Notes under the pieces: model-generated | The model's database searches: none | What the model was told of the DNA's origin: nothing | What the model saw: only the letters and a program-made list of their open reading frames with translations | In this document: positions 1-64,000 of the stretch, in pieces | Layout of the letters: each line of letters begins with the position of its first letter | Position numbering within the stretch: position 1 is the stretch's first letter | Assembly: GCA_963807085.1 (NCBI GenBank) | Contig: CAWEBB010000026.1 | Span: 314-64,313, forward strand | From: an uncultured Alphaproteobacteria bacterium | Lineage (GTDB): Bacteria > Pseudomonadota > Alphaproteobacteria > Bin95 | DNA length: 64,000 bases | Direction of reading: 5' to 3' | Made by a program: the position numbers and the translations under genes

Positions 1-2185
1 CCGCCGCACCGCTGATCGTGGCCTCGCCCTTCAGGTGCAGCTCCTGCTTGGTGACATCGAACGCCAGATCGGCGTCGCTCAAGTCCCGCCCGCCCGCGAT
101 GCCCGGCAACGTGGCGTCTTCGGTCTGCCCGGACGCGCTGATCTTCAGGTCATCCAGCGTCAGTTCGGCCACCGGCGGAAACGTCACCTGCATCTTGCCG
201 CTCACCCGGCCTTTCAGTTGGGCCTGCTCCAGATGCAGGAACCGGGCGAAATGCAATGGCGGCCGGTCGAGGATCCCCATCAGCTCTGCCGCCGGGCCCT
301 CGGCTTCGATCTCCACCTCCAGCAGTTCGTGGCCTTTGCCTTTGTCGATGCCCGTCACCCGGATCTTTCCGCCGGTCGCGGTCATGCCGGCCGTCTCGCC
401 GCGCAAGATCTCCGCTTCGAACACCCGTTCGGTGATCCTGGCGTCCGCGTCGATCCCCGTCGCCCCCGGCAAAGGCGCCCAGTAGGTCAAATTGATACCC
501 CGCATCGGGATGCGGAAATCCACTTCAACGTCCGACAGCACGAGCGGCGTTCCTATCGCGCCGATATCGGCGCGTATCCTGCCGTCCAGACTAGGCGCCT
601 TGCCGCTTTTGATGTTTTCCTGCACCCATTCCCGTGCGCGCGGACTGGCCGGGATCGGCCAAAAACGCTTTACCGTATTGAACTGGAAATCTTCGCCTGT
701 CACATGGAATTCCGCCCGTCCTCCATTGGGCTCCCGATGGGCCTTGCCCACAATGCGGGCGCTCGCCCCATCCTCGAAGGACAGATCGAGTCGTTCCAGA
801 GACCATTCGGCGCCGAAGTCATGCAGCCGGACATCGGCCTCCATCCCCGCCAAGGTCACGGGCGCATCGAAGAGGGACGGCAGCGTCAGGGCCGCATCCC
901 TGCCCGCGACTTGCAGCTCCCCCTGCCGGAGGCTGCCTTGTCCGTCGAACACGAGTCTGGTGTCTCCGGACAAGGCCACGCTCACACCATCCATCCGGGC
1001 AAAAGCGGGGGAAAGCGACGCCAGCCACGTAGGGTCGACGCCCTCGATTGCCGCCTCTACCAATATGTCGCTCTCCGGGGTTCTCGTTGCCGTGCCGTTC
1101 AGGCGCAGCCGCCGCCCGCTCGCAGCGCCGCCATAGTCCAGCACCAGTTGATCCAGCTTGACGCTGATATCCTCCAGCGACACCTCACCGATCATGGCAA
1201 CCTTCTCGAACAGCAGCGCGCCATTGTTAGGCACACTGATCTGGCCGTTTCCCAGACTCAGGACGAACGCTGCGGAACTCGGCCATTGCCCGGCGGGAAA
1301 CGAGGCGGTGACGGTGCCGCTGATGGCAGCTTCCAGACCGCGCTCCCCCACCAAGGGCGGCACGATCCCGGTCAGGATCGTCGGGTCGACCTCCTCCAAC
1401 GTCACCTCGGCGGAAATATCGGCGGCCTGTTCGCCAGAGGCCGTCGACGCCTGCGACGCCTGCACGATCCAGCCAACCTCTCCCAATGGGCGGTCGACTT
1501 CCTCGCCCCTCAGCATTTGCTGGCGCATCAGGCCGCGGCCCTCGAAGATCAGGCCGCCGCCGCTTCGGGCAAGCGAGGCTGAAACGTTCGGCGCCCGCCA
1601 GGCAAAGCCACGGCGTGGCTCGATGACGGCGATGTTCCCATAGACAAGGTTGATCCGGCGCAAATGTTTGAGTCGTGGATCAGTTTCCCATAGCGCCAGA
1701 AGCCGACTCGCGTCGATCTCGGGCGGAACCGGTTCCGCCTTCGATAAGGCGCGGTCCGGTCTCGTCGCATCGGCCTCCCGGACGCCGATGGACACATCCC
1801 CGCCTTCCTGAATGGTCGCGATCACTCCCAACCCTTCCAGAACAACCGCTTCCGGCGCAAACACACCCTCGGTCAAAAGCGCTTTGAAACTTACATTGAT
1901 CAGAACGGTCGGGATCGAGAGAATGGCGACGCCGTCCGCGTCCATCGCCCGCACGTCGCGGGCCCGCATCATCAAGCCATCACTACGCCGCACCAACGCC
2001 AATTGGCCGATTGCAACCGAAGTTTCGCCGTCATTCGACGCCAGAAGCCGCTCCACGATCGGCAGAAAACCGTCAAGCACGATAGGGTTTCTTTCCAGCC
2101 GCCAGGCAAGCAACAACGCTCCCACAACCACCAACGTGGCGAGACCCAACAAAACACCAGTACCCAGACGAACCGCTTTCCGCAT
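1..2185 (-). CDS. AsmA-family outer-membrane biogenesis protein, 3' end truncated by window edge
   Basis: Minus-strand ORF from ATG at 2185 running off the window start, which is why no long minus ORF appears in the track. Hand translation gives MRKAVRLGTGVLLGLATLVVVGALLLAW (N-terminal TM anchor) and, near the window edge, DVTKQELHLKGEATISGAA, which resembles AsmA-family C-terminal regions. The long plus ORF 35..1582 is its antisense shadow. Confidence 0.65.
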   Translation of the reverse strand, partial: MRKAVRLGTGVLLGLATLVVVGALLLAWRLERNPIVLDGFLPIVERLLASNDGETSVAIGQLALVRRSDGLMMRARDVRAMDADGVAILSIPTVLINVSFKALLTEGVFAPEAVVLEGLGVIATIQEGGDVSIGVREADATRPDRALSKAEPVPPEIDASRLLALWETDPRLKHLRRINLVYGNIAVIEPRRGFAWRAPNVSASLARSGGGLIFEGRGLMRQQMLRGEEVDRPLGEVGWIVQASQASTASGEQAADISAEVTLEEVDPTILTGIVPPLVGERGLEAAISGTVTASFPAGQWPSSAAFVLSLGNGQISVPNNGALLFEKVAMIGEVSLEDISVKLDQLVLDYGGAASGRRLRLNGTATRTPESDILVEAAIEGVDPTWLASLSPAFARMDGVSVALSGDTRLVFDGQGSLRQGELQVAGRDAALTLPSLFDAPVTLAGMEADVRLHDFGAEWSLERLDLSFEDGASARIVGKAHREPNGGRAEFHVTGEDFQFNTVKRFWPIPASPRAREWVQENIKSGKAPSLDGRIRADIGAIGTPLVLSDVEVDFRIPMRGINLTYWAPLPGATGIDADARITERVFEAEILRGETAGMTATGGKIRVTGIDKGKGHELLEVEIEAEGPAAELMGILDRPPLHFARFLHLEQAQLKGRVSGKMQVTFPPVAELTLDDLKISASGQTEDATLPGIAGGRDLSDADLAFDVTKQELHLKGEATISGAA

Positions 2186-2215
2186 CTGCTCCCTTTACGT
2201 CTGCCGGTTATATAG

Positions 2216-5200
2216 GTGGGACGCGCGCTTGACCTATGCTCATTCTCTGCTCAATTTCGTATATGTGGTAGGCTGCATTTTTGCTTGGCAGAACCACGTC
2301 CGGAGCCAGAAAAGACTGCCGATCCCGTGTTTCTCGACACCATTTCCGAACTTCCACTCCCCGCAGACCAGGCCCAGGCCGATACGGCTATCGAGCGCTG
2401 GCAGGTCCAGGTCGCCGCGGCCGACGAATCGGAACCGGGCGCCGCGGATGCTCCGGACGCCGTCGCCCGGCTGGACGTGGTGCTTGCGACGGCAAACGGC
2501 AAGGCGCTCGCCGACGGTCTGTTCGGGTGCAGTTCCTTTCTGGCCGGCATCGCCGCGCAGCAACCCCTGTTCTGTCTCGAGCTGTTCGAACAGGGGCCGG
2601 ACCGGGTCTGGCCGAAAATCTTGGCCTTGTTCGCTGAGACCAGCGCCAACGAGGCGGATGCCAAAAGGCGGCTGCGCAGGGCCCGGAAGCAAGCCGCGCT
2701 CGCCGTCGCCGTCGGCGATGTGAGCGGCCTCTGGACCGTTGAGCAGGTCACCAATGCCCTTTCCGAGATCGCCGACACCTCGATCCGCTATGCGCTAGAC
2801 TTCGGCCTGCGCGAACTTCAGGCTCGCGGCCGGCTCGATCTGCCGAACCCGGAGCAACCCGCCGCGGGCTCGGGGTTCATCATTCTGGGCATGGGGAAGC
2901 TGGGCGCGCGGGAACTGAACTATTCCAGCGATATCGACCTGATCGCGCTTTACGATCCGGCGATCGTGCCCACCACCCGCCCCGACCGCCTGGCGCAGGA
3001 CATGGTGCGCCTGACCCAACGGTGGGTCGACCTGTTGAACGAGCGCACGGCCGACGGCTTTGCCTTTCGCACCGATCTGCGCCTGCGCCCGGACCCGGCC
3101 TCGACCCCTCCTGCCATAAGCATACCCGCCGCAGAATTCTACTACGAAAGCGCCGGCCAGAACTGGGAGCGGGCCGCCATGATCAAGGCCCGTGTCGTGG
3201 CAGGTGATGAACAAGCGGGGCAGGCATTTCTGGACTTTCTGCGCCCCTTCGTCTGGCGGCGCAGCCTGGATTTCTGGGCGATCAAGGATATTCACTCGAT
3301 CAAACGCCAGATCAATGCGTATCGCGGCGGCAGGAAGATCGCCATTGCCGGCCATGACATAAAGGTCGGCCGCGGCGGCATCCGCGAGATCGAATTCTAT
3401 GCCCAGACCCAGCAATTGATCTGGGGCGGCCGCAACCCGGCGCTTAGGGTTTGTCCTACATGCCAGGCTTTGGATGCGCTGGTCTCTGCCGGCCAGGTCG
3501 GGCGCGACACGGCGGACGAACTGAAGGCGTGCTACGCCTATCTGCGCCGGCTGGAACACCGCCTGCAAATGGTTGGCGACCAGCAAACTCAGCGATTACC
3601 GCCCGCAGATGGCCTGGACAGCATCGCCCGTTTCATGGGCGAGGCCGATACCGCGGCTTTCTCCCGCAAGGTTCGCCAGACCCTGGAAACGGTAGAGCGC
3701 CATTACGCAGCGCTGTTCGAGGATGAGCTCGAGCTGGCGGTTGAGGGGCTGGGAAACCTGGTGTTTACCGGCGGAGACCCCGACCCCGGCACGCTGGAGA
3801 CGCTCGCCGGTCTGGGGTTCAAAACGCCGGAGCGGGTCGATACCGCGGTCCGCCGCTGGCATCACGGCAGCCTGGCCGCTACCCGCTCCACACGCGCCCG
3901 GCAGATCCTGACCGAACTGATGCCGAGCCTGATCCAGGCACTCGGGGACACGGCCGATCCTGACGAAGCATTCGGCAATTTCGATCATTTCCTGCAGGGG
4001 CTGCCGGCCGGCGTCCAATTGTTCAGCCTGCTGCACAGCCACCCCGACCTCCTGAAACTCGTCGCCAAAATCTGCGGCTCTACGCCCTGGCTGGGCAAGC
4101 ATATGCGCCGCCGCCCAAGCGTGCTGGACGCTGTACTGGAGCCCGAATTTTTCGGCCCGCTGCCCAATGCCTCGGACATTCGGGATGAGCTGTTCAACTG
4201 GCTCGATCAGGCGCAAGACATGCAGGACACGCTTGATCTGGCGCGCCGGTACGCCAGCGATCTGACCTTCCGTGTGGGCGTGCATCTGCTGCGTGGCGAC
4301 ACCAAGGGCGCGGACGCCGGGCCCGTGCTTTCTGCGCTGGCGGACCAGGTGGTCGCTGCGATGTTGCCGGTAACCCAAGATGCGTTCGCAGAACGGCACG
4401 GGCGGTTGCCGGGCGAAGGATTGGCGGTCATCGGCTATGGCAAATGGGGCAGCGGCCAGCTAACCCCCGGTTCCGACCTGGACATGGTCGTGCTTTATGA
4501 CAGCGTCTCTGTCACCACCCAGAGCGATGGCGAGAAACCACTGGCAGCCTCCACGTATGCCGCCCGCCTGACGCAGCGCCTGATGACGGCCCTCACCAGC
4601 GAAACCGAAAGCGGCCGCCTGTACGAGGTGGATCTGCGCCTGCGCCCCAATGGCGACAAAGGACCGTTGGCAAGCCAGATGGACGGCTTCGCCAACTATC
4701 TGTTGAACGATGCCTGGACCTGGGAGCGGCTGGCGCTGGTCCGCGCCCGCTTTATCTGCGGATCGCCCGCCTTGGCCGAACGCTTCGACCAGATCCGGGC
4801 AGAGAGCCTGACGCGCCCGCGGGCGGTCGCCGATCTGGCCGAGGAAGTCAATTCCATGCGCCAGCGCATGGCGGCAACGCACAAGGGCGAAAGTCCCTGG
4901 GACGTAAAGCACCGGCGGGGCGGGTTGGTCGATACCGGCTTTCTAAGCCAGTTCCTGGTGCTGGCACACGCGGATGACGAGCCGGCCCTGCTGGGGCCCC
5001 GGACCACGGATGCCGTGGCGGCGGCCGCCGCGGATGCCGGCCTTCTCACCCACGCCGAGGCCGAAGATCTGGCCAACGCCGAAATGTTCTGGCTGGGCTT
5101 GCAAACCCTGCTGCGCCTGACGGGCGCTGACGCCACGCCGGACCGGTTGGAACGTCCGTCGGTGCAGGCCGTGATCTCCAATGGCCTCGATCTTCCCGAC

Positions 5201-5278
5201 CTCTCTCAGGTCGAGGCGGCGGCGGCCGATCATGCGGCGCAGGTTATGAAGCTCTACGGCAAGCTCATCGCGGCATAG
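2216..5278 (+). CDS. glnE: Bifunctional glutamine synthetase adenylyltransferase / adenylyl-removing enzyme GlnE
   Basis: 1020-aa ORF with two nucleotidyltransferase modules (GMGKLGARELNYSSDIDLIALYD ... GYGKWGSGQLTPGSDLDMVVLYD), typical of GlnE. True start may be downstream of 2216 (possible GTG near 2328). Confidence 0.9.
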   Translation: MGRALDLCSFSAQFRICGRLHFCLAEPRPEPEKTADPVFLDTISELPLPADQAQADTAIERWQVQVAAADESEPGAADAPDAVARLDVVLATANGKALADGLFGCSSFLAGIAAQQPLFCLELFEQGPDRVWPKILALFAETSANEADAKRRLRRARKQAALAVAVGDVSGLWTVEQVTNALSEIADTSIRYALDFGLRELQARGRLDLPNPEQPAAGSGFIILGMGKLGARELNYSSDIDLIALYDPAIVPTTRPDRLAQDMVRLTQRWVDLLNERTADGFAFRTDLRLRPDPASTPPAISIPAAEFYYESAGQNWERAAMIKARVVAGDEQAGQAFLDFLRPFVWRRSLDFWAIKDIHSIKRQINAYRGGRKIAIAGHDIKVGRGGIREIEFYAQTQQLIWGGRNPALRVCPTCQALDALVSAGQVGRDTADELKACYAYLRRLEHRLQMVGDQQTQRLPPADGLDSIARFMGEADTAAFSRKVRQTLETVERHYAALFEDELELAVEGLGNLVFTGGDPDPGTLETLAGLGFKTPERVDTAVRRWHHGSLAATRSTRARQILTELMPSLIQALGDTADPDEAFGNFDHFLQGLPAGVQLFSLLHSHPDLLKLVAKICGSTPWLGKHMRRRPSVLDAVLEPEFFGPLPNASDIRDELFNWLDQAQDMQDTLDLARRYASDLTFRVGVHLLRGDTKGADAGPVLSALADQVVAAMLPVTQDAFAERHGRLPGEGLAVIGYGKWGSGQLTPGSDLDMVVLYDSVSVTTQSDGEKPLAASTYAARLTQRLMTALTSETESGRLYEVDLRLRPNGDKGPLASQMDGFANYLLNDAWTWERLALVRARFICGSPALAERFDQIRAESLTRPRAVADLAEEVNSMRQRMAATHKGESPWDVKHRRGGLVDTGFLSQFLVLAHADDEPALLGPRTTDAVAAAAADAGLLTHAEAEDLANAEMFWLGLQTLLRLTGADATPDRLERPSVQAVISNGLDLPDLSQVEAAAADHAAQVMKLYGKLIAA

Positions 5279-5290
5279 AGGTCAAGCAGA

Positions 5291-6508
5291 GTGTCGCCGG
5301 TCCGGCTTGTCATCCTGGTTTGCACGGCACAGGTATTGGCTCAAATCGGCTCCAACACCTGGCCCGCCCTCCTTCCTGGTTTGGTCGCTCAATGGCAGCT
5401 TTCCAACAGCGAGGCGGGCTGGATCACTGGGCTCATGTATTTGGCCTATACCATTTCGGTGCCGATTTTGGTCACATCGACCGACCGGATCGACCCGAAA
5501 CGGATCTATTTGTTGGGCGTCGGGCTCAGTTTTTTCGGCCATCTGGGCTTTGCGCTGTTCGCCGACGGCTTCTGGACCGCTGCCCTGTTCCGCTCCATTG
5601 CCGGTATCGGCTGGGCTGGTACCTACATGACCGGGCTCAAGCTGTTGGCCGATCGGGTGGACGGCCGCCTGCTTTCCCGCGCCACCGCCGGCCACGCCGC
5701 GAGCATTGGCATCGCCGGCGCCATCTCTTTTGTTTTTGCCGACGTGATCGCAGACCGGGGCGGCTGGCAGGCGGCGTTCATGGCCTCCGCCGCCTGCGCC
5801 GGGTTCGCCTGGATCATCGCCCTCTTCGGTACGCCCTGGCAGGAGCCTAAGCCGCGCTCCGCGGCGCGGTTGTTCGACTTTGGTCCGGTCTTCCGCAACC
5901 GGTCGGCCATGGCGTACGGCATCGCCTATTGCGTGCATACGTGGGAGATGAACGTACTGCGCGGCTGGGCCGTCGCCTTCCTTGCCTGGGTTGCGCTCAC
6001 CACCGAAACCGACACCGCCTGGCTTGCGCCGACGGTTGTCGCCATGACGATGGCGCTGGTTGGCACCGGCACCAGCATTATCGGCAATGAAATGTCCATC
6101 CGGCTTGGCCGCCAGCGCGTGGTACGCCTTGCCATGACCCTCAGCGTTGCCTGCGCGGCCACCATCGGCTTTCTGGGCCCCACCAGCTATGCGCTCGCGG
6201 TCGCTTTCGTGCTCGGCTACGGCATGGTCATCTGGCTCGATTCTTCCTCGCTGACGGCAGGTGCGGCAGGTGCAGCCGCCGCCGGCAAGCGCGGCGCGAC
6301 GCTGGCCATTCACTCCATGCTCGGCTACGGCGGCGGCTTCGCCGGCCCGCTCACCATGGGATTCATTCTTGATTGGTCAGGCGGTATGTCGGTCATGGGG
6401 TGGGGCTATGCGTTCGCCGGAACCGCGGTGGTGCTGCTCGCCGGGCGAACCGCCTTTGTCATCCTGCGTCCCCGGGATCTTGCCGGCGACCGGGCCGCGA
6501 ACGGCTAG
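5291..6508 (+). CDS. MFS-type transporter
   Basis: 405-aa polytopic membrane protein with ~12 predicted TM helices and an MFS-like layout. Confidence 0.75.
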   Translation: MSPVRLVILVCTAQVLAQIGSNTWPALLPGLVAQWQLSNSEAGWITGLMYLAYTISVPILVTSTDRIDPKRIYLLGVGLSFFGHLGFALFADGFWTAALFRSIAGIGWAGTYMTGLKLLADRVDGRLLSRATAGHAASIGIAGAISFVFADVIADRGGWQAAFMASAACAGFAWIIALFGTPWQEPKPRSAARLFDFGPVFRNRSAMAYGIAYCVHTWEMNVLRGWAVAFLAWVALTTETDTAWLAPTVVAMTMALVGTGTSIIGNEMSIRLGRQRVVRLAMTLSVACAATIGFLGPTSYALAVAFVLGYGMVIWLDSSSLTAGAAGAAAAGKRGATLAIHSMLGYGGGFAGPLTMGFILDWSGGMSVMGWGYAFAGTAVVLLAGRTAFVILRPRDLAGDRAANG

Positions 6509-6560
6509 AGCCGGTCCCGATACCAATGAACCGGGATCCGCTCTCGAACCATAAGGTGCT

Positions 6561-7232
6561 TTAGGCGGGCAAGCGCCGGTACCATAGGCCGACGAATATG
6601 CCAACGGCGAAGCCGCCGATATGTGCCCACCAGGCGACTCCGCTTTCATCGCCGCCCTGCTGGCTCATGAATACCTGGATGCCGATCCACACCAGGATAA
6701 TGACCCACGCCCGAAGCCGGATCGGCAGGAATATGGGCGTGAGCATGGTAATGCGATTCCGCGGAAACAGCGCCAGATAAGCACCCATGACACCGGCAAT
6801 CGCCCCGCTCGCACCGACGAGCACGGTCGTGGATTCCGGGAACATTGCCCCCTGCAGCAGCCCCGCGATGACGCCGCTGCCCAAATACAGAACCGCATAG
6901 CGGCTATGGTTGAGCCTGTCCTCGACCAAGGCACCGAACACATAAAGCGCAACCATGTTGGCGATCAGATGCGCGGCGCCGCCATGCAGGAACTGATACG
7001 TCACCAGCGTCAACGCGCTCGGCACCACGTCAATCGCGGGCGGGCGGGCGAGCCCCTGAAACAGCACGCCCGGAATGAAGCCGAAGGCGTAAGTCGCCTG
7101 CCACTCCGCGGGCGCCGACAATCCGCTGAGCCAGATCTGCACGATGGTGCAAAAAACGATCACGCCCCAGGTCAGATAGGGCGCCCCGATCCGGCGGAGT
7201 TGGTGGTCGCTATGGACCGGCAGGAACGGCAC
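6561..7232 (-). CDS. Rhomboid-family intramembrane serine protease
   Basis: 223 aa, multi-TM, with GASGAIAGVMGAYLALFP (GxSG catalytic serine) and an HLIANMVALYVFG-like histidine helix. Confidence 0.85.
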   Translation of the reverse strand: MPFLPVHSDHQLRRIGAPYLTWGVIVFCTIVQIWLSGLSAPAEWQATYAFGFIPGVLFQGLARPPAIDVVPSALTLVTYQFLHGGAAHLIANMVALYVFGALVEDRLNHSRYAVLYLGSGVIAGLLQGAMFPESTTVLVGASGAIAGVMGAYLALFPRNRITMLTPIFLPIRLRAWVIILVWIGIQVFMSQQGGDESGVAWWAHIGGFAVGIFVGLWYRRLPA

Positions 7233-7247
7233 TGTCCGCCCGCTCCC

Positions 7248-8051
7248 CTATGCGCTGAGCAACGGCCGCGGCGGCGCGTCAGCCAGATCGCACCAGACGG
7301 GCGTGTGGTCGCTGGCCTTGGGCTTGTCCCGGGGCTCCTTGTCGATGCCGGCACCGGTCAGCCGGTCGGCCGCCGCAGGCGACAGCAGCAGATGGTCGAT
7401 GCGGATGCCCTCGCCCCGATGCCAGCGGCCTTTCTGATAGTCCCAAAAGCTGTACGCCCCAAGCTGATGGGGGTGCATGGCGCGGAAGGCGTCCGTCAGC
7501 CCGAGATGGACCATCCGGCGGAACGCCCGGCGCGTGGGCAGCATGTAGAGTGCATCATCCTTCCACGCCGCCACGTCCCAACAATCCCCCGGCGCCGGGA
7601 TAACGTTATAGTCGCCGGCCAGCACGACCGGGCCGCCGCCGCGAAGCAACTCGCGCGCCCTCGTCTCCAGACGCTCCATCCAGGCAAGCTTGTAGTCATA
7701 CTTGGCCGGATCGTCCGGCGGGTTGCCGTTGGGCAGGTAGAGGCATCCGATCCGAACGCCCTCTACCGACGCCTCTACATACCGGGCCTGCTCGTCGGCA
7801 TCATCCCCGGGCAGACCCTCGCTCACGTCCTCGAGGCCTAGCCGCGAGAGCAGGGCAACGCCGTTATAGGCCTTCTGTCCGACGACCGCCGATGCGAAGC
7901 CGAATTTCTCGAATGCCGCTGCCGGGAACTGGTCCGCCTCGCACTTGATCTCCTGCAGGCAGACAACGTCGGCGTTATCGGCGGCCAGCCACTCGCAGAC
8001 GGCCTCCAGGCGCACTTTGATCGAATTGACGTTCCAGGTCGCGATACGCAT
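7248..8051 (-). CDS. xthA: Exodeoxyribonuclease III
   Basis: 267 aa starting MRIATWNVNSIKVRLEAVCEWL...VVCLQEIK, the characteristic ExoIII/APE family N-terminus. Confidence 0.9.
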   Translation of the reverse strand: MRIATWNVNSIKVRLEAVCEWLAADNADVVCLQEIKCEADQFPAAAFEKFGFASAVVGQKAYNGVALLSRLGLEDVSEGLPGDDADEQARYVEASVEGVRIGCLYLPNGNPPDDPAKYDYKLAWMERLETRARELLRGGGPVVLAGDYNVIPAPGDCWDVAAWKDDALYMLPTRRAFRRMVHLGLTDAFRAMHPHQLGAYSFWDYQKGRWHRGEGIRIDHLLLSPAAADRLTGAGIDKEPRDKPKASDHTPVWCDLADAPPRPLLSA

Positions 8052-8130
8052 GGGCGCGAACTACAGCCTCCCGGGGCGGATGTCCATCATGGCGGAATAT
8101 CCGGCAATGGTGCCGGCGCCATGGCGGCAA

Positions 8131-8169
8131 GAGCAGATCCCGATCCATTCGGGTCGGATGGATCTGCTC
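8131..8169. repeat. Imperfect 14-bp-stem hairpin upstream of xthA; shares a 17-nt core with the element after atpC
   Basis: gagcagatcc-cg-atcc attcgggtc ggat-ggatctgctc. The core agagcagatcccgatcc is identical at 45214-45230. Confidence 0.6.
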
Positions 8170-8247
8170 CAAATCGAAAAACTAGAGCATCTTACCCCGA
8201 CAAATTGAGCGCGATAGCGATCCAATTTAATCGGGCGATGCTCTAAC

Positions 8248-8291
8248 ATGGAGAAGCCTTCACCGGGGCTCCCCGGTGAAGGCTTCTCCAT
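8248..8291. terminator. Perfect 21-bp inverted-repeat hairpin downstream of rplQ, probably the alpha-operon terminator
   Basis: atggagaagccttcaccgggg ct ccccggtgaaggcttctccat sits 80-125 nt past the rplQ stop in the rplQ/xthA intergenic region. No clear U-tract, so an intrinsic-terminator call is tentative. Confidence 0.5.
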
Positions 8292-8372
8292 CATACGAAT
8301 CGTTTGCCAATGTTCGGCAATATTTATCCGGCTCAAGCCTACTCGTCGAAGCCTGGGCGGCGCTCGCCCGGC

Positions 8373-8807
8373 TTACGCCACGGCTTCGGCGAACTCTTCC
8401 TCGTCCGCCTGTTCGGCCGTCGGACCCGAGTCGGTTCCCTTTGCATCCGGATCGCGGTCTACCAGTTCGATCACCGCCATCGGCGCGGAATCCCCGTAGC
8501 GGAAGCCGGCCTTCATGATGCGGATATAGCCGCCGGGACGGTCTTCGTAACGCGGTCCGATGACTTCAAACAGCTTTCCCGCGACCTTCTCGTCCCGCAG
8601 GGTCGCAATCACCTGCCGGCGCGCATGCAAATCCCCGCGTTTGCCTAGGGTGATCAGCTTTTCCGTGTAGGGCCGCAGATCTTTCGCCTTCGGCAGGGTC
8701 GTAACGATCTGCTCGTGCTTCAGCAGCGCCGCCGCCAGGTTGGCCAGCATCGCTCGGCGGTGTGCGCGGGTCCGGCCAAATTTGCGGCCGCTCATGCCAT
8801 GGCGCAT
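8373..8807 (-). CDS. rplQ: 50S ribosomal protein L17
   Basis: [25 protein letters not shown]... is the L17 signature; gene follows rpoA. Confidence 0.95.
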
Positions 8808-8847
8808 GGGTACAATCCTTTTGCGTCTCTAACGCGGTTGGGGCGGG

Positions 8848-9870
8848 TCAGTAAGGCTCTTCCAAGCGCTTTGCCAGTTCTTCGATATTGTCCGGCGGCC
8901 AGTTCGGAATTTCCATACCCAGATGCAGGCCCATCTGTTCCAGCACCTGCTTGATTTCGGTCAGCGACTTCCGGCCGAAGTTCGGGGTGCGCAGCATCTC
9001 GCCCTCGGTCTTTTGCACCAGATCGCCGATATAGACGATATTGTCGTTCTTCAGGCAATTGGCCGACCGGACCGAGAGTTCGAGCTCGTCGACCTTGCGC
9101 AGCAGATTCTTGTTGAATGGCAGTTCGGTCTGCGGCTCGTGCTCCACGACCGGGCGCGGCTCGTCGAAGTTGATGAACAGCTGCAACTGATCCTGCAGGA
9201 TGCGGGCGGCCACCGCCACCGCATCATCCGGCGTGACCGACCCGTTGGTCTCTACCGTCAGTGACAGCTTGTCATAGTCCGTCACCTGGCCGACGCGGGT
9301 GTTCTCTACCTTGTAGGCCACTTGGCGCACCGGCGAGTAGACCGCGTCCACCGGGATCTCACCGATGGTGGCCTCCTCGCCGCGGTTGGCGGCCGCCGGC
9401 ACATAGCCTTTGCCGTTCTCGACCATCATTTCCATATGGACATGCGCGCCCTGGTCGAGCGTGCAGATGACCAGGTCCGGGTCCATCACCTCAATGTCGG
9501 GGCCGGTCTCGATCATGCCGGCGGTCGCGACCCCGGGGCCGGTAGCATCCAGCGTGACCCGTTTCGGTCCTTCGGCGTGCAAGCGCAGGCCCATGGCCTT
9601 GATGTTGAGCACAATGTCCGTCACGTCTTCCCGGACGCCGGGGATCGACGAGAACTCGTGCAGAACGCCATCGATCCGCACCGTGGTGACGGCCGCGCCC
9701 TGCAGCGAGGAAAGCAGAATGCGCCGCAACGCATTGCCGAGCGTAATGCCGAAACCCCGCTCCAGCGGTTCGGCGACCACGGTCGCGGTACGGCTCCTGT
9801 CCGGGCCCGGCTCGACCTCAAGCTTCGACGGCTTGATCAGATCGGTCCAGTTGTGTTGCATCATCGACAT
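8848..9870 (-). CDS. rpoA: DNA-directed RNA polymerase subunit alpha
   Basis: 340 aa with conserved alpha NTD and CTD; sits between rpsK and rplQ. Confidence 0.95.
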
Positions 9871-9953
9871 ATAATGACCTATTCCTTGCTGCGGCTTGCC
9901 GCGTGGATCTCTGCCCGCGCGGCCAGCGAGTCCAACATGGCGACAGGTGCGTA

Positions 9954-10346
9954 TTAGACGCGGCGGCGTTTGCGGGGACGGCAGCCATTATGCGGGATCG
10001 GCGTCACGTCGCGGATCGCGGTGATGACGAATCCGGCGGCTTGCAAGGCACGCAATGCCAACTCGCGGCCCGAGCCAGGGCCACGCACGTTCACCTCCAA
10101 CGTTTTCATGCCGTGTTCTTGCGCCTTGCGCGCGGCGTCTTCGGCGGCCACCTGGGCCGCGAAGGGCGTCGATTTGCGCGAGCCCTTGAAACCCTGCCCA
10201 CCGGACGAGGACCAGGAGATTGTGTTGCCCTGCACGTCCGTTATGGTGATGAGGGTGTTGTTAAACGTAGAGTTTACGTGAGCAACACCCGATGAAATAT
10301 TTTTTCGCTCGCTGCGGCGAACGCGAGTCGTCGTCTGACGGGCCAT
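9954..10346 (-). CDS. rpsK: 30S ribosomal protein S11
   Basis: 130 aa; [46 protein letters not shown]. Confidence 0.95.
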
Positions 10347-10364
10347 CTTTGATCGGATTCCGTT

Positions 10365-10733
10365 CTATTTCTTTTTTCCGGCAATTGCACGGGCCTTACC
10401 CTTGCGGGTGCGGGCGTTGGTATGGGTACGTTGTCCGCGGACCGGTAGGTTGCGGCGATGACGCAAACCGCGATAGCAGGCCATGTCCATCAGGCGTTTG
10501 ATCGCCATGGCCCGTTCGCGGCGCAAATCGCCTTCCACCATCACATCGGAATCGATGGTTTCGCGGATGCGCATAACTTCATCCTCGGTCAACTCGTTCA
10601 CCCGGCGATCGGGCGGCAAGTCCAGCTTGTCGCAGATCCGTTGCGATGTGTGACGGCCGATGCCGTGGATGTAGGTCAGCGCGATCAATACGCGCTTATT
10701 TGTTGGTATATTGACGCCGGCGATACGCGCCAC
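10365..10733 (-). CDS. rpsM: 30S ribosomal protein S13
   Basis: 122 aa; [26 protein letters not shown]. Confidence 0.95.
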
Positions 10734-10888
10734 GAGATTTCCTCCTTGGGATCCAAAGACAACAGTGCGACCACCGAACCAAAATATCGGCGAAGTGGCG
10801 CACTATATGGGTCAGCGCGCCTCTGTCAACGCGCTGCGCGGTTTTTCACTGATTGAGACCATCCGCCGCAACAAGAAGTCGCAACGGC

Positions 10889-11464
10889 TCAAGCCAATCC
10901 TAGCGCTTTCTCCAATTCCGCCGTCACCGTTTCGATCGGGGCCATGCCGTCGATCCGGGTCAGCATTCCCTTACTGTCATAGTACGGCACGATCGGCGCC
11001 GTCTGTTCGTGATAGACGGCGATGCGATTGGCGAGCGTCTGCGCATTGTCATCCGCCCGTTCGCCGCCGCTTTCCGCTACCCGCTTCTGGACGCGTTCCA
11101 GCAAAATGCCCTCGTCAACCGTCAACTCGACCACGGCGTCCAATTTGCGCCCCTTTTCGGCGAGCATCTCGTCCAGCGCCCGCGCCTGCGCCGTGGTACG
11201 CGGAAAGCCATCCAAAATGACACCGTTTCGCGCCGCATCCGGCTCGTCCAGCCGTTCGGAGATGATCTGGATCACCACCTCGTCTGACACCAGGTCGCCG
11301 GCTTCCATAATCGCCTTGGCCTTCCGGCCAATGTCGCTGCCGGATGCGACGGCGGCGCGCAACATGTCTCCCGTAGAGAGCTGCACCAAGCCGTGCCGGT
11401 CCTGCAAGCGTTGGGCTTGTGTCCCCTTCCCCGCCCCTGGCGGACCCAGCAGAATGATGTTCAT
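10889..11464 (-). CDS. adk: Adenylate kinase (short type, 191 aa)
   Basis: [21 protein letters not shown]-loop start. The ATG at 11464 overlaps the secY stop (ATGA). The longer 333-aa ORF in the track is an upstream extension into the secY antisense frame. Confidence 0.9.
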
Positions 11465-12804
11465 CGGCGGCGCCCCTTTAGCTTCGATTTCTTGATCAAG
11501 CCCTCGTACTGATGCGCCAACAGGTGAGACTGGATTTGGGCGACCGTATCCATCGTCACGCTGACGACGATCAAGAGGCTTGTTCCGCCGAAGTAGAACG
11601 GTACCGAGTACTGCGTGATCAGCAACTCCGGCAACAGACAGACCGCCGCGAGATAGGCCGCGCCAACCACCGTGAGGCGGGTCAGGACATAGTCTAAATA
11701 TTCCGCAGTATTCTTGCCGGGGCGGATGCCGGGAATATAGCCGCCATAGCGTTTCAGATTGTCTGCTGTCTCCTCCGGATTGAAGACAATTGCCGTGTAG
11801 AAGAAACAGAAAAACACGATCATGCCGATATAGAAGGCCAGATAGAGCGGCTGTCCGTGCCCCATATAGGCCGAGACCAGGTTCAGCCATTCCGAATCCG
11901 ACTGGCCCCCGAAATTCGCGATAGTGACCGGCATCAGCAACAGCGAACTGGCGAAGATCGGCGGGATCACGCCGGCGGTGTTCAGCTTCAGCGGCAGATG
12001 AGAGCTGTCACCCCCGTACATTTTGTTGCCGACCTGGCGCTTTGGATACTGGACGATCAGGCGGCGCTGGGCGCGTTCCATGAACACGATGCCGGCGACA
12101 ACGGCGATCGCCATCACCAGGAACAGCACGATCACGCCAGCCGAGAGTGCGCCGGTGCGGGACAGTTCGAACATGCTGGCGAGCGCGGTCGGCAGGTTCG
12201 CGACGATGCCGGCAAAAATGATCAGCGAAATGCCGTTGCCGATGCCGCGGGCCGTGATCTGCTCGCCCAGCCACATCAGGAACATGGTGCCGCCGACAAT
12301 GGTGATGACGGTCGTGATGCGGAAAAACATGCCCGGATCCAGAACCGCGCCGCCGCTGGGGCCACGCATGCCTTCGACGCCGACCGCCAGACCATAGGCC
12401 TGTACGGCCGCCAGCAGCACCGTCCCATACCGGGTGTATTGGTTGATTTTTTTGCGCCCGGTCTCGCCCTCTTTCTTCAGCGCTTCCAGCTTCGGAGAAA
12501 CGGCAGTGAGCAACTGCATGATGATCGAGGCCGAAATGTACGGCATGATGTTGAGCGCGAAAATCGTCATGCGGCCCAGCGCACCGCCGGAGAACATGTC
12601 GAACATGCCCAGCAAACCGCCCGCCTGGCTGTCGAAAATCTCCGACAGCACGGCGGCGTCGATACCCGGAATCGGGATATACGTGCCCAGCCGGTAAACG
12701 ATCAGCGCGCCCAGCGTAAACCAGATCCGCTGTTTCAACTCAGTCGCCTTGGAAAAGGCGCCGAAGTTTACGTTGCTAGCTAGGCGCTCTGCGGCGGAGA
12801 CCAT
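11461..12804 (-). CDS. secY: Preprotein translocase subunit SecY
   Basis: 447 aa, 10-TM SecY architecture; sits between rplO and adk as in spc operons. Confidence 0.95.
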
Positions 12805-12851
12805 GCTTGTGCCTCAATTCTCGGACGGGCCGGGTAAGCGTGCGGGCAGCC

Positions 12852-13337
12852 TTACTCGGCAGACGCGGCAGGAGCGGCCAACGTGACGCTGCCGCCGGCT
12901 TTCTCTACCGCGGCAACCGCCGGGCGGGAGCCGCTGTCGACCGAGATATTGACCTGCGCAGACAGCGTTCCATTGGCCAACAGGCGGATTGGCCCGCCGT
13001 TCCTGCGCACCAGACCGGCCGCGGCCAGCGCATCCCGGTCGATCGCGACATTGGCATCCAGCTTGCCGGCATCGATCACCTTTTGCAGGCGGCCGACATT
13101 GACCAACTGATAGCTGACCTTGTTGCGCGGGTTGAAGCCGCGCCGCGGCATGCGGCGATAGATCGGCATCTGGCCGCCTTCGAAGCCATTGATGGTGACA
13201 CCGGAGCGCGCCTTCTGGCCCTTCTGCCCGCGGGTCGACGTCTTCCCCATGCCGGAGCCGATGCCCCGGCCGACCCGTGCCCGCTTCTTGCGCGCGCCAG
13301 GCTTGTCGCTGATTTCGTTCAAACGCATGCGATGCAT
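12852..13337 (-). CDS. rplO: 50S ribosomal protein L15
   Basis: 161 aa; KKRARVGRGIGSGMGKTSTRGQKGQKARSG. Confidence 0.95.
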   Translation of the reverse strand: MHRMRLNEISDKPGARKKRARVGRGIGSGMGKTSTRGQKGQKARSGVTINGFEGGQMPIYRRMPRRGFNPRNKVSYQLVNVGRLQKVIDAGKLDANVAIDRDALAAAGLVRRNGGPIRLLANGTLSAQVNISVDSGSRPAVAAVEKAGGSVTLAAPAASAE

Positions 13338-13374
13338 CCCTGATATCGGACCTCGGTGCCGGCGGCGCCCGGGC

Positions 13375-13566
13375 TCAAGATACCTCTTCGACTTTCACCA
13401 TATGGTGCACTTTGCGCAGCATGCCGCGAATTGCCGGAGTATCTTCCAGAACGCGGCTGCTGTTCATTTTGTTCAGCCCCAGGCCCACCAGGGTCTGGCG
13501 CTGATCTGCTGGCCGGCGGCTCGGGCTTCCGGTCTGCGTTACCTTAAGGCGTCTGGTCTCTGCCAT
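13375..13566 (-). CDS. rpmD: 50S ribosomal protein L30
   Basis: 63 aa ([31 protein letters not shown]...) from the internal ATG at 13566. The 105-aa track ORF is over-extended into rpsE. Confidence 0.85.
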
Positions 13567-13570
13567 CGGC

Positions 13571-14182
13571 CTACTCCTCCTGGCTCGAGGCGGCGGAATG
13601 CTCGCCCGCACCGTCGCTGGCCGAATCGTCGTTCGCGGGCACATCGTCACCGCGGTTGCGGCGGCCCAATACGTCTGCCACCTTCTTGCCACGACGCGCC
13701 GCCACCATGCGCGGCGACTGGATATGTTGCAATGCGTCGAATGTCGCCTTCACCATATTGTGCGGGTTCGAGGTGCCCGTGGACTTGGCCACCACATCGT
13801 GCACGCCCAGCGCTTCAAAGACGGCACGCATCGGGCCGCCGGCGATAACGCCCGTACCGGCTGGCGCTGCCCGCATCACCACCTTACCCGCGCCGAAATG
13901 ACCCTTGATATCGTGGTGCAAGGTCCGGCCTTCGCGCAACGGCACCCGGATCATCTGGCGCTTGGCCTGCTCGCCCGCCTTGCGGATGGCTTCCGGCACT
14001 TCGCGCGCCTTGCCAGCGCCGTAGCCAACCCGGCCGTTGCCGTCACCCAGTATCACCAATGCGGCGAAACCGAACCGCTTGCCGCCCTTCACCACCTTGG
14101 CGACGCGGTTGATGAACACCAGCTTCTCGATGAATTCCGGCTCTTCCCGTTCCCGGCGATCGCCGCGAGGTCCTCTTGCCAT
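13571..14182 (-). CDS. rpsE: 30S ribosomal protein S5
   Basis: 203 aa; [39 protein letters not shown]. Confidence 0.95.
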
Positions 14183-14194
14183 GCTACGATCTCC

Positions 14195-14557
14195 CTAGAA
14201 CGACAGGCCGGCTTCGCGCGCGGCATCCGCCAACGCCTTCACCCGGCCATGATAACGATAGGCGCCGCGGTCAAAGACCACGGTGTTGACGCCGGCGTCC
14301 AGCGCGCGCGCGGCCACCATCTTGCCCACTTCGGCAGCGGCGGCCACATCGGCGCCCGACTCGAGTTTCCCGCGCAGGTCTTTATCGACCGTGGACGCCG
14401 CAGCCACTGTCTTGCCGGCCGTATCGTCGATCACCTGGGCATAGATATGCTTGCCGGATCGGAACACCGACAGCCGCGCCCGGTCGCCCGCCCGCTTTCT
14501 CAGCGCGAGCCGCACACGACGGCGGCGGCGCTCTATTTGCTGTTGAGCCTTCTGCAT
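14195..14557 (-). CDS. rplR: 50S ribosomal protein L18
   Basis: 120 aa; [18 protein letters not shown]. Confidence 0.95.
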
Positions 14558-14559
14558 GG

Positions 14560-15093
14560 CTATTTCTTCTTGCCTTCTTTGCGGAAGATATACTCACCCT
14601 CGTACTTGATGCCCTTGCCCTTGTAGGGCTCCGGCGGACGCCAAGCGCGGATCTCCGATGCGACCTGGCCGACCTTTTGCTTGTCGCGCCCGGAAATGGC
14701 AATGAAGGTAGGGCGTTCGCATTTGACGTCGATGCCGTCCGGAATCGGATAGATAACGTCATGGCTGTAGCCGACCTGCAACCGCAAATCCTTGCCCTGG
14801 ACCGCGGCCCGAAAGCCGACGCCGTTGATTTCCAGGTTCTTGGTCCAGCCTTCGGAGACACCGTGAATGACGTTCGCGGCCTGGGCGCGGAAGGTGCCCC
14901 ACATGGCGCGAGCGCGCTGATGGTTGCTCCGCGGTTTGATATGAAGTTCGTTGTCCTCGATCAGGCCCTCCACGTCTTCGTGGAGCACGAGCGAGAGTTC
15001 ACCCAACTTCCCCTTGGCCTTCAGCAAGGTGCCTTCGACCGTCACCTCGGTGCCGGCGGGAATCGGGATCGGATTTTTGCCTATGCGTGACAT
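14560..15093 (-). CDS. rplF: 50S ribosomal protein L6
   Basis: 177 aa; [21 protein letters not shown]. Confidence 0.95.
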
Positions 15094-15105
15094 GCCTCGT
15101 TCCCC

Positions 15106-15504
15106 TTAAAACACTTCGCAGAGGACTTCGCCGCCGACATTCAGCGCACGCGCCTCGTGATCGGAGACGACGCCGCGCGGCGTCGACAGGATCGAAATTC
15201 CCAGCCCACCGCGATTCGGCTTCAGGTCTTTGATCTTGGAATAGACGCGGCGGCCCGGTTTCGACACCCGTTGGATGTTCTGAATGACCGGCGAACCTTC
15301 GTCGTACTTCAGTTCGATCGTCAGTTCTGCAATACCGGCGCGCACGTCCGCCTCGGAGTACCCGCGAATATAGCCTTCGCGCTGCAGCACTTCGAGCACG
15401 TTTACCCGCAGCTTCGAACGCGGGGACTTGACCGTCGGCAGACCCCGGGACTGTCCATTCCGGATCCGGGTCAGCATATCGGCCAAAGGATCGCTTATCG
15501 CCAT
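15106..15504 (-). CDS. rpsH: 30S ribosomal protein S8
   Basis: 132 aa; [14 protein letters not shown]. Confidence 0.95.
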
Positions 15505-15522
15505 GCGTGTCGCTCCTCTGCC

Positions 15523-15828
15523 TTACCAGCTCGACTTGGTCACGCCCGGCGCACTGCCGAACTGTGCCATGTCGCGCAAAGCGATCCGGGAAAGGCCGAA
15601 TTTCCGATAGTACCCCCGCGGCCGGCCGGTCAGGCGGCAGCGGTTGCGGATCCGGTTCTTGGCGCTGTTACGGGGCAATTCCGCCAGCTTCAACTGCGCC
15701 ATGAACCGTTCTTCCGGCGGCAATTCCTTGTCCATGATCGTCTGTTTCAGCTCGGCACGCTTGTCCGCGTACTTGGCCGCCAGACGGCGGCGCTTTTTGT
15801 TCTTCTCAACGGCACTGACTTTTGCCAT
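15523..15828 (-). CDS. rpsN: 30S ribosomal protein S14
   Basis: 101 aa; [28 protein letters not shown]. Confidence 0.95.
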
Positions 15829-15840
15829 TCCGCTGTCCTC

Positions 15841-16389
15841 CTAGGCCTGGCTGACGAACGGCATTTTGAACCCGGCCAGAAGCGCACGCGCTTCATCGTC
15901 GGTCGGTGCCGTCGTGCAAATCGTGATGTTCATGCCCCGGATTTCATCGATCTTGTCGTAGTCGATCTCCGGGAAGGTGAGCTGCTCGCGCAGGCCCATA
16001 TTGTAATTCCCCCGGCGGTCGAAACCCTTTGGCGACAGGCCGCGGAAGTCGCGCACCCGCGGCAAGGCAATCGTCACCAGACGGTCCATGAACTCGTACA
16101 TCTGGTTCCGGCGCAGCGTCACCTTGCAGCCGATCGGCATGCCTTCGCGCAGCTTGAAGCCGGCGATGGAGCGGCTCGCCTTGGTGACAACCGGTTTCTG
16201 TCCGCTGATCAGCATCATGTCGTTGACCGCGGAGTCGACCTTTTTCGAGTCCGCCACCGCCTCGCCGACGCCCATATTCAGGACGATCTTATCGAGCTTC
16301 GGGATCTGATGCACATTCTTGTAGCCAAACTGCTCCTGCAAGGCCGGCCGGATCGTGCTGAGATACGTATCGTACAGGCGTGTCGCCAT
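15841..16389 (-). CDS. rplE: 50S ribosomal protein L5
   Basis: 182 aa; [28 protein letters not shown]. Confidence 0.95.
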
Positions 16390-16404
16390 GGTTATCGCTC
16401 CCCC

Positions 16405-16717
16405 TTAATCGATCTGCTCGCCGGAGCGCTTGGCGAACCGGATCTTGCGGCCGTCCTCCAACACTCGGAAGCCGATCCGGGTGGCCTGCTTCGAAATCGG
16501 CATCCAGATGGGCGACGTTCGAGAGATGGATTGAGGCTTCCCGGTCCTGGATGCCGCCCGGATCGCCCATGCGCGGCTTCACATGGCGCTTGACCATGTT
16601 CACGCCCTGCACCAGCACGCGGTTTTCGGCGGGCATGACGCGCAAAACCTCGCCCGTCCGGCCCTTGTCCTTGCCCGTCGTCACGATGACGGTATCGCCC
16701 TTGCGAATACGCTGCAT
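16405..16717 (-). CDS. rplX: 50S ribosomal protein L24, reading frame broken by a single-base indel near 16490-16496
   Basis: N-terminus [25 protein letters not shown]...IHLSNVA is L24. The track ORF then drifts out of frame and overlaps rplE. Shifting +1 after ...HLDAD restores the canonical C-terminus [28 protein letters not shown] with a stop at 16405-16407, 13 nt before rplE. Extra base is probably in the ttt run of gatttcg. Confidence 0.85.
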
Positions 16718-16719
16718 GA

Positions 16720-17088
16720 TTACAGCACCTCCGGTGCCAGGCTGATGATCTTCATAAAGCCTCTCGCCCGCAGTTCGCGCGTCACCGGCCCGAAGATACG
16801 GGTGCCGACCGGCTCGTTATTCTGGCCGATAATGACTGCCGCATTGCGGTCGAAGCGAATGGACGTGCCATCGGGACGATGCACTTCCTTTGCCGTGCGC
16901 ACGATCACCGCACGGTGCACGTTGCCTTTTTTCACGCGGCCTCGCGGAATGGCATCTTTCACGGATACGACAATGATGTCCCCGACACTGGCGGTTCGGC
17001 GGCCGGTGCCGCCCAGGACGCGAATGCACTGTACGCGCTTCGCTCCTGAATTATCCGCAACGTCGAGATTGGTTTCCGTTTGTATCAT
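16720..17088 (-). CDS. rplN: 50S ribosomal protein L14
   Basis: 122 aa; [27 protein letters not shown]. Confidence 0.95.
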
Positions 17089-17200
17089 GGACCTGATCTC
17101 CTCTTACCGGCCGCAGCCGCCACGGCTGCCCCGGCATTTCTCTTCCTGAACGGCGCCTAAACGCCCCATACTCTCTAAAATCCGCTCCATCGCGTCGGGC
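17089..17200 (-). promoter_or_regulatory. S10-operon end / spc-operon promoter-leader spacer between rpsQ and rplN
   Basis: 112-nt non-coding gap at the classical S10/spc boundary. Contains a GC hairpin gcagccg-ccac-cggctgc (plus strand). Confidence 0.45.
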
Positions 17201-17491
17201 TTAGGCGCCAGGCGTGACATCGCCCCCTTCGGCCTCACCGCGCGAAATCACGCCCATGGCGACCCGTTCAATCGCCATCCAGCGTTTTTGCTTGGAGAGC
17301 GGGCGGCATTCTTCGATCCGCACCATATCGCCTTGGCGGTATCGATTGCCCTCATCATGCGCCATGAATTTCTTCGAACGCGTGATGAATTTCTTGTAGA
17401 GCGGGTGCATGACCCGGCGATCCACCCTGACGACAATGGTCTTGTCACCTTTGTCGCTGACCACCAGGCCCTGAAGGATAGTTTTTGGCAT
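17201..17491 (-). CDS. rpsQ: 30S ribosomal protein S17
   Basis: 96 aa; [28 protein letters not shown]. Confidence 0.95.
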
Positions 17492-17524
17492 TCGTTCTCA
17501 ATCGTCCTTGTAAGCGCCCGCAGC

Positions 17525-17728
17525 CTAACCGGCGGCCTGAGCGCGGCGGCGCTCGCTGATGATGGTCAGAAAGCGGGCGATATCCCGGCGCACTTCGCGC
17601 ATCCGCGAGGTGCTTTCCAACTGGCCCGACGCCTTCTGAAAGCGCAGGTTGAAAGCTTCCCGCTGCAGTTGCGACAGATTTTCCTGGAGTTGGTCGTCAG
17701 ACAAACTCCGCACGTCAGCAGATTTCAT
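17525..17728 (-). CDS. rpmC: 50S ribosomal protein L29
   Basis: 67 aa; SDDQLQENLSQLQREAFNLRFQ. Confidence 0.95.
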   Translation of the reverse strand: MKSADVRSLSDDQLQENLSQLQREAFNLRFQKASGQLESTSRMREVRRDIARFLTIISERRRAQAAG

Positions 17729-17731
17729 GGC

Positions 17732-18292
17732 TTACTCGGCCTCCGCCACTTCTTCGTCAGCATCTTCTGCCTCATCGGCCTCGGCGGCCTCGTCAGCATC
17801 AACCATATCCTCTTCCGTGATCGGCGCGTCCAGATCCTCTTCCGGCATCATCTCATAGACGACCTCTTCGCGGATCGGCAGATAGGCCGGGCGGGTCACG
17901 AACTTCACCGGGATCGGCAGCTTGGCGGCCGCCAGTTCAAACGCTTCCCGTGCGACCTGTTCCGGCACGCCGTCAAGCTCGAACAGGATCCGGCCCGGCT
18001 TTACCTTGGCAACCCAGAATTCCGGCGAGCCCTTACCCTTGCCCATGCGAACTTCGGCCGGCTTCGACGAGACCGGAACATCCGGGAATATCCGGATCCA
18101 AACCTTGCCGATGCGGCGCATCCGCCGAGTCATCGCCCGGCGGGCCGCTTCGATTTGACGGGCGGTGATGCGCTCCGGCGCCATCGCCTTCAGGCCGTAG
18201 GACCCAAAGGCCAGATCGGTTCCGCTCTTCGCATTGCCGTGGATGCGGCCTTTATGCTGTTTGCGATACTTTGTTCTTTTGGGGCTCAGCAT
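17732..18292 (-). CDS. rplP: 50S ribosomal protein L16 with ~48-aa acidic C-terminal extension
   Basis: [19 protein letters not shown]... core of ~138 aa, then the in-frame tail [46 protein letters not shown] ending 3 nt before rpmC. Confidence 0.9.
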
Positions 18293-18312
18293 GTGCTTTC
18301 AGCCTTTCCCTA

Positions 18313-19080
18313 CTAATCCGCAGCGCCAGAGGGCCGGTTATCGCCGCCGCCCCGATTGCGGCCGCGGCGCGGACGGTCTTCCCGGTCCCGCCCGTCTGGC
18401 CGGCCCATGGCCTGCTGCTGTTCAGACACGCGCTTGTCCTGCGCCATCGGATCGTGTTCCAAGATCTCGCCCTTGAAGATCCACACCTTGATGCCGCAAA
18501 CGCCATAGGTCGTGTGCGCCTCGGAGGTGGCATAGTCGATGTCGGCGCGCATGGTATGCAGCGGCACGCGGCCCTCGCGGTACCATTCGGTCCGTGCGAT
18601 CTCGGCACCACCCAGACGGCCCGCGGCATTGATCCGGATGCCCAAGGCACCCAGGCGCATGGCCGATTGCACGGCCCGCTTCAGCGCGCGCCGGAAGGCG
18701 ACGCGGCGCTCAAGCTGCTGCGCAATATTGTCGGCCACCAACTGCGCTTCGATCTCCGGCTTCCGAATTTCGACGATGTTCAGCGACACATCGTTGGCGG
18801 TCAGCTTCGACAGGTCCTGGCGCAGCTTTTCGATATCTGCACCCTTCTTGCCGATTATCACGCCGGGACGCGCGGAATGAATCGTGACGCGGGCCCGTTT
18901 GGCGGGCCGTTCGATCACGATCTTCGAGACGCCGGCCTGCGGCAGCTTCCCGTTCAGGTATTTGCGGATCTTCACGTCTTCTTCGAGAAGGTCGGCATAG
19001 TCCCGGTCGGCGTACCAGCGGGAATCCCAGGTCCGGTTGATGCCGACCCGAAAGCCGATCGGATTGATCTTATGGCCCAT
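18313..19080 (-). CDS. rpsC: 30S ribosomal protein S3
   Basis: 255 aa; [24 protein letters not shown]; Arg/Gly-rich C-terminal tail. Confidence 0.95.
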
Positions 19081-19463
19081 TAGTCTTCTTCCTCCGCCTC
19101 TTCACGCACGACGATGGTCAGGTGGCTGAACGGCTTCTGGATTTGGGCGCCACGGCCACGCGCGCGGGCGTGAAAGCGCTTCATCACCAGGGCCTTGCCC
19201 ACCGATGCTTCGGCCACCACCAGGCGGTCGACGTCGAGGTCGTGATTGTTTTCGGCGTTCGAAACCGCCGAAAGCAGCGTCTTGCGCACGTCGTCCGCAA
19301 TCCGCTTGTTCGAGAATCTCAGGGCGAGCAGCGCCTTTTCCGCAGGCATGCCGCGAATGCTGGCCGCGACCAGGTTCAGCTTTTGCGGGCTGATGCGCAG
19401 GTTGCGCATCACGGCCTTCGCCTCGTTGTCCGGCAGGGCGCGGACGGCGGATACTTTACCCAT
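19080..19463 (-). CDS. rplV: 50S ribosomal protein L22
   Basis: 127 aa; [29 protein letters not shown]. Confidence 0.95.
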
Positions 19464-19741
19464 TACCGCCTCCTCGCCTTTCTGTCGGCCTCGTGGCCAT
19501 AATAGGTGCGGGTCGGCGCGAACTCGCCGAACTTGTGTCCGACCATCTGTTCGTTCACCGACACCGGAATGAACTTTTGCCCGTTGTAGACCCCGAAGGT
19601 CAGGCCAACGAACTGGGGAAGGATGGTGGAACGCCGCGACCAGGTTCTGATCACCTCATTCCGGCCCAACTCGCGCGCGACATCTGCCTTTTTCAGCAGA
19701 TAGCCGTCAACGAACGGACCTTTCCATACGGAACGCGCCAT
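19463..19741 (-). CDS. rpsS: 30S ribosomal protein S19
   Basis: 92 aa; [18 protein letters not shown]. Confidence 0.95.
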
Positions 19742-19754
19742 AATCTTTTCAGCC

Positions 19755-20585
19755 CTATCGTTTGTGCCGCGAGCGGACGATCATCTTGCTCGACGGCTTT
19801 TTCGGCGAGCGGGTGCGATGGCCCTTGGTCGGTTGGCCCCACGGCGAAACCGGGTGGCGGCCGCCGGAGGTCCGACCTTCACCGCCGCCGTGCGGGTGAT
19901 CCACCGGGTTCATGACCACGCCACGCACATGCGGACGACGGCCTTTCCAACGGTTGCGGCCCGCCTTGCCAAGGTCAGTGTTGCCGTGATCCGGGTTCGA
20001 CACCGCGCCGATCGTCGCCGCACATTCCTGCGGAACGTTGCGCATCTCGCCGGACGACAGACGCAGCAGCGCCAGCCCTGCATCGCGCCCGACCAACTGG
20101 GCATAGGTGCCGGCAGAGCGTGCGATCTGACCGCCCTTCCCCACCTTCAGCTCGATGTTGTGAATGATCGTTCCGACCGGGATACGGCGGAGCGGCAACG
20201 AATTTCCCGGTTTGATGTCCGAGCCGTAGCCGGACTGCACCGTCGCGCCCACGGCCAAGCGCTGCGGCGCCAGGATATAGGACTGCTCGCCGTCTTCGTA
20301 GCGGATCAGCGCGATGAAAGCCGTCCGGTTCGGATCGTATTCAATCCGCTCGACCGTCGCCTCCATCCCGGTTTTCGCGCGCTTGAAATCGACCTTGCGG
20401 TAGCGGCGCTTGTGCCCGCCGCCACGCCAGAATGACGTGGTGTGCCCGTGATGGTTGCGGCCGCCGGATTTGGTCAGTCCCTCAGTCAATGTCTTGACGG
20501 GGCGTCCTTTGTACAACTCCGAACGGTCGACGAGGACCAGGCCGCGTTGGCCTGGCGTCATCGGTTTATATTGTTTCAGTGCCAT
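19755..20585 (-). CDS. rplB: 50S ribosomal protein L2
   Basis: 276 aa; conserved L2 core (GGGHKRRYR...SPWGQPTKG). Confidence 0.95.
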
Positions 20586-20609
20586 TGCTATAGCGTTCCC
20601 AAACCCGGC

Positions 20610-20951
20610 TTAGCGTGCCGAAATGCCGGTGGTGACGTCGATGGATTCGCCCTCGGCGAGCGTAATCACCGCTTTTTTCCACTCGGGCCGGCGTCCCATA
20701 ACGCCACGGAAGCGTTTGACCTTACCGTCCATGCGCACCGTGGTTACCTTCGTCACCTTGACCTTGAACAGATGTTCGACAGCGGCGGCAATCGCCGGTT
20801 TCGTGGCGTCGACCGCGACCTTGAACGTCACCTGATTATGCTCGCTGATCAGCGTCGCTTTCTCGGTGATATGCGGCGCGCGAATGATGCGCAGCATCTC
20901 CCCTTCACTCGGCGCAGGCGCGGCGGGCCGGATACGGCGGGCGCGGCTCAT
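20610..20951 (-). CDS. rplW: 50S ribosomal protein L23
   Basis: L23 core [26 protein letters not shown]. The start at 20951 overlaps the rplD stop (ATGA); a shorter start at the internal MLRII is possible. Confidence 0.85.
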
Positions 20952-21568
20952 CCTAAACGCTCCTGTAGGTGTTCGACCGCTTCACGGGTCATGACCAGAC
21001 TCTCACGGCGCAGAATGTCATAGACGTTCGCGCCTTGCTGCGGCAGCACGTCGATCCCGATCAGATTGGACGCCGCCTTGCGCATGCCTTCATTCACTTC
21101 CGCACCCGAGACGAACAGAGCCGACTTGATGCCGAGCGCTCCGAGTTTCGCCTTCAGATCCTTGGTCTTCGCGGACCCGCCGTCGATATTTTCCAGCACG
21201 ATCAACTGGCCCGCCTGAGCCTTGGCGGACAGCGCGGAGCGCATGCCCATGGCGCGGATCTTCTTTGGCAGCGAATAGCCATGGTCGCGCACCCGCGGGC
21301 CGTGGGCGACGCCGCCGCCCCGGAAGATCGGCGCGTTCTTCGAGCCGTGCCGCGCCCGGCCGGAACCCTTCTGCCGGCCCCAGCGGGTCTTCGTGACGTT
21401 GATCTCGCTACGCTCTTTGACCTTATGGGTTCCGGCCCGGCGCTTGGCCAATTGCCAGGTTACCACCCGGTGGAGAATGTCGGAGCGCACCTCGGCGCCG
21501 AACACACGGTCGCTAACTTCGAGCGTACCGACGTCCGCATTCTCCCAATTTTTTATCTTCAGTTCCAT
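20948..21568 (-). CDS. rplD: 50S ribosomal protein L4
   Basis: 206 aa; [14 protein letters not shown] motif. Confidence 0.95.
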
Positions 21569-21574
21569 CGGAGC

Positions 21575-22324
21575 TTACTCTTCGCTCTCGGCTTCGGTGG
21601 CGGGAGCTTCTTCGACCGGCGCCTCATCTGCCTGCCCAACATCCGCCCGCACTGCGGCCGGGAACGGAACACCCTCCGGCAGGGACCGTTTCAGTGCATC
21701 ACTGATGAGCACATAGCCGCCCTTTGCGCCGGGGATCGCTCCCTTGACCAGGATCACGCCCTTTTCAACGTCCGTGCCGACCACTTGCAGATTCTGGATG
21801 GTCACACGCTCGTCGCCCATGTGGCCGGCCATCTTCTTGCCCTTGAACACCTTGCCGGGATCCTGGCATTGGCCAGTGGAGCCGTGCGACCGGTGCGAAA
21901 CCGAAACGCCGTGGCTGGCGCGCAGCCCGGAGAAACCATGTCGCTTCATCGCGCCAGCAAAGCCCTTGCCCTTGGACGTTCCGACCAGGTCGACAAACTG
22001 TCCGGGCACAAAGTGATCGGCAAAAATTTCGGCGCCTACATCGATGAACGCGTCTTCCGGAATCCGGAACTCCGCCACCTTCTGCGGCGGTTCGACGTTG
22101 CGCTTGCCATAAGCGGTGCGATTGGCCTTCGACACACGCTTGGTCTTGGCCAGGCCGACGCCGATCTGCATGGCGCTATAGCCGTCGCGCTCCGCCGTCC
22201 GGTGGCCGACGACCCGGCACTGGTCCAGTTTCAGGACGGTGACCGGAATATGCCGGCCGCCCTCGCCGAAGACCCGGCTCATGCCCAGTTTGGTCGCAAT
22301 AATGCCAGTACGGGTCGGGGTCAT
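21575..22324 (-). CDS. rplC: 50S ribosomal protein L3
   Basis: 249 aa; [23 protein letters not shown]; acidic C-terminal extension. Confidence 0.95.
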
Positions 22325-22629
22325 ACCTTGATCTCCACATCCACGCCGGAAGCCAGGTCCAATTTCATGAGCGCGTCGACCGTCTGCGGCGTCGGGTCGA
22401 CGATATCCAGCACCCGGCGATGAGTACGGACCTCGAACTGGTCACGGCTCTTCTTGTCGATATGCGGCCCGCGCAGCACAGTGTATTTCTGGATCCGGGT
22501 CGGCAGCGGAATCGGTCCCCGGACCGCCGCGCCGGTGCGTTTGGCGGTGGAGACGATCTCGCTCGTCGACTGGTCGAGGATCCGGTGATCGAACGCCTTC
22601 AACCGGATCCTGATATTTTGATGATCCAT
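22321..22629 (-). CDS. rpsJ: 30S ribosomal protein S10
   Basis: 102 aa; [21 protein letters not shown]. Confidence 0.95.
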
Positions 22630-22671
22630 CGTCTCTTCTTCCCGTAAGCCCGGGCCTTACCGTAGTGTCAG

Positions 22672-23862
22672 TTACTCAATAATGTTCGCGACGACGCCGG
22701 CGCCGACGGTGCGGCCGCCTTCGCGGATGGCAAAGCGCAGGCCTTCGTCCATCGCGATCGGCGCGATCAGGTTCACCGTCATCGCGATGTTGTCGCCCGG
22801 CATCACCATCTCCGTGCCTTCCGGCAACTCAACCGTCCCCGTCACGTCCGTCGTGCGGAAGTAAAACTGCGGCCGGTAGTTCGAGAAAAACGGCGTGTGA
22901 CGACCGCCTTCCTCTTTCGTCAGCACGTAGCATTCGCACTTGAACTTGGTGTGCGGCGTGATCGAGCCGGGCTTGGCCAGCACCTGGCCGCGCTCCACGT
23001 CCTCGCGCCCGATGCCGCGCAACAGGCAGCCCACATTGTCGCCCGCCTGGCCCTGATCCAAGAGCTTGCGGAACATCTCGACGCCCGTCACCGTCGTCTT
23101 GCGCGTGTCGCGGATGCCGACGATCTCGACCTCCTCGTTCACCTTCACCACGCCCTGCTCGACCCGGCCCGTCACCACCGTGCCCCGACCCGAAATCGAG
23201 AACACGTCCTCGATCGGCATCAGGAACGGACGGTCCACCGGGCGATCCGGCTGCGGAATGTAGTCGTCCACCGCCTTCATCAGCTCCAGAATGGCGTCGT
23301 GGCCGATCTCCGGCGTCTTGTCTTCGAGCGCCGCCAGCGCCGAGCCCTTCACGATCGGAATGTCGTCGCCCGGAAAGTCATAGGACGACAGCAGCTCGCG
23401 CACCTCGAGCTCCACCAGCTCCAGCAGTTCCTCGTCGTCCACCTGGTCGACCTTGTTCAGGAACACCACCAGCGCCGGCACGCCCACCTGACGCGCCAGC
23501 AGAATGTGCTCGCGCGTCTGCGGCATCGGGCCGTCGGCCGCCGAGACCACCAGAATGGCGCCATCCATCTGCGCCGCACCCGTGATCATGTTCTTCACAT
23601 AGTCGGCATGGCCGGGGCAATCCACATGCGCGTAGTGACGGTTCTCGGTCTCGTATTCCACATGCGCGGTCGAGATCGTGATGCCGCGCGCCTTCTCTTC
23701 CGGCGCCCGGTCGATGCTGTCATACGCCTGAAACTCGGCGCCGCCGGTTTCCGCCAGCACCTTCGTAATCGCCGCCGTCAACGACGTCTTGCCATGATCG
23801 ACATGGCCAATCGTCCCGATGTTGCAGTGCGGCTTATTACGCTCGAACTTTGCCTTCGCCAT
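22672..23862 (-). CDS. tuf: Elongation factor Tu
   Basis: 396 aa; [33 protein letters not shown]... full GTPase motifs. Confidence 0.97.
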
Positions 23863-23891
23863 CTGTATTCACTCCAAGCGCGATGTTTCGG

Positions 23892-25973
<2,082 letters not shown>

Positions 25974-25995
25974 AACTTTCAGGCCCTCTTCAGAA

Positions 25996-26484
<489 letters not shown>

Positions 26485-26856
26485 TTATTTCGGACGCTTC
26501 GCGCCATATTTCGAACGGCGCTGGCGGCGGTTGGCGACACCTTGGGTATCGAGGACGCCGCGCACGGTGTGATAACGAACACCCGGCAAATCCTTCACGC
26601 GGCCGCCGCGGATCAGCACCACCGAGTGCTCCTGCAGGTTATGGCCTTCGCCCGGGATATAGCTGCTGACCTCATAGCCGTTGGTCAGGCGAACACGCGC
26701 GACCTTCCGAAGCGCCGAGTTCGGCTTCTTCGGTGTCGTCGTATAGACGCGCGTGCACACACCCCGCCGCTGCGGGCAGGCTTCCAGAGCTGGCACCTTG
26801 TTTCGTGCCTTTTGCAGGACCCGCGGATTGCGGATCAACTGATTGATGGTGGGCAT
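26485..26856 (-). CDS. rpsL: 30S ribosomal protein S12
   Basis: 123 aa; [12 protein letters not shown]...[19 protein letters not shown]. Confidence 0.97.
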
Positions 26857-27302
26857 TCTCTATATCGCCTCGTAGCCAATCACGTCAGTCGCCAATTCGA
26901 ACTCACGTAGCGGCCCCAATGGAGCCATTGTCATTCCCGCGGCCCCTTTGGAGCCATTTTCCTTCTCGACGGTAAGCCGGCGCAGGTCCGAACCTGGAAG
27001 CCGCCTTGCCCGTTTCACCCTTGCCCGTTTCACAATGCAAACATGGCGGTTGCCGTTACCGGCGTCCGCCAAGGCTCTGTGGGACGTGGGGTTTTCGTCC
27101 GGTCGCCGGTGCTGCGCTATCGGGTGCAGCGGTCGATGATCGGAAGACGCAGCGTATAGGCAAAGCCTACTGCCAAACGCCCTGTGTCGAGAGGGCCGTG
27201 GATTACTCTTCTCCCCCGCTCGCGTCAACACCCAATCGGAAGAAATACGCCGCGCCCCCGGTTGTCGCTTCGGTCTTGGGTCGGTTTTTGCTTATGGCGC
27301 GA
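26857..27302 (-). promoter_or_regulatory. str-operon promoter/leader region upstream of rpsL
   Basis: 446-nt non-coding region. Exact 15-nt tandem direct repeat ccttgcccgtttcac x2 at 27004-27033, plus repeated tggagccatt motifs at ~26909 and ~26947. Confidence 0.4.
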
Positions 27303-28969
<1,667 letters not shown>

Positions 28970-28973
<4 letters not shown>

Positions 28974-29991
28974 TTCCTGGGATCGAACGCGTCACGTACT
29001 GCTTCGCCGACGAATACCAGCAGGGTCAGCAGCACGGCGATGGTGACGAAAGCCGGTCAGGCCCAGCCAGGGCGCCTGGAGGTTGGCTTTGCCCTGGGCC
29101 AGCAACTCGCCCAGCGAGGGCGAGCCGGGCGGCAGGCCGAAGCCCAGAAAATCCAGGCCGTAAGGCTGGTGATGCCGCCAGCAAGGAGAACGGCAGAAAG
29201 GTGAGGGTGGCCACCATGGCATTGGGCAGCACGTGCCGGAAAATGATGGTGCAGGTCTCGCACACCCAGCGCCCGCGCGGCCCGGACATAGTCGAAATTG
29301 CGGGCACGCAGGAATTCCGCCCGCACCACGTCCACCAAGCCCCATCCAGCCGAACAGCAGCATGATGCCCAGAATGCTACCAAAAACCCGGTTGCACGAT
29401 CACGCTCGCCAGGATGATCAGCAGTAAAAAGGGTCGGCAGGCTCGCCCAAATCTCGATGAACCGCTGCCCCAGCAGGTCGAACCAGCCGCCGTAGAAGCC
29501 TTGCAACGCTCCGGCGCCCACGCCGACCAGGGAGCTCAACGCGGTCAGGGTCAGACCGAAAATGACCGAAATCCGGAAGCCGTAAATAAGGTTGGCGACC
29601 ACATCCCGGCCCTGGTCGTCGGTGCCGAGCCAATGTCGGCGCCGGGCGGCGACGGCGCGGGCTCTGTCAAGTCGCACTTGACGGTGGAATAGCTGTAGGG
29701 AACGGGCGGCCAGAGCATCCAGCCCTTCTCGGCGATCCTTTCCCCGCACATAAGGGTCACGGTAGTCGGCCTCGGTCAGGAACTCGCCGCCGAATTCCGT
29801 TTCCGGATAGCCTTCAAAGATCGGCAAATAGGCTGCGCCATCATACCAGACCAGCCCGGTTTGTCGTTCGACAGAAACTCGGCGAGCAGGCTGAGGCCGA
29901 ACAGGAAGACGAACAGCCAAAACGACCAATAGCCTCGCCGGTTCGCCTTGAAGTTGGCGAGCCGCCGCGCGGTCAGGGGAGACAGCGCCAC
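28970..29991 (-). pseudogene. yejE: YejE-type ABC permease, at least 6 frameshifts
   Basis: YejE-like blocks lie in four different frames: RRGYWSFWLFVFLFGLSLLAEF...; WYDGAAYLPIFEGYPETEFGGEFLTEADYRDP; EKGWMLWPPVPYSYS; LGTDDQGRDVVANLIYGFRISVIFGLTL...GALQGFYGGWFDLLGQRFIE; VVRAEFLRARNFDYVRAARALG; HVLPNAMVATLTFLPF; LDFLGFGLPPGSPSLGELLAQGKANLQAPWLG; ...[15 protein letters not shown] stop. Confidence 0.7.
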
Positions 29992-31117
29992 GCTTACGCC
30001 CCCCGCGTTTCGAAGTCGATGCGCGGGTCAATCACCACATACATCATGTCGCTCGATCAGGTTCATAACCAGTCCCATCAGGCCGAACACATACATGGTG
30101 GCGAACATCACCGGATAGTCACGATTCAGCGTCGGATTCGAAACCCAGCAGCCCCAGGCCATCGAGCGAAAAGATGGTCTCGATAAAGACGGACGCACCG
30201 AACAGAATGCCCACGAACGCGGCCGGAAACCCCGCCACGACCAGCAACATGGAATTGCGGAAGACATGGCCCCACAGCACCCGGCTCTCGGTCAGGCCCT
30301 TCGCGCGCGCCGTCACCACATATTGCTGGGATATCTGGTCGAGGAAACTGTTCTTGGTCAAGAGGGTGAGCGTTGCAAACGCGCCGATCATCATCGCGGC
30401 CAAGGGCAGCGTCAGGTGCCAAAAATAGTCGAGGATCTGCTCGCCCAGGCTCATCTGATCGAATCCCGGCGAAGTCAGCCCGCGCAAGGGAAACCAGTCA
30501 TAATAGTTGCCGCCCGCGAACAGGACGAGCAGCAGGATCGCAAACACAAAGCTGGGAATGGCGTTGCCGACGATAATCGCCCCGCTGGTCCATATGTCGA
30601 AACGCGAGCCATCCCGTACCGCCTTGGCGATGCCAAGCGGAATGCAGATCAGATAGGTGAGAAAGGTCGTCCAGAAACCCAGCGTGAGCGAGACCGGCAT
30701 CTTGTCAATCACCAGTTCGACCACGGTTTGGTCCCGGTAAAAACTCGTGCCGAAATCGAAGGTCAGGTAGCTGGTCATCATCTGCAAGAACCGTTCATGC
30801 ATCGGCTTGTCGAAGCCGTACTGCTGTTCCAGCTCCTTGATGAACTCGGGATCCAGTCCCTGTGCCCCGCGGTAGGCCGAGCTCGAACCGCTGTCGGATG
30901 CCCCCCGAGCCTGGCCGCTTCCCTGACCGCCGGCGAAATCACCGCCCCCCTGCGTGACACGCCCGATGGCACCGCCGCCCTCGCCGGTCAGGTTGGCAAT
31001 GGCCTGCTCCACCGGCCCGCCCGGGGCGACCTGGATCACCACGAAATTGATCACCATGATCCCGAACAGCGTCGGGATGATGAGCAACAGGCGGCGGATG
31101 ATATAGGCCAGCATCAA
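29984..31117 (-). CDS. yejB: YejB-type ABC permease, intact except for a frameshift ~15 codons before the stop
   Basis: 332-aa ORF (MMLAYIIRRLLLIIPTLFGIMVINF...). The last conserved stretch MYVVIDPRIDFETRGA is in another frame (30028..30267 ORF). Start overlaps the yejA stop (ATGA). Confidence 0.75.
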
Positions 31118-32982
31118 TTCACCATCCCGCTGCGGGCGCGTCGCAGCGCTTCCGCCTTTTCTTCATCCCACCACCACATGGAAATGTCCGTACCCATGCG
31201 AGGTATCACTGCAGGGTAGCTGAACTTGTCCCAATAGAGGATACGATCTACCGAAAGATACCAGTTCGGCACGACGAAGTGATGGGATAACAAAACCCGG
31301 TCCAGGGCTCGTGTGCGCGTCACCAGCACCTGCCGGGTCGGGGCGGCGATCAGCTTTTGGACCAGAACGTCCACCACAGGGTCTTTCAGCCCGGCATAAT
31401 TCCGGGAAGACGGCTGATCGGCCGCTTCGCTCGTCCAATAGCTGCGTTGCTCGTTCCCCGGCAAATCGCTCTGTCCCCAACCGAGCGAGATCATGTCATA
31501 GTCTCGTGCCCGAATGCGGTTGATGTACTGGGCATCGTCCACCTCGCGGATTATCATATCGATGCCGAGCCGCCGCAGATTGCGCTGAAACGGCAGCACC
31601 ACCCGCCGGAACGCGCCGCCCGCCCGCAGCAGCATTTCGAAGCGCAGTTGGCGGCCTGTTTCCGCATCGACCATTTTCAGGTCTCTTACCTCGTAACCTG
31701 CCTCGAACAGCAGGGCGAACGCCTTGCGCAAATTGTCCCGCGGCCAGCCGCTGCCGTCGGTCACCGGCGGTTCGGGCGGCGGGCCGAACACCTCGGACGA
31801 AAGCCGGTCCCGATAAGGCTCGAGCAATTCCAGCTCTTCCGGCGACGGCGGCCCCGAGGCGGCCAGTTCCGAGTTCGAGAACAAACTGGTCGACCTTGTG
31901 TACTGCCCGAAAAACAGGTTCTCGTTCGTCCATTCAAAATCGAAGGCCAGCGCAATGGCCTTGCGCACCCGTATATCGGCGAAAACGGACCGCCGCAGGT
32001 TCATGACGAACGCCTGCATGCCCGCCGGGCGTTCGTGGGGAATCGCCTCTTTCTTCAGCCATCCGTTGCGCACCGCCTCGATGTTGTAGTCCTGCGCCCA
32101 GGCCTTGGCCTGGTTTTCCATGTAGAAGTCGATATCGCCTGCCTTTACCGCCTCGCGGATAACGGTCGGATCCCGGTAGTAGTCGTAGCGGATCCGGTCG
32201 AAATTGTTCTGGCCCCGGTTCACGTTCAGGTCCTTGCCCCAATAATCTTCCACCCGTTCGAGCACGACATAGCGGCCGGGCTCGAAGTTAGCTACCTTGT
32301 ACGGGCCGGAGCCGAGGGGCGGCTCCAGCGTCGTCTTGGTGAAGTCCCGGTCCTCCCAATAATGTTTCGGAAGCACCGGCAATTGGCCCAGGATCAGGGG
32401 AAGTTCGCGGTTTTCGCCCCCCTGAAAGCGGAAGGTCACGTCGCGCTCCCCGGTCACCTCCGCCGACGCGACGCTGCCATAGTAGAAGCGATAGAAGGGC
32501 TGTCCCTTCTCTTTCAGAGTGTTGAGCGAAAAGACCACGTCTTCCGGCGTGATTGGCCTGCCGTCGTGCCAGCGGGCCTTGGGGTTCAGGTGAAACGTGA
32601 TCCAGGAGCGGTCTTCCGGATAGGTCATCAATTCAGCGATCAGGCCGTATTCGGTAAACGGCTCGTCCGCGCTGGCGGTCAGCAGCGTTTCGGTGGTACT
32701 GCCGGCGCCCGCCGGGTTCCCTTTCGGAATATAGGGGTTGAAGCTGTCGAAGGTGCCGCTCGCCGACATATGCATCGTCCCTGCCTTGGGCGCGTTCGGA
32801 TCGACATAGTCGAAATGCGGAAAACCCGCCGGGTATTTGGGTTCGCCATGCATTGCGATGGCGTGCGCCCGCTCGATCAGTTTCTGTTCGGCCGACGCCA
32901 GCGATGGCATTGCCATGCCGGCCGTGACGACCCAGGCCAACGCCAACCACAATGCCGCCATGCGGGGAACCTGCCGCGTCAC
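31114..32982 (-). CDS. yejA: YejA-type family-5 periplasmic substrate-binding protein of the ABC importer
   Basis: 622 aa with signal peptide (MAALWLALAWVVTAGMAMPSLASA), ~600-aa SBP_bac_5 size; first gene of the yejABEF-like operon. Intact. Confidence 0.8.
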   Translation of the reverse strand: MTRQVPRMAALWLALAWVVTAGMAMPSLASAEQKLIERAHAIAMHGEPKYPAGFPHFDYVDPNAPKAGTMHMSASGTFDSFNPYIPKGNPAGAGSTTETLLTASADEPFTEYGLIAELMTYPEDRSWITFHLNPKARWHDGRPITPEDVVFSLNTLKEKGQPFYRFYYGSVASAEVTGERDVTFRFQGGENRELPLILGQLPVLPKHYWEDRDFTKTTLEPPLGSGPYKVANFEPGRYVVLERVEDYWGKDLNVNRGQNNFDRIRYDYYRDPTVIREAVKAGDIDFYMENQAKAWAQDYNIEAVRNGWLKKEAIPHERPAGMQAFVMNLRRSVFADIRVRKAIALAFDFEWTNENLFFGQYTRSTSLFSNSELAASGPPSPEELELLEPYRDRLSSEVFGPPPEPPVTDGSGWPRDNLRKAFALLFEAGYEVRDLKMVDAETGRQLRFEMLLRAGGAFRRVVLPFQRNLRRLGIDMIIREVDDAQYINRIRARDYDMISLGWGQSDLPGNEQRSYWTSEAADQPSSRNYAGLKDPVVDVLVQKLIAAPTRQVLVTRTRALDRVLLSHHFVVPNWYLSVDRILYWDKFSYPAVIPRMGTDISMWWWDEEKAEALRRARSGMVN

Positions 32983-33147
32983 GGGCTTATGACCGGAACG
33001 CCGGGAAATGGGGCGTCGGCACTATCAATGCCCGAGGCGCGGTTTCCGTCATGCAAGCTCCAGACCGGATTGATCCCGTCGTCGTTGTCGCTCGTTCAGG
33101 GCTGTTTGTGCGGGAATTAGTGTTACGCTCAAATTTCTTTTGCCAAA

Positions 33148-33927
33148 TCACTTTTGCGAAAGTAGCGTCACCGCCTGTTCGTGTACACGCGCATCGCCCG
33201 CCGCAATCACCGTGCCATCGCTCTCCAGGCCGAGCCGCCGGCCCGCCCAATCCGTGATCAGCCCGCCCGCCCCTTGAACCACCGGCGCGAGCGCCATGAA
33301 ATCATAGGTCTGCATGCCTGCCTCGATCGTGGCGTCCACACAACCGGAGGCGACCAATGCGTAGCCATAGCAATCGCCGCCATAGTTGCACCCGGCCGAA
33401 GCGCTGCGCACGCGCTCGAACGCGGCAATCTGCGGACCGGCAAACATATCGGGCGACGTGGTGTTGATCCAGGCCTGCGCGAGGCTGTCACAGGTTCGTG
33501 TCTTTACGGGCGCACCGTTGAGCGTCGTGGCGCGGCCGACCACACCCACCCAGCGCTCGTCCAGGACCGGCATGTCGATCACACCCAGAACCGGCTCGCC
33601 CTTATAGGCCAGTCCGATCAGCGTGCCGAACGTGGGCTTCCCCACGACGAAGGCGCGGGTGCCGTCCAGCGGGTCCAAAATCCAGACGAAATCGGCGTCG
33701 GCACGTTCGCTGCCGTGCTCCTCGCCGATAATGCCGTGCTCGGGCGCCTCGCGGTTCAACAACCGCCGGATCGCGGCCTCGGCCTCCCGGTCCGCGCGCG
33801 TCACCGGCGATGCATCCCCCTTGCGAATCACATCCAGATCGGCGCGGAAATACCTGCGCAAAACAGGGCGGCTGAGATTTGCCGCCCTTTCTGCCAGATC
33901 GATCAAATCCTGGGGTATGGGGATCAT
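33148..33927 (-). CDS. Inositol monophosphatase family protein (possibly histidinol-phosphatase HisN-type)
   Basis: 259 aa with WILDPLDGTRAFVVGKPTFGTLIGL (IMPase DPxDGT motif) and a C-terminal GGDCYGYALVASG block. Confidence 0.8.
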   Translation of the reverse strand: MIPIPQDLIDLAERAANLSRPVLRRYFRADLDVIRKGDASPVTRADREAEAAIRRLLNREAPEHGIIGEEHGSERADADFVWILDPLDGTRAFVVGKPTFGTLIGLAYKGEPVLGVIDMPVLDERWVGVVGRATTLNGAPVKTRTCDSLAQAWINTTSPDMFAGPQIAAFERVRSASAGCNYGGDCYGYALVASGCVDATIEAGMQTYDFMALAPVVQGAGGLITDWAGRRLGLESDGTVIAAGDARVHEQAVTLLSQK

Positions 33928-33971
33928 GCCTGCCTCTCTGCCTGACCGCCTCTCCGGCTGGCCGCGCTGGC

Positions 33972-34733
33972 TTACTGCTGGGCCGGCTGCGCTGCGCCTT
34001 CCGCGTTCGGCGGCTTTTCCGTACCTTCGGCGTTCGGCGGCTTTTCCGTACCTTCGGCGTTCGGCTGCTCTTGTGCACCTTCGGCGTTAGGCTGCTCTTG
34101 TGCACCTTCGGCGTTAGGCTGCTCTTGCGCGCCTTCGGCCTTCGGCGCCTCTTGCGCACCTTCGGCCTTGGGCGCCTCTTCCGCGCCTTCGGCGGCCGGC
34201 TCCGGCAGGGGCGGCGGGTTTTCAGTGTGCGAGCGCAGAAAGGCGATTACGTCCGCCCGGTCTTCCGGTTTTTTCAGGCCGACAAACGACATTTTCGTGC
34301 CCGGAACGTCGTTCCGCGGATCGTAGAGAAATTTGTTCAGTTCCTCATAGGTCCAGGTGCCGCCCAACTCCTGGAAAGCACCGGAATACGCGTAATCCTT
34401 CGTGCCGCGCTCGTGCCCTACTACATTCGCCAGGTTCGGGCCGACCTTGGTCGCCCCTCCCGCCTCGAACGTGTGGCAGGCCATGCATTTCTTCGCCACC
34501 TTCTCGCCATCCTCCACACTCGCATCGGCCATGAATACGGCGATCGGCTTCGGTCCGGCGGGCTCGGAGCTGTCCGTCGGCGCTGTGGGCGCAAGGTCGG
34601 CAAAAAGGTTGGGGCCTTCTCCGTGGGTGTCGTGGCTCGGGATCAATATCCGAGCGACAAGACCCAACAACATCGCAAGGACGCCGGCGGTCAGCACCGC
34701 GGCCGCGATCTTGTTGAACTCCAGGGTATGCAT
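33972..34733 (-). CDS. Membrane-anchored class I cytochrome c with repetitive Ala/Glu/Pro-rich C-terminal tail
   Basis: N-terminal TM helix (AAAVLTAGVLAMLLGLVARILI), heme-binding CMACH, and a tail of ~7 nonapeptide repeats PKAEGAQEA/PNAEGAQEQ/PNAEGTEKP. Confidence 0.8.
   Translation of the reverse strand: MHTLEFNKIAAAVLTAGVLAMLLGLVARILIPSHDTHGEGPNLFADLAPTAPTDSSEPAGPKPIAVFMADASVEDGEKVAKKCMACHTFEAGGATKVGPNLANVVGHERGTKDYAYSGAFQELGGTWTYEELNKFLYDPRNDVPGTKMSFVGLKKPEDRADVIAFLRSHTENPPPLPEPAAEGAEEAPKAEGAQEAPKAEGAQEQPNAEGAQEQPNAEGAQEQPNAEGTEKPPNAEGTEKPPNAEGAAQPAQQ
33990..34195. repeat. 27-bp tandem repeat (~7.5 copies) inside the cytochrome c gene
   Basis: Near-identical units cttcggcgttcggcggcttttccgtac / cttcggcgttaggctgctcttgtgcac on the plus strand, encoding the nonapeptide tail. 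Confidence 0.85.
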
Positions 34734-34965
34734 TTGCCAGCTTTCCTCACAATGGCGAGCGGGAGCATGCTTTCGTAGCGTGAGCGTGCTTTTTATAATG
34801 TAAGAGCACTAACGGCCAACCGGTCAGGGACGAATGCGGCTCAACGCCACTGCGGGAAAATCCGGGGCGCGCGACATCGACTTTGCGCAACCCCGGGCGC
34901 TAAACGTGCACCGTCAACCGCCTGCCTAGCTGTGAGATTGCAACAGGTTGTCCATTCGGACCTGA

Positions 34966-35289
34966 CCGAGGAGACTACGGTTACCAAGCTTCGCCATCGA
35001 CGACCATTCCCGCCTGTCGTTTACCCAAATCCAGCCTGACGAGAAAGCGGTCAGCGCCGTGCAACACCTGAAAGCGGCCATTGCCAGGTACCGGACCCTC
35101 GGCATCGCCGTCTCCGGCATCATGACCGACGGTTCCCGCCTGGTTCTTCCTCCGGAAACAGTCTGGGAGACGAGCGATCCGGGCAACGGCCAAGCCTGTG
35201 ATCGCCGGTTCCGGATCGCTTCCTCACGGGCTCGAAGGGGCCGCGGCAGCGACGACGCCAAGGGCTGGCTCGGAACTCATCGCCCTTAG
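34966..35289 (+). pseudogene. Possible IS481-family (rve-type) transposase fragment
   Basis: Stop-to-stop frame reads LPSFAIDDHSRLSFTQIQPDEKAVSAVQHLKAAIARYRTLGIAVSGIMTDGS. It resembles the IS481 DDE core (VAIDDHSRLAY...LPDEK...A..F......GI.V..V.TDNGS). There is no start codon and no flanking domains; only ~50 aa are recognisable. Confidence 0.4.
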
Positions 35290-35294
35290 ATCGA

Positions 35295-36248
35295 TCAGGC
35301 GCGGGGGTGTGCCTTACGATAGATATCGAGCAGGCGCGCCTCGTCGACGTCGGTATAGCGTTGGGTGGTGCTCAGCGAGGCGTGCCCCAAAAGCTCCTGG
35401 ATGGTGCGCAGATCGCCGCCCGCCCCCAGCAAGTGGCTGGCAAAGCTATGGCGCAGCGCATGCGGTGTCGCCCGCTCGTCCAGCCCCAGTAGCGGTCGCA
35501 ACGCCCGCAGGCGTTTTTGCACCATCCCCGGCGACAACCGCTTGCCGCGGGCCCCGACGAACAGCGGCCCCTCGCGCGTAAGGCCGAACGGGCAGGCGTC
35601 GAGGTAGGCGTGGGTCATGGCCGCCACCGTCGGAAGCATCGGCACCAGCCGTTCCTTCTGCCCCTTGCCCCGCACCCGGACGCTGCCGCCAAAGGGAAAT
35701 GCGCCGCGATCCAGGCCCAACGCCTCACCGATGCGCAACCCGCAGCCGTAGAGCAGGGAGAAAACCGCCTGGTCGCGCAGCCCGATCCAGCGCTCCTCAT
35801 GGTCGTCGGCCGTTTCGACCAACGCGGCGGCCTGCCGCACCTCCAGCGGGCGGGGGGCAGGTTTCGCCACCTTCGGCGAGCGCAGGGCGGAAAGCCCGCC
35901 AATGCCGACCTCCCCCTGCCGGCGCAGATAGCCGTCCAGGCTGCGCAAGGCCGAAACGCCCAGCGCCCGTGACCCTGCCGACTGGCCGCGGCGGTGCTGC
36001 GACGCCTGCCAGGCTCTCAGGTCGCTGACGCCCAACGCGCCGAGGTCGGAAAGGCCGGCGCCATGCCCCAGATGGTCAGCCAAGAACCTGCCGAAACCCA
36101 TCACATCGTGAGTATAGATCGCGACGGTTCGGGCCGACAGCCGCCGTTCGCCGCTCATCCAGCCCTGCCACCGGCGCACCGCCGCGGCGAGGTCGGGCGC
36201 GAACGGGGTCAGATCAGGCTCGGTTGGGGTTCGGAAAGGTTCAGCCAT
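35295..36248 (-). CDS. xerC: Tyrosine recombinase XerC
   Basis: 317 aa from the internal ATG at 36248 (MAEPFRTPTEPDL...). Contains the R..HxxR..Y box (ATPHALRHSFASHLL...LLGHASLSTTQRYT). The 528-aa track ORF is an upstream over-extension. Confidence 0.85.
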   Translation of the reverse strand: MAEPFRTPTEPDLTPFAPDLAAAVRRWQGWMSGERRLSARTVAIYTHDVMGFGRFLADHLGHGAGLSDLGALGVSDLRAWQASQHRRGQSAGSRALGVSALRSLDGYLRRQGEVGIGGLSALRSPKVAKPAPRPLEVRQAAALVETADDHEERWIGLRDQAVFSLLYGCGLRIGEALGLDRGAFPFGGSVRVRGKGQKERLVPMLPTVAAMTHAYLDACPFGLTREGPLFVGARGKRLSPGMVQKRLRALRPLLGLDERATPHALRHSFASHLLGAGGDLRTIQELLGHASLSTTQRYTDVDEARLLDIYRKAHPRA

Positions 36249-36976
36249 GCGCGGATCGTAACGGCCAGCGTGCTCGCGAGGAAGCGCAGCAGTTCGGTGT
36301 TTTGACGGGGATGGAAGCGCTCCGGCTCGCGCGAGGCGATCGCCAGCAAGCCGGGCGGTACGGTTTCGTGGATGGAAAGACGCAGCCAGACGACCGAACG
36401 GGCGAGGCCCGCCGCCCCGCCGAACATGGCGGGATCGGGCGGATCCAACGTGCCGATCACCCGGACGTCCTGCGAGCGTCCCAGGCGCGAATCCACATCG
36501 CCCCCCGCCAGCATGGTCAGCCCCGCCTTGACGCCCGGGATGGCCCGGTCCGGCGAGGATTCGATGCCCAGCATGACCACATCGGTGCCAAGCATCTCCG
36601 CCCAGTCTTCCACGACGGTCGCAATGGCGTGGCTGAAGGTCGGCGCGGCGAGCAAGGCCAGAACAGCCTTGTGAACGGCCTGCTGTGTCGCCTTGTTGGT
36701 CCGGCTTACCGACAGCAGTTCCCGGCTGGCACCCTTCAGTGCCTCCATCTCGCGGCGCTGACGGTCGACCAAGAAGCGCTGGAAATCCACGATGCCATGA
36801 CCTTGATCCTGTTCGGGCGGAGTCATCGCGAACAGCAGGTCGGGATTTTGGGCGAGAAAGTCCGGATGCTGGCGCAGCCACGCAGCAACCGCCTCTGCCG
36901 AAAGCGTCTCGGCAGGCGGCGCACGGCGGCGCTTCGGTTGCGGATTCTGCGGCACCTGCCCGCTCCTCCCTGTCAT
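36209..36976 (-). CDS. DUF484 (YigA-like) family protein
   Basis: 255 aa, sitting immediately upstream of xerC as in many proteobacteria. Start region overlaps the xerC start. Confidence 0.65.
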   Translation of the reverse strand: MTGRSGQVPQNPQPKRRRAPPAETLSAEAVAAWLRQHPDFLAQNPDLLFAMTPPEQDQGHGIVDFQRFLVDRQRREMEALKGASRELLSVSRTNKATQQAVHKAVLALLAAPTFSHAIATVVEDWAEMLGTDVVMLGIESSPDRAIPGVKAGLTMLAGGDVDSRLGRSQDVRVIGTLDPPDPAMFGGAAGLARSVVWLRLSIHETVPPGLLAIASREPERFHPRQNTELLRFLASTLAVTIRAWLNLSEPQPSLI

Positions 36977-36980
36977 CCGT

Positions 36981-37643
36981 CTATTGTTCCAGGATGGACT
37001 GACCGGTCTTTTCCCAGTCAGCCAGGAAAGCGGCCAGCCCCTTGTCCGTCAGAGGATGATTGTACAATTGGCGGATCACATTCGGCGGCAAGGTCGATAC
37101 ATGGGCGCCCATCTTGGCCGCCTGCAGCAGGTGCACGGGGTGGCGGATGGAAGCGACCAGCACCTCTGTTTCGATGGCATCATATTGCCGGTAAATCTGG
37201 AGGATGTCGCCGATCAACTGCATCCCGTCCTGAGAAAGATCGTCGAGCCGCCCGACAAACGGCGAGATAAACGAGGCGCCGGCCTTTGCCGCCAACAAGG
37301 CCTGGGTGGCCGAGAAACAGAGGGTGACGTTAACCATTGTTCCTTCCCCCCGCAGCGCCTTACAGGTTTTCAGCCCGTCGACGGTCAGCGGTACCTTCAC
37401 GACCACGTTGGGCGCGATCTTCGCCAGTCGGCGGCCCTCGGCCAGCATGGTCTCGAAGTCCATCGCGGCCACTTCCGCAGACACCGGGCCGGGCACGACC
37501 TCGCAAATCGCCGCTATCACGTCAACGATCTTTTGGCCGGTTTTCGCCATCAGCGACGGGTTCGTCGTCACCCCGTCCAGCAGGCCGGTTTCGCTCAAAT
37601 CGCGGATTTCGTTCAGGTCCGCAGTATCGACAAAGAACTTCAT
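36981..37643 (-). CDS. tal: Transaldolase / fructose-6-phosphate aldolase (short Fsa/TalC subfamily)
   Basis: 220 aa; [34 protein letters not shown]...KVPLT... Confidence 0.85.
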
Positions 37644-37782
37644 TTACCATCTCCGCCGCTCGGCCCCCCGTGACCGTGGGAGCGCGACCGGGTATGGTTT
37701 CGGCATCGGATTCGTTGAGGGCAGTCTAGCGGAAGCTGCCGAGCGAGACTAGGCCAGACCCCCCTTTTCGTCAGATCGTCAG

Positions 37783-39987
37783 ATGGAACATCACCAGACA
37801 GTCCCGGTCGGGCTCCCCACCATCCTGCCGTTCGAGCGGCCGCTGACCTATGCCGTGCCAGAGGGCATGCATCTGGCGCCGGGCGACTGGGTGGAGGTGC
37901 CGCTCGGCAAGCGCAGCCTGATCGGCGTCGTGTGGGATGCGGACGATCAGCCCTGTACAGGCCAGGAGGTTGCGCCGGAAAAACTCAAACCGGTGGCCGC
38001 CCGTCTTGACGCGCCGCAGATGCGGAAGCCGCTGCGGCAGGTGATCGACTGGGTGGCAGCCTACACACTCAGCCCGCATGGCGCGGTCTTGCGCATGGCG
38101 ACACACCTGCCCGCCCTGATTCAACCGGAAGCCGCCCGCACCGCGTACCGCGCGAGCGACACCATGCCGGACGGCGTGCGGGTGACGGCGGCCCGGCAAA
38201 AGGTGCTGGAAGCCGCGTCCGCCTCTTCGCTTTCCGGCCGCCCGCTTGCCGCGCGCGAGTTGGCGCAAACCGCCGGGGTCAGCGATGCGGTCGTGCGCGC
38301 CATGGCGGATGCGGGCCTGCTGCAACGCGTCGCCCTGCTGCCCCGCCGGCCGCCGGCCCCCGATCCCAGCCTCGCCGGCCCTGCGCTTTCGCCGGAACAG
38401 CAGGCCGCGGCGCGCACGCTGGCAGAAGCCGTCGAGGCAGAGCAGTTCCAGGTCGATCTGCTGGATGGCGTCACCGGCTCCGGCAAGACCGAGGTCTATT
38501 TCGAGGCCATTGCCGCCGCCCTGCGTGCGGGCGGCCAAGCGCTCGTGCTGCTGCCGGAGATCGCCTTGACGGCGCAATGGCTGGACAGGTTCCACGCCCG
38601 GTTCGGCGCAGCCCCTATCGTCTGGCATTCCGAGATCGGGCCGCCCGCTCGCCGGCGCGCCTGGCGCTGGATCGCAGACGGCAGTGCCAAAATCGTCGTC
38701 GGCGCCCGCTCGGCGCTGTTTCTACCCTTCGCCGACCTGCGGCTGATCGTGGTGGACGAGGAACACGACCAGGCCTTCAAACAGGAAGACGGCGTGCACT
38801 ACCACGCCCGCGATATCGCCATCGTCCGCGCCCGGTACGAATCGGCGCCGATCTGCCTGGCCTCCGCCACGCCATCGCTGGAGACCGTCGCGAATGTCGA
38901 GCGTGGCCGCTATCGCCGCCTGGCCCTGCCGGACAGGCACGGCGGCGCCAGCATGCCCACGGTTGAAGTGGTCGACCTGATCAAGCAGCCGCCCCCGCGC
39001 GGCCAGTGGATCGCACCGCCGCTGGCCGATGCGGTCTCGCAAGCGCTGGCGGACGGGGAACAGGCGCTGCTGTTCCTGAACCGGCGCGGCTATGCCCCGC
39101 TGACGCTCTGCCGGACCTGCGGCCATCGCTTCGCCTGCCCCTACTGCTCCGCGTGGCTGGTGGAACACCGCTATACCGGCCGCCTGCAATGCCATCATTG
39201 CGGCCATAGCGAGCGCCTGCCGTCCGCCTGCCCCACCTGCAACGCGACGGAAAGCTTCGCCGCCTGCGGCCCCGGTGTCGAACGGATCGCGGAAGAAGTG
39301 GCCGGGCGCTGGCCCGAGGCGCGGGTGGCCGTCATGTCCTCCGACCTGCTGCCGGGGCCGCAGGCCGTGGCGGAGCTGATCCGCGCCATCGGCGAGCACG
39401 AGATCGATCTGATCGTCGGCACGCAATTGATCGCCAAGGGCCATCATTTCCCGTTGCTGACAGTGGTCGGCGTCATCGACTCTGACCTGGGCCTGGCGGG
39501 CGGCGACCTGCGCGCATCGGAACGGACTTTTCAGCTTTTGACCCAAGTGGCGGGCCGCGCCGGCCGGGCCGAGAAACCGGGCCGCGTTTTGTTGCAGACG
39601 GCGGAACCGTCACAGCCGGTGCTCCAGGCCCTCGCCGCCGGCGACCGGGACGGGTTCTATCGGGTCGAGGCGGCGGCCAGACGCGATTCCCGCATGCCGC
39701 CGTTCGGCCGGCTGGCGGCCCTCATCGTCTCCGCCAACGAGCTGGGCCCCGCGATGACGTTCGCTCAGCAACTGGCCGCGACCGCCCCGCACGGCGAGAA
39801 AGTCCGGGTGCTGGGGCCGGCGCCCGCGCCGCTCTCCCTCATCCGCGGACGGCACCGGGTGCGCCTGTTGTTGCATGCGGCCCGTGACGTGAATGTGCCG
39901 CTAATTCTGCGTGACTGGCTTGGCGGGGCCAAGCCGAGCGGAAGCGTGCGCCTGACGATCGACATGGATCCGTACAGCTTCCTTTGA
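37783..39987 (+). CDS. priA: Primosomal protein N' (replication restart helicase PriA)
   Basis: 734 aa; Walker A LLDGVTGSGKTEVY, DEEH box, Cys-rich zinc region CRTCGHRFACPYCSAWLVEHRYTGRLQCHHCGHSERLPSACPTC. Confidence 0.92.
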   Translation: MEHHQTVPVGLPTILPFERPLTYAVPEGMHLAPGDWVEVPLGKRSLIGVVWDADDQPCTGQEVAPEKLKPVAARLDAPQMRKPLRQVIDWVAAYTLSPHGAVLRMATHLPALIQPEAARTAYRASDTMPDGVRVTAARQKVLEAASASSLSGRPLAARELAQTAGVSDAVVRAMADAGLLQRVALLPRRPPAPDPSLAGPALSPEQQAAARTLAEAVEAEQFQVDLLDGVTGSGKTEVYFEAIAAALRAGGQALVLLPEIALTAQWLDRFHARFGAAPIVWHSEIGPPARRRAWRWIADGSAKIVVGARSALFLPFADLRLIVVDEEHDQAFKQEDGVHYHARDIAIVRARYESAPICLASATPSLETVANVERGRYRRLALPDRHGGASMPTVEVVDLIKQPPPRGQWIAPPLADAVSQALADGEQALLFLNRRGYAPLTLCRTCGHRFACPYCSAWLVEHRYTGRLQCHHCGHSERLPSACPTCNATESFAACGPGVERIAEEVAGRWPEARVAVMSSDLLPGPQAVAELIRAIGEHEIDLIVGTQLIAKGHHFPLLTVVGVIDSDLGLAGGDLRASERTFQLLTQVAGRAGRAEKPGRVLLQTAEPSQPVLQALAAGDRDGFYRVEAAARRDSRMPPFGRLAALIVSANELGPAMTFAQQLAATAPHGEKVRVLGPAPAPLSLIRGRHRVRLLLHAARDVNVPLILRDWLGGAKPSGSVRLTIDMDPYSFL

Positions 39988-40230
39988 CCTCGCCCCTGTC
40001 CTCTTCCTTTGACCTCGCCTTGGCCTCACCCGGCCGCCTCGCGGCACGGGAAAGCGTCCAGTTGTCGCGAGGGCGGGCAGGAGGACTCGCCATCGGCGCA
40101 AAACGTGTGCTACTCACCCGCTCAACCGACGCACTGGTGCGTCCCGGCCGCCATCCCTGTGCCCCAGATTGCCGTACCGCCCGCACATAAATGGCCTTCA
40201 ACCGCTTTTCCGCCGTGAGGTTTTCCGACC

Positions 40231-40787
40231 GTGGCAACCAGCATTGGACCGGCTTCCGGGCTTGCCGAGCGCTACGCAGGCGCCCTTTACGAGCTGGCAG
40301 ACGAACGCAAGATTCTCGACGAGGTCGCGGACGACCTGCGGGGTCTCAAAGAGCTTTGTGCCGAAAGCGCCGATTTTCGCCGCTTGATCCGCTCGCCGGT
40401 CATCCGCCGGGAAGATCAGGAAAAGGCGATTGCGGCGATCGCCGAAAAATTCGGCGCTCAACAAATTACCACCAACTTCCTCCGCCTGGTCGCGCGCAAC
40501 CGGCGTCTGTTTGCGTTGACCGAAATGGCGGAAGCATTTCTGGCTATCCTGGCGGACCGCCGGGGCGAGGTGCGGGCGAAAATCAGCTCGGCCCATGCCC
40601 TGAGCGATGAACAGATGTCCCGCCTGGAAAGCTCCCTTCGCGATGTCGCCGGGGCCAAAGTGACCTTGGAAACCGCCGTCGATCCTTCCTTATTGGGTGG
40701 CCTGGTCGTACAACTCGGCTCCCGCATGTATGACAGCTCGCTCCGCAGCAAACTTCAGCGTCTGCAGCACGCCATGAAAGGGGTCCA

Positions 40788-40791
<4 letters not shown>
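40231..40791 (+). CDS. atpH: F1 ATP synthase subunit delta (OSCP)
   Basis: 186 aa; first gene of the F1 cluster; [15 protein letters not shown]... OSCP-like. Confidence 0.85.
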
Positions 40792-42317
<1,526 letters not shown>

Positions 42318-42363
42318 CGCCACTGACCGGAAAGCCTGAAGCGAAAGCGGAGAACGAGGCGTT

Positions 42364-43250
42364 ATGGCCAGTTTGAAGGATCTGCGCGACCGTATCGGCA
42401 GCGTGAAATCAACGCAGAAGATTACGTCCGCCATGAAAATGGTGGCGGCGGCAAAGCTGCGTCGCGCCCAGGAACAGGCCGAGGCGGCCCGTCCCTATGC
42501 GGAGCGGATGGAGCGGATGCTGTCGTCGGTGGGAAGCAGCGCGCGCGGCACGCCGGGCGCGCCGCCCCTGCTGGCGGGTACCGGCAGCGAGCAAAAACAC
42601 CTGATCGTGCTGGCGACCGCCGACCGCGGGCTGTGCGGCGGCTTCAACGCCAATCTGGTGCGGCAGGCGCGCATTCTGATCGCCGACCTGAATGGTCAGG
42701 GCAAGGATATCGAGGTGATGTTCGTCGGCCGGAAGGGCCGCGATGCGCTCCGCCGCGAACTGGGCTCTATGATGGGCGAAACCGTCGAAGGCATTGGCCG
42801 CAAGGCGGTCGCGTTCGAAGAGGCTGACGGCATCGCCGATCGTCTGCTCGAGCGTTTCGAGGCGGGCGACTTCGATGTGGCCCATCTGATTTACGCCAAA
42901 TTCAAGTCGGCTATCTCCAACGAAGTAACCGTCCAGCAACTCATCCCGGCGCCGATCCCGGACTCGGCGACGAGAACGCCGAAGACCTGGGCGGCGCCGT
43001 CTATGAATACGAACCGTCCGAGGAAGAGATCCTGAAAGATCTGCTGCCCCGAAATGTGTCGGTTCAGATCTACCGTGCATTGCTCGAAAACGCCGCCAGC
43101 GAACACGGCGCGCGCATGGCGGCGATGGACAACGCGACCCGCAATGCCGGCGAGATGATCAAAGGCCTAACGCTGACCTATAACCGCACCCGTCAGGCGA
43201 TGATCACGACAGAACTGATCGAGATCATTGCCGGCGCCGAAGCTCTATAG
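42364..43250 (+). CDS. atpG: F1 ATP synthase subunit gamma, frame broken by a 1-nt deletion near 42960-42972
   Basis: N-terminal 200 aa ([36 protein letters not shown]...) in ORF 42364..43035. The C-terminus ([42 protein letters not shown]...[11 protein letters not shown]) continues in the -1 frame (ORF 43056..43250). Restoring one base gives ~295 aa. Confidence 0.9.
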
Positions 43251-43326
43251 AGAGCCCGGCCGACGAAATGCGGCGAACCGATTGTGGCAACACCGATTGT
43301 GGCAACACTATCGACCGTAGTTTTAA

Positions 43327-44773
<1,447 letters not shown>

Positions 44774-44795
44774 CCTGGCTGGGATACCTTAACCC

Positions 44796-45215
44796 ATGAC
44801 GGACGGAAAAGTGGACTTTGAGCTGGTTTCGCCGGAGCGGCTGCTGGCATCGAAGGCGGTAGACATGGTGGTGGTGCCGGGCGGCGACGGCGATTTCGGC
44901 GTTTTGCCCGGTCACGCGCCCCTGCTCTCGACCGTGCGGCCGGGCGTGATTTTGGTTTACGACGGGCGGGAGATCTCCGACCGCATCTTTGTGGCGGGCG
45001 GTTTTGCGGAAGTAACCCGCGAGCGCTGCACGGTTCTGGCCGAGGTCGCGATGCCGGTTTCGGAGATCGACACGAATACGACCGAGCAGGATTTGCGGGA
45101 CGCCCAGGAAGATGTTGCCACCGCCACATCGGACCACGAGCGCAGTAACGCCCACCGGCGGGCGGACGTGGCCCAGGCCAAGCTAGACGCCGTGCGCCGT
45201 TCCGTCGTTCACTAG
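44796..45215 (+). CDS. atpC: F1 ATP synthase subunit epsilon
   Basis: 139 aa; VDFELVSPERLL...VLPGHAPLLSTVRPGVI. Confidence 0.92.
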   Translation: MTDGKVDFELVSPERLLASKAVDMVVVPGGDGDFGVLPGHAPLLSTVRPGVILVYDGREISDRIFVAGGFAEVTRERCTVLAEVAMPVSEIDTNTTEQDLRDAQEDVATATSDHERSNAHRRADVAQAKLDAVRRSVVH

Positions 45216-45256
45216 AGCAGATCCCGATCCGTTTGGATCGGGTGAGTTTGCTCTAG
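45212..45256 (+). terminator. Nested hairpin immediately after the atpC stop (putative atp-operon terminator); carries the same 17-nt core as 8130-8146
   Basis: ctagagca gat cccgatcc gttt ggatcggg tgagtt tgctctag: inner 8-bp stem/4-nt loop followed by a T-containing stretch, enclosed by an outer 8-bp stem. Confidence 0.55.
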
Positions 45257-45462
45257 ATCTAAGAATTAGATCCTCTTCTCCCCCTCGCCCATGAAGCCGC
45301 TGTGCAGGATACCCTGCGCGGCGGTTTTTCTTTGGGAGAAATAGCGGGCTCAATCGGATGGCCGCCGGCGCTCACCTATGGGCATTGCCGGCAGTCTCTG
45401 TTAGGTTCTGGTCTGTCTCTTTCGGCTGCATGGTCGGAAGGCAAAAGGAAAGGCAAACACGC

Positions 45463-46428
45463 ATGACAGATCGATCGTCGCAAGACGATGGGTTGGGCTT
45501 TGCCCCGGAGCACGATGTGCCCGTGCCGTATATGAAGCGTTTGCGGGACTATTATCTCGCACTCGGCTACGGCAACCCCTATCGCTGGGCGCAGTACAAG
45601 GACGTACCCTTTACGCCCCTCACCAAGCCCCTGAACCAGACCAAGGTCGGCTTGGTGGTGACCGCAGCCCCCTATCAGCCCGACAAGGGTGACCAGGGCC
45701 CCGGCGCGGCCTATAACGCCGCGGCGAAATTCTATCGGGTCTATACCCAGCCGATCGAGGGCGAGCCCGACGTGCGCGTCTCCCATATCGGCATCGACCG
45801 CAAGCACACGACCGCAGCCGATATCCACAGCTATTTCCCGCTGAAGGCGCTGAAACAGGCGGCGGCGGAAGGGCGGATCGGCGCGCTAGCCGAGCGCTTC
45901 GTCGGTACGCCCACCAACCGCAGCCAGGTCGCCACGATCGAACAGGATTGCCCGGACGTGCTGGCGGAACTGCGCTCGGATGGGGTCGAAGCCGCCGTCC
46001 TCGTCGCTGCTTGACCGGTGTGCCATCAGACCGTGAGTTTGACCGCACGCTATCTGGAAGCGAACGGCATTCCGACCGTCATCATGGGCTGCGCCAAGGA
46101 TATCGTGGAGCATGCGGGCGTACCGCGCTTCCTCTTCAGCGATTTCCCGCTCGGCAATGCGGCCGGCAAGCCGCATGACCCGGAATCGCAACGCGAGACG
46201 CTGGCAATGGCCCTGGACCTGCTGGAGGCCGCCACCGGCCCCCGCACCACGCGGCAATCGCCGCAGCGCTGGAACGATGACGCGGACTGGAAGCTCGACT
46301 ACCAGAACGTGGACCGCATCCCGCCGGAGGAGATCGCCCGCCGCCGGGCAGAGTTCGACGAGGTAAAGCGGGTCGCCAAGCAACGCCGGGACGATGCCGG
46401 GGGCGGTTCCGCCGCCGCAGCGGAATAA
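45463..46428 (+). CDS. GrdB/PrdB-family (glycine/sarcosine/betaine/D-proline reductase protein-B-like) reductase with in-frame TGA at 46012-46014: candidate selenoprotein (U-P-V-C motif)
   Basis: ORFs 45358..46014 and 46018..46428 share one frame and are separated only by TGA. The joined product is 321 aa (MTDRSSQDDG...AVLVAA-U-PVCHQTVSLTARYLEANGIPTVIMGCAKD...) with an AAGGA RBS before the ATG at 45463. The UxxC arrangement and ~320-aa size fit protein-B-like selenoproteins; the family assignment is from memory of the fold. No convincing SECIS hairpin found by eye. Confidence 0.5.
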
Positions 46429-46641
46429 ACAGGACGGGCGAGTTCGGGTTGCCTCCGCAAGCGTCGGTACGCCGCTATCGTCATTGCGAGGAATTGCGGC
46501 CAAATAGCCGGGGGACGAAGCAATCCAGCGCCGCCGGCTCTCCGCACCGGCCGGGGGTTGTCTCGCCCGCCTTACCGCCGGGCTCGCAACGGCGGCGATT
46601 GGGATGCGGTTGGCGAAAGCTTGTTAGTTGAGAGTGGAAAA

Positions 46642-47859
46642 ATGACAGAGAACCTGCCCTTGAGCGGCATTCGCGTGATCGACATCGGCACGCTCATCGC
46701 CGGGCCGTTCGCCGCGACGCTGCTGGGCGATTTCGGCGCGGAGGTGATCAAGGTCGAGCAGCCCGGCCGCGGCGACGCGCTGCGCGGCTCTCCCGTCGAT
46801 GGCAAGGCCAACCGCTCGCCTAATTGGCTGGTCGAGGGGCGCAACAAAAAGTCGATCACCCTGAACCTGCGGGTGCCCGAAGGCCAGGCGCTGCTGAAGG
46901 AACTGATCGGCCACGCCGACGTGCTGGTCGAGAACTTCACGCCGGGTACGCTGGAGAAGTGGGGGCTCGGCTGGGATGTGGTGCACGAACTGAACCCGCG
47001 CCTGATCATGACCCGCGTTTCGGGCTATGGGCAGGTTGGGCCGTACTCCAAGCGCTCGGGCTATGACCGGATCGCACTGGGCTTTTCCGGCTACATGTAC
47101 CCGACCGGCTTTCCGGACCGCTTTCCGGTGCGGCCGGCCTTTGCGACGGCCGACTACAACACCGGCACGTTTGCCGCGCTCGCGACCATGTTCGCGCTCT
47201 ACCACCGGGATGCCGGCGGCAGCAGCGGGGGCTCAGGAAAGGGCCAGATGATCGACCAGGCGCTGTATGAGGCGCCGTTCCGGATCACTGCCGACATGAT
47301 GACCATGTTCGCGCGCACGGGCGAAAACCGCGAGCGCATCGGCAACCGCAACCCGACCTTCACGCCGGCGGGCACATTCGAGACCAAGGACGGGCGCTAT
47401 GTCCAGATCGCAGCGGGCGGCGACGGGGTCTGGCCCCGCCTTGCGAAGGCGATGGGACAGGCGGAACTGGCCGAAGATCCCCGCTACAAGACCACAGCCG
47501 AGCGCTCAAAGCGCGCCGACGAGATGGAGGCGATGCTGGCCGACTGGGTCGCGACCATGGACTTCGCCGAGATCGAGCCGCTGCTGGTTGGCCTCAACGT
47601 GCCCTTCGGCGGCATTTATACGGCGGAAGATATCGCATCGGACCCCCACTACGCGGCGCGCAACAACATTGCCCGCGTGCCAGATGCGGAGTTGGGCGAG
47701 GTCACCATGCCCGGCGTCTCGCCACGATTGGAGGGCACGCCCGGCCGCATCACCCACGCGGGTGAAGAGATCGGCGCGCACAACGGCGAGGTCTATGGCG
47801 ACCTGCTCGGTAAGTCCGAGGTGGAGATTGCGGCGATGAAAGAGGCGGGGGTGATTTAG
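46642..47859 (+). CDS. CoA-transferase family III (CaiB/BaiF) protein
   Basis: 405 aa from the internal ATG at 46642 with a GGA RBS (MTENLPLSGIRVIDIGTLIAGPFAATLLGDFGAEVIKVEQPG...). Co-oriented 210 nt downstream of the GrdB-like gene. Confidence 0.85.
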   Translation: MTENLPLSGIRVIDIGTLIAGPFAATLLGDFGAEVIKVEQPGRGDALRGSPVDGKANRSPNWLVEGRNKKSITLNLRVPEGQALLKELIGHADVLVENFTPGTLEKWGLGWDVVHELNPRLIMTRVSGYGQVGPYSKRSGYDRIALGFSGYMYPTGFPDRFPVRPAFATADYNTGTFAALATMFALYHRDAGGSSGGSGKGQMIDQALYEAPFRITADMMTMFARTGENRERIGNRNPTFTPAGTFETKDGRYVQIAAGGDGVWPRLAKAMGQAELAEDPRYKTTAERSKRADEMEAMLADWVATMDFAEIEPLLVGLNVPFGGIYTAEDIASDPHYAARNNIARVPDAELGEVTMPGVSPRLEGTPGRITHAGEEIGAHNGEVYGDLLGKSEVEIAAMKEAGVI

Positions 47860-48109
47860 TGACGAAGGTTGCAACGCCGGTGGCGATACAGACGGCGTTA
47901 GATCCGCTTTTTGCTCAGGCGATTCCCCGACAACTGGATTTTCGAGGAAATTCCAGTGAAAAGGTTTGCTCAAATTCTTAGAGCTGTTTCTGACTAATGA
48001 ACGTCAAATAGATTGCGACATCATAGCCTACTAGCCTATAACAGTAAGAATGGATCGTTTCTCCATTCGATCTGACATGCGCAAATATTAAATATTCGAG
48101 GAATTTCTG

Positions 48110-50629
48110 ATGCTTATGAGTAATTCCCTTGCGAACTCGATCTGCACGCTGGGGTTCGCCTTCCTGGTGGCAGTTGCTTCCACCGCCGTGGCCCAGCAGG
48201 TTACGGGTGAACTTGGCTCTCCGGCCGCCACAACCACCATCGACGGCAAACAACTTCCCACACCTGATCCCGCCTTCGGCGGCGTGATCAAGGACGACGC
48301 TCTTCAGTCCAAGCCGTGGTGGGCGCCGCGCATTGTCCCGCCGAAACAAGCGCCGAACATCCTGCTTATCATCACCGATGACGCTGGGTTCGGCGTGCCG
48401 AGCACCTTTGGTGGCGTCATTCCAACGCCGACTATGGACCGGGTGGCAAATGCCGGCCTCCGCTACAACAACATCCATTCGACAGCCCTGTGTTCGCCGA
48501 CACGCGCGGCGCTGATCACGGGCCGTAACCACCACTCGGCCGGCTTCGGCGTCATTGCCGAGCAAGCCACCGGCTACCCCGGCTATAATAGTATTATTGC
48601 CGAAGATAAGGCCACGATCGGACGGATCCTTCTGGAGAATGGCTATGCCACCTCCTGGTTCGGCAAGGATCATAACACGCCGGCCTTTGCCGCAAGCCAG
48701 GCCGGGCCATTCGACCAGTGGCCGACTGGCCTGGGCTTTGAGTATTTTTACGGTTTCGTGGGCGGCGACGCGAACCAGTGGCAGCCAAATCTGTTTCGCA
48801 ATACGACGCAGATTTACCCCTTTGACGGCAAGCCGGAATGGAACCTTATTACCGGCATGGCGGATGACGCCATAGACTACCTGAACCGTCTCAACCAGAC
48901 GATTCCTGACAAACCCTTCTTCGTAAAGTACGCGCCAGGCGCCACGCACGCCCCCCATCACCCGACCAAGGAGTGGGTGGAAAAGATCAGTGCGATGCAT
49001 TTGTTTGACGAGGGATATAACAAGGTCCGGGAGCAGATCTTCGAGAACCAAAAGAAGCTTGGCGTTATTCCGCAAGACACGCAGTTGGAGCCGTGGCCGA
49101 CGGACCTGCTGAAGAGTTGGGACGACCTTCCCGCTGAAGAGCGTAAATTGTTCATCAAGCAGGTGGAAATTTTTGCGGCCTATGCTGCCTACAACGACCA
49201 CGAGATCGGGCGTGTCATCCAGACGATCGAGGATATGGGCAAGCTCGACAACACACTGATTATTTACATCAACGGCGACAATGGCACGAGCGCCGAGGGT
49301 GGACCTTTGGGTACTCCAAATGAAGTCGCGTTCTTCAATGGCGTCAACGAGATGCCGGTAAAGACACAGATGAACTGGTATGATGTCTGGGGCACCGAGC
49401 AAACCTACAATCACATGTCCGCAGGCTGGTCCTGGGCGTTCGACACGCCGTTCACCTGGTTCAAGCAAAATGCCTCCAAACTCGGTGGCATCCGCCAAAG
49501 CATGGCAGTCTCATGGCCGGCGGGCATCAAAGACAAGGGTGGCATGCGCGAACAATTCATGCATGTTATCGACGTAGTACCTACTCTCCTCGAAGTATCT
49601 GGCATCGCCGCACCTGAAATGGTGGATGGCATCAAGCAGGCGCCGATTGAGGGCACGAGTTTCGCCTATACCTTCAACGCGGAAAACGCCGAGGCGCCCT
49701 CGCAGCACAAAATCCAGTATTTCGAGATGATGGGCCAGTGGGCGCTCTACGACGAAGGCTGGTTGCTCAGCACCAAAGTGAATCGCGCACCGTGGCAGGC
49801 CTTTGGGGTGGCCAATCCCGATCCGCTCAATAACCAGGTGCTCGAACTCTACGACCTGAATACGGACTTCAGCCAATCGAAAAACATCGCTGCCCAGCAT
49901 CCCGACAAGGTTAAGGCGATGAAGGCGATGTTCATTGAGGAAGCGAAAAAGTACCAGGTCTTCCCGATGGATGCCTCAGTCGCAGCCCGTTTGGTCGCAC
50001 CGCGCCCGAACATCACCGCCGGCCGAACGGAGTTTGTTTACACGCATCCGATGGTTGGTCTCCCGCAAGGCGACTCGCCGTCACTCCTGAACACTTCCTA
50101 CACGATCACGGCGGAGATCGATGTGCCTGAAGGTGGGGCCGAGGGCATGATCCTTACCTCCGGCGGGCGCTTTGCCGGCTATGGCTTTTACCTGCTTGAA
50201 GGCAAGCCGGTGTTCCTCTGGAACCTGATCGATCTGGAGCGCATCAAATGGGAAGGTCAGGAAGCGCTGACGCCAGGCAAGCACACCATTGAGTTCGACT
50301 TCAAATATGAAGGCCTGGGGACCGGAACGCTGCGCTACAATAATATGAGCGGCCTCGGCCGCCCCGGCACCGGCGAACTTAAAGTAGACGGCAAGACTGT
50401 CGCGACCAAGCGGATGGAGAAAACCATTCCGATGATCTTGCAGTGGGACGAGTTGTTCGACATCGGCTCCGATACGCTGACGGGCGTCAATGACGCGGAC
50501 TACAAGCCTCCGTTCGCCCTGACCGCAAAACTCGACAAGCTGACGATCAAAGTGGATCGGCCGCAATTGTCAGCCGAGGACATCAAGAAACTCAGTGCCG
50601 CCCAGCGCAACAACAAGTCAAGCGAGTAG
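48110..50629 (+). CDS. Arylsulfatase (formylglycine-dependent sulfatase), secreted
   Basis: 839 aa; signal peptide; sulfatase signature ALCSPTRAALITGRNHH (C-x-P-x-R) plus the second sulfatase motif GKDHNTP. The gene and its flanks are at visibly lower GC than the surroundings. Confidence 0.85.
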   Translation: MLMSNSLANSICTLGFAFLVAVASTAVAQQVTGELGSPAATTTIDGKQLPTPDPAFGGVIKDDALQSKPWWAPRIVPPKQAPNILLIITDDAGFGVPSTFGGVIPTPTMDRVANAGLRYNNIHSTALCSPTRAALITGRNHHSAGFGVIAEQATGYPGYNSIIAEDKATIGRILLENGYATSWFGKDHNTPAFAASQAGPFDQWPTGLGFEYFYGFVGGDANQWQPNLFRNTTQIYPFDGKPEWNLITGMADDAIDYLNRLNQTIPDKPFFVKYAPGATHAPHHPTKEWVEKISAMHLFDEGYNKVREQIFENQKKLGVIPQDTQLEPWPTDLLKSWDDLPAEERKLFIKQVEIFAAYAAYNDHEIGRVIQTIEDMGKLDNTLIIYINGDNGTSAEGGPLGTPNEVAFFNGVNEMPVKTQMNWYDVWGTEQTYNHMSAGWSWAFDTPFTWFKQNASKLGGIRQSMAVSWPAGIKDKGGMREQFMHVIDVVPTLLEVSGIAAPEMVDGIKQAPIEGTSFAYTFNAENAEAPSQHKIQYFEMMGQWALYDEGWLLSTKVNRAPWQAFGVANPDPLNNQVLELYDLNTDFSQSKNIAAQHPDKVKAMKAMFIEEAKKYQVFPMDASVAARLVAPRPNITAGRTEFVYTHPMVGLPQGDSPSLLNTSYTITAEIDVPEGGAEGMILTSGGRFAGYGFYLLEGKPVFLWNLIDLERIKWEGQEALTPGKHTIEFDFKYEGLGTGTLRYNNMSGLGRPGTGELKVDGKTVATKRMEKTIPMILQWDELFDIGSDTLTGVNDADYKPPFALTAKLDKLTIKVDRPQLSAEDIKKLSAAQRNNKSSE

Positions 50630-50799
50630 CACTGAAGGGCGTTTTCTGGATGCCGCAGAAGCAGTGGTTTGCGAATACCTTTATCGCAATAAGCAGCTTC
50701 TGCGGTTCTTGAACACGGGCAGCGGCAGGATCTCTCTACGATTAAACGGATAGAGGAAGTAGCGGAAGCAAGTTACGGCCACGTATCCGCCGCCACCCC

Positions 50800-52182
50800 T
50801 CACTCCCTTACCAACAGGCTTTCGCGCCACGCAGTGGCGATCGCCACTGTCGCTAGTAGGCCGATGGCGCAGTAGAGCGTGATCATGTTCTGGTAGCCGA
50901 GATTGTCTACCAGCCAGCCGCCCAACACCAATCCCAGCGGCAAGCCATAGACCGCCAGCATCCGCACCCCCATGATGCGGCCACGCATGACCGGGCCGGC
51001 GGCATCCAGCAGCGCAATCGACATGGTCAACATGGAAATGCCCTGCGCAAAGCCGATCAGCGCCAGCAGCACATAGGCCTGCCACGCCTGCCATGCTTGG
51101 CCGAAAGCCAGCAGCAGCAGGTACCACACCACGATATAGCCGACGATGTTGCGCCCGCGTTGCTTCGGGCCACCGGTCGCGGCGATCGTCAACGAGCCGA
51201 CCACCGCGCCCGCGCCGAACATCGCCACCATCTGGCCAAGCCCGGTTTCGTCCAGGCCGAACACCTCCTTCGCTGCAAACGGCAGGACTTCCAGATTGAT
51301 CGGAAAGGCGCAGAAATTAACCAGGAAGGCGAAGAACATCAGCGCCTTGATCCGTGGCGTCCGCCAGGTGAAAACCAACCCGTCCTTCACCTCGCGCACG
51401 ATCCTGAAGGGCTCGCCGCCGCGATCGGGCTTGATGCCGCTGGTGCCGAACGTTAGCAGCAAACTCAAAGTGTAGAATGTCACGACGCCGACATAAGCCG
51501 CCCCCAGCCCGAGCGTCGCGAACAGGCCGGCGCCGGCCAGCGCGCCCATGATACGGGCCGTGTCCATGGTCAGGCGGCTTAGGCCCATGGCAGAGCCCAA
51601 CGTCTCCCGCCCCATGGTGTCGCCGATCATGGAGTTGCGCATCACCAGGTCGGAGGGGCGGATCAGGCCCATGCAGAAGGCCACGCCGAACACGATTTCG
51701 GGCGTCAGGGTGCCGCTCAGACCGGTAATCATCAGGATCGAGGCGAGGCAAGCATAGGCCGCGCGCAGGCAACAGAGCACCGTGCGCCGACCGAGCGTGT
51801 CGGCGATGCTGCCAATGGCGGGCGCCAGCAGTGTGCCCAGAAACTGAAGCGAGGCGAACAGGGTCAGCATCACGACCGATTCTGTCGCCACCAGAATGTA
51901 CCAGTTCAGGATCAGCGTTTCCATTTCCTGCGCCCACGAGGCGAGCAGGTCCGCCGGCCATTGGAACCGAAAGGAGCGCACGCGGAACGGCGCGAGAAGC
52001 GAGGTGCGGGGCGCGGCTTGCTGCACGGAAAGAAATGGCTCTCTGGTGGAATGCACTGACGAAGTGCTCTGGCGGTTTAATGGGCAATAGCTTAGGACGA
52101 AGGCATCATGTGATGCGAGCCAAAAGGCGCGCTTCCCGTCCGGAAAGCCTGCCGAAGCCCCCCAATGGAAGATCTGACCCAA
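50800..52182 (-). CDS. MFS transporter (start uncertain; probably downstream of 52182, e.g. GTG ~52026)
   Basis: 12-TM MFS-like protein; MFS-type N-terminal region LLAPFRVRSFRFQWPADLLASWAQEMETL. The longest ORF overlaps the divergent plus-strand ORF by 18 nt. Confidence 0.75.
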   Translation of the reverse strand: MGQIFHWGASAGFPDGKRAFWLASHDAFVLSYCPLNRQSTSSVHSTREPFLSVQQAAPRTSLLAPFRVRSFRFQWPADLLASWAQEMETLILNWYILVATESVVMLTLFASLQFLGTLLAPAIGSIADTLGRRTVLCCLRAAYACLASILMITGLSGTLTPEIVFGVAFCMGLIRPSDLVMRNSMIGDTMGRETLGSAMGLSRLTMDTARIMGALAGAGLFATLGLGAAYVGVVTFYTLSLLLTFGTSGIKPDRGGEPFRIVREVKDGLVFTWRTPRIKALMFFAFLVNFCAFPINLEVLPFAAKEVFGLDETGLGQMVAMFGAGAVVGSLTIAATGGPKQRGRNIVGYIVVWYLLLLAFGQAWQAWQAYVLLALIGFAQGISMLTMSIALLDAAGPVMRGRIMGVRMLAVYGLPLGLVLGGWLVDNLGYQNMITLYCAIGLLATVAIATAWRESLLVRE

Positions 52183-52962
52183 GTCCTCTGGAAGGCCGGG
52201 CTCGCCGCGAGCGTGCTGATGCTCGTGGTGCTGGCGGGGCAGCGGGCGGGACCGGTGCTGGCGGGGATCGCCATGACCTATCCCTTCAACGTGGGCGTCG
52301 GGTCGGCCCTGATGGTGCTGGACCGCTCCGACGCATTCATGGCCGCTGCCGGTCTGGCCGGGTTTGCGCTTGCGGGCGGCGTCTTTGTGTTTTTGGCAGG
52401 CTATTCATTGGCGGCGGCAAGGCTGCAAGGGTTCCTCAGGCCATGGCTGATCGGCATCGTCGCATGGTTCGGCATGGCTGCAGCGGCGCTCTTGTTTGAA
52501 ATGATCTGGGGCGAGATGACCTGGTGGCAGGCCATCGGGTTGGCCGCCGGGGGCTTTGCGTTTGCGCTCCTCGTGATCCGTAAGCCGCCGCCGACGCAGG
52601 TGAAACCTCGCGCGAGCGGTCAGGGCACCTGGGCCGCCTCTATCGCCCGGGCCGTGGTGGGCGGCACGACTATTGCCGCAATTGCGGTATACTCCAAGGA
52701 GCTGGGGCCGGCCATTTCCGGCATGGCGCTGGCGCTGCCCACCATGATGAGCGCCTCGCTCTGGATCCTGAACCGCCGGTTCGGCGACGCCTTTGCGCTT
52801 GAGGCTGTCTACCGCTCGCGCTGGGCGCTGCTTTCCTACACCAGCTTTGTGTTCTCCATGGCGCTGCTGGCCGAGCCGATGGGTGCCGTGCAGGCGATGG
52901 CGGCCTCTGCCGGGATCGCGGGTCTGACGTCTTATCTGGTCTACCGGCTGAACCGAACCTAG
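52165..52962 (+). CDS. Hypothetical integral membrane protein
   Basis: 265 aa, ~7 hydrophobic helices, no family recognised by eye. Coding-like GC3. Confidence 0.5.
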   Translation: MEDLTQVLWKAGLAASVLMLVVLAGQRAGPVLAGIAMTYPFNVGVGSALMVLDRSDAFMAAAGLAGFALAGGVFVFLAGYSLAAARLQGFLRPWLIGIVAWFGMAAAALLFEMIWGEMTWWQAIGLAAGGFAFALLVIRKPPPTQVKPRASGQGTWAASIARAVVGGTTIAAIAVYSKELGPAISGMALALPTMMSASLWILNRRFGDAFALEAVYRSRWALLSYTSFVFSMALLAEPMGAVQAMAASAGIAGLTSYLVYRLNRT

Positions 52963-53024
52963 CGGGTTCGCCATTAGATCCTTAATGTGTCGGCAACGAA
53001 AAAACACAACGGAAGCGTTCTATC

Positions 53025-54617
53025 ATGCAAGCCGATTATGTGATCGTCGGCGCTGGCAGTGCCGGCTGTGTGCTCGCCAACCGCCTGTCGGCCAAGGGTG
53101 CGCGCGTCGTATTGCTGGAGGCAGGACCAGCGGACCGCAATCCGTACATCCATATTCCCGCGGGCGTCCTCAAGCTGCTCGATCATCCGGTGCTCAACTG
53201 GAATTACCAGACCGAACCGGAGGCTGCGACGGGCAACCGCTCCCTGCACTGGCCGCGGGGCAAGGTGCTGGGCGGCTCAAGCTCGATCAACGGCATGCTG
53301 TTCGTGCGCGGCAATCCGGCGGATTTCGATGGCTGGGCACAGATGGGCGCGCGCGGCTGGAGCTACGATGAATGCCTGCCTTATTTCAAGTCCATGGAAA
53401 ACTACCCGGCGGGTAATCCCAGGTATCGGGGCAAGGGCGGCCCCCTGCAGATCGACGACTACCGAACCACCCTGCCGCTGACCCATATGTTCGTGCGGGC
53501 GGCGGAGCAAGCAGGGCATCACAAGGTGGACGACCTGTCCGGCGCGACTCCGGCGGAGGGGGTCGGCTACAGCCAGATGACCCGCATCGGCCGCCGCCGG
53601 GGCTCGACGGCGCGAACCTTTCTCGCCGAAGCGCGGAAGCGCCCGAACCTGATCGTGGAGACGGAGGCCTACGCCACGCGCCTGACCTTCGAAGGCAAGC
53701 GCTGCACCGGCGTCTGGATCCGCCAGCGGGACCAGGACCGGCATATAAGGGCGGCGCGGGAGGTTATCGTCTCGGGCGGCACCATCAACTCGCCGCACCT
53801 GCTGCATGTCTCCGGCATCGGCCCAGCCGATCATCTGCGAGACATAGGGGTCGAGGTCGCGCACGACCTGCCCGGCGTGGGTCAGAACCTTTCCGACCAT
53901 TACACCGTCCGCGTCTCCCACCGGGCCGTCCGCACACGCAGTATAAATGAGTTGTCACGTTTTCCTCATGTGGTGCCGGAAGTGGCGAAATGGATGGTGA
54001 AGGGCAACGGCGCGCTGACCTTTGGCGTCTCGTCGGCCCAGTGCTACACCTATAGCCGCGAAGGGCTGGCCTCGCCCGACATCCAACTGCTGTTCACGCC
54101 TGCCAGCTACGACAACAACGTTTTCGGCGTACTGGAAAGGAAGCCGGGCGCCACCATCGCCATCTCGGTCGCCCGACCCTCCAGCAGGGGCGAGATCATG
54201 GCGGTGTCGGCCGATCCCTTCACCCGACCGGCGATCCGGCCGAATTTCTTGAGCGACCCGGAGGATTTGCGCATCTCCAAGGAAGGCATCCTCCAGGCGC
54301 GCGAGATTTTCGGGCAGCCGGCCCTTTCCAGACGCCTGGCGGAGGAAACCTCGCCCGGCGCGGACGTGCAGTCGGAGGCGGATTTGGAGCAGTTCATCCG
54401 CGAGACCGGGCGCACGATCTATCACTGCGTCGGCACCTGCAAGATGGGCGAAGATCCAATGGCGGTAGTGGACAGCCGCCTGCGCGTGCACGGCATGGAG
54501 GGCCTCCGCGTCGTGGACGCCAGCATCATGCCGACGGTCACGACCGGCAACACCAACGCGCCCACCATCATGATCGCCGAAAAGGCCAGCGCCATGATTT
54601 TGGAAGATGCGGGTTAG
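53025..54617 (+). CDS. GMC-family FAD oxidoreductase (choline dehydrogenase-like)
   Basis: 530 aa; [22 protein letters not shown] (GxGxxG FAD fold), [15 protein letters not shown]-terminal GMC signature. Confidence 0.9.
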
Positions 54618-54755
54618 GCGACTTTTTTTTCAGAAAAGTTAAGCGGCCCGCAACTTTCTCTGACACGCCGCCGAATACCTGATGAACGGTGCTGCGCAGC
54701 GTTGCCGCTGCAAGCCCTGCTCATTCGCAAACAGGCGAAGTCGGAGGAGAGATTA

Positions 54756-55490
54756 ATGAAAGCACGAACCATTACCACCGTCGCGACGGCGGCCGGTTGT
54801 TTGCTTGTGGGCGCCACATCGGCCCACGCCTTGACCACCCGTTATTCGGTCAATTTCAACGAACTGAACAATTCCGGGGTTTCCGGCGGTGGCATGCTGG
54901 TTTTCGATGACGTGAGCAATCTGCTCACGGTGAATTACTCGGTCACCGGATTGGATGCGGGCGTTCATCCTCAGCATATCCACGGTTTGTTGTCCGGGGG
55001 ACCCGGCAGCACTGCACTTAATTCCGTCACCCCGACCCTCGCCAACGACAGCGACGGCGACGGATTTCTGGAGACCGTGGAGGGCGTTCCTGCGTACGGC
55101 GACGTGCTGCTGTCGCTGTTCAACACGCCCGGAGACCCGAACACATTCCCGATGGTCGATGCTTCCGGCGCCTTGAATTACAATGTCACCTTTGACCTTG
55201 CCAGTTCGAGCATTTTCACCCCCTCGCCGGCAACAGGTACGGTCTATAGCATGACCGATCTGATGCCGCTCGATTTCCGGGAAATCGTCATTCACGGCCG
55301 GAACGTCGCCGCCGGTCTTGGCGGCGGGCAGTTCGAGGTCGATGGCACCCAACCGGGCGGTTTCGTGCCGCTGTTGCCGGTCGCCGCGGCCGAGATCGAA
55401 GCCGTGCCAATTCCGGCGTCTGTCTTTTCGATGTTGGCCGCCGGCGGTTTGATCGCCGCTGTCGGTCGCCGGGCGCGGAAACGCGCCTGA
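54756..55490 (+). CDS. Secreted CHRD-domain protein with C-terminal VPxPA/PEP-CTERM-like sorting tail
   Basis: 244 aa from ATG 54756 (GGAGGAG RBS). Signal peptide MKARTITTVATAAGCLLVGATSAHA, CHRD-like GVHPQHIHGLLSGGPGS, C-terminus VPIPASVFSMLAAGGLIAAVGRRARKRA (VPxPA + TM + Arg cluster). Confidence 0.6.
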   Translation: MKARTITTVATAAGCLLVGATSAHALTTRYSVNFNELNNSGVSGGGMLVFDDVSNLLTVNYSVTGLDAGVHPQHIHGLLSGGPGSTALNSVTPTLANDSDGDGFLETVEGVPAYGDVLLSLFNTPGDPNTFPMVDASGALNYNVTFDLASSSIFTPSPATGTVYSMTDLMPLDFREIVIHGRNVAAGLGGGQFEVDGTQPGGFVPLLPVAAAEIEAVPIPASVFSMLAAGGLIAAVGRRARKRA

Positions 55491-55624
55491 CCTGAGGCGG
55501 GCGGCACTCCCGCCCGCTACTACCCGGTTGCTTGTCTACCTGCGGCTCGATCAAGAAGATCGGGCCGTTTTTTTGTTCGCCCGCAGGATGCCGCAGTCTC
55601 GCCATCGCGCAATATACCCGTCGC

Positions 55625-56284
55625 CTACTCCACCTTGACGATGCGCCCGTGATAGATGGGCTCTGTCGGCTGACCGGTCGGCGAGCCGCCCTGTGGCTCC
55701 AGGCTGATGGCGAACAGATCGCCCGGTCCAGTCTTCAATGTTTTAAGCGCCTCCGGCGCGTTTGGCAGCAGGCCGAGCGAGTACGGCCGCTCGGCCCCCT
55801 CGGGCAGGTGCCACATTTCCAGCGAGCGGCCCGGCGGCGCCTGGATGTTGACCGGAACGATGGTGGCGATGCCCGTACCGGTGTCGAACTGAACGATCAG
55901 CCCCGCCTCCCCATCGGCATCGGACGTGACAACGGCCACATAAGTTTCCGACGGCGGCGGCTGCCAATAGTCGACCGCCACATAGACCGCGATCGCAGCG
56001 GCGAGCGAGCCCGCCAGCACCGTCGCCCGCTTCCAGCGGGAGGCGCGTTTGCGGGCAGCGCCCAGATCGGCGATCATGTCTTCGACGGCGATGCGCCCGG
56101 AGATCCGGCCGAACAGACCTTCCGGCGGCTCGACCGGCTCTACCGCTTCCAGCAGCGGCGCCAGCCGGCGCTCCCATGCTTCCCGCGCGGCGCGGTCGGC
56201 GGCGTTTTCCTGGCCCTCGGGCTCGGTGCCCAGCGCGCGTTCGGCGGCGTCGAGATCGCGTTCTTCGTCGGCCATGTCAATCAC
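55625..56284 (-). CDS. Anti-sigma factor (RskA-like, single TM)
   Basis: 219 aa; start overlaps the ECF sigma stop; N-terminal anti-sigma region, one TM (VLAGSLAAAIAVYVAV), extracytoplasmic C-terminal domain. Confidence 0.65.
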   Translation of the reverse strand: MIDMADEERDLDAAERALGTEPEGQENAADRAAREAWERRLAPLLEAVEPVEPPEGLFGRISGRIAVEDMIADLGAARKRASRWKRATVLAGSLAAAIAVYVAVDYWQPPPSETYVAVVTSDADGEAGLIVQFDTGTGIATIVPVNIQAPPGRSLEMWHLPEGAERPYSLGLLPNAPEALKTLKTGPGDLFAISLEPQGGSPTGQPTEPIYHGRIVKVE

Positions 56285-56816
56285 TCAGACAAGTCCGGAG
56301 CGCGGCTAATGCTCTGCGCAGGCGGGCCTTGATCGTGTTCACGGGCGCTTCGTAGCGCTGGGATAGTTCCTCCCGAGATGCTCCCTCATAATAGGCCAAC
56401 AGCACAGCCTCGCGGTCCTGGTCCTGCAACTCGTCCAAACAGGCGAGCAAGGCCAGATAGTCGACAGGATCGGTTTCGCCACCCTCTCGGGCCTTCCCCG
56501 CCAGCGCCGTCAACGCGTCGCTATCGCCGAGGGTGGAGGGATTTCGCCCCCGCTGCCGCAGCAAGTCGACCGCGCGGTTGCGGACGATGATCGCCATCCA
56601 CGCTTCGGCGCGGCCACGCTGCGGATCGAAGTGTTCAGCCTTCCGCCAGATCTCGACAAAGCCTTCCTGTAGCGCGTCTTCCGCCAAGTCCCGTTCGCGG
56701 CAAACCTGCAAGGCGACGCCGAACAGCTTGGCCGCACACGCACTATAGAGCGCCTGGAACGCGGCCCGATCCGCGTTTGCGATCGCTTTTAGCAGGTCGT
56801 CGTTGGGCACACTCAT
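56277..56816 (-). CDS. ECF-type RNA polymerase sigma-70 family factor
   Basis: 179 aa from the internal ATG at 56816; region 2 (LAEDALQEGFVEIWRKAEHFD) and region 4 HTH (GASREELSQRYEAPVNTIKARLRRA). Confidence 0.8.
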   Translation of the reverse strand: MSVPNDDLLKAIANADRAAFQALYSACAAKLFGVALQVCRERDLAEDALQEGFVEIWRKAEHFDPQRGRAEAWMAIIVRNRAVDLLRQRGRNPSTLGDSDALTALAGKAREGGETDPVDYLALLACLDELQDQDREAVLLAYYEGASREELSQRYEAPVNTIKARLRRALAALRTCLSD

Positions 56817-56978
56817 GGAATGGCTTGTGACCTCGGCATATATCACCCTTACGCTGGTTGCATGCCAAAGGTTACGCGCCCGCGGCAAACCTGGAGGTGT
56901 GACTACCACAGGAGTCGGCTGAAGGCATCCGCTTATGTGAGGCCGGCTTATGTGAAACGGGCGCCCCCGGCGGCTTTC

Positions 56979-57710
56979 TTAGAATTCGATGCCACGCTCC
57001 TTGGCCCAATCCTTTACCCGCCCCAGGGTCGGATTGTCGGGCCGCTCGCGGTAATAAGGGATCAGGGGGTAGAGCTTGTCGAACAGGCGGCGCAGTTCGG
57101 CGGTCGGGTCCGGGTTCTCGTCCACTCGCAGGTTGACGATGGCGAAGCCCGCGTTCTCATAGACCAGCAGGCCGGCGGAGCGTTGCCCGTCCGGCTGTCC
57201 GCCCGCCGCCGCACCGGCCTCGATCGCCAGCATCAGCCGGGTTTCGATGTCGTCGGCCTCTGCCTGTTGCATGGCGTCTGCCATGGCCTGGACCACCTGC
57301 TCGCCCGCGATGGCGTTGCCCATGACGATCCAGCCCGGCCCGGTCTTGTGCCCCGCCCAATCCGAGTTATTCTCGCCGGTCCGCACGGCGGTGTGACCCC
57401 AGCGGTCGATAATGCCGATCTGGCGGTAGCCGATATAGGGGTCGCTCGCCTCCAGGTCCGACAGCACCCGCGCGGCCGGATAGCCCAAATCGAGCAGGCG
57501 CAGCGCCAGAGGCCCAAGCCGCGGATCGGTATTTGCTTGGGTCGCGACCGCGCCGATATTGGGCGCAATGAACGGCACGCGCCCGCCAACGCCCATCTCG
57601 CCTGTCGCGACAGAGATGCCCAGCCGGCCGGTACGCGGGCAGCGGCCGATGGCGGTAAAGGTATGGTGATAGGAGCCGAGCGCGAAGCGGAATGACGCGG
57701 GGATGACACT
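56979..57710 (-). CDS. DUF1028 family protein
   Basis: 243 aa from ATG 57710 (AGGAGA RBS). MSVIPASFRFALGSY...[43 protein letters not shown] matches the DUF1028 (Ntn-hydrolase-like) N-terminus as remembered. Confidence 0.6.
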   Translation of the reverse strand, partial: SVIPASFRFALGSYHHTFTAIGRCPRTGRLGISVATGEMGVGGRVPFIAPNIGAVATQANTDPRLGPLALRLLDLGYPAARVLSDLEASDPYIGYRQIGIIDRWGHTAVRTGENNSDWAGHKTGPGWIVMGNAIAGEQVVQAMADAMQQAEADDIETRLMLAIEAGAAAGGQPDGQRSAGLLVYENAGFAIVNLRVDENPDPTAELRRLFDKLYPLIPYYRERPDNPTLGRVKDWAKERGIEF

Positions 57711-57738
57711 CATCGCTTTTCTCCTGTTCGCGCGCGGC

Positions 57739-58569
57739 TCAGACCGGCCGTTCGCCCTTGATGGTGACGCGGTGGCCTTTGCGCTCTTCCGGCCAGTAGT
57801 CCCACATGGCCAGATGCTGGGCGCAGCGATTGTCCCAAAAGGCCATATCATTGACCTCCCACTTGTGCCGCACCTGGAAGCGCTCCCCTGCCATGTGCCG
57901 GCAGAGGAAGCCCAGGATCGCATCGCTCTCCGGTCTGGTCAGCCCCTTGATTCTGGTGGTGAAGGCGCCGTTCACGTAAAGCGCCTTTTTGCCGGTCACG
58001 GGATGGGTGCGCACCACCGGATGCACCGCGCTCGGATAGACCTTGCCCGCATCGTCCACGCCCCGATCGGAGTAACGGCCGCGGTAGATGTGCTCGCTCT
58101 CATGCACGGCCTGAAGGGGCCCGAGAAATTCCTTCATCTCGTCTGAAAGCGCGTCATAAGCCGCATACATGCTGGCGAACAGCGTGTCGCCGCCAGTGGA
58201 CGGCAGTTGGTGCAATTGCAGCATGGTGCCGAGCGGTGGTTCCTCATCGCAACTCACATCGGTGTGCCAGACGCTGCCGTTGGCGATCTTCGAGTCCTTG
58301 TGCGTGTGGATCACGAAGATCTCCGGATAGTCCGGGTGCGTGGGCGCAGCGGGATGGACATGCAGATCGCCGAAGCGGCGGCCGAGCGCGATCTGTTTGT
58401 CCGGCGGGATAGGCTGCTGCTCTTTGAAGAACACCACCAGATGGTCGGCGAAAGCCTGGTGGATTTCGTCGAACTGCTGGTTGGAGACGTCCCGCGTCAG
58501 GTCGATGCCGCGGATCTCCGCCCCGATCGTCGGGTTCAGCGGCTTCACGTCGAGGGTTTGATAGCTCAT
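57739..58569 (-). CDS. TauD/TfdA-family Fe(II)/2-oxoglutarate-dependent dioxygenase
   Basis: 276 aa from ATG 58569; WHTDVSCDEEPPLGTMLQL...GGDTLFASM...RVTIKGERP: H-x-D...H facial triad context of taurine dioxygenase relatives. Confidence 0.8.
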   Translation of the reverse strand: MSYQTLDVKPLNPTIGAEIRGIDLTRDVSNQQFDEIHQAFADHLVVFFKEQQPIPPDKQIALGRRFGDLHVHPAAPTHPDYPEIFVIHTHKDSKIANGSVWHTDVSCDEEPPLGTMLQLHQLPSTGGDTLFASMYAAYDALSDEMKEFLGPLQAVHESEHIYRGRYSDRGVDDAGKVYPSAVHPVVRTHPVTGKKALYVNGAFTTRIKGLTRPESDAILGFLCRHMAGERFQVRHKWEVNDMAFWDNRCAQHLAMWDYWPEERKGHRVTIKGERPV

Positions 58570-58594
58570 GGCGCTCGCCCTTCTCCGTCCGCAA

Positions 58595-59428
58595 TCAATA
58601 GGGGCGGTCGCCGGCAACGGTGACCCGATAGCCGCTCCGCACCTGGGGAAAGTAGTCCCACATGGCCAGATGCTGCACGGCCCGGTTGTCCCAGAACGCC
58701 ACCGAGTCCTTTGCCCAGGAGAAGCGGCAAACGAACTGCTCTTTGCGGTTATGGGCGTAAAGGAATTCGAGAATGGCTTTGCTCTCGTCCTCCGGGATGC
58801 CGATGATGTACTGCGTGAATACCGGGTTGACGAAAATGCCCTTCTTGCCGGTCACCGGATGGGTGCGGATCACCGGGTGGTCGGCGTGCGGGAACTGCCT
58901 GGTGTCGTCCTTGCCGTCGATGCGGGCGCGGCGGTTATAGTTCGGCGTGCCGTCGTGCCGTGCGGTCAGGCCGCCAAGGAACTGCTTCATCGGCTCGCTC
59001 AAAGCCTCATAGGCGGCGTTGGAGCTGGCGAACAGCGTGTCGCCACCGCTCGGCGGAACGGTATGCAGATGCAGGATGGAGCCCATCGGCGGCTCCGGAT
59101 CGCACGACACATCGGAATGCCAGCGGTGGCCGGCTACCTGTTTCGAGTTCTCGTCGGCGTGGATGCGCAGGATCTCCGGGTGCCCTTCCGGCCCCGGCGC
59201 CGACGGATGAATGTGCAGCGGGCCGAAGCGGCGGCCGAAATCCTTGTGCTGCTCCAGGGTCATGTCCTGGTCGCGAAAAAAGATGACCTGGTGGGCCATC
59301 AGCGCGTCGTGGATTTCCTGGAACTGCTGGTTTCCGAGCGGCTCCGCCAGCTTCACGCCGTGCACCTCGGCGCCAACGGTCGGGGTCAGCGGCCGGACTT
59401 CGATGGTTTCGTAATGGATCGCGGACAT
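58595..59428 (-). CDS. TauD/TfdA-family Fe(II)/2-oxoglutarate-dependent dioxygenase (tandem paralogue)
   Basis: 277 aa; WHSDVSCDPEPPMGSILHL...GGDTLFASS...; roughly 45-50% identical to the neighbour by eye. Confidence 0.8.
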   Translation of the reverse strand: MSAIHYETIEVRPLTPTVGAEVHGVKLAEPLGNQQFQEIHDALMAHQVIFFRDQDMTLEQHKDFGRRFGPLHIHPSAPGPEGHPEILRIHADENSKQVAGHRWHSDVSCDPEPPMGSILHLHTVPPSGGDTLFASSNAAYEALSEPMKQFLGGLTARHDGTPNYNRRARIDGKDDTRQFPHADHPVIRTHPVTGKKGIFVNPVFTQYIIGIPEDESKAILEFLYAHNRKEQFVCRFSWAKDSVAFWDNRAVQHLAMWDYFPQVRSGYRVTVAGDRPY

Positions 59429-59676
59429 AAGCTGTTCCTTTGCGGCGGGATCTTCCTCGACTGGACGAGGATTGTTGGTTGTTGGGGACGATTACATCAC
59501 CGGCGACGTGCTCTGACCAGCCCCGTCTTTCCGAAAGGCGAATCTTGAGCCAAACAATTGGCGCAATGAAAGCTTGTCTCGTTTAATGACGGCTCTCAAG
59601 GGCGGCTCTGGCGTTGAGCGCCGCAGGCACCTATTCTTGCCGGAAATGAAACCGCACATGCACGAGGATCGCCCCG

Positions 59677-60843
59677 ATGGTTCAACCCCGCCTGCCGCTT
59701 GAAGGCATCAAGGTCGTCGAAGTCGGCCAGGCCCTGGCCGGCCCGCTCTCCGGCGTCATCCTGGCCGATCTGGGAGCCGAGGTGATCAAGATCGAAAAGC
59801 CGGGTGGCGGCGACGATGCCCGGCTGTGGGGACCGATGGCGACGGAAGACGCCTCGCTGATGTTCAACGCCACCAACCGCTCAAAAAAATCGGTGATCCT
59901 GGACCTGAAAGCACCGGAGGACCTGGAGAAGCTATACGCCCTGATCGGCGAGGCCGACATCTGCATCCAGAACCTGCGTGCCGGCGTGGCGGACAAGGGC
60001 GGCTTCGGCGCGGCCGACCTGATGGCGGTCAACCCGCGCCTGATCTATTGCCAGATCTCTGCGTTCGGCAGCGAGGGGCCGCTTGCCCTGCATCCGGGCA
60101 TGGACCCGCTGGCGCAGGCCTATGGCGGCGTCATGACCCTGACCGGCCGGGCGGACGATCCGCCCACCTTCTGCGCCCCCGCGATCAACGACACTGCGAC
60201 CGGCATGTGGGCCGTCATCGGCGCGCTGGCGGCGCTGGAGGAGCGGCGGCATACGGGCAAGGGCAAGGCCATCGGCTGCTCGCTGTTTGAAAGCGCGGTG
60301 CAATGGGTGAACGGACCATTGAATGCCTATCTGCACAACGGCACCGCGCCGGTGCGCACCGGAGCCGCCTCGCCGAACCTGATTCCTTATCAGGTGTTCG
60401 AGACCGCCGACCGCCCGATCTGCCTGGCCGCGGGCAATAACCGCCTGTTTCTGCGGTTCGCCGAGGCCGTGGGCAAGCCTGAATGGTGCGAGGACGCCCG
60501 TTTCAACGCGCCCGGCGCCCGGTCCGATAATCGCGAGACCCTGGTCCCGCTGATCGCCGAAGTGTTGGCGACCGACACCTGCGCCGCCTGGATCGAGCGG
60601 CTGGAAGCGGTGGGCGTGCCCTGCTCGCCCGTGAACGACATTCCGGCCCTTGCCGAGTCCGAGCAACTGGCGGCGGTCAAGATGGTGCAGCCGGTGCCGG
60701 GCCAAAATTTCACCGTCACCGGCCTGCCGATCACGCTGGATGGCGAGCGACCGCCGATCCGCGCGGCCTCCCCCCGCCTCGGCGAGCATACGGACGAGGT
60801 GCTGGACGCGCTGAATAGGGGCGGGGCGAAGGCCGCCCAATAA
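59677..60843 (+). CDS. CoA-transferase family III (CaiB/BaiF) protein
   Basis: 388 aa; LEGIKVVEVGQALAGPLSGVILADLGAEVIKIEKPGGGD. Confidence 0.85.
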   Translation: MVQPRLPLEGIKVVEVGQALAGPLSGVILADLGAEVIKIEKPGGGDDARLWGPMATEDASLMFNATNRSKKSVILDLKAPEDLEKLYALIGEADICIQNLRAGVADKGGFGAADLMAVNPRLIYCQISAFGSEGPLALHPGMDPLAQAYGGVMTLTGRADDPPTFCAPAINDTATGMWAVIGALAALEERRHTGKGKAIGCSLFESAVQWVNGPLNAYLHNGTAPVRTGAASPNLIPYQVFETADRPICLAAGNNRLFLRFAEAVGKPEWCEDARFNAPGARSDNRETLVPLIAEVLATDTCAAWIERLEAVGVPCSPVNDIPALAESEQLAAVKMVQPVPGQNFTVTGLPITLDGERPPIRAASPRLGEHTDEVLDALNRGGAKAAQ

Positions 60844-61054
60844 TCGCCCCTGCCCTTCCCCTGCGGGCCTCGCTTCATCGAGGCCGGTTCGGCGGCGGAT
60901 GGATGTCCATCCGTCGCGATCACAGTATTGTGTTTGCGAAAAGAACGGGGTCCCGGATTGAGAGGCAAGGGCCGGAGAGCCACTTCGGTAAGTCAGGGTT
61001 GGGGGCTTTCAGGCCTCGCCGGCGAGTCAACGGTGGCGAGACGAAAGGAATCTT

Positions 61055-61564
61055 ATGATCGACAAACTGTTTTGTGCGGCCGCGCTTTCCGCAGGTATCG
61101 TTCTGACGGCGCCGGCCGCCGGTGCGGATGAGGCACAAACCACAATGCACAACAGCTCGGGTGAAGAGGTAGGATCGGTAACACTGGTCCCAACGGAAAA
61201 CGGCGTCCTGTTGCATGCGAAGCTCGAGAATATGCCGGAAGGCACGCACGCCTTTCATATCCACGAGACGGGGCAGTGTGATCCGCCGTCGTTCACATCG
61301 GCCGGCGGTCACCATAACCCGACTGCGGCGGACCATGGCTTCTTCTCCAACGGCGGCGTTCACGCGGGCGACATGCCGAATATCCATGTGCCGGCATCGG
61401 GCTCCTTGGAAATCGAGGTGCTGAATGTTTGGGTCGGGCTGGACGGCTTGCTGCTGGATGACGACGGTGCGGCGATCGTCGTTCATGAAGGCGCCGACGA
61501 CTACCGAACCGACCCGGCCGGTGATGCCGGCTCCCGCATAGCCTGCGGCGTCATCAAATATTGA
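61055..61564 (+). CDS. sodC: Periplasmic Cu/Zn superoxide dismutase
   Basis: 169 aa; signal peptide; HAFHIHETGQCDPPSFTSAGGHHNP...GDAGSRIACGVI. Confidence 0.9.
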   Translation: MIDKLFCAAALSAGIVLTAPAAGADEAQTTMHNSSGEEVGSVTLVPTENGVLLHAKLENMPEGTHAFHIHETGQCDPPSFTSAGGHHNPTAADHGFFSNGGVHAGDMPNIHVPASGSLEIEVLNVWVGLDGLLLDDDGAAIVVHEGADDYRTDPAGDAGSRIACGVIKY

Positions 61565-61828
61565 TCCGCCGGATCAACGCCGGCAGCTTGTGCGCATATG
61601 CCACGAGCAGCCGGGCACCAGTTGAAGCGGGGCTCACTGGGCGGCCGCCGGTGCGCGACGCCTCGATCGGTCCCGGCAAGCATGAGGAGGCGGTTTTGGG
61701 TGCCCTGGAGGGTGCGGGGAAAGCGGCGGAGTAGGCCACGCTACATTACCGCACATAGGCAAGCGGAAGCCTGGCTGCTGTAGATACTCGCAACGCGGCC
61801 CCGATACTGCTGGCGGCTTTAAAGCCTT

Positions 61829-62440
61829 ATGACAAACCCTGCCCCCTCTCCCGAAGCCTCTCCCGAAGCGGTGCCCGCGAAAGAAGCGCCCACAACAGCC
61901 CCGCCGCCGAAGCGCAAGAACCGCGGTCCGGCGATCTTTGCGCTGTCGCTCATGATCGTCTCGGGCGGGCTCTGCTGGATCCTCTATGGCTGGGAGACGG
62001 TGCGGCACGTGCTGTTCAACGATTGGGAGCTGATGATCAACGTGCTGCCGCGCATGGCGCTGGGCGTTCTGATCTATGGCTTTCTGACCGTGCTCATTCC
62101 ACGGGACTGGGTGGCCAAACACATGGGGCACGAGGCCGGCTGGAAGGGTTTGGCGATCGGCCTGCTGGCGGGCGCGGTGGCGCCGGGCGGGCCGTGGGTG
62201 ATCTATCCGCTGGCGGTCATGCTGATCCGGTTTGGCGCCGAAGTGGGGGCGGTCGTGACCTTCATGATGTCGTGGAGCTTGCTTGGCATGAACCGGTTCC
62301 TGGTTTGGGAGGTTTCGTTTCTGGGCGAGGATATCGCTGCCATGCGGCTGCTGGTGGGCCTGCCCTTCCCCATTCTGGCGGGGCTGGCGGTGCGCTGGTT
62401 CTGGCGCGAGCAGCAATGGCCGCGGGTGTACCGGGAGTAA
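61829..62440 (+). CDS. Putative permease, N-terminal component of a two-gene DUF318-type permease
   Basis: 203 aa, 5-6 TM; the low-complexity N-terminus may mean the true start is internal. Confidence 0.55.
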   Translation: MTNPAPSPEASPEAVPAKEAPTTAPPPKRKNRGPAIFALSLMIVSGGLCWILYGWETVRHVLFNDWELMINVLPRMALGVLIYGFLTVLIPRDWVAKHMGHEAGWKGLAIGLLAGAVAPGGPWVIYPLAVMLIRFGAEVGAVVTFMMSWSLLGMNRFLVWEVSFLGEDIAAMRLLVGLPFPILAGLAVRWFWREQQWPRVYRE

Positions 62441-62463
62441 GGCCGCGGGGCTAAGGACGAAGC

Positions 62464-62952
62464 ATGGGAATCTCCACCATTATCCTGATTGCGGCCGTGG
62501 TCGGTATGGGTCTGGCGGTACTGGTTCATCCGGAGCGCACGCTGGGCGAGGCGCTGAAGATTTCCGGAAAGCAGGCGTTGTTCCTGATCCCTGTGATCAT
62601 TCCCGCCATCATCTCGGCCGGGTTCGTCGCGCAGCTCCTGCCCAGCGAGGAAATTGGCCGGTGGGTGGGCGCGGACTCGGGTTTTACAGGTGCGATGATC
62701 GCCGCCGCTTTCGGCGCGCTGATGCCGACCGGGCCGATGCTGATCCTGCCGGTGGTGGCGGCCCTGCTGAGCGCCAATGCGGGCGAGGCGCAGATGCTGG
62801 CGCTGCTAACCGCCTGGATGATGATGAACGTGCAGCGCCTGGTGCTTTACGACCTGCCGCTGGCGGGCTTCCCCCTGACCGCAAGGCGTTACAGCATGGG
62901 CCTGATCGCAACCCCGCTTGCGGCATTGCTCGCGCTGGCGGTGGTGGGATAG
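62464..62952 (+). CDS. Putative permease, C-terminal component of the two-gene DUF318-type permease
   Basis: 162 aa, 4-5 TM, own AAGGA RBS 24 nt after the upstream stop. Confidence 0.55.
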   Translation: MGISTIILIAAVVGMGLAVLVHPERTLGEALKISGKQALFLIPVIIPAIISAGFVAQLLPSEEIGRWVGADSGFTGAMIAAAFGALMPTGPMLILPVVAALLSANAGEAQMLALLTAWMMMNVQRLVLYDLPLAGFPLTARRYSMGLIATPLAALLALAVVG

Positions 62953-62976
62953 GCCTCTTTCGTCAAACTCAATGCT

Positions 62977-63876
62977 TCAATACTTGAACTGGTTCTCTCG
63001 ATGCCACGCCAAGAAACGCGGATGTGGCTTGTCGGATTCTCGTTCGGGGCGATTGATGAAGCCGTTCTTATTGATGATTGCATGAATTGCTGACAAGTCG
63101 TTTACCTGACGGGAAATTAGAACCTCAAGATTGTCAGCAATGCTTATTAATCCGCGGTCGAACATCCAGTGCGCGGTACCGGACAATGCGATGCCATTCG
63201 TTAAAATGTCCGGCCCATTGTTCTCGACAGGTTGAATATGGGCAGCTTCAACCTCTGCCCGTCCACCTCCATTAATCAGTTTGAGACTGGTAATAGCACA
63301 GCGTTCGTCATAGGCGGCAAGCACAATTTGCCGAAAATTTCGATCACGAACGATGCGCGATCCTAGATATTCTGAACGCTCGCGTTCGTTGTAAAAATAT
63401 GGCGGCGAATCGAATTCGGATAGGCCGTCGACAGGGAGATTATCGTCAAGTCGCGGTAACAAAGAAGCAGAGGTGCGGAGACCGAGGTTTATAATCCGGT
63501 CAAAATCCGCTACTGGAATAGTACGCACAGCGGCCTGCGCGCGTCCTGATACGCTCCCACCCTTATTCAACACGCTACGTTCTGGAACACCATAAGTGCT
63601 GCGGAATGGAACCGGGCTACCAAACTCCAGATAGCTGCTCTTTTCGATGATCGCGATAAACATTTTCGGGATTGTTGGATCCGGAACTATCTCTTGGACC
63701 TTGGCGAGGGCGAAATATCCCTTTGAACGCTTCACCTTGGATGGCTCAAGATAGATTATCCAATCGCCTACGCATTGTTGTGCTCGGCTCAGGTAATTTT
63801 GAGGAAACTGGTATTGCTCAGAGGGTATGTCTTCGTAAACTGAATCTGACCGGTGGATGAATACGCCTTTGGCCAT
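62977..63876 (-). CDS. HNH-family endonuclease with uncharacterised N-terminal domain (possible modification-dependent/type IV restriction enzyme)
   Basis: 299 aa from ATG 63876; C-terminal HNH motif EVEAAHIQPVENNGPDILTNGIALSGTAHWMFDRGLISI. N-terminal ~150 aa (VFIHRSDSVYEDIPSEQYQFPQNYL...GDWIIYLEP) look like a DNA-recognition module. Gene is ~47-50% GC against a ~65% background. Confidence 0.65.
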   Translation of the reverse strand: MAKGVFIHRSDSVYEDIPSEQYQFPQNYLSRAQQCVGDWIIYLEPSKVKRSKGYFALAKVQEIVPDPTIPKMFIAIIEKSSYLEFGSPVPFRSTYGVPERSVLNKGGSVSGRAQAAVRTIPVADFDRIINLGLRTSASLLPRLDDNLPVDGLSEFDSPPYFYNERERSEYLGSRIVRDRNFRQIVLAAYDERCAITSLKLINGGGRAEVEAAHIQPVENNGPDILTNGIALSGTAHWMFDRGLISIADNLEVLISRQVNDLSAIHAIINKNGFINRPERESDKPHPRFLAWHRENQFKY

Positions 63877-64000
63877 TTTGCTACCAAATGGGTGGGGTTG
63901 GCCTGGATATGATAACCATAAATTGAGCAGAGGAAAGCCAGAACATGAAAGAATGCGCAACGGGTTACGGACTGGTCGAAGGGCCGGTCTGGCACAAGGA

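Follow-up and report, generated by a model that had tools for sequence, protein, structure and literature searches.

An in-frame UGA in a PrdB/GrdB-superfamily gene from Alphaproteobacteria is very probably a selenocysteine codon

The analysed stretch of DNA, hereafter the window, is 64 kb long and carries on its forward strand two open reading frames, 45358..46014 and 46018..46428, which lie in the same frame and are parted by one TGA at 46012–46014. Read through in this frame, positions 45463–46428 encode 321 residues with a sole internal stop, and the ORF ends at the TAA of 46426–46428. The original prediction of two same-frame ORFs split by a single TGA and joining into about 321 aa is thus confirmed by the ORF list and by the translation. 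The internal stop takes the place of residue 184, with GVEAAVLVAA before it and PVCHQTVSLTARYLEANG after it, and the bases that directly follow 46014 are ccg gtg tgc, giving the motif U184-P-V-C187. The features of the locus are listed below.

45463..46428, + strand: predicted selenoprotein gene of the PrdB/GrdB superfamily (PF07355) with the motif U184-P-V-C187; 321 codons plus TAA, a single internal TGA, Pfam and NCBIfam matches
46012..46014, + strand: UGA, very probably read as selenocysteine (residue 184); TGA/Cys alternation in homologues, aligned with the TGA of PrdB
46021..46023, + strand: TGC, Cys187, which would be the resolving cysteine of UxxC; its counterpart in PrdB is the Cys of G-T-C-H
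46026..46042, + strand: predicted SECIS core, a 17-nt hairpin of 6 bp with the apical loop CGUGA at 46032–46036; single-sequence fold and RNAalifold consensus of 61 sequences
46018..46050, + strand: predicted extended lower helix, nt 7–12 with nt 34–39; all pairs form in the window, and other species keep part of them
46642..47859, + strand: family III CoA-transferase gene (PF02515), the conserved downstream partner; ATG 46642 is the likely start, and the ORF opens at 46558

Elsewhere in the window TGA is an ordinary stop, terminating 19 of the 64 picked ORFs. A six-frame scan for in-frame TGAs between long open stretches of high GC3 returned seven candidates in the window, and no other comes close to the open stretches around the one at 46014 (239 codons before it and 137 after). 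Full-length homologues of 300–330 aa align with the 321-aa product from residue 1. Public records list the 183-aa N-terminal piece as a protein of its own, and likewise the 176-aa piece of Enhydrobacter aerosaccus; the protein collection searched contains neither the 136-aa C-terminal piece of the window nor any full-length version with X at the Sec position. The expectation that such genes are routinely mis-annotated as two fragments holds for the N-terminal piece. The window also contains at least two frameshifts in essential atp genes, with an extra T at about 43943 in atpD and a change of frame near 42960–43000 in atpG, and its base calls are imperfect.

Comparison with homologous loci of 80 other species shows that the codon at the Sec position is TGA in 61 and TGC or TGT in 19. 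The proteins of the TGA-form species are 63–88% identical to that of the window, and the 12 closest relatives, represented by independent assemblies, all have the TGA together with the same hairpin. The best 120 full-length homologues in the protein database carry C-P-[VI]-C-H without exception (120/120), and Cys187 is invariant in all homologues. The in-frame UGA thus falls where homologues have Cys or Sec, exactly at the UxxC position that had been proposed, and its retention in 61 of the 80 loci agrees with the argument that a random nonsense mutation would be unlikely there. The accompanying remark that selenoproteins are rare in alphaproteobacteria did not hold for the family of this gene, which is not rare in that class, TGA being the majority state among the closest species. 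When the joined translation is aligned with the RefSeq-annotated PrdB of Peptoclostridium acidaminophilum (34% identity over 224 aa, E = 3e-29, BLASTP), the Sec TGA of this genuine PrdB coincides exactly with the TGA of the window (AG-U-GTCHR and AA-U-PVCHQ, respectively), as the alignment suggested by the original prediction was meant to reveal. The UxxC-H motif is also present in the PrdB of Terrisporobacter, encoded within a prdC-prdA-prdB cluster. We regard it as very probable that the TGA genuinely encodes selenocysteine within a redox enzyme resembling PrdB and GrdB.

The region after the TGA has evolved as a coding sequence. In 57 of the 61 TGA forms, 130–138 codons after the TGA are open; among the TGA forms, dN and dS are 0.215 and 1.06 downstream and 0.278 and 1.08 upstream, and the Cys forms behave similarly. 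The resulting dN/dS of about 0.2 after the TGA, as before it, indicates that both parts are under the same purifying selection and, on this evolutionary evidence, points to translation of the downstream part in the same frame.

The predicted SECIS hairpin, 46026–46042, begins 11 nt after the UGA and its stem pairs nt 15–20 with nt 26–31. Taken as a single sequence it is unremarkable (z = −1.43; 16 of 200 shuffles fold as well), and the window sequence alone folds with seven further pairs in the lower helix. Across species, the lower-helix pairs 8–38, 11–35, and 12–34 always hold, while 7–39, 9–37, and 10–36 are broken in about a third or more of the distinct sequences (16–21 of 49). The third-codon positions 21, 24, 27, and 30 are C, G, U, and G in 61, 61, 60, and 61 of the 61 TGA forms, as compared with just 10, 5, 2, and 7 of the 20 Cys forms. 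Pair 15–31 covaries across the 61 TGA forms (CG in 33, UA in 22, CA in 6). The proposed structure pairs 87.9% of the cells, against 16–48% when it is slid by 1–3 columns, and in the TGA forms dS over the hairpin codons is 0.60 versus about 1.06 in the flanks. The hairpin contains one covarying base pair only; beyond pair 15–31 the support comes from unvarying bases, and selection on the amino acids PVCHQTVSL may account for some of this invariance. A scan of the whole window with Rfam at gathering thresholds gave no match, and at E ≤ 10 around the site nothing but a chance archaeal snoRNA (8.6 bits) was returned. A conserved stem-loop with a small, G-containing apical loop is thus found right after the UGA, and a candidate for the SECIS hairpin that the original prediction had told us to look for is present, as judged from synonymous-site conservation and one covarying pair over the 61 species.

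The properties of this hairpin can be set against those of known bacterial elements. Work on E. coli fdhF by Liu et al. in 1998 reportedly placed the upper stem-loop 11 nt after the UGA. Like the fdhF-type SECIS, the candidate lies within the coding region directly 3′ of the UGA and has a 17-nt upper stem-loop, 11 nt from the UGA, with a small loop containing G and U. Unlike it, the candidate, a predicted SelB binder, has no bulged U in the upper stem, its loop is CGUGA and its lower helix is poorly conserved. A minimal 17-nt upper stem-loop is enough to bind SelB (PMC11431864), and the apical loop of bacterial SECIS elements is small and includes a G (PMC1088965). Altogether, the conserved TGA, the hairpin specific to TGA forms and the purifying selection on both sides are best explained by a gene for a selenoprotein that carries a bacterial SECIS element.

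The encoded protein belongs to the PrdB/GrdB superfamily, with 30.6 bits to the Pfam GRDB profile (PF07355) at a gathering score of 22. This match ends two residues before the Sec (profile position 346 of 347 at residue 182), an end-point consistent with the Sec of residue 184 being at the GrdB position. The more specific models score far lower than their cut-offs: the PrdB model TIGR04483 gives 91.9 bits versus an equivalog cut-off of 300, and the NCBIfam GrdB models TIGR01917 and TIGR01918 give 37.7 bits versus 602 and 39.3 versus 65.45, respectively. The GrdB profile is covered at positions 263–422 only, that is, in the C-terminal half of proteins of about 430 aa. With GrdB, GrdF, and GrdH the protein shares the Pfam family and the UxxC motif; it differs from GrdB in its scores of 38–45 bits, far under the cut-offs, and in the lack of a GrdA, GrdC, GrdD, or GrdE context. 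Its likeness to PrdB from P. acidaminophilum and Terrisporobacter glycolicus extends to the Sec at the same aligned position in U-x-x-C-H, the hydrophobic strand before it (VLVAA in the window, AVFTAG in PrdB) and the coding-region hairpin after the UGA. At 321 aa, however, it is longer than PrdB (237–241 aa) by about 42 N-terminal and 60 C-terminal residues and, unlike the PrdB of Stickland-fermenting Firmicutes, it comes from Alphaproteobacteria, with a CoA-transferase gene as neighbour. For a Cys homologue of 69% identity a structural model was obtained (pLDDT 83, pTM 0.84), in which the Cys equivalent to U184 is residue 181 (P0001 numbering), located between the strand 174–178 and the helix 182–197. 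By homology, U184 would sit at the equivalent strand/helix junction with Cys187 one turn on, the arrangement of a redox-active UxxC motif.

UxxC selenoproteins named "proline reductase PrdB" have been described in ocean metagenomes, from the Sargasso Sea in 2005 (PMC1088965) and from the GOS data in 2008 (PMC2398784), by Zhang and Gladyshev. This family, noted since 2005, is among the most abundant selenoprotein families of ocean metagenomes (PMC1088965, PMC2398784); in the GOS data it comprises 235 Sec and 110 Cys forms and was scored as a selenoprotein family with SECIS elements (PMC2398784). The two papers supply the label only, with no gene context or further function (PMC1088965, PMC2398784). 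The gene of the window resembles the metagenomic "PrdB" in its pfam07355 assignment, its UxxC motif, its mixture of Sec and Cys forms with a Sec majority and its occurrence in aerobic environmental bacteria. Judged by these descriptions, the two are most probably the same family, and would then belong to one subfamily; the gene is a further member of a selenoprotein family already known.

The product of 46642..47859 matches PF02515 over the full profile (383.9 bits, positions 1–366 of 366), and its nearest solved relatives are 4ed9, of the CaiB/BaiF family, and succinate-hydroxymethylglutarate CoA-transferase; no NCBIfam equivalog cut-off was reached by this protein. Among the loci with enough sequence, a homologue of this CoA-transferase is the next gene downstream, in the same orientation, in 46 of the 54 TGA loci and 8 of the 18 Cys loci and is missing from that place in 8 and 10, respectively; it is also found downstream in loci L084 and L085. 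In at least 10 clusters, a PrdB-like domain is fused to an AMP-binding one in proteins of 793–817 aa (54–61% identity). Phreatobacter stygius has an AMP-binding gene two genes away from the PrdB-like gene, and in Roseovarius a stand-alone AMP-binding homologue does not adjoin a PrdB-like gene. As to other neighbours, TauD-like genes occur in 11 of the 80 loci, and sulfatase, TPP enzyme, dimethylglycine-dehydrogenase-like, aldehyde dehydrogenase, and GMC oxidoreductase genes are not recurrent among these 80. Searches by tblastn with Terrisporobacter PrdA and PrdC gave no match at E ≤ 1e−3 in the window or in 88 loci; the genuine cluster of Terrisporobacter has the order prdC-prdA-x-prdB. The literature searched describes no link of PrdB- or GrdB-like proteins with CoA-transferases or acyl-CoA-synthetase fusions. 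With no PrdA or PrdC nearby and a CoA-transferase as partner, the protein is most probably not a proline or glycine reductase.

Neither the 64-kb window nor the flanking sequence of the loci fetched yielded a selA, selB, selD, or tRNA-Sec gene. A tRNA scan with ARAGORN found no tRNA-Sec in the window and 86 loci, tblastn with an approximate E. coli SelD query and with the EF-Tu of the window as a proxy for SelB gave no match in the window and 85 loci, and Pfam scans of the window proteins found no Sec machinery. The available sequence being devoid of Sec genes, the Sec trait of the genome is assumed. The comparative sequence evidence makes it highly probable that 45463–46428 encodes a selenoprotein and contains a SECIS element.

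Several other explanations of the internal TGA were weighed. It could be a nonsense mutation that struck the codon of the active-site Cys in a PrdB-like gene of the Cys type, now a pseudogene: one transversion turns TGC into TGA, 19 of the 80 related species have TGC or TGT, and the apparent frameshifts of atpD and atpG could hint at gene decay. The same TGA is however kept in 61 species at 63–88% protein identity, whose dS of about 1 rules out recent clonal copies; the 130–138 downstream codons remain open with the dN/dS of the upstream part, and the synonymous sites of the hairpin are frozen in the TGA forms only. A pseudogene is thus extremely unlikely and effectively refuted. That the assembly contains errors, as indicated by the extra T of atpD and the frame change of atpG, might suggest that the true codon is TGC or TGT, but those errors are indels, not substitutions, the independently assembled 12 closest relatives agree in both TGA and hairpin, and at the synonymous sites specific to the SECIS, the AGU codon for Ser among them, the window has the bases usual in TGA forms, which leaves a sequencing or assembly error with next to no probability. 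We consider it very improbable that translation stops at the UGA and re-initiates, at GTG 46018 or at the GTG of the hairpin, to yield a split enzyme. Gene callers do predict the N-terminal fragment, and every TGA form has a GTG in frame after the TGA, at codon +2 in 41 and at codon +7 in 20; in these 20 the +2 codon is GTC or GTT, and a restart site would therefore not be conserved. Moreover, the P-V-C-H-Q-T segment between the TGA and the second GTG is invariant, partner Cys included, Cys or Sec stands at this site within one continuous chain in the Cys forms and in true PrdB, and the frozen hairpin bases have no Shine-Dalgarno-like explanation, the covariation of pair 15–31 indicating an RNA structure instead.

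Read-through of the UGA might also proceed without Sec, a near-cognate tRNA inserting Cys or Trp and the hairpin being a mere stimulator. A UGA followed by C, as here, is a weak termination context, and Sec machinery was not found in the window and the fetched loci. Against this, the site is homologous to the Sec of PrdB, which was established experimentally by Kabisch et al. (1999), as cited in PMC1088965, the hairpin matches SelB-binding SECIS elements in its size and in what its loop contains (PMC11431864, PMC1088965), and the metagenomic "PrdB" family was itself scored as a selenoprotein family with SECIS (PMC2398784). The spacing of 11 nt is also that reported for E. coli fdhF, and we judge read-through without Sec to be improbable. 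Finally, the gene might encode a genuine reductase subunit, the B protein of D-proline reductase or of glycine, sarcosine, or betaine reductase, since it matches the Pfam GRDB and the NCBIfam PrdB and GrdB models and its relatives are named "D-proline reductase (dithiol) PrdB" in their source records. Its 92 bits versus 300 for PrdB and 38 versus 602 for GrdB, the about 42 N-terminal and 60 C-terminal residues beyond PrdB, the absence of a PrdA or PrdC homologue from the window and 88 loci, when real prdB lies in a prdC-prdA-prdB cluster, and the conserved CoA-transferase partner make this highly unlikely. The assignment to a GrdB/PrdB-family reductase made in the original prediction is accordingly retained as superfamily membership and not as orthology to the B protein of proline or glycine reductase.

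We therefore favor a single gene, 45463–46428, for a 321-aa selenoprotein of the PrdB/GrdB superfamily, in which the UGA of 46012–46014 would be decoded as Sec and the hairpin of 46026–46042 would act as a bacterial SECIS. By analogy with the established bacterial Sec pathway, the hairpin would bring SelB, carrying GTP and Sec-tRNA(Sec), to the ribosome, where it would compete with release factor 2. If the chemistry follows that of its homologue PrdB, the selenolate of Sec184 would attack a substrate carbon and cleave a C–N or other C–X bond, Cys187 would resolve the selenoether to give an Se–S bond, and a thiol system such as thioredoxin would reduce this bond again. The gene appears to form a two-gene unit with that of the CoA-transferase (46642–47859), with no pyruvoyl partner nearby, unlike PrdB and GrdB. 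Pairing with the CoA-transferase and the acyl-CoA synthetase fusions suggest a CoA-thioester substrate: by this gene context, a carboxylic acid would first be activated as its CoA thioester, which would take over the activating role of the pyruvoyl group. We put forward such a substrate tentatively, as a possibility raised by the gene neighbourhood and the fusions. The explanation as a whole, combining selenoprotein, SECIS, and CoA-linked substrate, we consider likely.

In a broader and more speculative reading, which we hold to be somewhat doubtful, the PrdB-like proteins of the type found in Alphaproteobacteria, which may coincide with the abundant marine "PrdB" family, would be a distinct class of pyruvoyl-independent Sec/Cys reductases for CoA-activated acids. 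These acids, supplied by a dedicated family III CoA-transferase or a fused acyl-CoA synthetase, may be an N-methylated glycine, a sulfonated acid or a similar osmolyte-derived acid and would undergo reductive cleavage of a bond at the α-carbon in aerobic bacteria. If true, this would be Stickland-type chemistry outside anaerobic fermenters.

In annotations, a single 321-aa selenoprotein should replace the split gene, and the same correction holds for dozens of Alphaproteobacteria, cultured ones such as Enhydrobacter aerosaccus and Reyranella species among them. The abundant ocean "PrdB" family is still named by analogy to the clostridial proline reductase. The partners of proline reductase are missing nearby and a CoA-transferase or a fused acyl-CoA synthetase is found instead, which offers a concrete and testable route to the true substrate; strains with the Sec form are in culture, and substrates can be tested in them.

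In the window, two ORFs (45358..46014 and 46018..46428) lie in the same frame and are split by a single TGA at 46012-46014, as the original prediction had described. One-frame translation of the PrdB-like gene (45463-46428, forward strand) gives 321 residues, in agreement with the read-through length of about 321 aa proposed there, interrupted by one internal stop that is flanked as ...GVEAAVLVAA-*-PVCHQTVSLTARYLEANG...; this stop is residue 184 and opens the motif U184-P-V-C187. A six-frame scan of the window returned seven candidate in-frame TGAs with long, high-GC3 open flanks; the flanks of the TGA in the PrdB-like gene, 239 codons ahead of it and 137 behind, are far longer than those of any other candidate. 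Elsewhere TGA serves as a normal stop, terminating 19 of the 64 picked ORFs of the window, so the genome does not use a reassigned genetic code. The observation of a candidate in-frame TGA is confirmed, and its interpretation as a selenoprotein gene is supported.

One genome per species was scanned for homologous loci, yielding 80 loci with 63-88% protein identity, almost all from Alphaproteobacteria; Enhydrobacter aerosaccus ATCC 27094 and Reyranella aquatilis KCTC 52223 are cultured strains among them. At the aligned codon, 61 loci, among them all 14 closest relatives, have TGA, and the remaining 19 have TGC or TGT. In 57 of the 61 TGA forms, the frame 3' of the TGA is open over 130-138 codons, and selection on it (dN 0.215, dS 1.06) resembles that upstream (dN 0.278, dS 1.08), with close values in the Cys forms. 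These findings cannot be accounted for by a random nonsense mutation, already judged improbable in the original prediction, by a pseudogene, or by a base-calling error in the window. C210, the third of the conserved Cys residues in the window protein (MGCAKD), is replaced by Ala (MGAAKD) in four Enhydrobacter/Reyranella Sec forms (L050, L056, L071, and L076); at the site that reads GNAAGKP in the window, these forms have a Cys (GNSCGKP). The UxxC pair alone is therefore universal. One Cys form (TGT; L015:6526, WHUA01000005.1) retains the TGA-form hairpin base for base, caccagaccgtgagtctgg, and seems, from its sequence, to have exchanged Sec for Cys recently, leaving a fossil SECIS.

For the family searches, the internal stop was replaced by Cys in the query. 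The protein scores 30.6 bits against Pfam PF07355 (GRDB), above the gathering score of 22, with an alignment that stops at profile position 346 of 347, residue 182, two residues ahead of the internal stop. It reaches 92 bits with the NCBIfam PrdB model (TIGR04483), below the equivalog cut-off of 300, and 38-45 bits with the GrdB, GrdF, and GrdH models, and is thus a superfamily member outside every characterized subfamily. Database searching returned thousands of matches, the best 120 of which are full-length (300-330 aa, 64-70% identity) and all carry C-P-[VI]-C-H at the Sec site. Genuine RefSeq-annotated prdB genes were recovered by tblastn of plasmid records. The prdB CDS of P. acidaminophilum (L086:3956-4669, on plasmid NZ_CP007453.1) contains an in-frame TGA, and BLASTP aligns its product with the window protein over 224 residues (34% identity, E = 3e-29). 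Both TGAs fall in one alignment column (VLVAA-U-PVCHQ in the window, AVFTAG-U-GTCHR in P. acidaminophilum), which places the window TGA at the Sec position of the UxxC motif, as predicted. PrdB of Terrisporobacter, encoded in a prdC-prdA-x-prdB cluster, shares AG-U-GTCHR with the P. acidaminophilum protein. Neither prdA nor prdC lies within 4 kb of the annotated Sec prdB of the plasmid (260271-260984), which looks like an orphan in a classical Stickland organism; a second match lies elsewhere in the record.

A hairpin of the kind that the original prediction proposed to look for was found downstream of the TGA, and its core is conserved in the 61 TGA forms, although the window hairpin is not significant alone by single-sequence folding (z = -1.43). 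Counting the U of UGA as position 1, the window folds into pairs 7-12/34-39 and 15-20/26-31 with the loop C21-G22-U23-G24-A25, and the RNAalifold consensus of the 61 TGA forms retains the core 15-20/26-31 and pairs 11-12/34-35; the lower helix, well paired in the window, is not conserved in other species. The core third-codon positions 21, 24, 27, and 30 are C, G, U, and G in 61, 61, 60, and 61 of the 61 TGA forms but in merely 10, 5, 2, and 7 of 20 Cys forms (the 19 loci plus a matching Cys codon from the second motif search of the window), whereas third positions outside the core (6, 9, 12, 39, 42, and 45) show unrestricted variation in both. For Ser, 60 of 61 TGA forms use the GC-poor AGU, which pairs with A19, and 15 of 20 Cys forms use AGC. 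Covariation is seen at pair 15-31 (C-G 33, U-A 22, C-A 6 in the TGA forms), where a His codon contributes its third base and a Val/Ile/Thr codon its first. The named structure leaves 87.9% of cells paired, against 16-48% after a slide of one to three columns, and its covariation score, a measure inflated by sequence relatedness, was matched by 0 of 500 shuffles. Over the 12 hairpin codons, dS falls to 0.60 in the TGA forms. The core spans 17 nt and starts 11 nt after the UGA, the spacing reportedly found between UGA and the upper stem-loop in work on E. coli fdhF. The minimal SelB-binding SECIS in E. coli is a 17-nt upper stem-loop (PMC11431864), and a small apical loop with a G is a common bacterial feature (PMC1088965). 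We conclude that the PrdB-like gene is, with high confidence, a Sec-decoding gene with a SECIS.

The window contains ribosomal protein operons, EF-Tu, EF-G, the atp operon, glnE, transporters, and other genes, with no tRNA gene and no selA, selB, or selD among them, and a search of the flanks of the other loci detected no Sec machinery. Many Alphaproteobacteria possess it, with tRNA-Sec sometimes nested in selB (PMC8124441). On Roseomonas haemaphysalidis plasmid p546-2 (L087), a Cys-form PrdB-like gene without an adjacent CoA-transferase lies tail to tail with an annotated protein adenylyltransferase SelO.

Upstream, atpD (43336-44773) is read in two overlapping frames (43336..44430 and 43949..44773), and dropping one T from 'gagttcggg' near 43943 restores the ATP synthase beta reading; the defect resembles a single-base insertion and is most likely an assembly or sequencing indel. 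In atpG (42364-43250), the gamma ORF terminates prematurely at 43035, with the conserved C-terminus carried on in a different frame; this change at about 42960-43000 is a second essential-gene frameshift, less than 1 kb from the first. At 45212-45256, a long, imperfect inverted repeat without a T-run (ctagagca...cccgatcc gttt ggatcggg...tgctctag) overlaps the end of atpC; it may be either a repeat element or the terminator of the atp operon.

The genes noted downstream of the PrdB-like gene are:
46642-47859, forward strand, family III CoA-transferase (PF02515, 384 bits)
48110-50629, sulfatase of 839 aa with a signal-peptide-like N-terminus, directly after the CoA-transferase
53025-54617, GMC oxidoreductase (choline-dehydrogenase-like), 2.4 kb beyond the sulfatase
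58595..59428, reverse strand, TauD-family dioxygenase, about 12 kb downstream of the PrdB-like gene
59677..60843, forward strand, second family III CoA-transferase, about 12 kb downstream of the PrdB-like gene

The partners by which proline and glycine reductases are defined are missing, no PrdA or PrdC homologue having been found in the window or in 88 loci; the PrdB-like gene has a CoA-transferase as its conserved partner instead, one that fits no characterized CoA-transferase subfamily. Among the loci with enough sequence, 46 of 54 TGA forms and 8 of 18 Cys forms have a homologue of this partner immediately downstream and on the same strand, and two further Cys-form contigs have it overlapping or almost touching the PrdB-like stop codon. 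A profile search also revealed an AMP-binding acyl-CoA-synthetase domain fused to the N-terminus of the PrdB-like domain in at least 10 clusters (793-817 aa, 54-61% identity), and Phreatobacter stygius has an AMP-binding gene two genes from its PrdB-like gene. The fusions P0155 and P0302-P0310 (loci L082, L089, and L090) carry a Cys-type PrdB-like domain; two of these loci have a TPP enzyme directly downstream and a dimethylglycine-dehydrogenase-like gene nearby, and the third has three adjacent sulfatase genes. Two different CoA-activating enzymes are tied to the PrdB-like domain and point to a CoA-thioester substrate, an assignment that we offer tentatively.

A 69%-identical Cys homologue was modelled with AlphaFold (pLDDT 83, pTM 0.84); in the model, the Cys/Sec position is at a β-strand end directly before a long helix, a predicted placement that is usual for redox-active CxxC or UxxC pairs. 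A specific fold resemblance to solved structures was not found. By analogy with PrdB, the selenolate would attack the α-carbon of the acyl-CoA, from which a leaving group would be released, Cys187 would resolve the intermediate to an Se-S bond, and a thiol system would re-reduce it. Hints of betaine-type or sulfonated acids as substrates are weak and inconsistent across loci: two fusion genes have dimethylglycine-dehydrogenase-like and TPP-enzyme genes beside them, sulfatases occur in the window and beside one fusion gene, and 11 of 80 loci have TauD-like genes no more than 6 kb from the PrdB-like gene. Across the 80 loci the sulfatase lacks conservation, and the GMC gene occurs in 4.

The 183-aa N-terminal piece of the window protein is a separate public entry (NCBI and ENA, 82-kb contig), and the equivalent E. 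aerosaccus fragment (GenBank SKA02111.1, 176 aa, named 'GRDB') is one of 262 such fragments that cluster at 90% identity. The expected mis-annotation as two fragments thus holds for the N-terminal piece, but the 136-aa C-terminal piece is absent from the collection. In both the Sargasso Sea (42 genes) and the GOS metagenomes (235 Sec and 110 Cys forms), 'Proline reductase PrdB' (pfam07355, UxxC) was already listed with the selenoprotein families of highest abundance (PMC1088965, PMC2398784); recent reviews still name this metagenomic family simply D-proline reductase (PMC9312934, PMC13188914). The window gene fits this family, and the selenoprotein itself is of a known sort. The literature searched, incomplete in coverage, contained no mention of the CoA-transferase pairing or the synthetase fusions. 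For a selenoprotein specialist this is an ordinary find, but it usefully corrects the annotation and gives a lead, open to testing, on a selenoenzyme that is abundant and uncharacterized.

Follow-up and report, generated by a model that had tools for sequence, protein, structure and literature searches.

On balance, the genes considered here probably belong to two units with separate functions, which lie side by side in one lineage. One would be a divergon for catabolism or sulfur scavenging; the other is a self-contained sigma/anti-sigma pair of the SigK/RskA type. The region would then reflect ordinary genomic proximity rather than a novel pathway under sigma control; the sigma pair adjoins the cluster in only some genomes. 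Gene content, conservation, promoter motifs and active-site residues are direct observations, from which the substrate class, the enzyme roles and the independent regulation are inferred. The cluster of CaiB-type CoA-transferase and dioxygenase genes is uncharacterised, and recurs in related marine-type bacteria. No description of the CaiB/TauD/DUF1028 arrangement was found in the literature searched, where DUF1028 came up in a single unrelated paper. The window (the whole stretch of 64,000 nucleotides that was analysed) is chromosomal, with rpsM, rpsK, rpoA and secY at 8-13 kb, and its closest relatives are Alphaproteobacteria MAGs.

All six genes named in the original prediction are present, with open reading frames and strong Pfam matches in agreement; gene starts match those annotated in the source record, where exact protein matches of 216, 179, 244, 277 and 388 aa lie on an 82,441-bp contig. 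The minus strand carries two Fe(II)/2-oxoglutarate dioxygenase genes, TauD-1 (58595..59428, 277 aa; Pfam TauD, E 1e-70) and TauD-2 (57739..58569, 276 aa; Pfam TauD, E 9e-73), followed by genes for a DUF1028 Ntn-hydrolase-fold protein (56979..57713, 244 aa; Pfam DUF1028, E 6.5e-57), a SigK-like ECF sigma factor (56277..56816, 179 aa; Pfam Sigma70_r2 and r4_2) and an RskA-type anti-sigma factor (55625..56275, ORF to 56284; 216 aa; Pfam RskA_C, E 6e-17), which has a recorded counterpart of the same 216 aa at 100% identity (P0121). Gaps of only 25 nt separate TauD-1 from TauD-2 and TauD-2 from DUF1028, which suggests co-transcription; the gap between DUF1028 and the sigma gene is 162 nt, and a single nucleotide lies between the sigma stop and the anti-sigma ATG, so that these last two genes are probably translationally coupled. 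Divergent from TauD-1, on the plus strand, is a family III (CaiB/Frc-type) CoA-transferase gene (59677..60843, 388 aa; Pfam CoA_transf_3, E 1e-114). Beyond it, on the same strand and overlooked in the original prediction, are a gene for Cu/Zn superoxide dismutase, SodC (61055..61564; Pfam Sod_Cu, E 3e-36), and two half-size ArsP_1-family permease genes (61829..62440 and 62464..62952; Pfam ArsP_1). The latter, next to SodC in the window, weakly resemble the SO_0444 and SaoE (metal) efflux families.

The recurring core of the cluster is CaiB and the split permease divergent from TauD-1 (with or without TauD-2), found at seven loci from six independent genomes or assemblies. TauD-1 is the most conserved gene, at 82-93% identity among relatives, and in L001, L010, L011, L094 and L099 a CaiB gene with 84-86% identity is transcribed divergently from it. 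The permease pair follows CaiB at 5 of the 7 loci with the divergon (75-89% identical and directly 3' of CaiB in L001, L010, L094 and L099), and in relatives it has the same orientation as CaiB and is tightly spaced behind it, with gaps of 14-86 nt in L099. SodC, which sits between CaiB and the permease pair, is a variable member, present in L094 (53%) and absent from L001, L099 and L010. TauD-2 is missing in some relatives (L001, L015), and L011 also carries an FMO gene and an AMP-binding/thioesterase gene. The window, L010, L011, L001/L002 and L094 share the order TauD-TauD-DUF1028 with a divergent CaiB, originally described as no known operon layout; L099/L100 have it minus DUF1028. As a recurring arrangement, the linkage of DUF1028, TauD and CaiB in the original prediction is supported. 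Of 80 metagenomic DUF1028 loci, none beyond this clade had TauD or CaiB as neighbours, and all but the close relative L094 were without TauD, CaiB or sigma neighbours. Close DUF1028 homologues (44-85%) occupy many unrelated contexts, and DUF1028, which is not a core member of the cluster, is probably a clade-specific add-on.

What can be said of the function of this cluster? The two dioxygenases are paralogues (51% identical), each spanned over its whole length by the TauD domain alone (Pfam). E. coli TauD (tauABCD; 1GQW, 1OS7) shares their fold and family, and is the top match for both, at 241 bits for TauD-1 and 254 bits for TauD-2; on the NCBIfam taurine dioxygenase model they score 285.7 and 301.5 respectively, both under the cutoff of 313. 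Its Fe ligands H99, D101 and H255, the 2-oxoglutarate-binding R266 and the anion-binding H70 and R270 are kept in both paralogues. In contrast, Ala replaces the amine-contacting Y73 in both; at N95 TauD-1 has Gly and the TauD-2 residue depends on the alignment, and S158 is Gly in TauD-1 with no counterpart in TauD-2. Judged by alignment, residues for binding iron, 2-oxoglutarate and the anion are present in both paralogues, and those that bind the amine of taurine are missing. H70 and R270 could bind a carboxylate equally well. Also unlike the E. coli system, the window has no tauABC transporter, and the gene is tandemly duplicated and has CoA-transferase and split permease genes as partners. 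P. putida alkylsulfatase AtsK and RdpA/SdpA, which act on anionic non-amino substrates, belong to the same TauD/TfdA family and show significant similarity (140-205 bits), but they are remoter than TauD, and the window offers no sulfatase or herbicide-degradation context.

The CoA-transferase falls under every NCBIfam equivalog cutoff, the best being succinate-glutarate CoA-transferase (271 vs 750), and its closest structures are formyl-CoA transferase 10UH, CaiB/BaiF 4ED9, SUGCT 9BR7 and YfdE 4HL6. It shares a full-length CoA_transf_3 domain with Frc/YfdW, YfdE, SUGCT and succinate-glutarate CoA-transferase, and both its closest relatives and its best matches have dicarboxylates as substrates. 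Unlike the dicarboxylate family III enzymes, it has no neighbouring gene for an oxalyl-CoA decarboxylase, a glutaryl-CoA dehydrogenase or a desulfinase. A family III CoA-transferase of Variovorax paradoxus, Act, works on 3-sulfinopropionate, the sulfur analogue of succinate (PMC6370202); we liken this succinyl-CoA:3-sulfinopropionate enzyme to the window CaiB by family and description, not by sequence.

The DUF1028 protein matches SPO2555 of Ruegeria (Silicibacter) pomeroyi (PDB 2IMH) in Pfam family and sequence (E 3e-16), and its AlphaFold model (pLDDT 89) is closest in fold to 2IMH (Foldseek E 2e-16, TM 0.73-0.81), then to proteasome beta, Anbu and HslV. It differs from SPO2555 in sharing only 30% identity with it, in belonging to a tightly conserved subfamily (60-95% identity, many taxa) and in having a 17-residue N-terminal extension ahead of a near-invariant Thr18, the putative nucleophile once this stretch is removed. 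Among 34 homologues T18, F19 and T20 are near-invariant.

Our best inference is that the cluster oxygenolytically desulfonates a sulfonate that has no amino group and probably carries a carboxylate. TauD-1, TauD-2 and DUF1028 would be transcribed one way from a conserved promoter-like element of non-ECF type, and CaiB and the split ArsP_1 permease the other. The TauD paralogues would hydroxylate the carbon to which the anionic group is attached in a substrate without an amino group, in all likelihood a carboxylated sulfonate, and so yield sulfite and an aldehyde; the CoA-transferase would activate the carboxylate substrate or the carbon product, and the permease would move the substrate, or sulfite. 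DUF1028, as a Thr-type Ntn amidohydrolase, may liberate the substrate by cleaving an amide conjugate. The likeness of the permease genes to metal efflux proteins, though weak, and their place beside SodC speak against this reading. Of the compounds suggested in the original prediction, a sulfonate is the best supported, while a carnitine-like compound (and taurine itself) is not favoured.

The sigma/anti-sigma pair is, by sequence, of the SigK/RskA type. The closest solved structure to the sigma factor is M. tuberculosis SigK (4NQW, E 3e-25), and its top NCBIfam matches are PRK12537, PRK12514 and SigK PRK09646, all under cutoff. In the anti-sigma factor, a sigma-binding N-terminal part in the cytoplasm is joined by a single hydrophobic transmembrane segment to an RskA_C domain outside the cytoplasm (residues 94-210, Pfam); its sequence contains no Cys and therefore no zinc motif. 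It matches the NCBIfam model 'antisigma' NF052375 at E 8.5e-21, under cutoff, and a sequence search matched no solved structure. As in the SigK-RskA system of M. tuberculosis (ECF18/ECF19 clade; PMC7826278, PMC7509140), a two-domain ECF sigma factor is followed directly by a single-pass RskA_C anti-sigma, both SigK redox cysteines align (aCLdeL, LRtCL) and there is a probable self-promoter. However, all NCBIfam sigma equivalogs are under cutoff, the mpt83/fasciclin gene of the canonical mpt83-sigK-rskA cassette is not adjacent, the upstream neighbour is instead a DUF1028 gene without an ECF promoter, and distant alphaproteobacterial homologues of the pair adjoin DUF7282 genes. The sigma factor would transcribe its own gene pair from its own promoter, with a regulon elsewhere, and by analogy with SigK-RskA the membrane anti-sigma would hold it until an extracytoplasmic or redox signal arrives.

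The original prediction placed the cluster apparently under this sigma factor as its dedicated regulator, but the promoter and neighbourhood data make this improbable. Under such a scheme the sigma would control TauD-TauD-DUF1028 (and CaiB), the DUF1028 and TauD genes replacing mpt83 as upstream target, or would owe its own expression to transcription running on from the TauD operon. In canonical SigK cassettes the target gene does lie directly upstream of sigK (PMC7509140), and DUF1028, sigma and anti-sigma genes are adjacent on the same strand in the window, L010 and L015, in the last despite a differing downstream flank; the same adjacency is probably also present on a 3,650-bp Logan contig, which apparently carries P0001 and P0122. 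The gaps between DUF1028 and sigma are 93-162 nt, and no intrinsic terminator was detected between them; read-through is therefore possible. However, the sole ECF-type promoter candidate fronts the sigma gene itself: the motif GTAACC-N16-CGTAA (GTAACCTTTGGCATGCAACCAGCGTAAGG, 56847..56875, minus strand) stops 30 nt short of the sigma ATG, is the single exact match in 64 kb (chance expectation 0.08), and presumably drives autoregulation. Under relaxed criteria there is a match at 10427-10453, within rpsM. Candidates of the same architecture precede the sigma genes of L010 (GCAACCTTT-N-CGTATGG) and L015 (GAATCC-N16-CGTACCG). The motif AACCTTT…CGnA occurs 5' of the sigma gene in the syntenic relative L010, and AACCTTT-N13-CGnA 5' of small secreted DUF7282 genes beside distant homologues (L016, L017). 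In a scan of ten loci the strict form, AACC(T/C)TT-N11-14-CG[TAC]A, was found only 5' of sigma (window, L010) and of these DUF7282 genes, and at none of the ten 5' of TauD, DUF1028 or CaiB. TauD-1 has a different candidate promoter, GGCTGGTC-N-GGTGATGTAAT (59491..59522, minus strand), of the form CT(G/A)G…N17…TGTA(A/G/C)T and not ECF-like, which aligns across six loci (window, L010, L001, L011, L094 and L099) whether or not a sigma gene is adjacent, and stays with TauD-1 in L011 even though an FMO gene is inserted upstream. Moreover, the cluster is without a sigma gene in four genomes (L011, L001/L002, L099/L100 and L093, where none lies downstream of DUF1028), and the genes that flank sigma/anti-sigma homologues at 53-61% identity are unrelated, with neither TauD nor DUF1028 among them.

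Two further alternatives to the reading of separate units concern the cluster itself. The stronger, though still doubtful, is that its substrate is an organic acid without sulfur (a dicarboxylate, an acid resembling oxalate or glutarate, an alkoxy or aryloxy acid, or a compound of the carnitine/butyrobetaine type), with the TauD paralogues as hydroxylases or ether-cleaving dioxygenases and the CoA-transferase (plus an enoyl-CoA hydratase in relatives) doing the main carbon processing. This is in line with the formyl-CoA/oxalate, SUGCT, YfdE and succinate-glutarate affinities of CaiB and with the genes added in L011, and aryloxyalkanoate dioxygenases score nearly as high as TauD (RdpA-type ~200 vs 241 bits against TauD-1). 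Nevertheless, true TauD is the closest match of either paralogue (45-50% range) and heads the PDB and NCBIfam results. Butyrobetaine hydroxylases are characterised by an additional N-terminal domain, and the paralogues have none. Furthermore, a 72% TauD-1 orthologue is the last of an eight-gene string with a SorA/SorT-like sulfite dehydrogenase fragment, a c-type cytochrome, an Ldh_2-family dehydrogenase and TctBAC. This sulfite link comes from one orthologous locus, which is without CaiB. That loss of CaiB at 72% identity, the restriction of the arrangement to close relatives (DUF1028 at least 80%, TauD-1 at least 82% identity) and the diversity of DUF1028 contexts would also fit a functionally meaningless adjacency, in which DUF1028, the TauD pair and CaiB act independently and synteny is inherited in one young clade. 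We consider this unlikely. The short gaps in the TauD-DUF1028 string speak against it, and the CaiB/TauD-1 divergon persists where genes have been inserted (L011), where TauD-2 (L001) or DUF1028 (L099) has been lost, and where the flanks differ. In addition, TauD-1 forms clusters at 90% identity or above that span MAGs of differing taxonomic label, suggesting selection or mobility of the unit.

All six genes of the original prediction are present as it described them, both as open reading frames and by their Pfam domains. The minus strand carries an RskA_C anti-sigma gene (55625-56275), a two-domain ECF sigma gene (56277-56816), a DUF1028 gene (56979-57713) and two tandem Fe(II)/2-oxoglutarate dioxygenase genes, TauD-2 (57739-58569) and TauD-1 (58595-59428), with a family III CoA-transferase gene, CaiB (59677-60843, plus strand), divergent from TauD-1. 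Gene starts are those of recorded proteins of exactly the same lengths on an 82-kb contig. TauD-1 and TauD-2, which are paralogues (51 % identical), are separated by 25 nt, as are TauD-2 and DUF1028; the gap between DUF1028 and the sigma gene is 162 nt, and the anti-sigma gene starts 1 nt past the sigma stop. The genes past CaiB had been overlooked: one for a Cu/Zn superoxide dismutase, then a pair coding for half-size ArsP_1 permeases. The window is chromosomal, since it carries a ribosomal protein/rpoA/secY block at 8-13 kb, and its nearest relatives are Alphaproteobacteria MAGs. Megablast against plasmids returned no counterpart of 55000-61500, and tblastn matches of TauD-1 to plasmids are all at or below 60 % identity and carry little information on context.

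The sigma factor consists of Sigma70_r2 (residues 54-122) and Sigma70_r4_2 (residues 152-204; Pfam, numbered on the long ORF) and no other domain. The closest solved structure is Mycobacterium tuberculosis SigK (4NQW, E 3e-25), and in the alignment to it both SigK cysteines are matched, in llaCLdeL and LRtCL. This cysteine pair characterises the ECF18/ECF19 clade (PMC7826278, PMC7509140), equivalents of SigK C133 and C183 being found in 94 % of one group and 56 % of the other (PMC7509140). The anti-sigma factor has an RskA_C domain (E 6e-17), one hydrophobic segment and no cysteines, and next to its homologues of 53-61 % identity lie unrelated genes. Every specific NCBIfam sigma model scores under its cutoff. 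In the canonical mpt83-sigK-rskA layout a SigK site lies 5' of mpt83, and the target is directly upstream of sigK (PMC7509140); in the window, by contrast, the gene upstream of sigma is DUF1028, and none of the flanking ORFs scanned contains a fasciclin domain. The likeness includes a two-region sigma, an RskA-like anti-sigma directly downstream and both cysteines. We place the pair in the SigK/RskA kind: four features of this kind are present and the mpt83 cassette is missing.

The 162-nt interval between DUF1028 and the sigma gene holds an ECF-type motif, GTAACC-N16-CGTAA, the sole such site in 64 kb (0.08 expected). A looser match at 10427-10453 was dismissed as chance because it falls inside rpsM. 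A scan for sigma-70 promoters gave zero sites. The equivalent position reads GCAACCTTT…CGTATGG in L010, a syntenic relative, and GAATCC-N16-CGTACCG in L015, a second comparison locus with the sigma pair. When the −10 was relaxed to CGnA, AACC(T/C)TT-N11-14-CG[TAC]A occurred only four times in ten loci: twice 5' of the sigma gene (window and L010) and twice 5' of genes for small secreted DUF7282 proteins. These latter genes, in L016 (4855-5259, minus strand, motif at 5356-5379) and L017 (6751-7164, minus strand, motif at 7222-7245), adjoin sigma/anti-sigma pairs 55-61 % identical to that of the window, their products are 67 % identical to each other, and their motif is AACCTTT-N13-CGnA, as in the sigma promoter of the window. 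DUF7282 genes are likely to be a conserved target of this SigK/RskA-type sigma family. The window itself holds no DUF7282 homologue at E ≤ 1 that could act as a local target. Taken together, these results make the pair look like an ordinary unit of SigK/RskA type, autoregulated and with targets elsewhere.

Is the sigma factor nevertheless dedicated to the neighbouring enzyme genes, as originally predicted for TauD-TauD-DUF1028 and the divergent CaiB? Such an arrangement would accord with the canonical SigK cassettes, where the target is directly upstream of sigK, with the adjacency of DUF1028 and sigma being kept in L015 despite a changed flank, and with a terminator scan that detected none in the interval between DUF1028 and the sigma gene. 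Against it, no locus has an ECF-type motif 5' of TauD-1, TauD-2, DUF1028 or CaiB; in the window, neither a strict nor a degenerate search recovered one before TauD-1 (59428) or DUF1028 (57713), where such a search had originally been proposed. Ahead of TauD-1 there is instead another conserved element, CT(G/A)G-N17-TGTA(A/G/C)T, aligned in six loci and present whether sigma is adjacent (window, L010) or not (L001, L011, L099); it is also present in L094, a contig that ends inside DUF1028, beyond which a sigma gene could not show. In L011 the element stays with TauD-1 despite a monooxygenase gene inserted upstream. Moreover, the gene content of the cluster varies, the sigma pair being missing from several relatives. 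As there is no ECF motif, TauD-1 has a separate element and gene content varies across relatives, we consider dedicated control of the enzyme operon by the SigK-like sigma very unlikely. For annotation, the lesson is that dedicated control should not be read from the position of an ECF sigma/anti-sigma pair beside an enzyme operon; here the two units were told apart by motif position and cross-genome comparison.

The gene content of relatives was established by tblastn and gene calls. L010 is fully syntenic with the window, and L015 has TauD-1, DUF1028, sigma and anti-sigma, without TauD-2 and with a different downstream flank. The sigma pair is absent from L011 (CaiB on one side; a flavin monooxygenase, TauD-1, TauD-2, an AMP-binding-thioesterase gene and DUF1028 on the other), from L001/L002 (enoyl-CoA hydratase, Mem_trans, two ArsP genes and CaiB; TauD-1 and DUF1028) and from L099/L100 (enoyl-CoA hydratase, two ArsP genes and CaiB; TauD-1 and TauD-2, then cytochrome oxidase genes, without DUF1028). 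It is likewise absent downstream of the DUF1028 C-terminus in L093, and L094 runs from two ArsP genes, SodC and CaiB to TauD-1, TauD-2 and DUF1028, where the contig ends. The stable core is a divergon, CaiB-ArsP_1-ArsP_1 facing TauD-1, with enoyl-CoA hydratase sometimes after the permeases and TauD-2 usually after TauD-1; DUF1028 is accessory and lies outside this core. The cluster is an uncharacterised variant assembled from known enzyme families; the genomes that conserve it form a narrow set, and nothing found requires a new mechanism. To this extent the original prediction stands, having also proposed an uncharacterised module, but the sigma link, its most striking claim, falls away.

L011, a 90 % relative, has gained the FMO/Baeyer-Villiger-type flavin monooxygenase (1943-3637) in its TauD operon, and at 5628-7720 carries an AMP-binding enzyme with a thioesterase domain fused or following, apparently frameshifted in the assembly. 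TauD-1 on its own is common: its cluster at or above 90 % identity comprises 184 sequences, and some of these carry the label Gammaproteobacteria. Proteins at this level occur in MAGs labelled Pseudomonadales, Gammaproteobacteria and Alphaproteobacteria, on up to 59 contigs; such mixed labels suggest either that the gene has spread horizontally or that MAGs were wrongly binned or labelled.

E. coli TauD is closest to both paralogues. The iron ligands H99, D101 and H255 are matched by WH(S/T)DV and QH, the 2OG-binding R266 is kept, and LH(I/V)HP and (Y/H)RVT match His70 and Arg270 in both. We take His70 and Arg270 of TauD to bind the sulfonate, and Tyr73, Asn95 and Ser158 to bind the amine. Unlike the former residues, the latter differ: Tyr73 is replaced by Ala in both paralogues, Asn95 by Gly in TauD-1 (alignment-dependent in TauD-2), and Ser158 by Gly in TauD-1 and a gap in TauD-2. 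Both proteins score under the 313-bit cutoff of the NCBIfam taurine dioxygenase model (TauD-2 301.5, TauD-1 285.7). Furthermore, neither the 50-64 kb segment of the window nor the related loci contain ABC transporter genes, of the tauABC type or otherwise; CaiB and ArsP_1 permease genes lie next to the dioxygenases there. Because all three tests (amine residues, model cutoff and transporter) fail, these genes should not be annotated as true taurine dioxygenase.

The CoA-transferase is full-length (residues 8-372 against positions 1-366 of the 366-position Pfam CoA_transf_3 profile, E 1e-114) and is closest to dicarboxylate-using enzymes, yet falls under every cutoff of the substrate-specific equivalogs (carnitine, oxalate, glutarate, mesaconate). 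A carnitine role was rejected, since the protein scores 94 bits with the L-carnitine CoA-transferase model, whose cutoff is 413. Within family III, an enzyme activating 3-sulfinopropionate, an analogue of succinate, has been described (PMC6370202). In two contexts that are not related in other respects (JGI, 11213-13411; L009, 14096-16279; gene tables), double-length CoA_transf_3 proteins (727-732 aa) occur 6-8 kb or less from DUF1028 homologues.

The most economical reading of the enzymes would be that they desulfonate a non-amino sulfonate, probably a carboxylated one, and handle the acid at the CoA level. In L101/L102 (1-6825), a string of eight genes ends with a 72 % orthologue of TauD-1; the others include genes for a fragment of a SorA/SorT-like sulfite dehydrogenase, a c-type cytochrome whose end is SorB-like, an Ldh_2-family dehydrogenase and a TctB-TctA-TctC transporter, besides an unknown gene. 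We regard this string as a candidate operon for the use of sulfonates, and its context fits a sulfite-releasing TauD-1 enzyme. A serious rival, if an unlikely one, is that the substrate is an acid containing no sulfur: a carboxylate could also fit His70 and Arg270, and RdpA-type enzymes score nearly as high as TauD.

The DUF1028 protein scores 193 bits against a Pfam cutoff of 26, and 2IMH is its best match by sequence and by fold; for the predicted model (pLDDT 89), proteasome beta, Anbu and HslV subunits follow. Thr18 is near-invariant, opens the first beta-strand and is preceded by a 17-residue leader, and residues 1-17, modelled with low confidence, look like a propeptide. Given Thr18 and these fold likenesses, the protein is a predicted Thr-type Ntn hydrolase. 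A literature search with DUF1028 and COG3342 returned nothing on function. Homologues at 73-85 % identity adjoin luciferase-like monooxygenases, amidases, ABC transporters or succinate-dehydrogenase-like flavoproteins. Genome contigs scanned with a single DUF1028 protein gave five loci. Almost all of the 80 DUF1028 loci (44-82 %) in an alignment-based metagenome scan are without any cluster partner, the cluster being present in one, L094. Several marine metagenome contigs hold tandem DUF1028 paralogue pairs (L032, 2172-3645; L033, 7001-8482; L073, 574-1939), which share 60-68 % and 48-49 % identity with the protein of the window.

Extending the desulfonation reading, the divergon could encode an undescribed O2-dependent desulfonation of a carboxylated sulfonate (sulfolactate-, sulfopropionate- or sulfoacetate-type), spread among marine Alpha- and Gammaproteobacteria, which in one clade would be fed by the Thr-Ntn DUF1028 protein cleaving an amide-linked sulfonate conjugate. 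We regard this full scenario as quite improbable; if true, DUF1028 would gain its first functional context. Should the chemistry hold, it would represent a widespread, unannotated marine route to sulfur (and carbon) from non-amino sulfonates and offer an initial lead on the large DUF1028 family.

The superoxide dismutase gene (61055-61564, plus strand), between CaiB and the split permease, recurs in L094 (53 %) and is absent from L001, L099 and L010. Since the first permease half shows a weak likeness to SO_0444-type Cu/Zn efflux proteins, SodC and the two permease genes might be metal-related instead of members of the TauD cluster. Further along, an HNH_2 endonuclease-domain gene (62977-63960, minus strand) has homologues at the same position in L010 (69 %) and L094 (74 %), and local G+C drops from about 64 % to 50-57 %. 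On the other side, a gene at 54702-55490 (plus strand), convergent with the anti-sigma gene and 72 % conserved in L010, encodes a secreted protein with the signal peptide MKARTITTVATAAGCLLVGATSAHA, no Pfam match and a C-terminal tail, VPIPASVFSMLAAGGLIAAVGRRARKRA, resembling a PEP-CTERM/VPLPA-CTERM sorting signal. The sole convincing hairpin with a T-run in the terminator scan (55542-55568, plus strand) lies past this gene and belongs to it.

What the first reader, a model, noticed from the sequence alone, without database searches (positions are those of the whole stretch)
62953..64000. Low-GC HNH endonuclease at the window edge: possible defence (type IV/modification-dependent restriction) gene in an acquired islet
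GC drops to ~48% from 62.95 kb to the end of the window. The gene encodes an HNH nuclease (EVEAAHIQP...NGIALSGTAHWMFDRG) fused to a ~150-aa N-terminal domain of unknown family, the architecture typical of DNA-modification-sensing restriction nucleases. The islet continues beyond the window, so partner genes (methyltransferase, other defence modules, integrase) may lie just outside.
Basis: partly seen in the sequence, partly recalled or inferred. Interest (0 to 1): 0.6.

Follow-up and report, generated by a model that had tools for sequence, protein, structure and literature searches.

The report
Solitary PUA-HNH modification-dependent restriction gene
The low-GC patch at the window's end is a single inserted gene for a two-domain nuclease, a modified-base "reader" fused to an HNH cutter, which most likely destroys foreign DNA carrying chemical marks; it belongs to a large, untested alphaproteobacterial branch of a known enzyme class.

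Summary
A complete 299-aa gene lies on the minus strand at 62977-63876. Its GC is 49.1% against 63.1% for the rest of the window (z = -4.8), and its GC3 is 0.50 against 0.70-0.85 in neighbouring genes.

- **Catalytic domain:** the C-terminal half is an intact HNH_2 nuclease. Its closest solved relatives are the modification-dependent enzymes VcaM4I and TagI.
- **Sensor domain:** the N-terminal 135 residues match no Pfam family at threshold, but fold confidently (pLDDT 83) into a PUA-superfamily barrel of EVE/YTH/ASCH type. Some family members give sub-threshold, colinear EVE hits.
- **Reading:** the type IV (modification-dependent) interpretation is well supported by architecture. No activity or target modification has been shown.

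The "islet continues beyond the window" idea is wrong. Bases 63945-64000 already start the next core gene (SGL family). Three relatives have the same order, permease | HNH | SGL, and one close relative has an empty site with only 37 nt between permease and SGL. The islet is one gene of about 0.96 kb, with no methyltransferase, integrase or defence partner.

The family is large: more than 7,700 clusters, at least 587 species, and 52 rhizobial plasmids. It is solitary, sits in varied contexts, and has not been characterised. Verdict: a new member of a known kind, of modest interest.

The parts
62977..63876 (-). Complete CDS (299 aa plus stop) of a PUA-like-HNH nuclease. This is the whole low-GC islet gene.
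   Evidence: ORF. The start is fixed by alignments A1 and A6. P0001 is 100% identical. dN/dS is 0.10 against the ortholog in L086.
63472..63876 (-). N-terminal sensor domain (residues 1-135): a PUA-superfamily beta-barrel of EVE/YTH-like type. It is the putative pocket for a flipped modified base.
   Evidence: AF2 pLDDT is 82-94 in the full-length model and 83.4 alone. Foldseek hits are VcaM4I, PH1033, Atu2648, YTHDF2/YTHDC2, ASCH and DrmA. Pfam EVE matches below threshold but colinearly in 7/22 and 4/31 family members. Y14, D16, Y22, F24, P25, Y28, Y54 and R118 are nearly invariant across the wide family.
63307..63471 (-). Inter-domain linker (residues about 136-190): a variable, low-confidence stretch followed by helices.
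   Evidence: AF2 pLDDT is below 50 at residues 138-155, and helices are predicted at 164-171 and 174-196. This is the most variable part of the alignments. The region from about residue 164 aligns to the VcaM4I and TagI linker plus HNH.
62980..63306 (-). C-terminal HNH_2 (beta-beta-alpha-Me) nuclease domain with the conserved HRENxFK tail.
   Evidence: Pfam PF13391 matches residues 193-246. PDB sequence hits are 6yex (2e-5) and 6ghs; by profile they are 7e-8 and 2e-8. H213, N227 and H236 are invariant in A1.
62953..62976 (.). A 24-nt spacer between the permease stop codon and the HNH stop codon (convergent genes). This is the left junction of the insertion.
   Evidence: Sequence. The alignment to the empty site in L082 places the left border near 62962.
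63877..63944 (.). A 68-nt divergent intergenic region between the HNH and SGL genes. The right junction of the insertion is near 63920. No strong Shine-Dalgarno sequence precedes the HNH ATG.
   Evidence: The consensus promoter/terminator scan found nothing above the shuffle expectation.
63945..64000 (+). Flank, not part of the islet: the first 18 codons of an SMP-30/gluconolactonase-like (SGL) gene.
   Evidence: The translation MKECATGYGLVEGPVWHK compares with MKVCATGYGLVEGPIWHE in L001. Pfam SGL is assigned in L001 and L086.
62464..62952 (+). Flank, not part of the islet: the second of two half-size ArsP_1-like permease genes, at host GC (GC3 0.83).
   Evidence: Pfam result. Orthologs are 87-90% identical in L001, L086 and L082.

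Best explanation
The gene encodes a solitary, NTP-independent type IV (modification-dependent) restriction endonuclease of the PUA-superfamily-sensor plus HNH class. The mechanism is inferred by analogy with VcaM4I and TagI. The protein would dimerise through its HNH domains. Each N-terminal PUA-like barrel would scan DNA, flip a modified base into a conserved aromatic and acidic pocket, and thereby license the HNH active sites (H213, N227, H236, with a divalent metal) to cut nearby. Host DNA escapes because it lacks the mark, so no cognate methyltransferase is needed. The targets would be phages or plasmids with modified bases. A 5-substituted cytosine (5mC or 5hmC) is the leading guess, because alphaproteobacterial hosts carry CcrM GANTC m6A on their own DNA. 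The gene sits in this chromosome as a one-gene insertion between a permease gene and an SGL gene, and it is present in some close relatives and absent in at least one.

Shown here: the gene and its composition, the HNH family, the PUA-like fold, purifying selection, the absence of a partner gene, the presence/absence polymorphism, and carriage on plasmids and integrative elements elsewhere.

Inferred only: modification dependence, the base recognised, dimerisation, and the defence role.
For: - **Nuclease:** Pfam HNH_2 passes its threshold. Among solved structures only modification-dependent HNH enzymes match: VcaM4I 6yex, TagI 6ghs and, weakly, EcoKMcrA 6ghc, over linker plus HNH and including the C-terminal HRENxFK tail. 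The archaeal-virus enzyme HHPV4I, reported as m6A-dependent (abstract of PMC10101028), is the best phage hit. The catalytic H, N and H residues are invariant.
- **Sensor:** the AF2 model is confident. The full-length model's best PDB match is VcaM4I (E 2e-5). The N-domain also matches EVE proteins (1zce, PH1033), YTH m6A readers, ASCH and DrmA, and EVE or ASCH proteins in viruses. Sub-threshold EVE hits cover Pfam profile positions 42-144 colinearly.
- **Layout:** the domain order and size (299 aa) match VcaM4I, which has EVE at 1-147, linker at 148-178 and HNH at 179-309 (PMC7897488).
- **No partner:** the 150 immediate neighbours of 81 family loci fall into 139 Pfam families, none present in more than 7. 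Lutz et al. use this same pattern as evidence of modification dependence (PMC6765204).
- **Functional gene:** dN/dS is 0.10.
- **Mobile and variable:** there is an empty site in L082. The gene's GC is 14 points below the host's. The family occurs on 52 plasmid records, 29 of them conjugative, and in an integrase-Xre-98 aa-HNH cassette in 14 Rhodobacterales loci.
Against: - No enzymatic or phage data exist for any member of this family, as far as the library searches show.
- The N-domain does not reach the Pfam EVE threshold (16 bits against 23), has no HMMER-detectable relative in the PDB, and is only 12% identical to VcaM4I in the structural alignment.
- TM-scores of about 0.5-0.58 fit EVE, YTH and ASCH equally well, so the ligand cannot be read from the fold.
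- PUA-like domains also bind RNA.
- Four EVE-HNH proteins tested by Lutz et al. gave inconclusive activity.
- The HNH domain was poorly modelled (pLDDT 39-67).
- The family is unusually conserved (about 60% identity across orders, fixed length) and syntenic in three diverged genomes, which is less typical of fast-turnover defence genes.
Confidence: 0.68

Rival explanations
1. The protein is a modification-dependent nuclease, but it reads adenine methylation (m6A outside the host's own GANTC context, for example Dam GATC or dense phage m6A) or a phage hypermodified base rather than 5mC or 5hmC. This is a variant of the best explanation with a different ligand.
For: The N-domain alone matches YTH m6A readers, including YTHDC2 bound to m6A DNA, as well as it matches EVE proteins (TMq 0.50-0.57 against 0.58). 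The YTH-like N-domain of Staphylothermus McrB is the top single-domain hit of the full model. ScoA3V, a PUA-HNH enzyme of a separate clade, is stimulated by 6mA (PMC6765204). One distant family member carries an extra DpnI_C-like winged-helix hit, a domain type reported as a 6mA sensor (abstract of PMC11037411).
Against: From established knowledge of CcrM, alphaproteobacterial hosts methylate GANTC genome-wide, so a context-free m6A reader would be self-toxic. The only sub-threshold sequence signal is to EVE, not YTH. The characterised EVE-HNH enzymes prefer 5hmC or 5mC.
Confidence: 0.2
2. The gene is not a restriction enzyme. The PUA-like domain reads a modified base in RNA or a nucleotide signal, and the HNH domain acts as a stress, programmed-cell-death or toxin effector, or as a repair nuclease.
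For: EVE, YTH, PUA and ASCH domains commonly bind modified RNA, and EVE domains occur in toxin-antitoxin and cell-death contexts (PMC7641849). A PUA module that binds m6-dAMP and triggers abortive defence has been reported (abstract of PMC12871103). The family is highly conserved and often sits next to housekeeping genes such as guaA and efp.
Against: The HNH and linker match only DNA-cleaving modification-dependent enzymes among solved structures. No antitoxin or partner gene is conserved. Absence from a close relative argues against a core repair role.
Confidence: 0.08
3. The gene is a selfish, free-standing homing-type HNH endonuclease that inserted itself between two conserved genes.
For: It is a single-gene insertion of about 0.96 kb with foreign composition, no integrase and no target-site duplication. 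Occupied and empty sites both occur among relatives.
Against: The catalytic domain is the HNH_2 type shared with type IV enzymes, and the N-domain is a PUA-like reader rather than a sequence-specific DNA-binding module. The gene is not in an intron, intein or phage. Family members sit at many unrelated loci. The gene is under purifying selection and has been kept at one locus through saturated synonymous divergence.
Confidence: 0.03
4. The gene is a phosphorothioate-dependent restriction endonuclease, as the best NCBIfam name (PT-DNA_restrict) would suggest.
For: NCBIfam NF045808 gives E 2.3e-27.
Against: The score is 95.9 bits against a curated cut-off of 180. Only profile positions 158-284 (the HNH part) align, to residues 174-298, so the N-terminal part of that profile has no counterpart here. 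The N-domain folds as a PUA-like barrel instead.
Confidence: 0.02

Closest known systems
EVE-HNH type IV enzymes of the TspA15I group (TspA15I, VcaM4I, CmeDI; PDB 6yex; PMC6765204, PMC7897488)
   Same: Both have an N-terminal PUA-superfamily barrel, a helical linker and a C-terminal HNH_2 domain. Both are about 300 aa, solitary genes without a methyltransferase, and end in the HRENVFK-like tail. VcaM4I is the best PDB hit of the full-length model and a top sequence hit for the HNH half.
   Different: The sensor domains share no HMMER-detectable similarity and are 12% identical in the structural alignment, whereas TspA15I-group members are 46-50% identical to each other. The Pfam EVE match is only sub-threshold. 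This family is essentially alphaproteobacterial, and its specificity has not been tested.
SRA-HNH type IV enzymes (TagI, ScoA3IV/Sco5333; PDB 6ghs)
   Same: Both share the HNH_2 nuclease and linker (profile E 2e-8), the two-domain layout and the solitary gene arrangement.
   Different: The sensor here is not an SRA domain. No SRA structure appears among the top PDB fold hits.
ScoA3V (Sco5330), a PUA-HNH enzyme with 6mA-stimulated nicking activity (PMC6765204)
   Same: It also has a PUA-like sensor of a clade separate from the TspA15I group, fused to an HNH domain. This shows that such fusions can read adenine methylation.
   Different: Close homologs of ScoA3V were found only in Actinomycetales.
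NCBIfam NF045808, phosphorothioated-DNA-binding restriction endonuclease
   Same: The HNH domains are homologous.
   Different: The match falls below the curated cut-off, and the N-terminal part of the profile has no counterpart.

Membership tests
[quoted passage not shown] | N-terminal PUA-superfamily (EVE/SRA/YTH/ASCH-like) beta-barrel sensor domain | tested here: met
   AF2 N-domain pLDDT is 83.4. Foldseek matches VcaM4I, PH1033, Atu2648, YTH, ASCH and DrmA with probability 0.9-1.0 and TMq 0.50-0.58.
[quoted passage not shown] | C-terminal HNH (beta-beta-alpha-Me) nuclease with intact catalytic residues | tested here: met
   PF13391 scores 35.2 bits against a cut-off of 21. H213, N227 and H236 are invariant. 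The domain aligns to VcaM4I and TagI.
[quoted passage not shown] | No cognate DNA methyltransferase next to the gene | tested here: met
   The window, L001 and L086 have no methyltransferase nearby. Among 150 neighbours of 81 loci, only 2 carry MmeI-type IIG RM domains, and the generic methyltransferase families occur in 4 or fewer.
[quoted passage not shown] | Cleavage stimulated by a modified base, or restriction of modified phage or plasmid DNA | not testable with these tools
   This needs enzyme assays or phage spot tests. No publication on this family was found.
EVE-HNH, TspA15I/VcaM4I group specifically | Sensor domain recognisable as EVE (Pfam PF01878 at its gathering score) and similar in sequence to TspA15I, VcaM4I and CmeDI | tested here: not met
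   The window protein gives no EVE hit. Relatives score at most about 16 bits against a cut-off of 23. The N-domain profile finds no PDB chain. Identity to VcaM4I is 12%.
EVE-HNH, TspA15I/VcaM4I group specifically | Base-flipping pocket equivalent to VcaM4I Q10/T11/E15/W22/P24/W82/Y130 with wedge Q128 | tested here: inconclusive
   The family has near-invariant residues D11, S12, D16, Y22, F24 and P25 at similar spacing.
SRA-HNH (TagI/ScoA3IV) | SRA sensor domain | tested here: not met
   No SRA structure appears in the top 50 PDB fold hits. Only the HNH half aligns to TagI.
NCBIfam NF045808, PT-DNA restriction endonuclease | Whole-protein score at or above the curated cut-off (180 bits), including the N-terminal part of the profile | tested here: not met
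   The score is 95.9 bits, and only profile positions 158-284 align.
Homing HNH endonuclease | Location in an intron, intein or phage genome, with a sequence-specific DNA-binding module | tested here: not met
   The gene is intergenic in the chromosome between a permease gene and an SGL gene. The sensor is PUA-like. Phage records match only the HNH part.
Defence island or multigene defence system | Conserved co-occurring partner genes | tested here: not met
   The best recurring neighbour cluster occurs in 14 of 81 loci and is lineage-specific. The neighbours span 139 Pfam families. The islet here is one gene.

The most novel reading that the evidence does not exclude
This large alphaproteobacterial clade may carry a sensor pocket of a new PUA sub-family that reads a mark other than 5mC or 5hmC. 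Candidates are foreign (non-CcrM) adenine methylation or a phage hypermodified base. That would make it a widespread barrier tuned to the alphaproteobacterial methylome and a new-specificity reagent enzyme. A second unusual possibility is that its low GC3 (about 0.5 in hosts with GC3 above 0.8) is actively maintained, since it persists in three orthologs whose synonymous sites are saturated.
Probability: 0.25. Interest if true: 0.5.

Novelty: new member of a known kind. Interest (0 to 1): 0.3.

Why it matters
Type IV enzymes decide which modified phages and plasmids can enter a cell, and they are used as reagents for epigenetic mapping. This family has more than 7,700 clusters at 90% identity and 864 clusters at 50% identity for the sensor domain. 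It occurs in at least 587 species and on symbiosis and conjugative plasmids of Rhizobium, Sinorhizobium and Agrobacterium. It has no Pfam model for its sensor and no published assay. Finding its target base would explain a common transformation or phage barrier in agriculturally and ecologically important Alphaproteobacteria, and it might add a new specificity to the reagent set. For this window specifically the result is ordinary: one solitary restriction-type gene, not the edge of a larger defence island.

Tried and rejected
- **Window's own contig:** an exact-sequence look-up of the window protein and of P0001, meant to read past 64000, found nothing on record. I solved this indirectly through the orthologous loci L001 and L086 and the empty site in L082.
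- **N-domain search in the 5.8-billion-protein set:** it returned only fragments of the same family and no new architectures.
- **Third large homolog search:** I seeded it with the VcaM4I C-terminus recovered from PDB alignments, hoping to fetch full-length EVE-HNH proteins for a profile-profile comparison and pocket mapping. It returned only proteins of 229 aa or fewer, so the comparison could not be done.
- **N-domain profile against PDB sequences:** one spurious hit only.
- **Promoter/terminator scan:** nothing above the shuffle expectation.
- **tRNA scan of the window:** none found, so there is no tRNA-linked integration site.
- **Supplement of Lutz et al.:** not held, so I could not check whether this family was among their 350 ORFs.
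- **Rejected readings:** phosphorothioate-dependent enzyme, SRA-HNH, homing endonuclease, a multigene islet continuing beyond the window, and the longer 327-aa ORF starting at TTG 63960, which would overlap the SGL start and is not supported by the family alignment.

Full report
**1. Observation**

The last kilobase of the window is its lowest-GC kilobase: 0.495, against 0.546 for the next lowest. The drop coincides with one minus-strand ORF. The mechanical ORF runs 62977-63960 from a TTG start. All 55 aligned relatives begin at the ATG at 63876 (MAKGVF...), and a 100% identical 299-aa protein, P0001, is in the public collection.

The gene's GC is 0.491. All other 900-bp windows have mean 0.631, sd 0.029 and minimum 0.544, so z = -4.8. 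GC3 is 0.50, against 0.70-0.85 in the six genes to its left. The quoted HNH motifs are present, and Pfam HNH_2 matches residues 193-246 above its threshold. Nothing in Pfam matches residues 1-190. The gene lies on the minus strand and is complete within the window.

**2. Extent of the islet**

Bases 63945-64000 (+) translate to MKECATGYGLVEGPVWHK. This is the start of an SMP-30/gluconolactonase-like (SGL) gene: the ortholog in L001 begins MKVCATGYGLVEGPIWHE.

- **L001**, a 5.16-Mb chromosome whose HNH protein is 71% identical, has the order SGL | HNH | two ArsP_1-like half-permeases | ... CoA-transferase | TauD | TauD. This is the window's order.
- **L086** (79% identical) has the same order.
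- **L084** (74% identical) has the same permease-HNH junction before its contig ends.
- In L001 the GC dip is confined to the gene.
- **L082**, a metagenome contig whose permease is 90% identical to the window's, has the permease stop codon followed after 37 nt by the SGL start codon, with no HNH gene.

The islet is therefore a single gene of about 0.96 kb, roughly 62963-63919 relative to the empty site. It is present in some relatives and absent in at least one. No methyltransferase, integrase or defence gene lies just beyond it in the orthologous loci. I found no tRNA gene and no target-site duplication.

**3. The protein**

*C-terminal half.* The HNH_2 domain matches three solved chains by sequence, all modification-dependent enzymes, and always over linker plus HNH:

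| Chain | Enzyme | E-value |
|---|---|---|
| 6yex | VcaM4I | 2e-5 single sequence; 7e-8 with the family profile |
| 6ghs | TagI | 0.005 single sequence; 2e-8 with the family profile |
| 6ghc | EcoKMcrA | 0.24 with the family profile |

The alignment to VcaM4I includes the C-terminal HRENxFK tail. H213, N227 and H236 are invariant. NCBIfam's best name, phosphorothioate-DNA restriction enzyme, rests only on this HNH part and scores 95.9 bits against a cut-off of 180. The best phage hit is the HNH of HHPV4I, an archaeal-virus enzyme reported as m6A-dependent (abstract of PMC10101028).

*N-terminal half.* AlphaFold2 models residues 1-135 confidently, with block pLDDT 82-94 in the full-length model and 83.4 for the domain alone.

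- The full-length model's best PDB match is VcaM4I (E 2e-5). It is followed by the YTH-like N-domain of Staphylothermus McrB, DrmA, the EVE proteins Atu2648 and PH1033, and YTH and ASCH domains.
- The N-domain alone gives DrmA (E 9e-4), PH1033 (TMq 0.58), YTHDF2 (0.57), YTHDC2 bound to m6A DNA (0.55), ASCH/EOLA1 and the Lon N-domain.
- In the viral structure library the best named hits are EVE and ASCH proteins.
- At sequence level the Pfam EVE model matches below threshold but colinearly: profile positions 42-144 align to residues about 35-131, at about 16 bits against a cut-off of 23. This occurs in 7 of 22 close relatives and 4 of 31 distant ones.

The domain is thus a divergent PUA-superfamily barrel closest to EVE and YTH.

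**4. The family**

- More than 7,700 clusters at 90% identity match the full protein, and almost all are 297-300 aa.
- The N-domain profile finds 864 clusters at 50% identity (549 at E ≤ 1e-10). Of the 30 near-full-length relatives (274-388 aa) picked from the best 150 and aligned with the window protein, 26 of 31 rows carry HNH_2. No alternative nuclease partner was seen.
They span Hyphomicrobiales, Rhodobacterales, Sphingomonadales and Rhodospirillales-like lineages.
- Identity is higher within lineages (Rhodobacterales 0.92, Xanthobacteraceae 0.88, Phyllobacteriaceae 0.83) than between them (about 0.6-0.75). The window clade (window, L001, L086) averages 0.75 internally and is about 0.61 identical to all other groups.
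- The 150 immediate neighbours of 81 loci fall into 139 Pfam families. The commonest are RibD_C (7), guaA domains (5-6), Fic/DUF4172 or SoFic (6), integrase (3), MmeI-type IIG RM (2) and HipA (2). There is no fixed partner and no cognate methyltransferase.
- In 14 Rhodobacterales loci the gene sits in a conserved cassette of tyrosine integrase, a small ORF, an Xre-type HTH protein, a 98-aa ORF and then HNH.
- 52 plasmid records carry the family (Rhizobium 20, Sinorhizobium 14, Agrobacterium 12), and 29 of them are predicted to be conjugative.
- Family genes average 4.4 GC points below their flanks, and up to 12 points in high-GC hosts.

**5. Mechanism**

The best-supported reading is a solitary, NTP-independent type IV enzyme built like VcaM4I and TagI: PUA-like sensor, linker, HNH. 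For VcaM4I, crystal structures show three things (PMC7897488):

- dimerisation through the HNH domains;
- flipping of 5mC or 5hmC into a hydrophobic EVE pocket formed by Q10, T11, E15, W22, P24, W82 and Y130, with Q128 as a wedge;
- auto-inhibition by the linker helices and the EVE domains.

The present family has nearly invariant Y14, D16, Y22, F24, P25, Y28, Y54 and R118 across its wide alignment. The run D11-S12...D16...Y22-x-F24-P25 resembles the spacing of the VcaM4I pocket residues. I could not align the two sensors residue by residue, so this remains a lead only.

Lutz et al. found that PUA-nuclease fusions rarely have a neighbouring DNA methyltransferase, and they took this as support for modification dependence (PMC6765204). 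The same pattern holds here.

Which base is read is open. EVE-HNH enzymes prefer 5hmC or 5mC. A separate PUA-HNH clade, ScoA3V, is stimulated by 6mA, and the fold hits include m6A-binding YTH domains. Alphaproteobacteria methylate GANTC with CcrM (established knowledge), so a context-free m6A reader would harm its host. I therefore favour a modified cytosine, with moderate confidence.

The gene is functional: dN/dS against L086 is 0.10.

**6. Rival readings**

I considered four rivals and give their weights in the rival list:

- an RNA-directed or signal-directed effector;
- a homing-type selfish HNH;
- a phosphorothioate-dependent enzyme;
- a different ligand within the same mechanism.

**7. 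An unexplained feature**

The three syntenic orthologs all keep GC3 at 0.47-0.52 although their synonymous sites are saturated (pS 0.61-0.81). The adjacent permease shows pS 0.44-0.47 at GC3 of about 0.83-0.85. Long residence without amelioration could reflect selection, for example for low expression of a hazardous nuclease, or repeated allelic replacement from a lower-GC gene pool. I could not distinguish these.

**8. Verdict**

The type IV architecture and the "acquired" character are supported. The idea of a larger islet with partners beyond the window is not. This is a new, uncharacterised member family of a known enzyme class. Interest is modest (0.3). It would rise if the sensor proves to read an unusual modification.

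Noticed in passing
window 62977-63876; L001 10001-10900; L086 8046-8945: All three syntenic orthologs keep GC3 at about 0.47-0.52 in genomes whose neighbouring genes have GC3 of 0.76-0.85, even though their synonymous sites are saturated (pS 0.61-0.81). No amelioration is visible, and the cause is unknown.
   Followed up: partly
L022, L023, L026, L029, L033, L036 and other Rhodobacterales loci, about 5800-8900: In 14 Rhodobacterales loci the homolog (about 92% identical among them) lies in a conserved cassette: tyrosine integrase (364 aa), a small ORF, an Xre/HTH_3 protein (140-178 aa), a 98-aa ORF with no Pfam match ending about 5 nt upstream, then HNH. In some loci a DUF3800 gene follows. 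This looks like an integrative element with a controller-like regulator.
   Followed up: partly
P0332 (388 aa): This distant family member has an extra N-terminal extension of about 88 aa. One member of alignment A6 gave a weak DpnI_C (Dam-replacing winged-helix) hit at E 0.0057, probably this protein. That domain type is reported as a 6mA sensor.
   Followed up: no
window 48110-50629 (+): The second-lowest GC stretch of the window (0.55-0.58 over 48-51 kb) encodes an 839-aa sulfatase-family protein. It is flanked by a CoA-transferase gene and an MFS transporter gene.
   Followed up: partly
window 61829-62440 and 62464-62952 (+): Two adjacent half-size ArsP_1-like permease genes (203 and 162 aa) are weakly similar to each other. 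The pair is conserved in L001, L086, L082, L084 and L085, which suggests a split or heterodimeric permease.
   Followed up: no
window 57739-58617 and 58595-59428 (-): Two tandem TauD-family dioxygenase paralogues overlap by 23 nt. The relative L001 also has two, and L086 has one.
   Followed up: no
window 61055-61564 (+) versus L001 12097-13494: The window has a Cu/Zn superoxide dismutase gene between the CoA-transferase and permease genes. L001 and L086 have DUF4399 and Asp/Glu racemase genes at that position, so there is a second small gene-content difference in this neighbourhood.
   Followed up: no
L041 and L049 (Ancylobacter tetraedralis DSM 5895): Two copies of the family occur on different contigs of one genome.
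   Followed up: no
L001 7425-7988 (+): A separate 187-aa PF01844/HNH_5 protein is encoded about 2 kb from the PUA-HNH gene in the syntenic relative. Whether the window's genome has it lies beyond base 64000.
   Followed up: no
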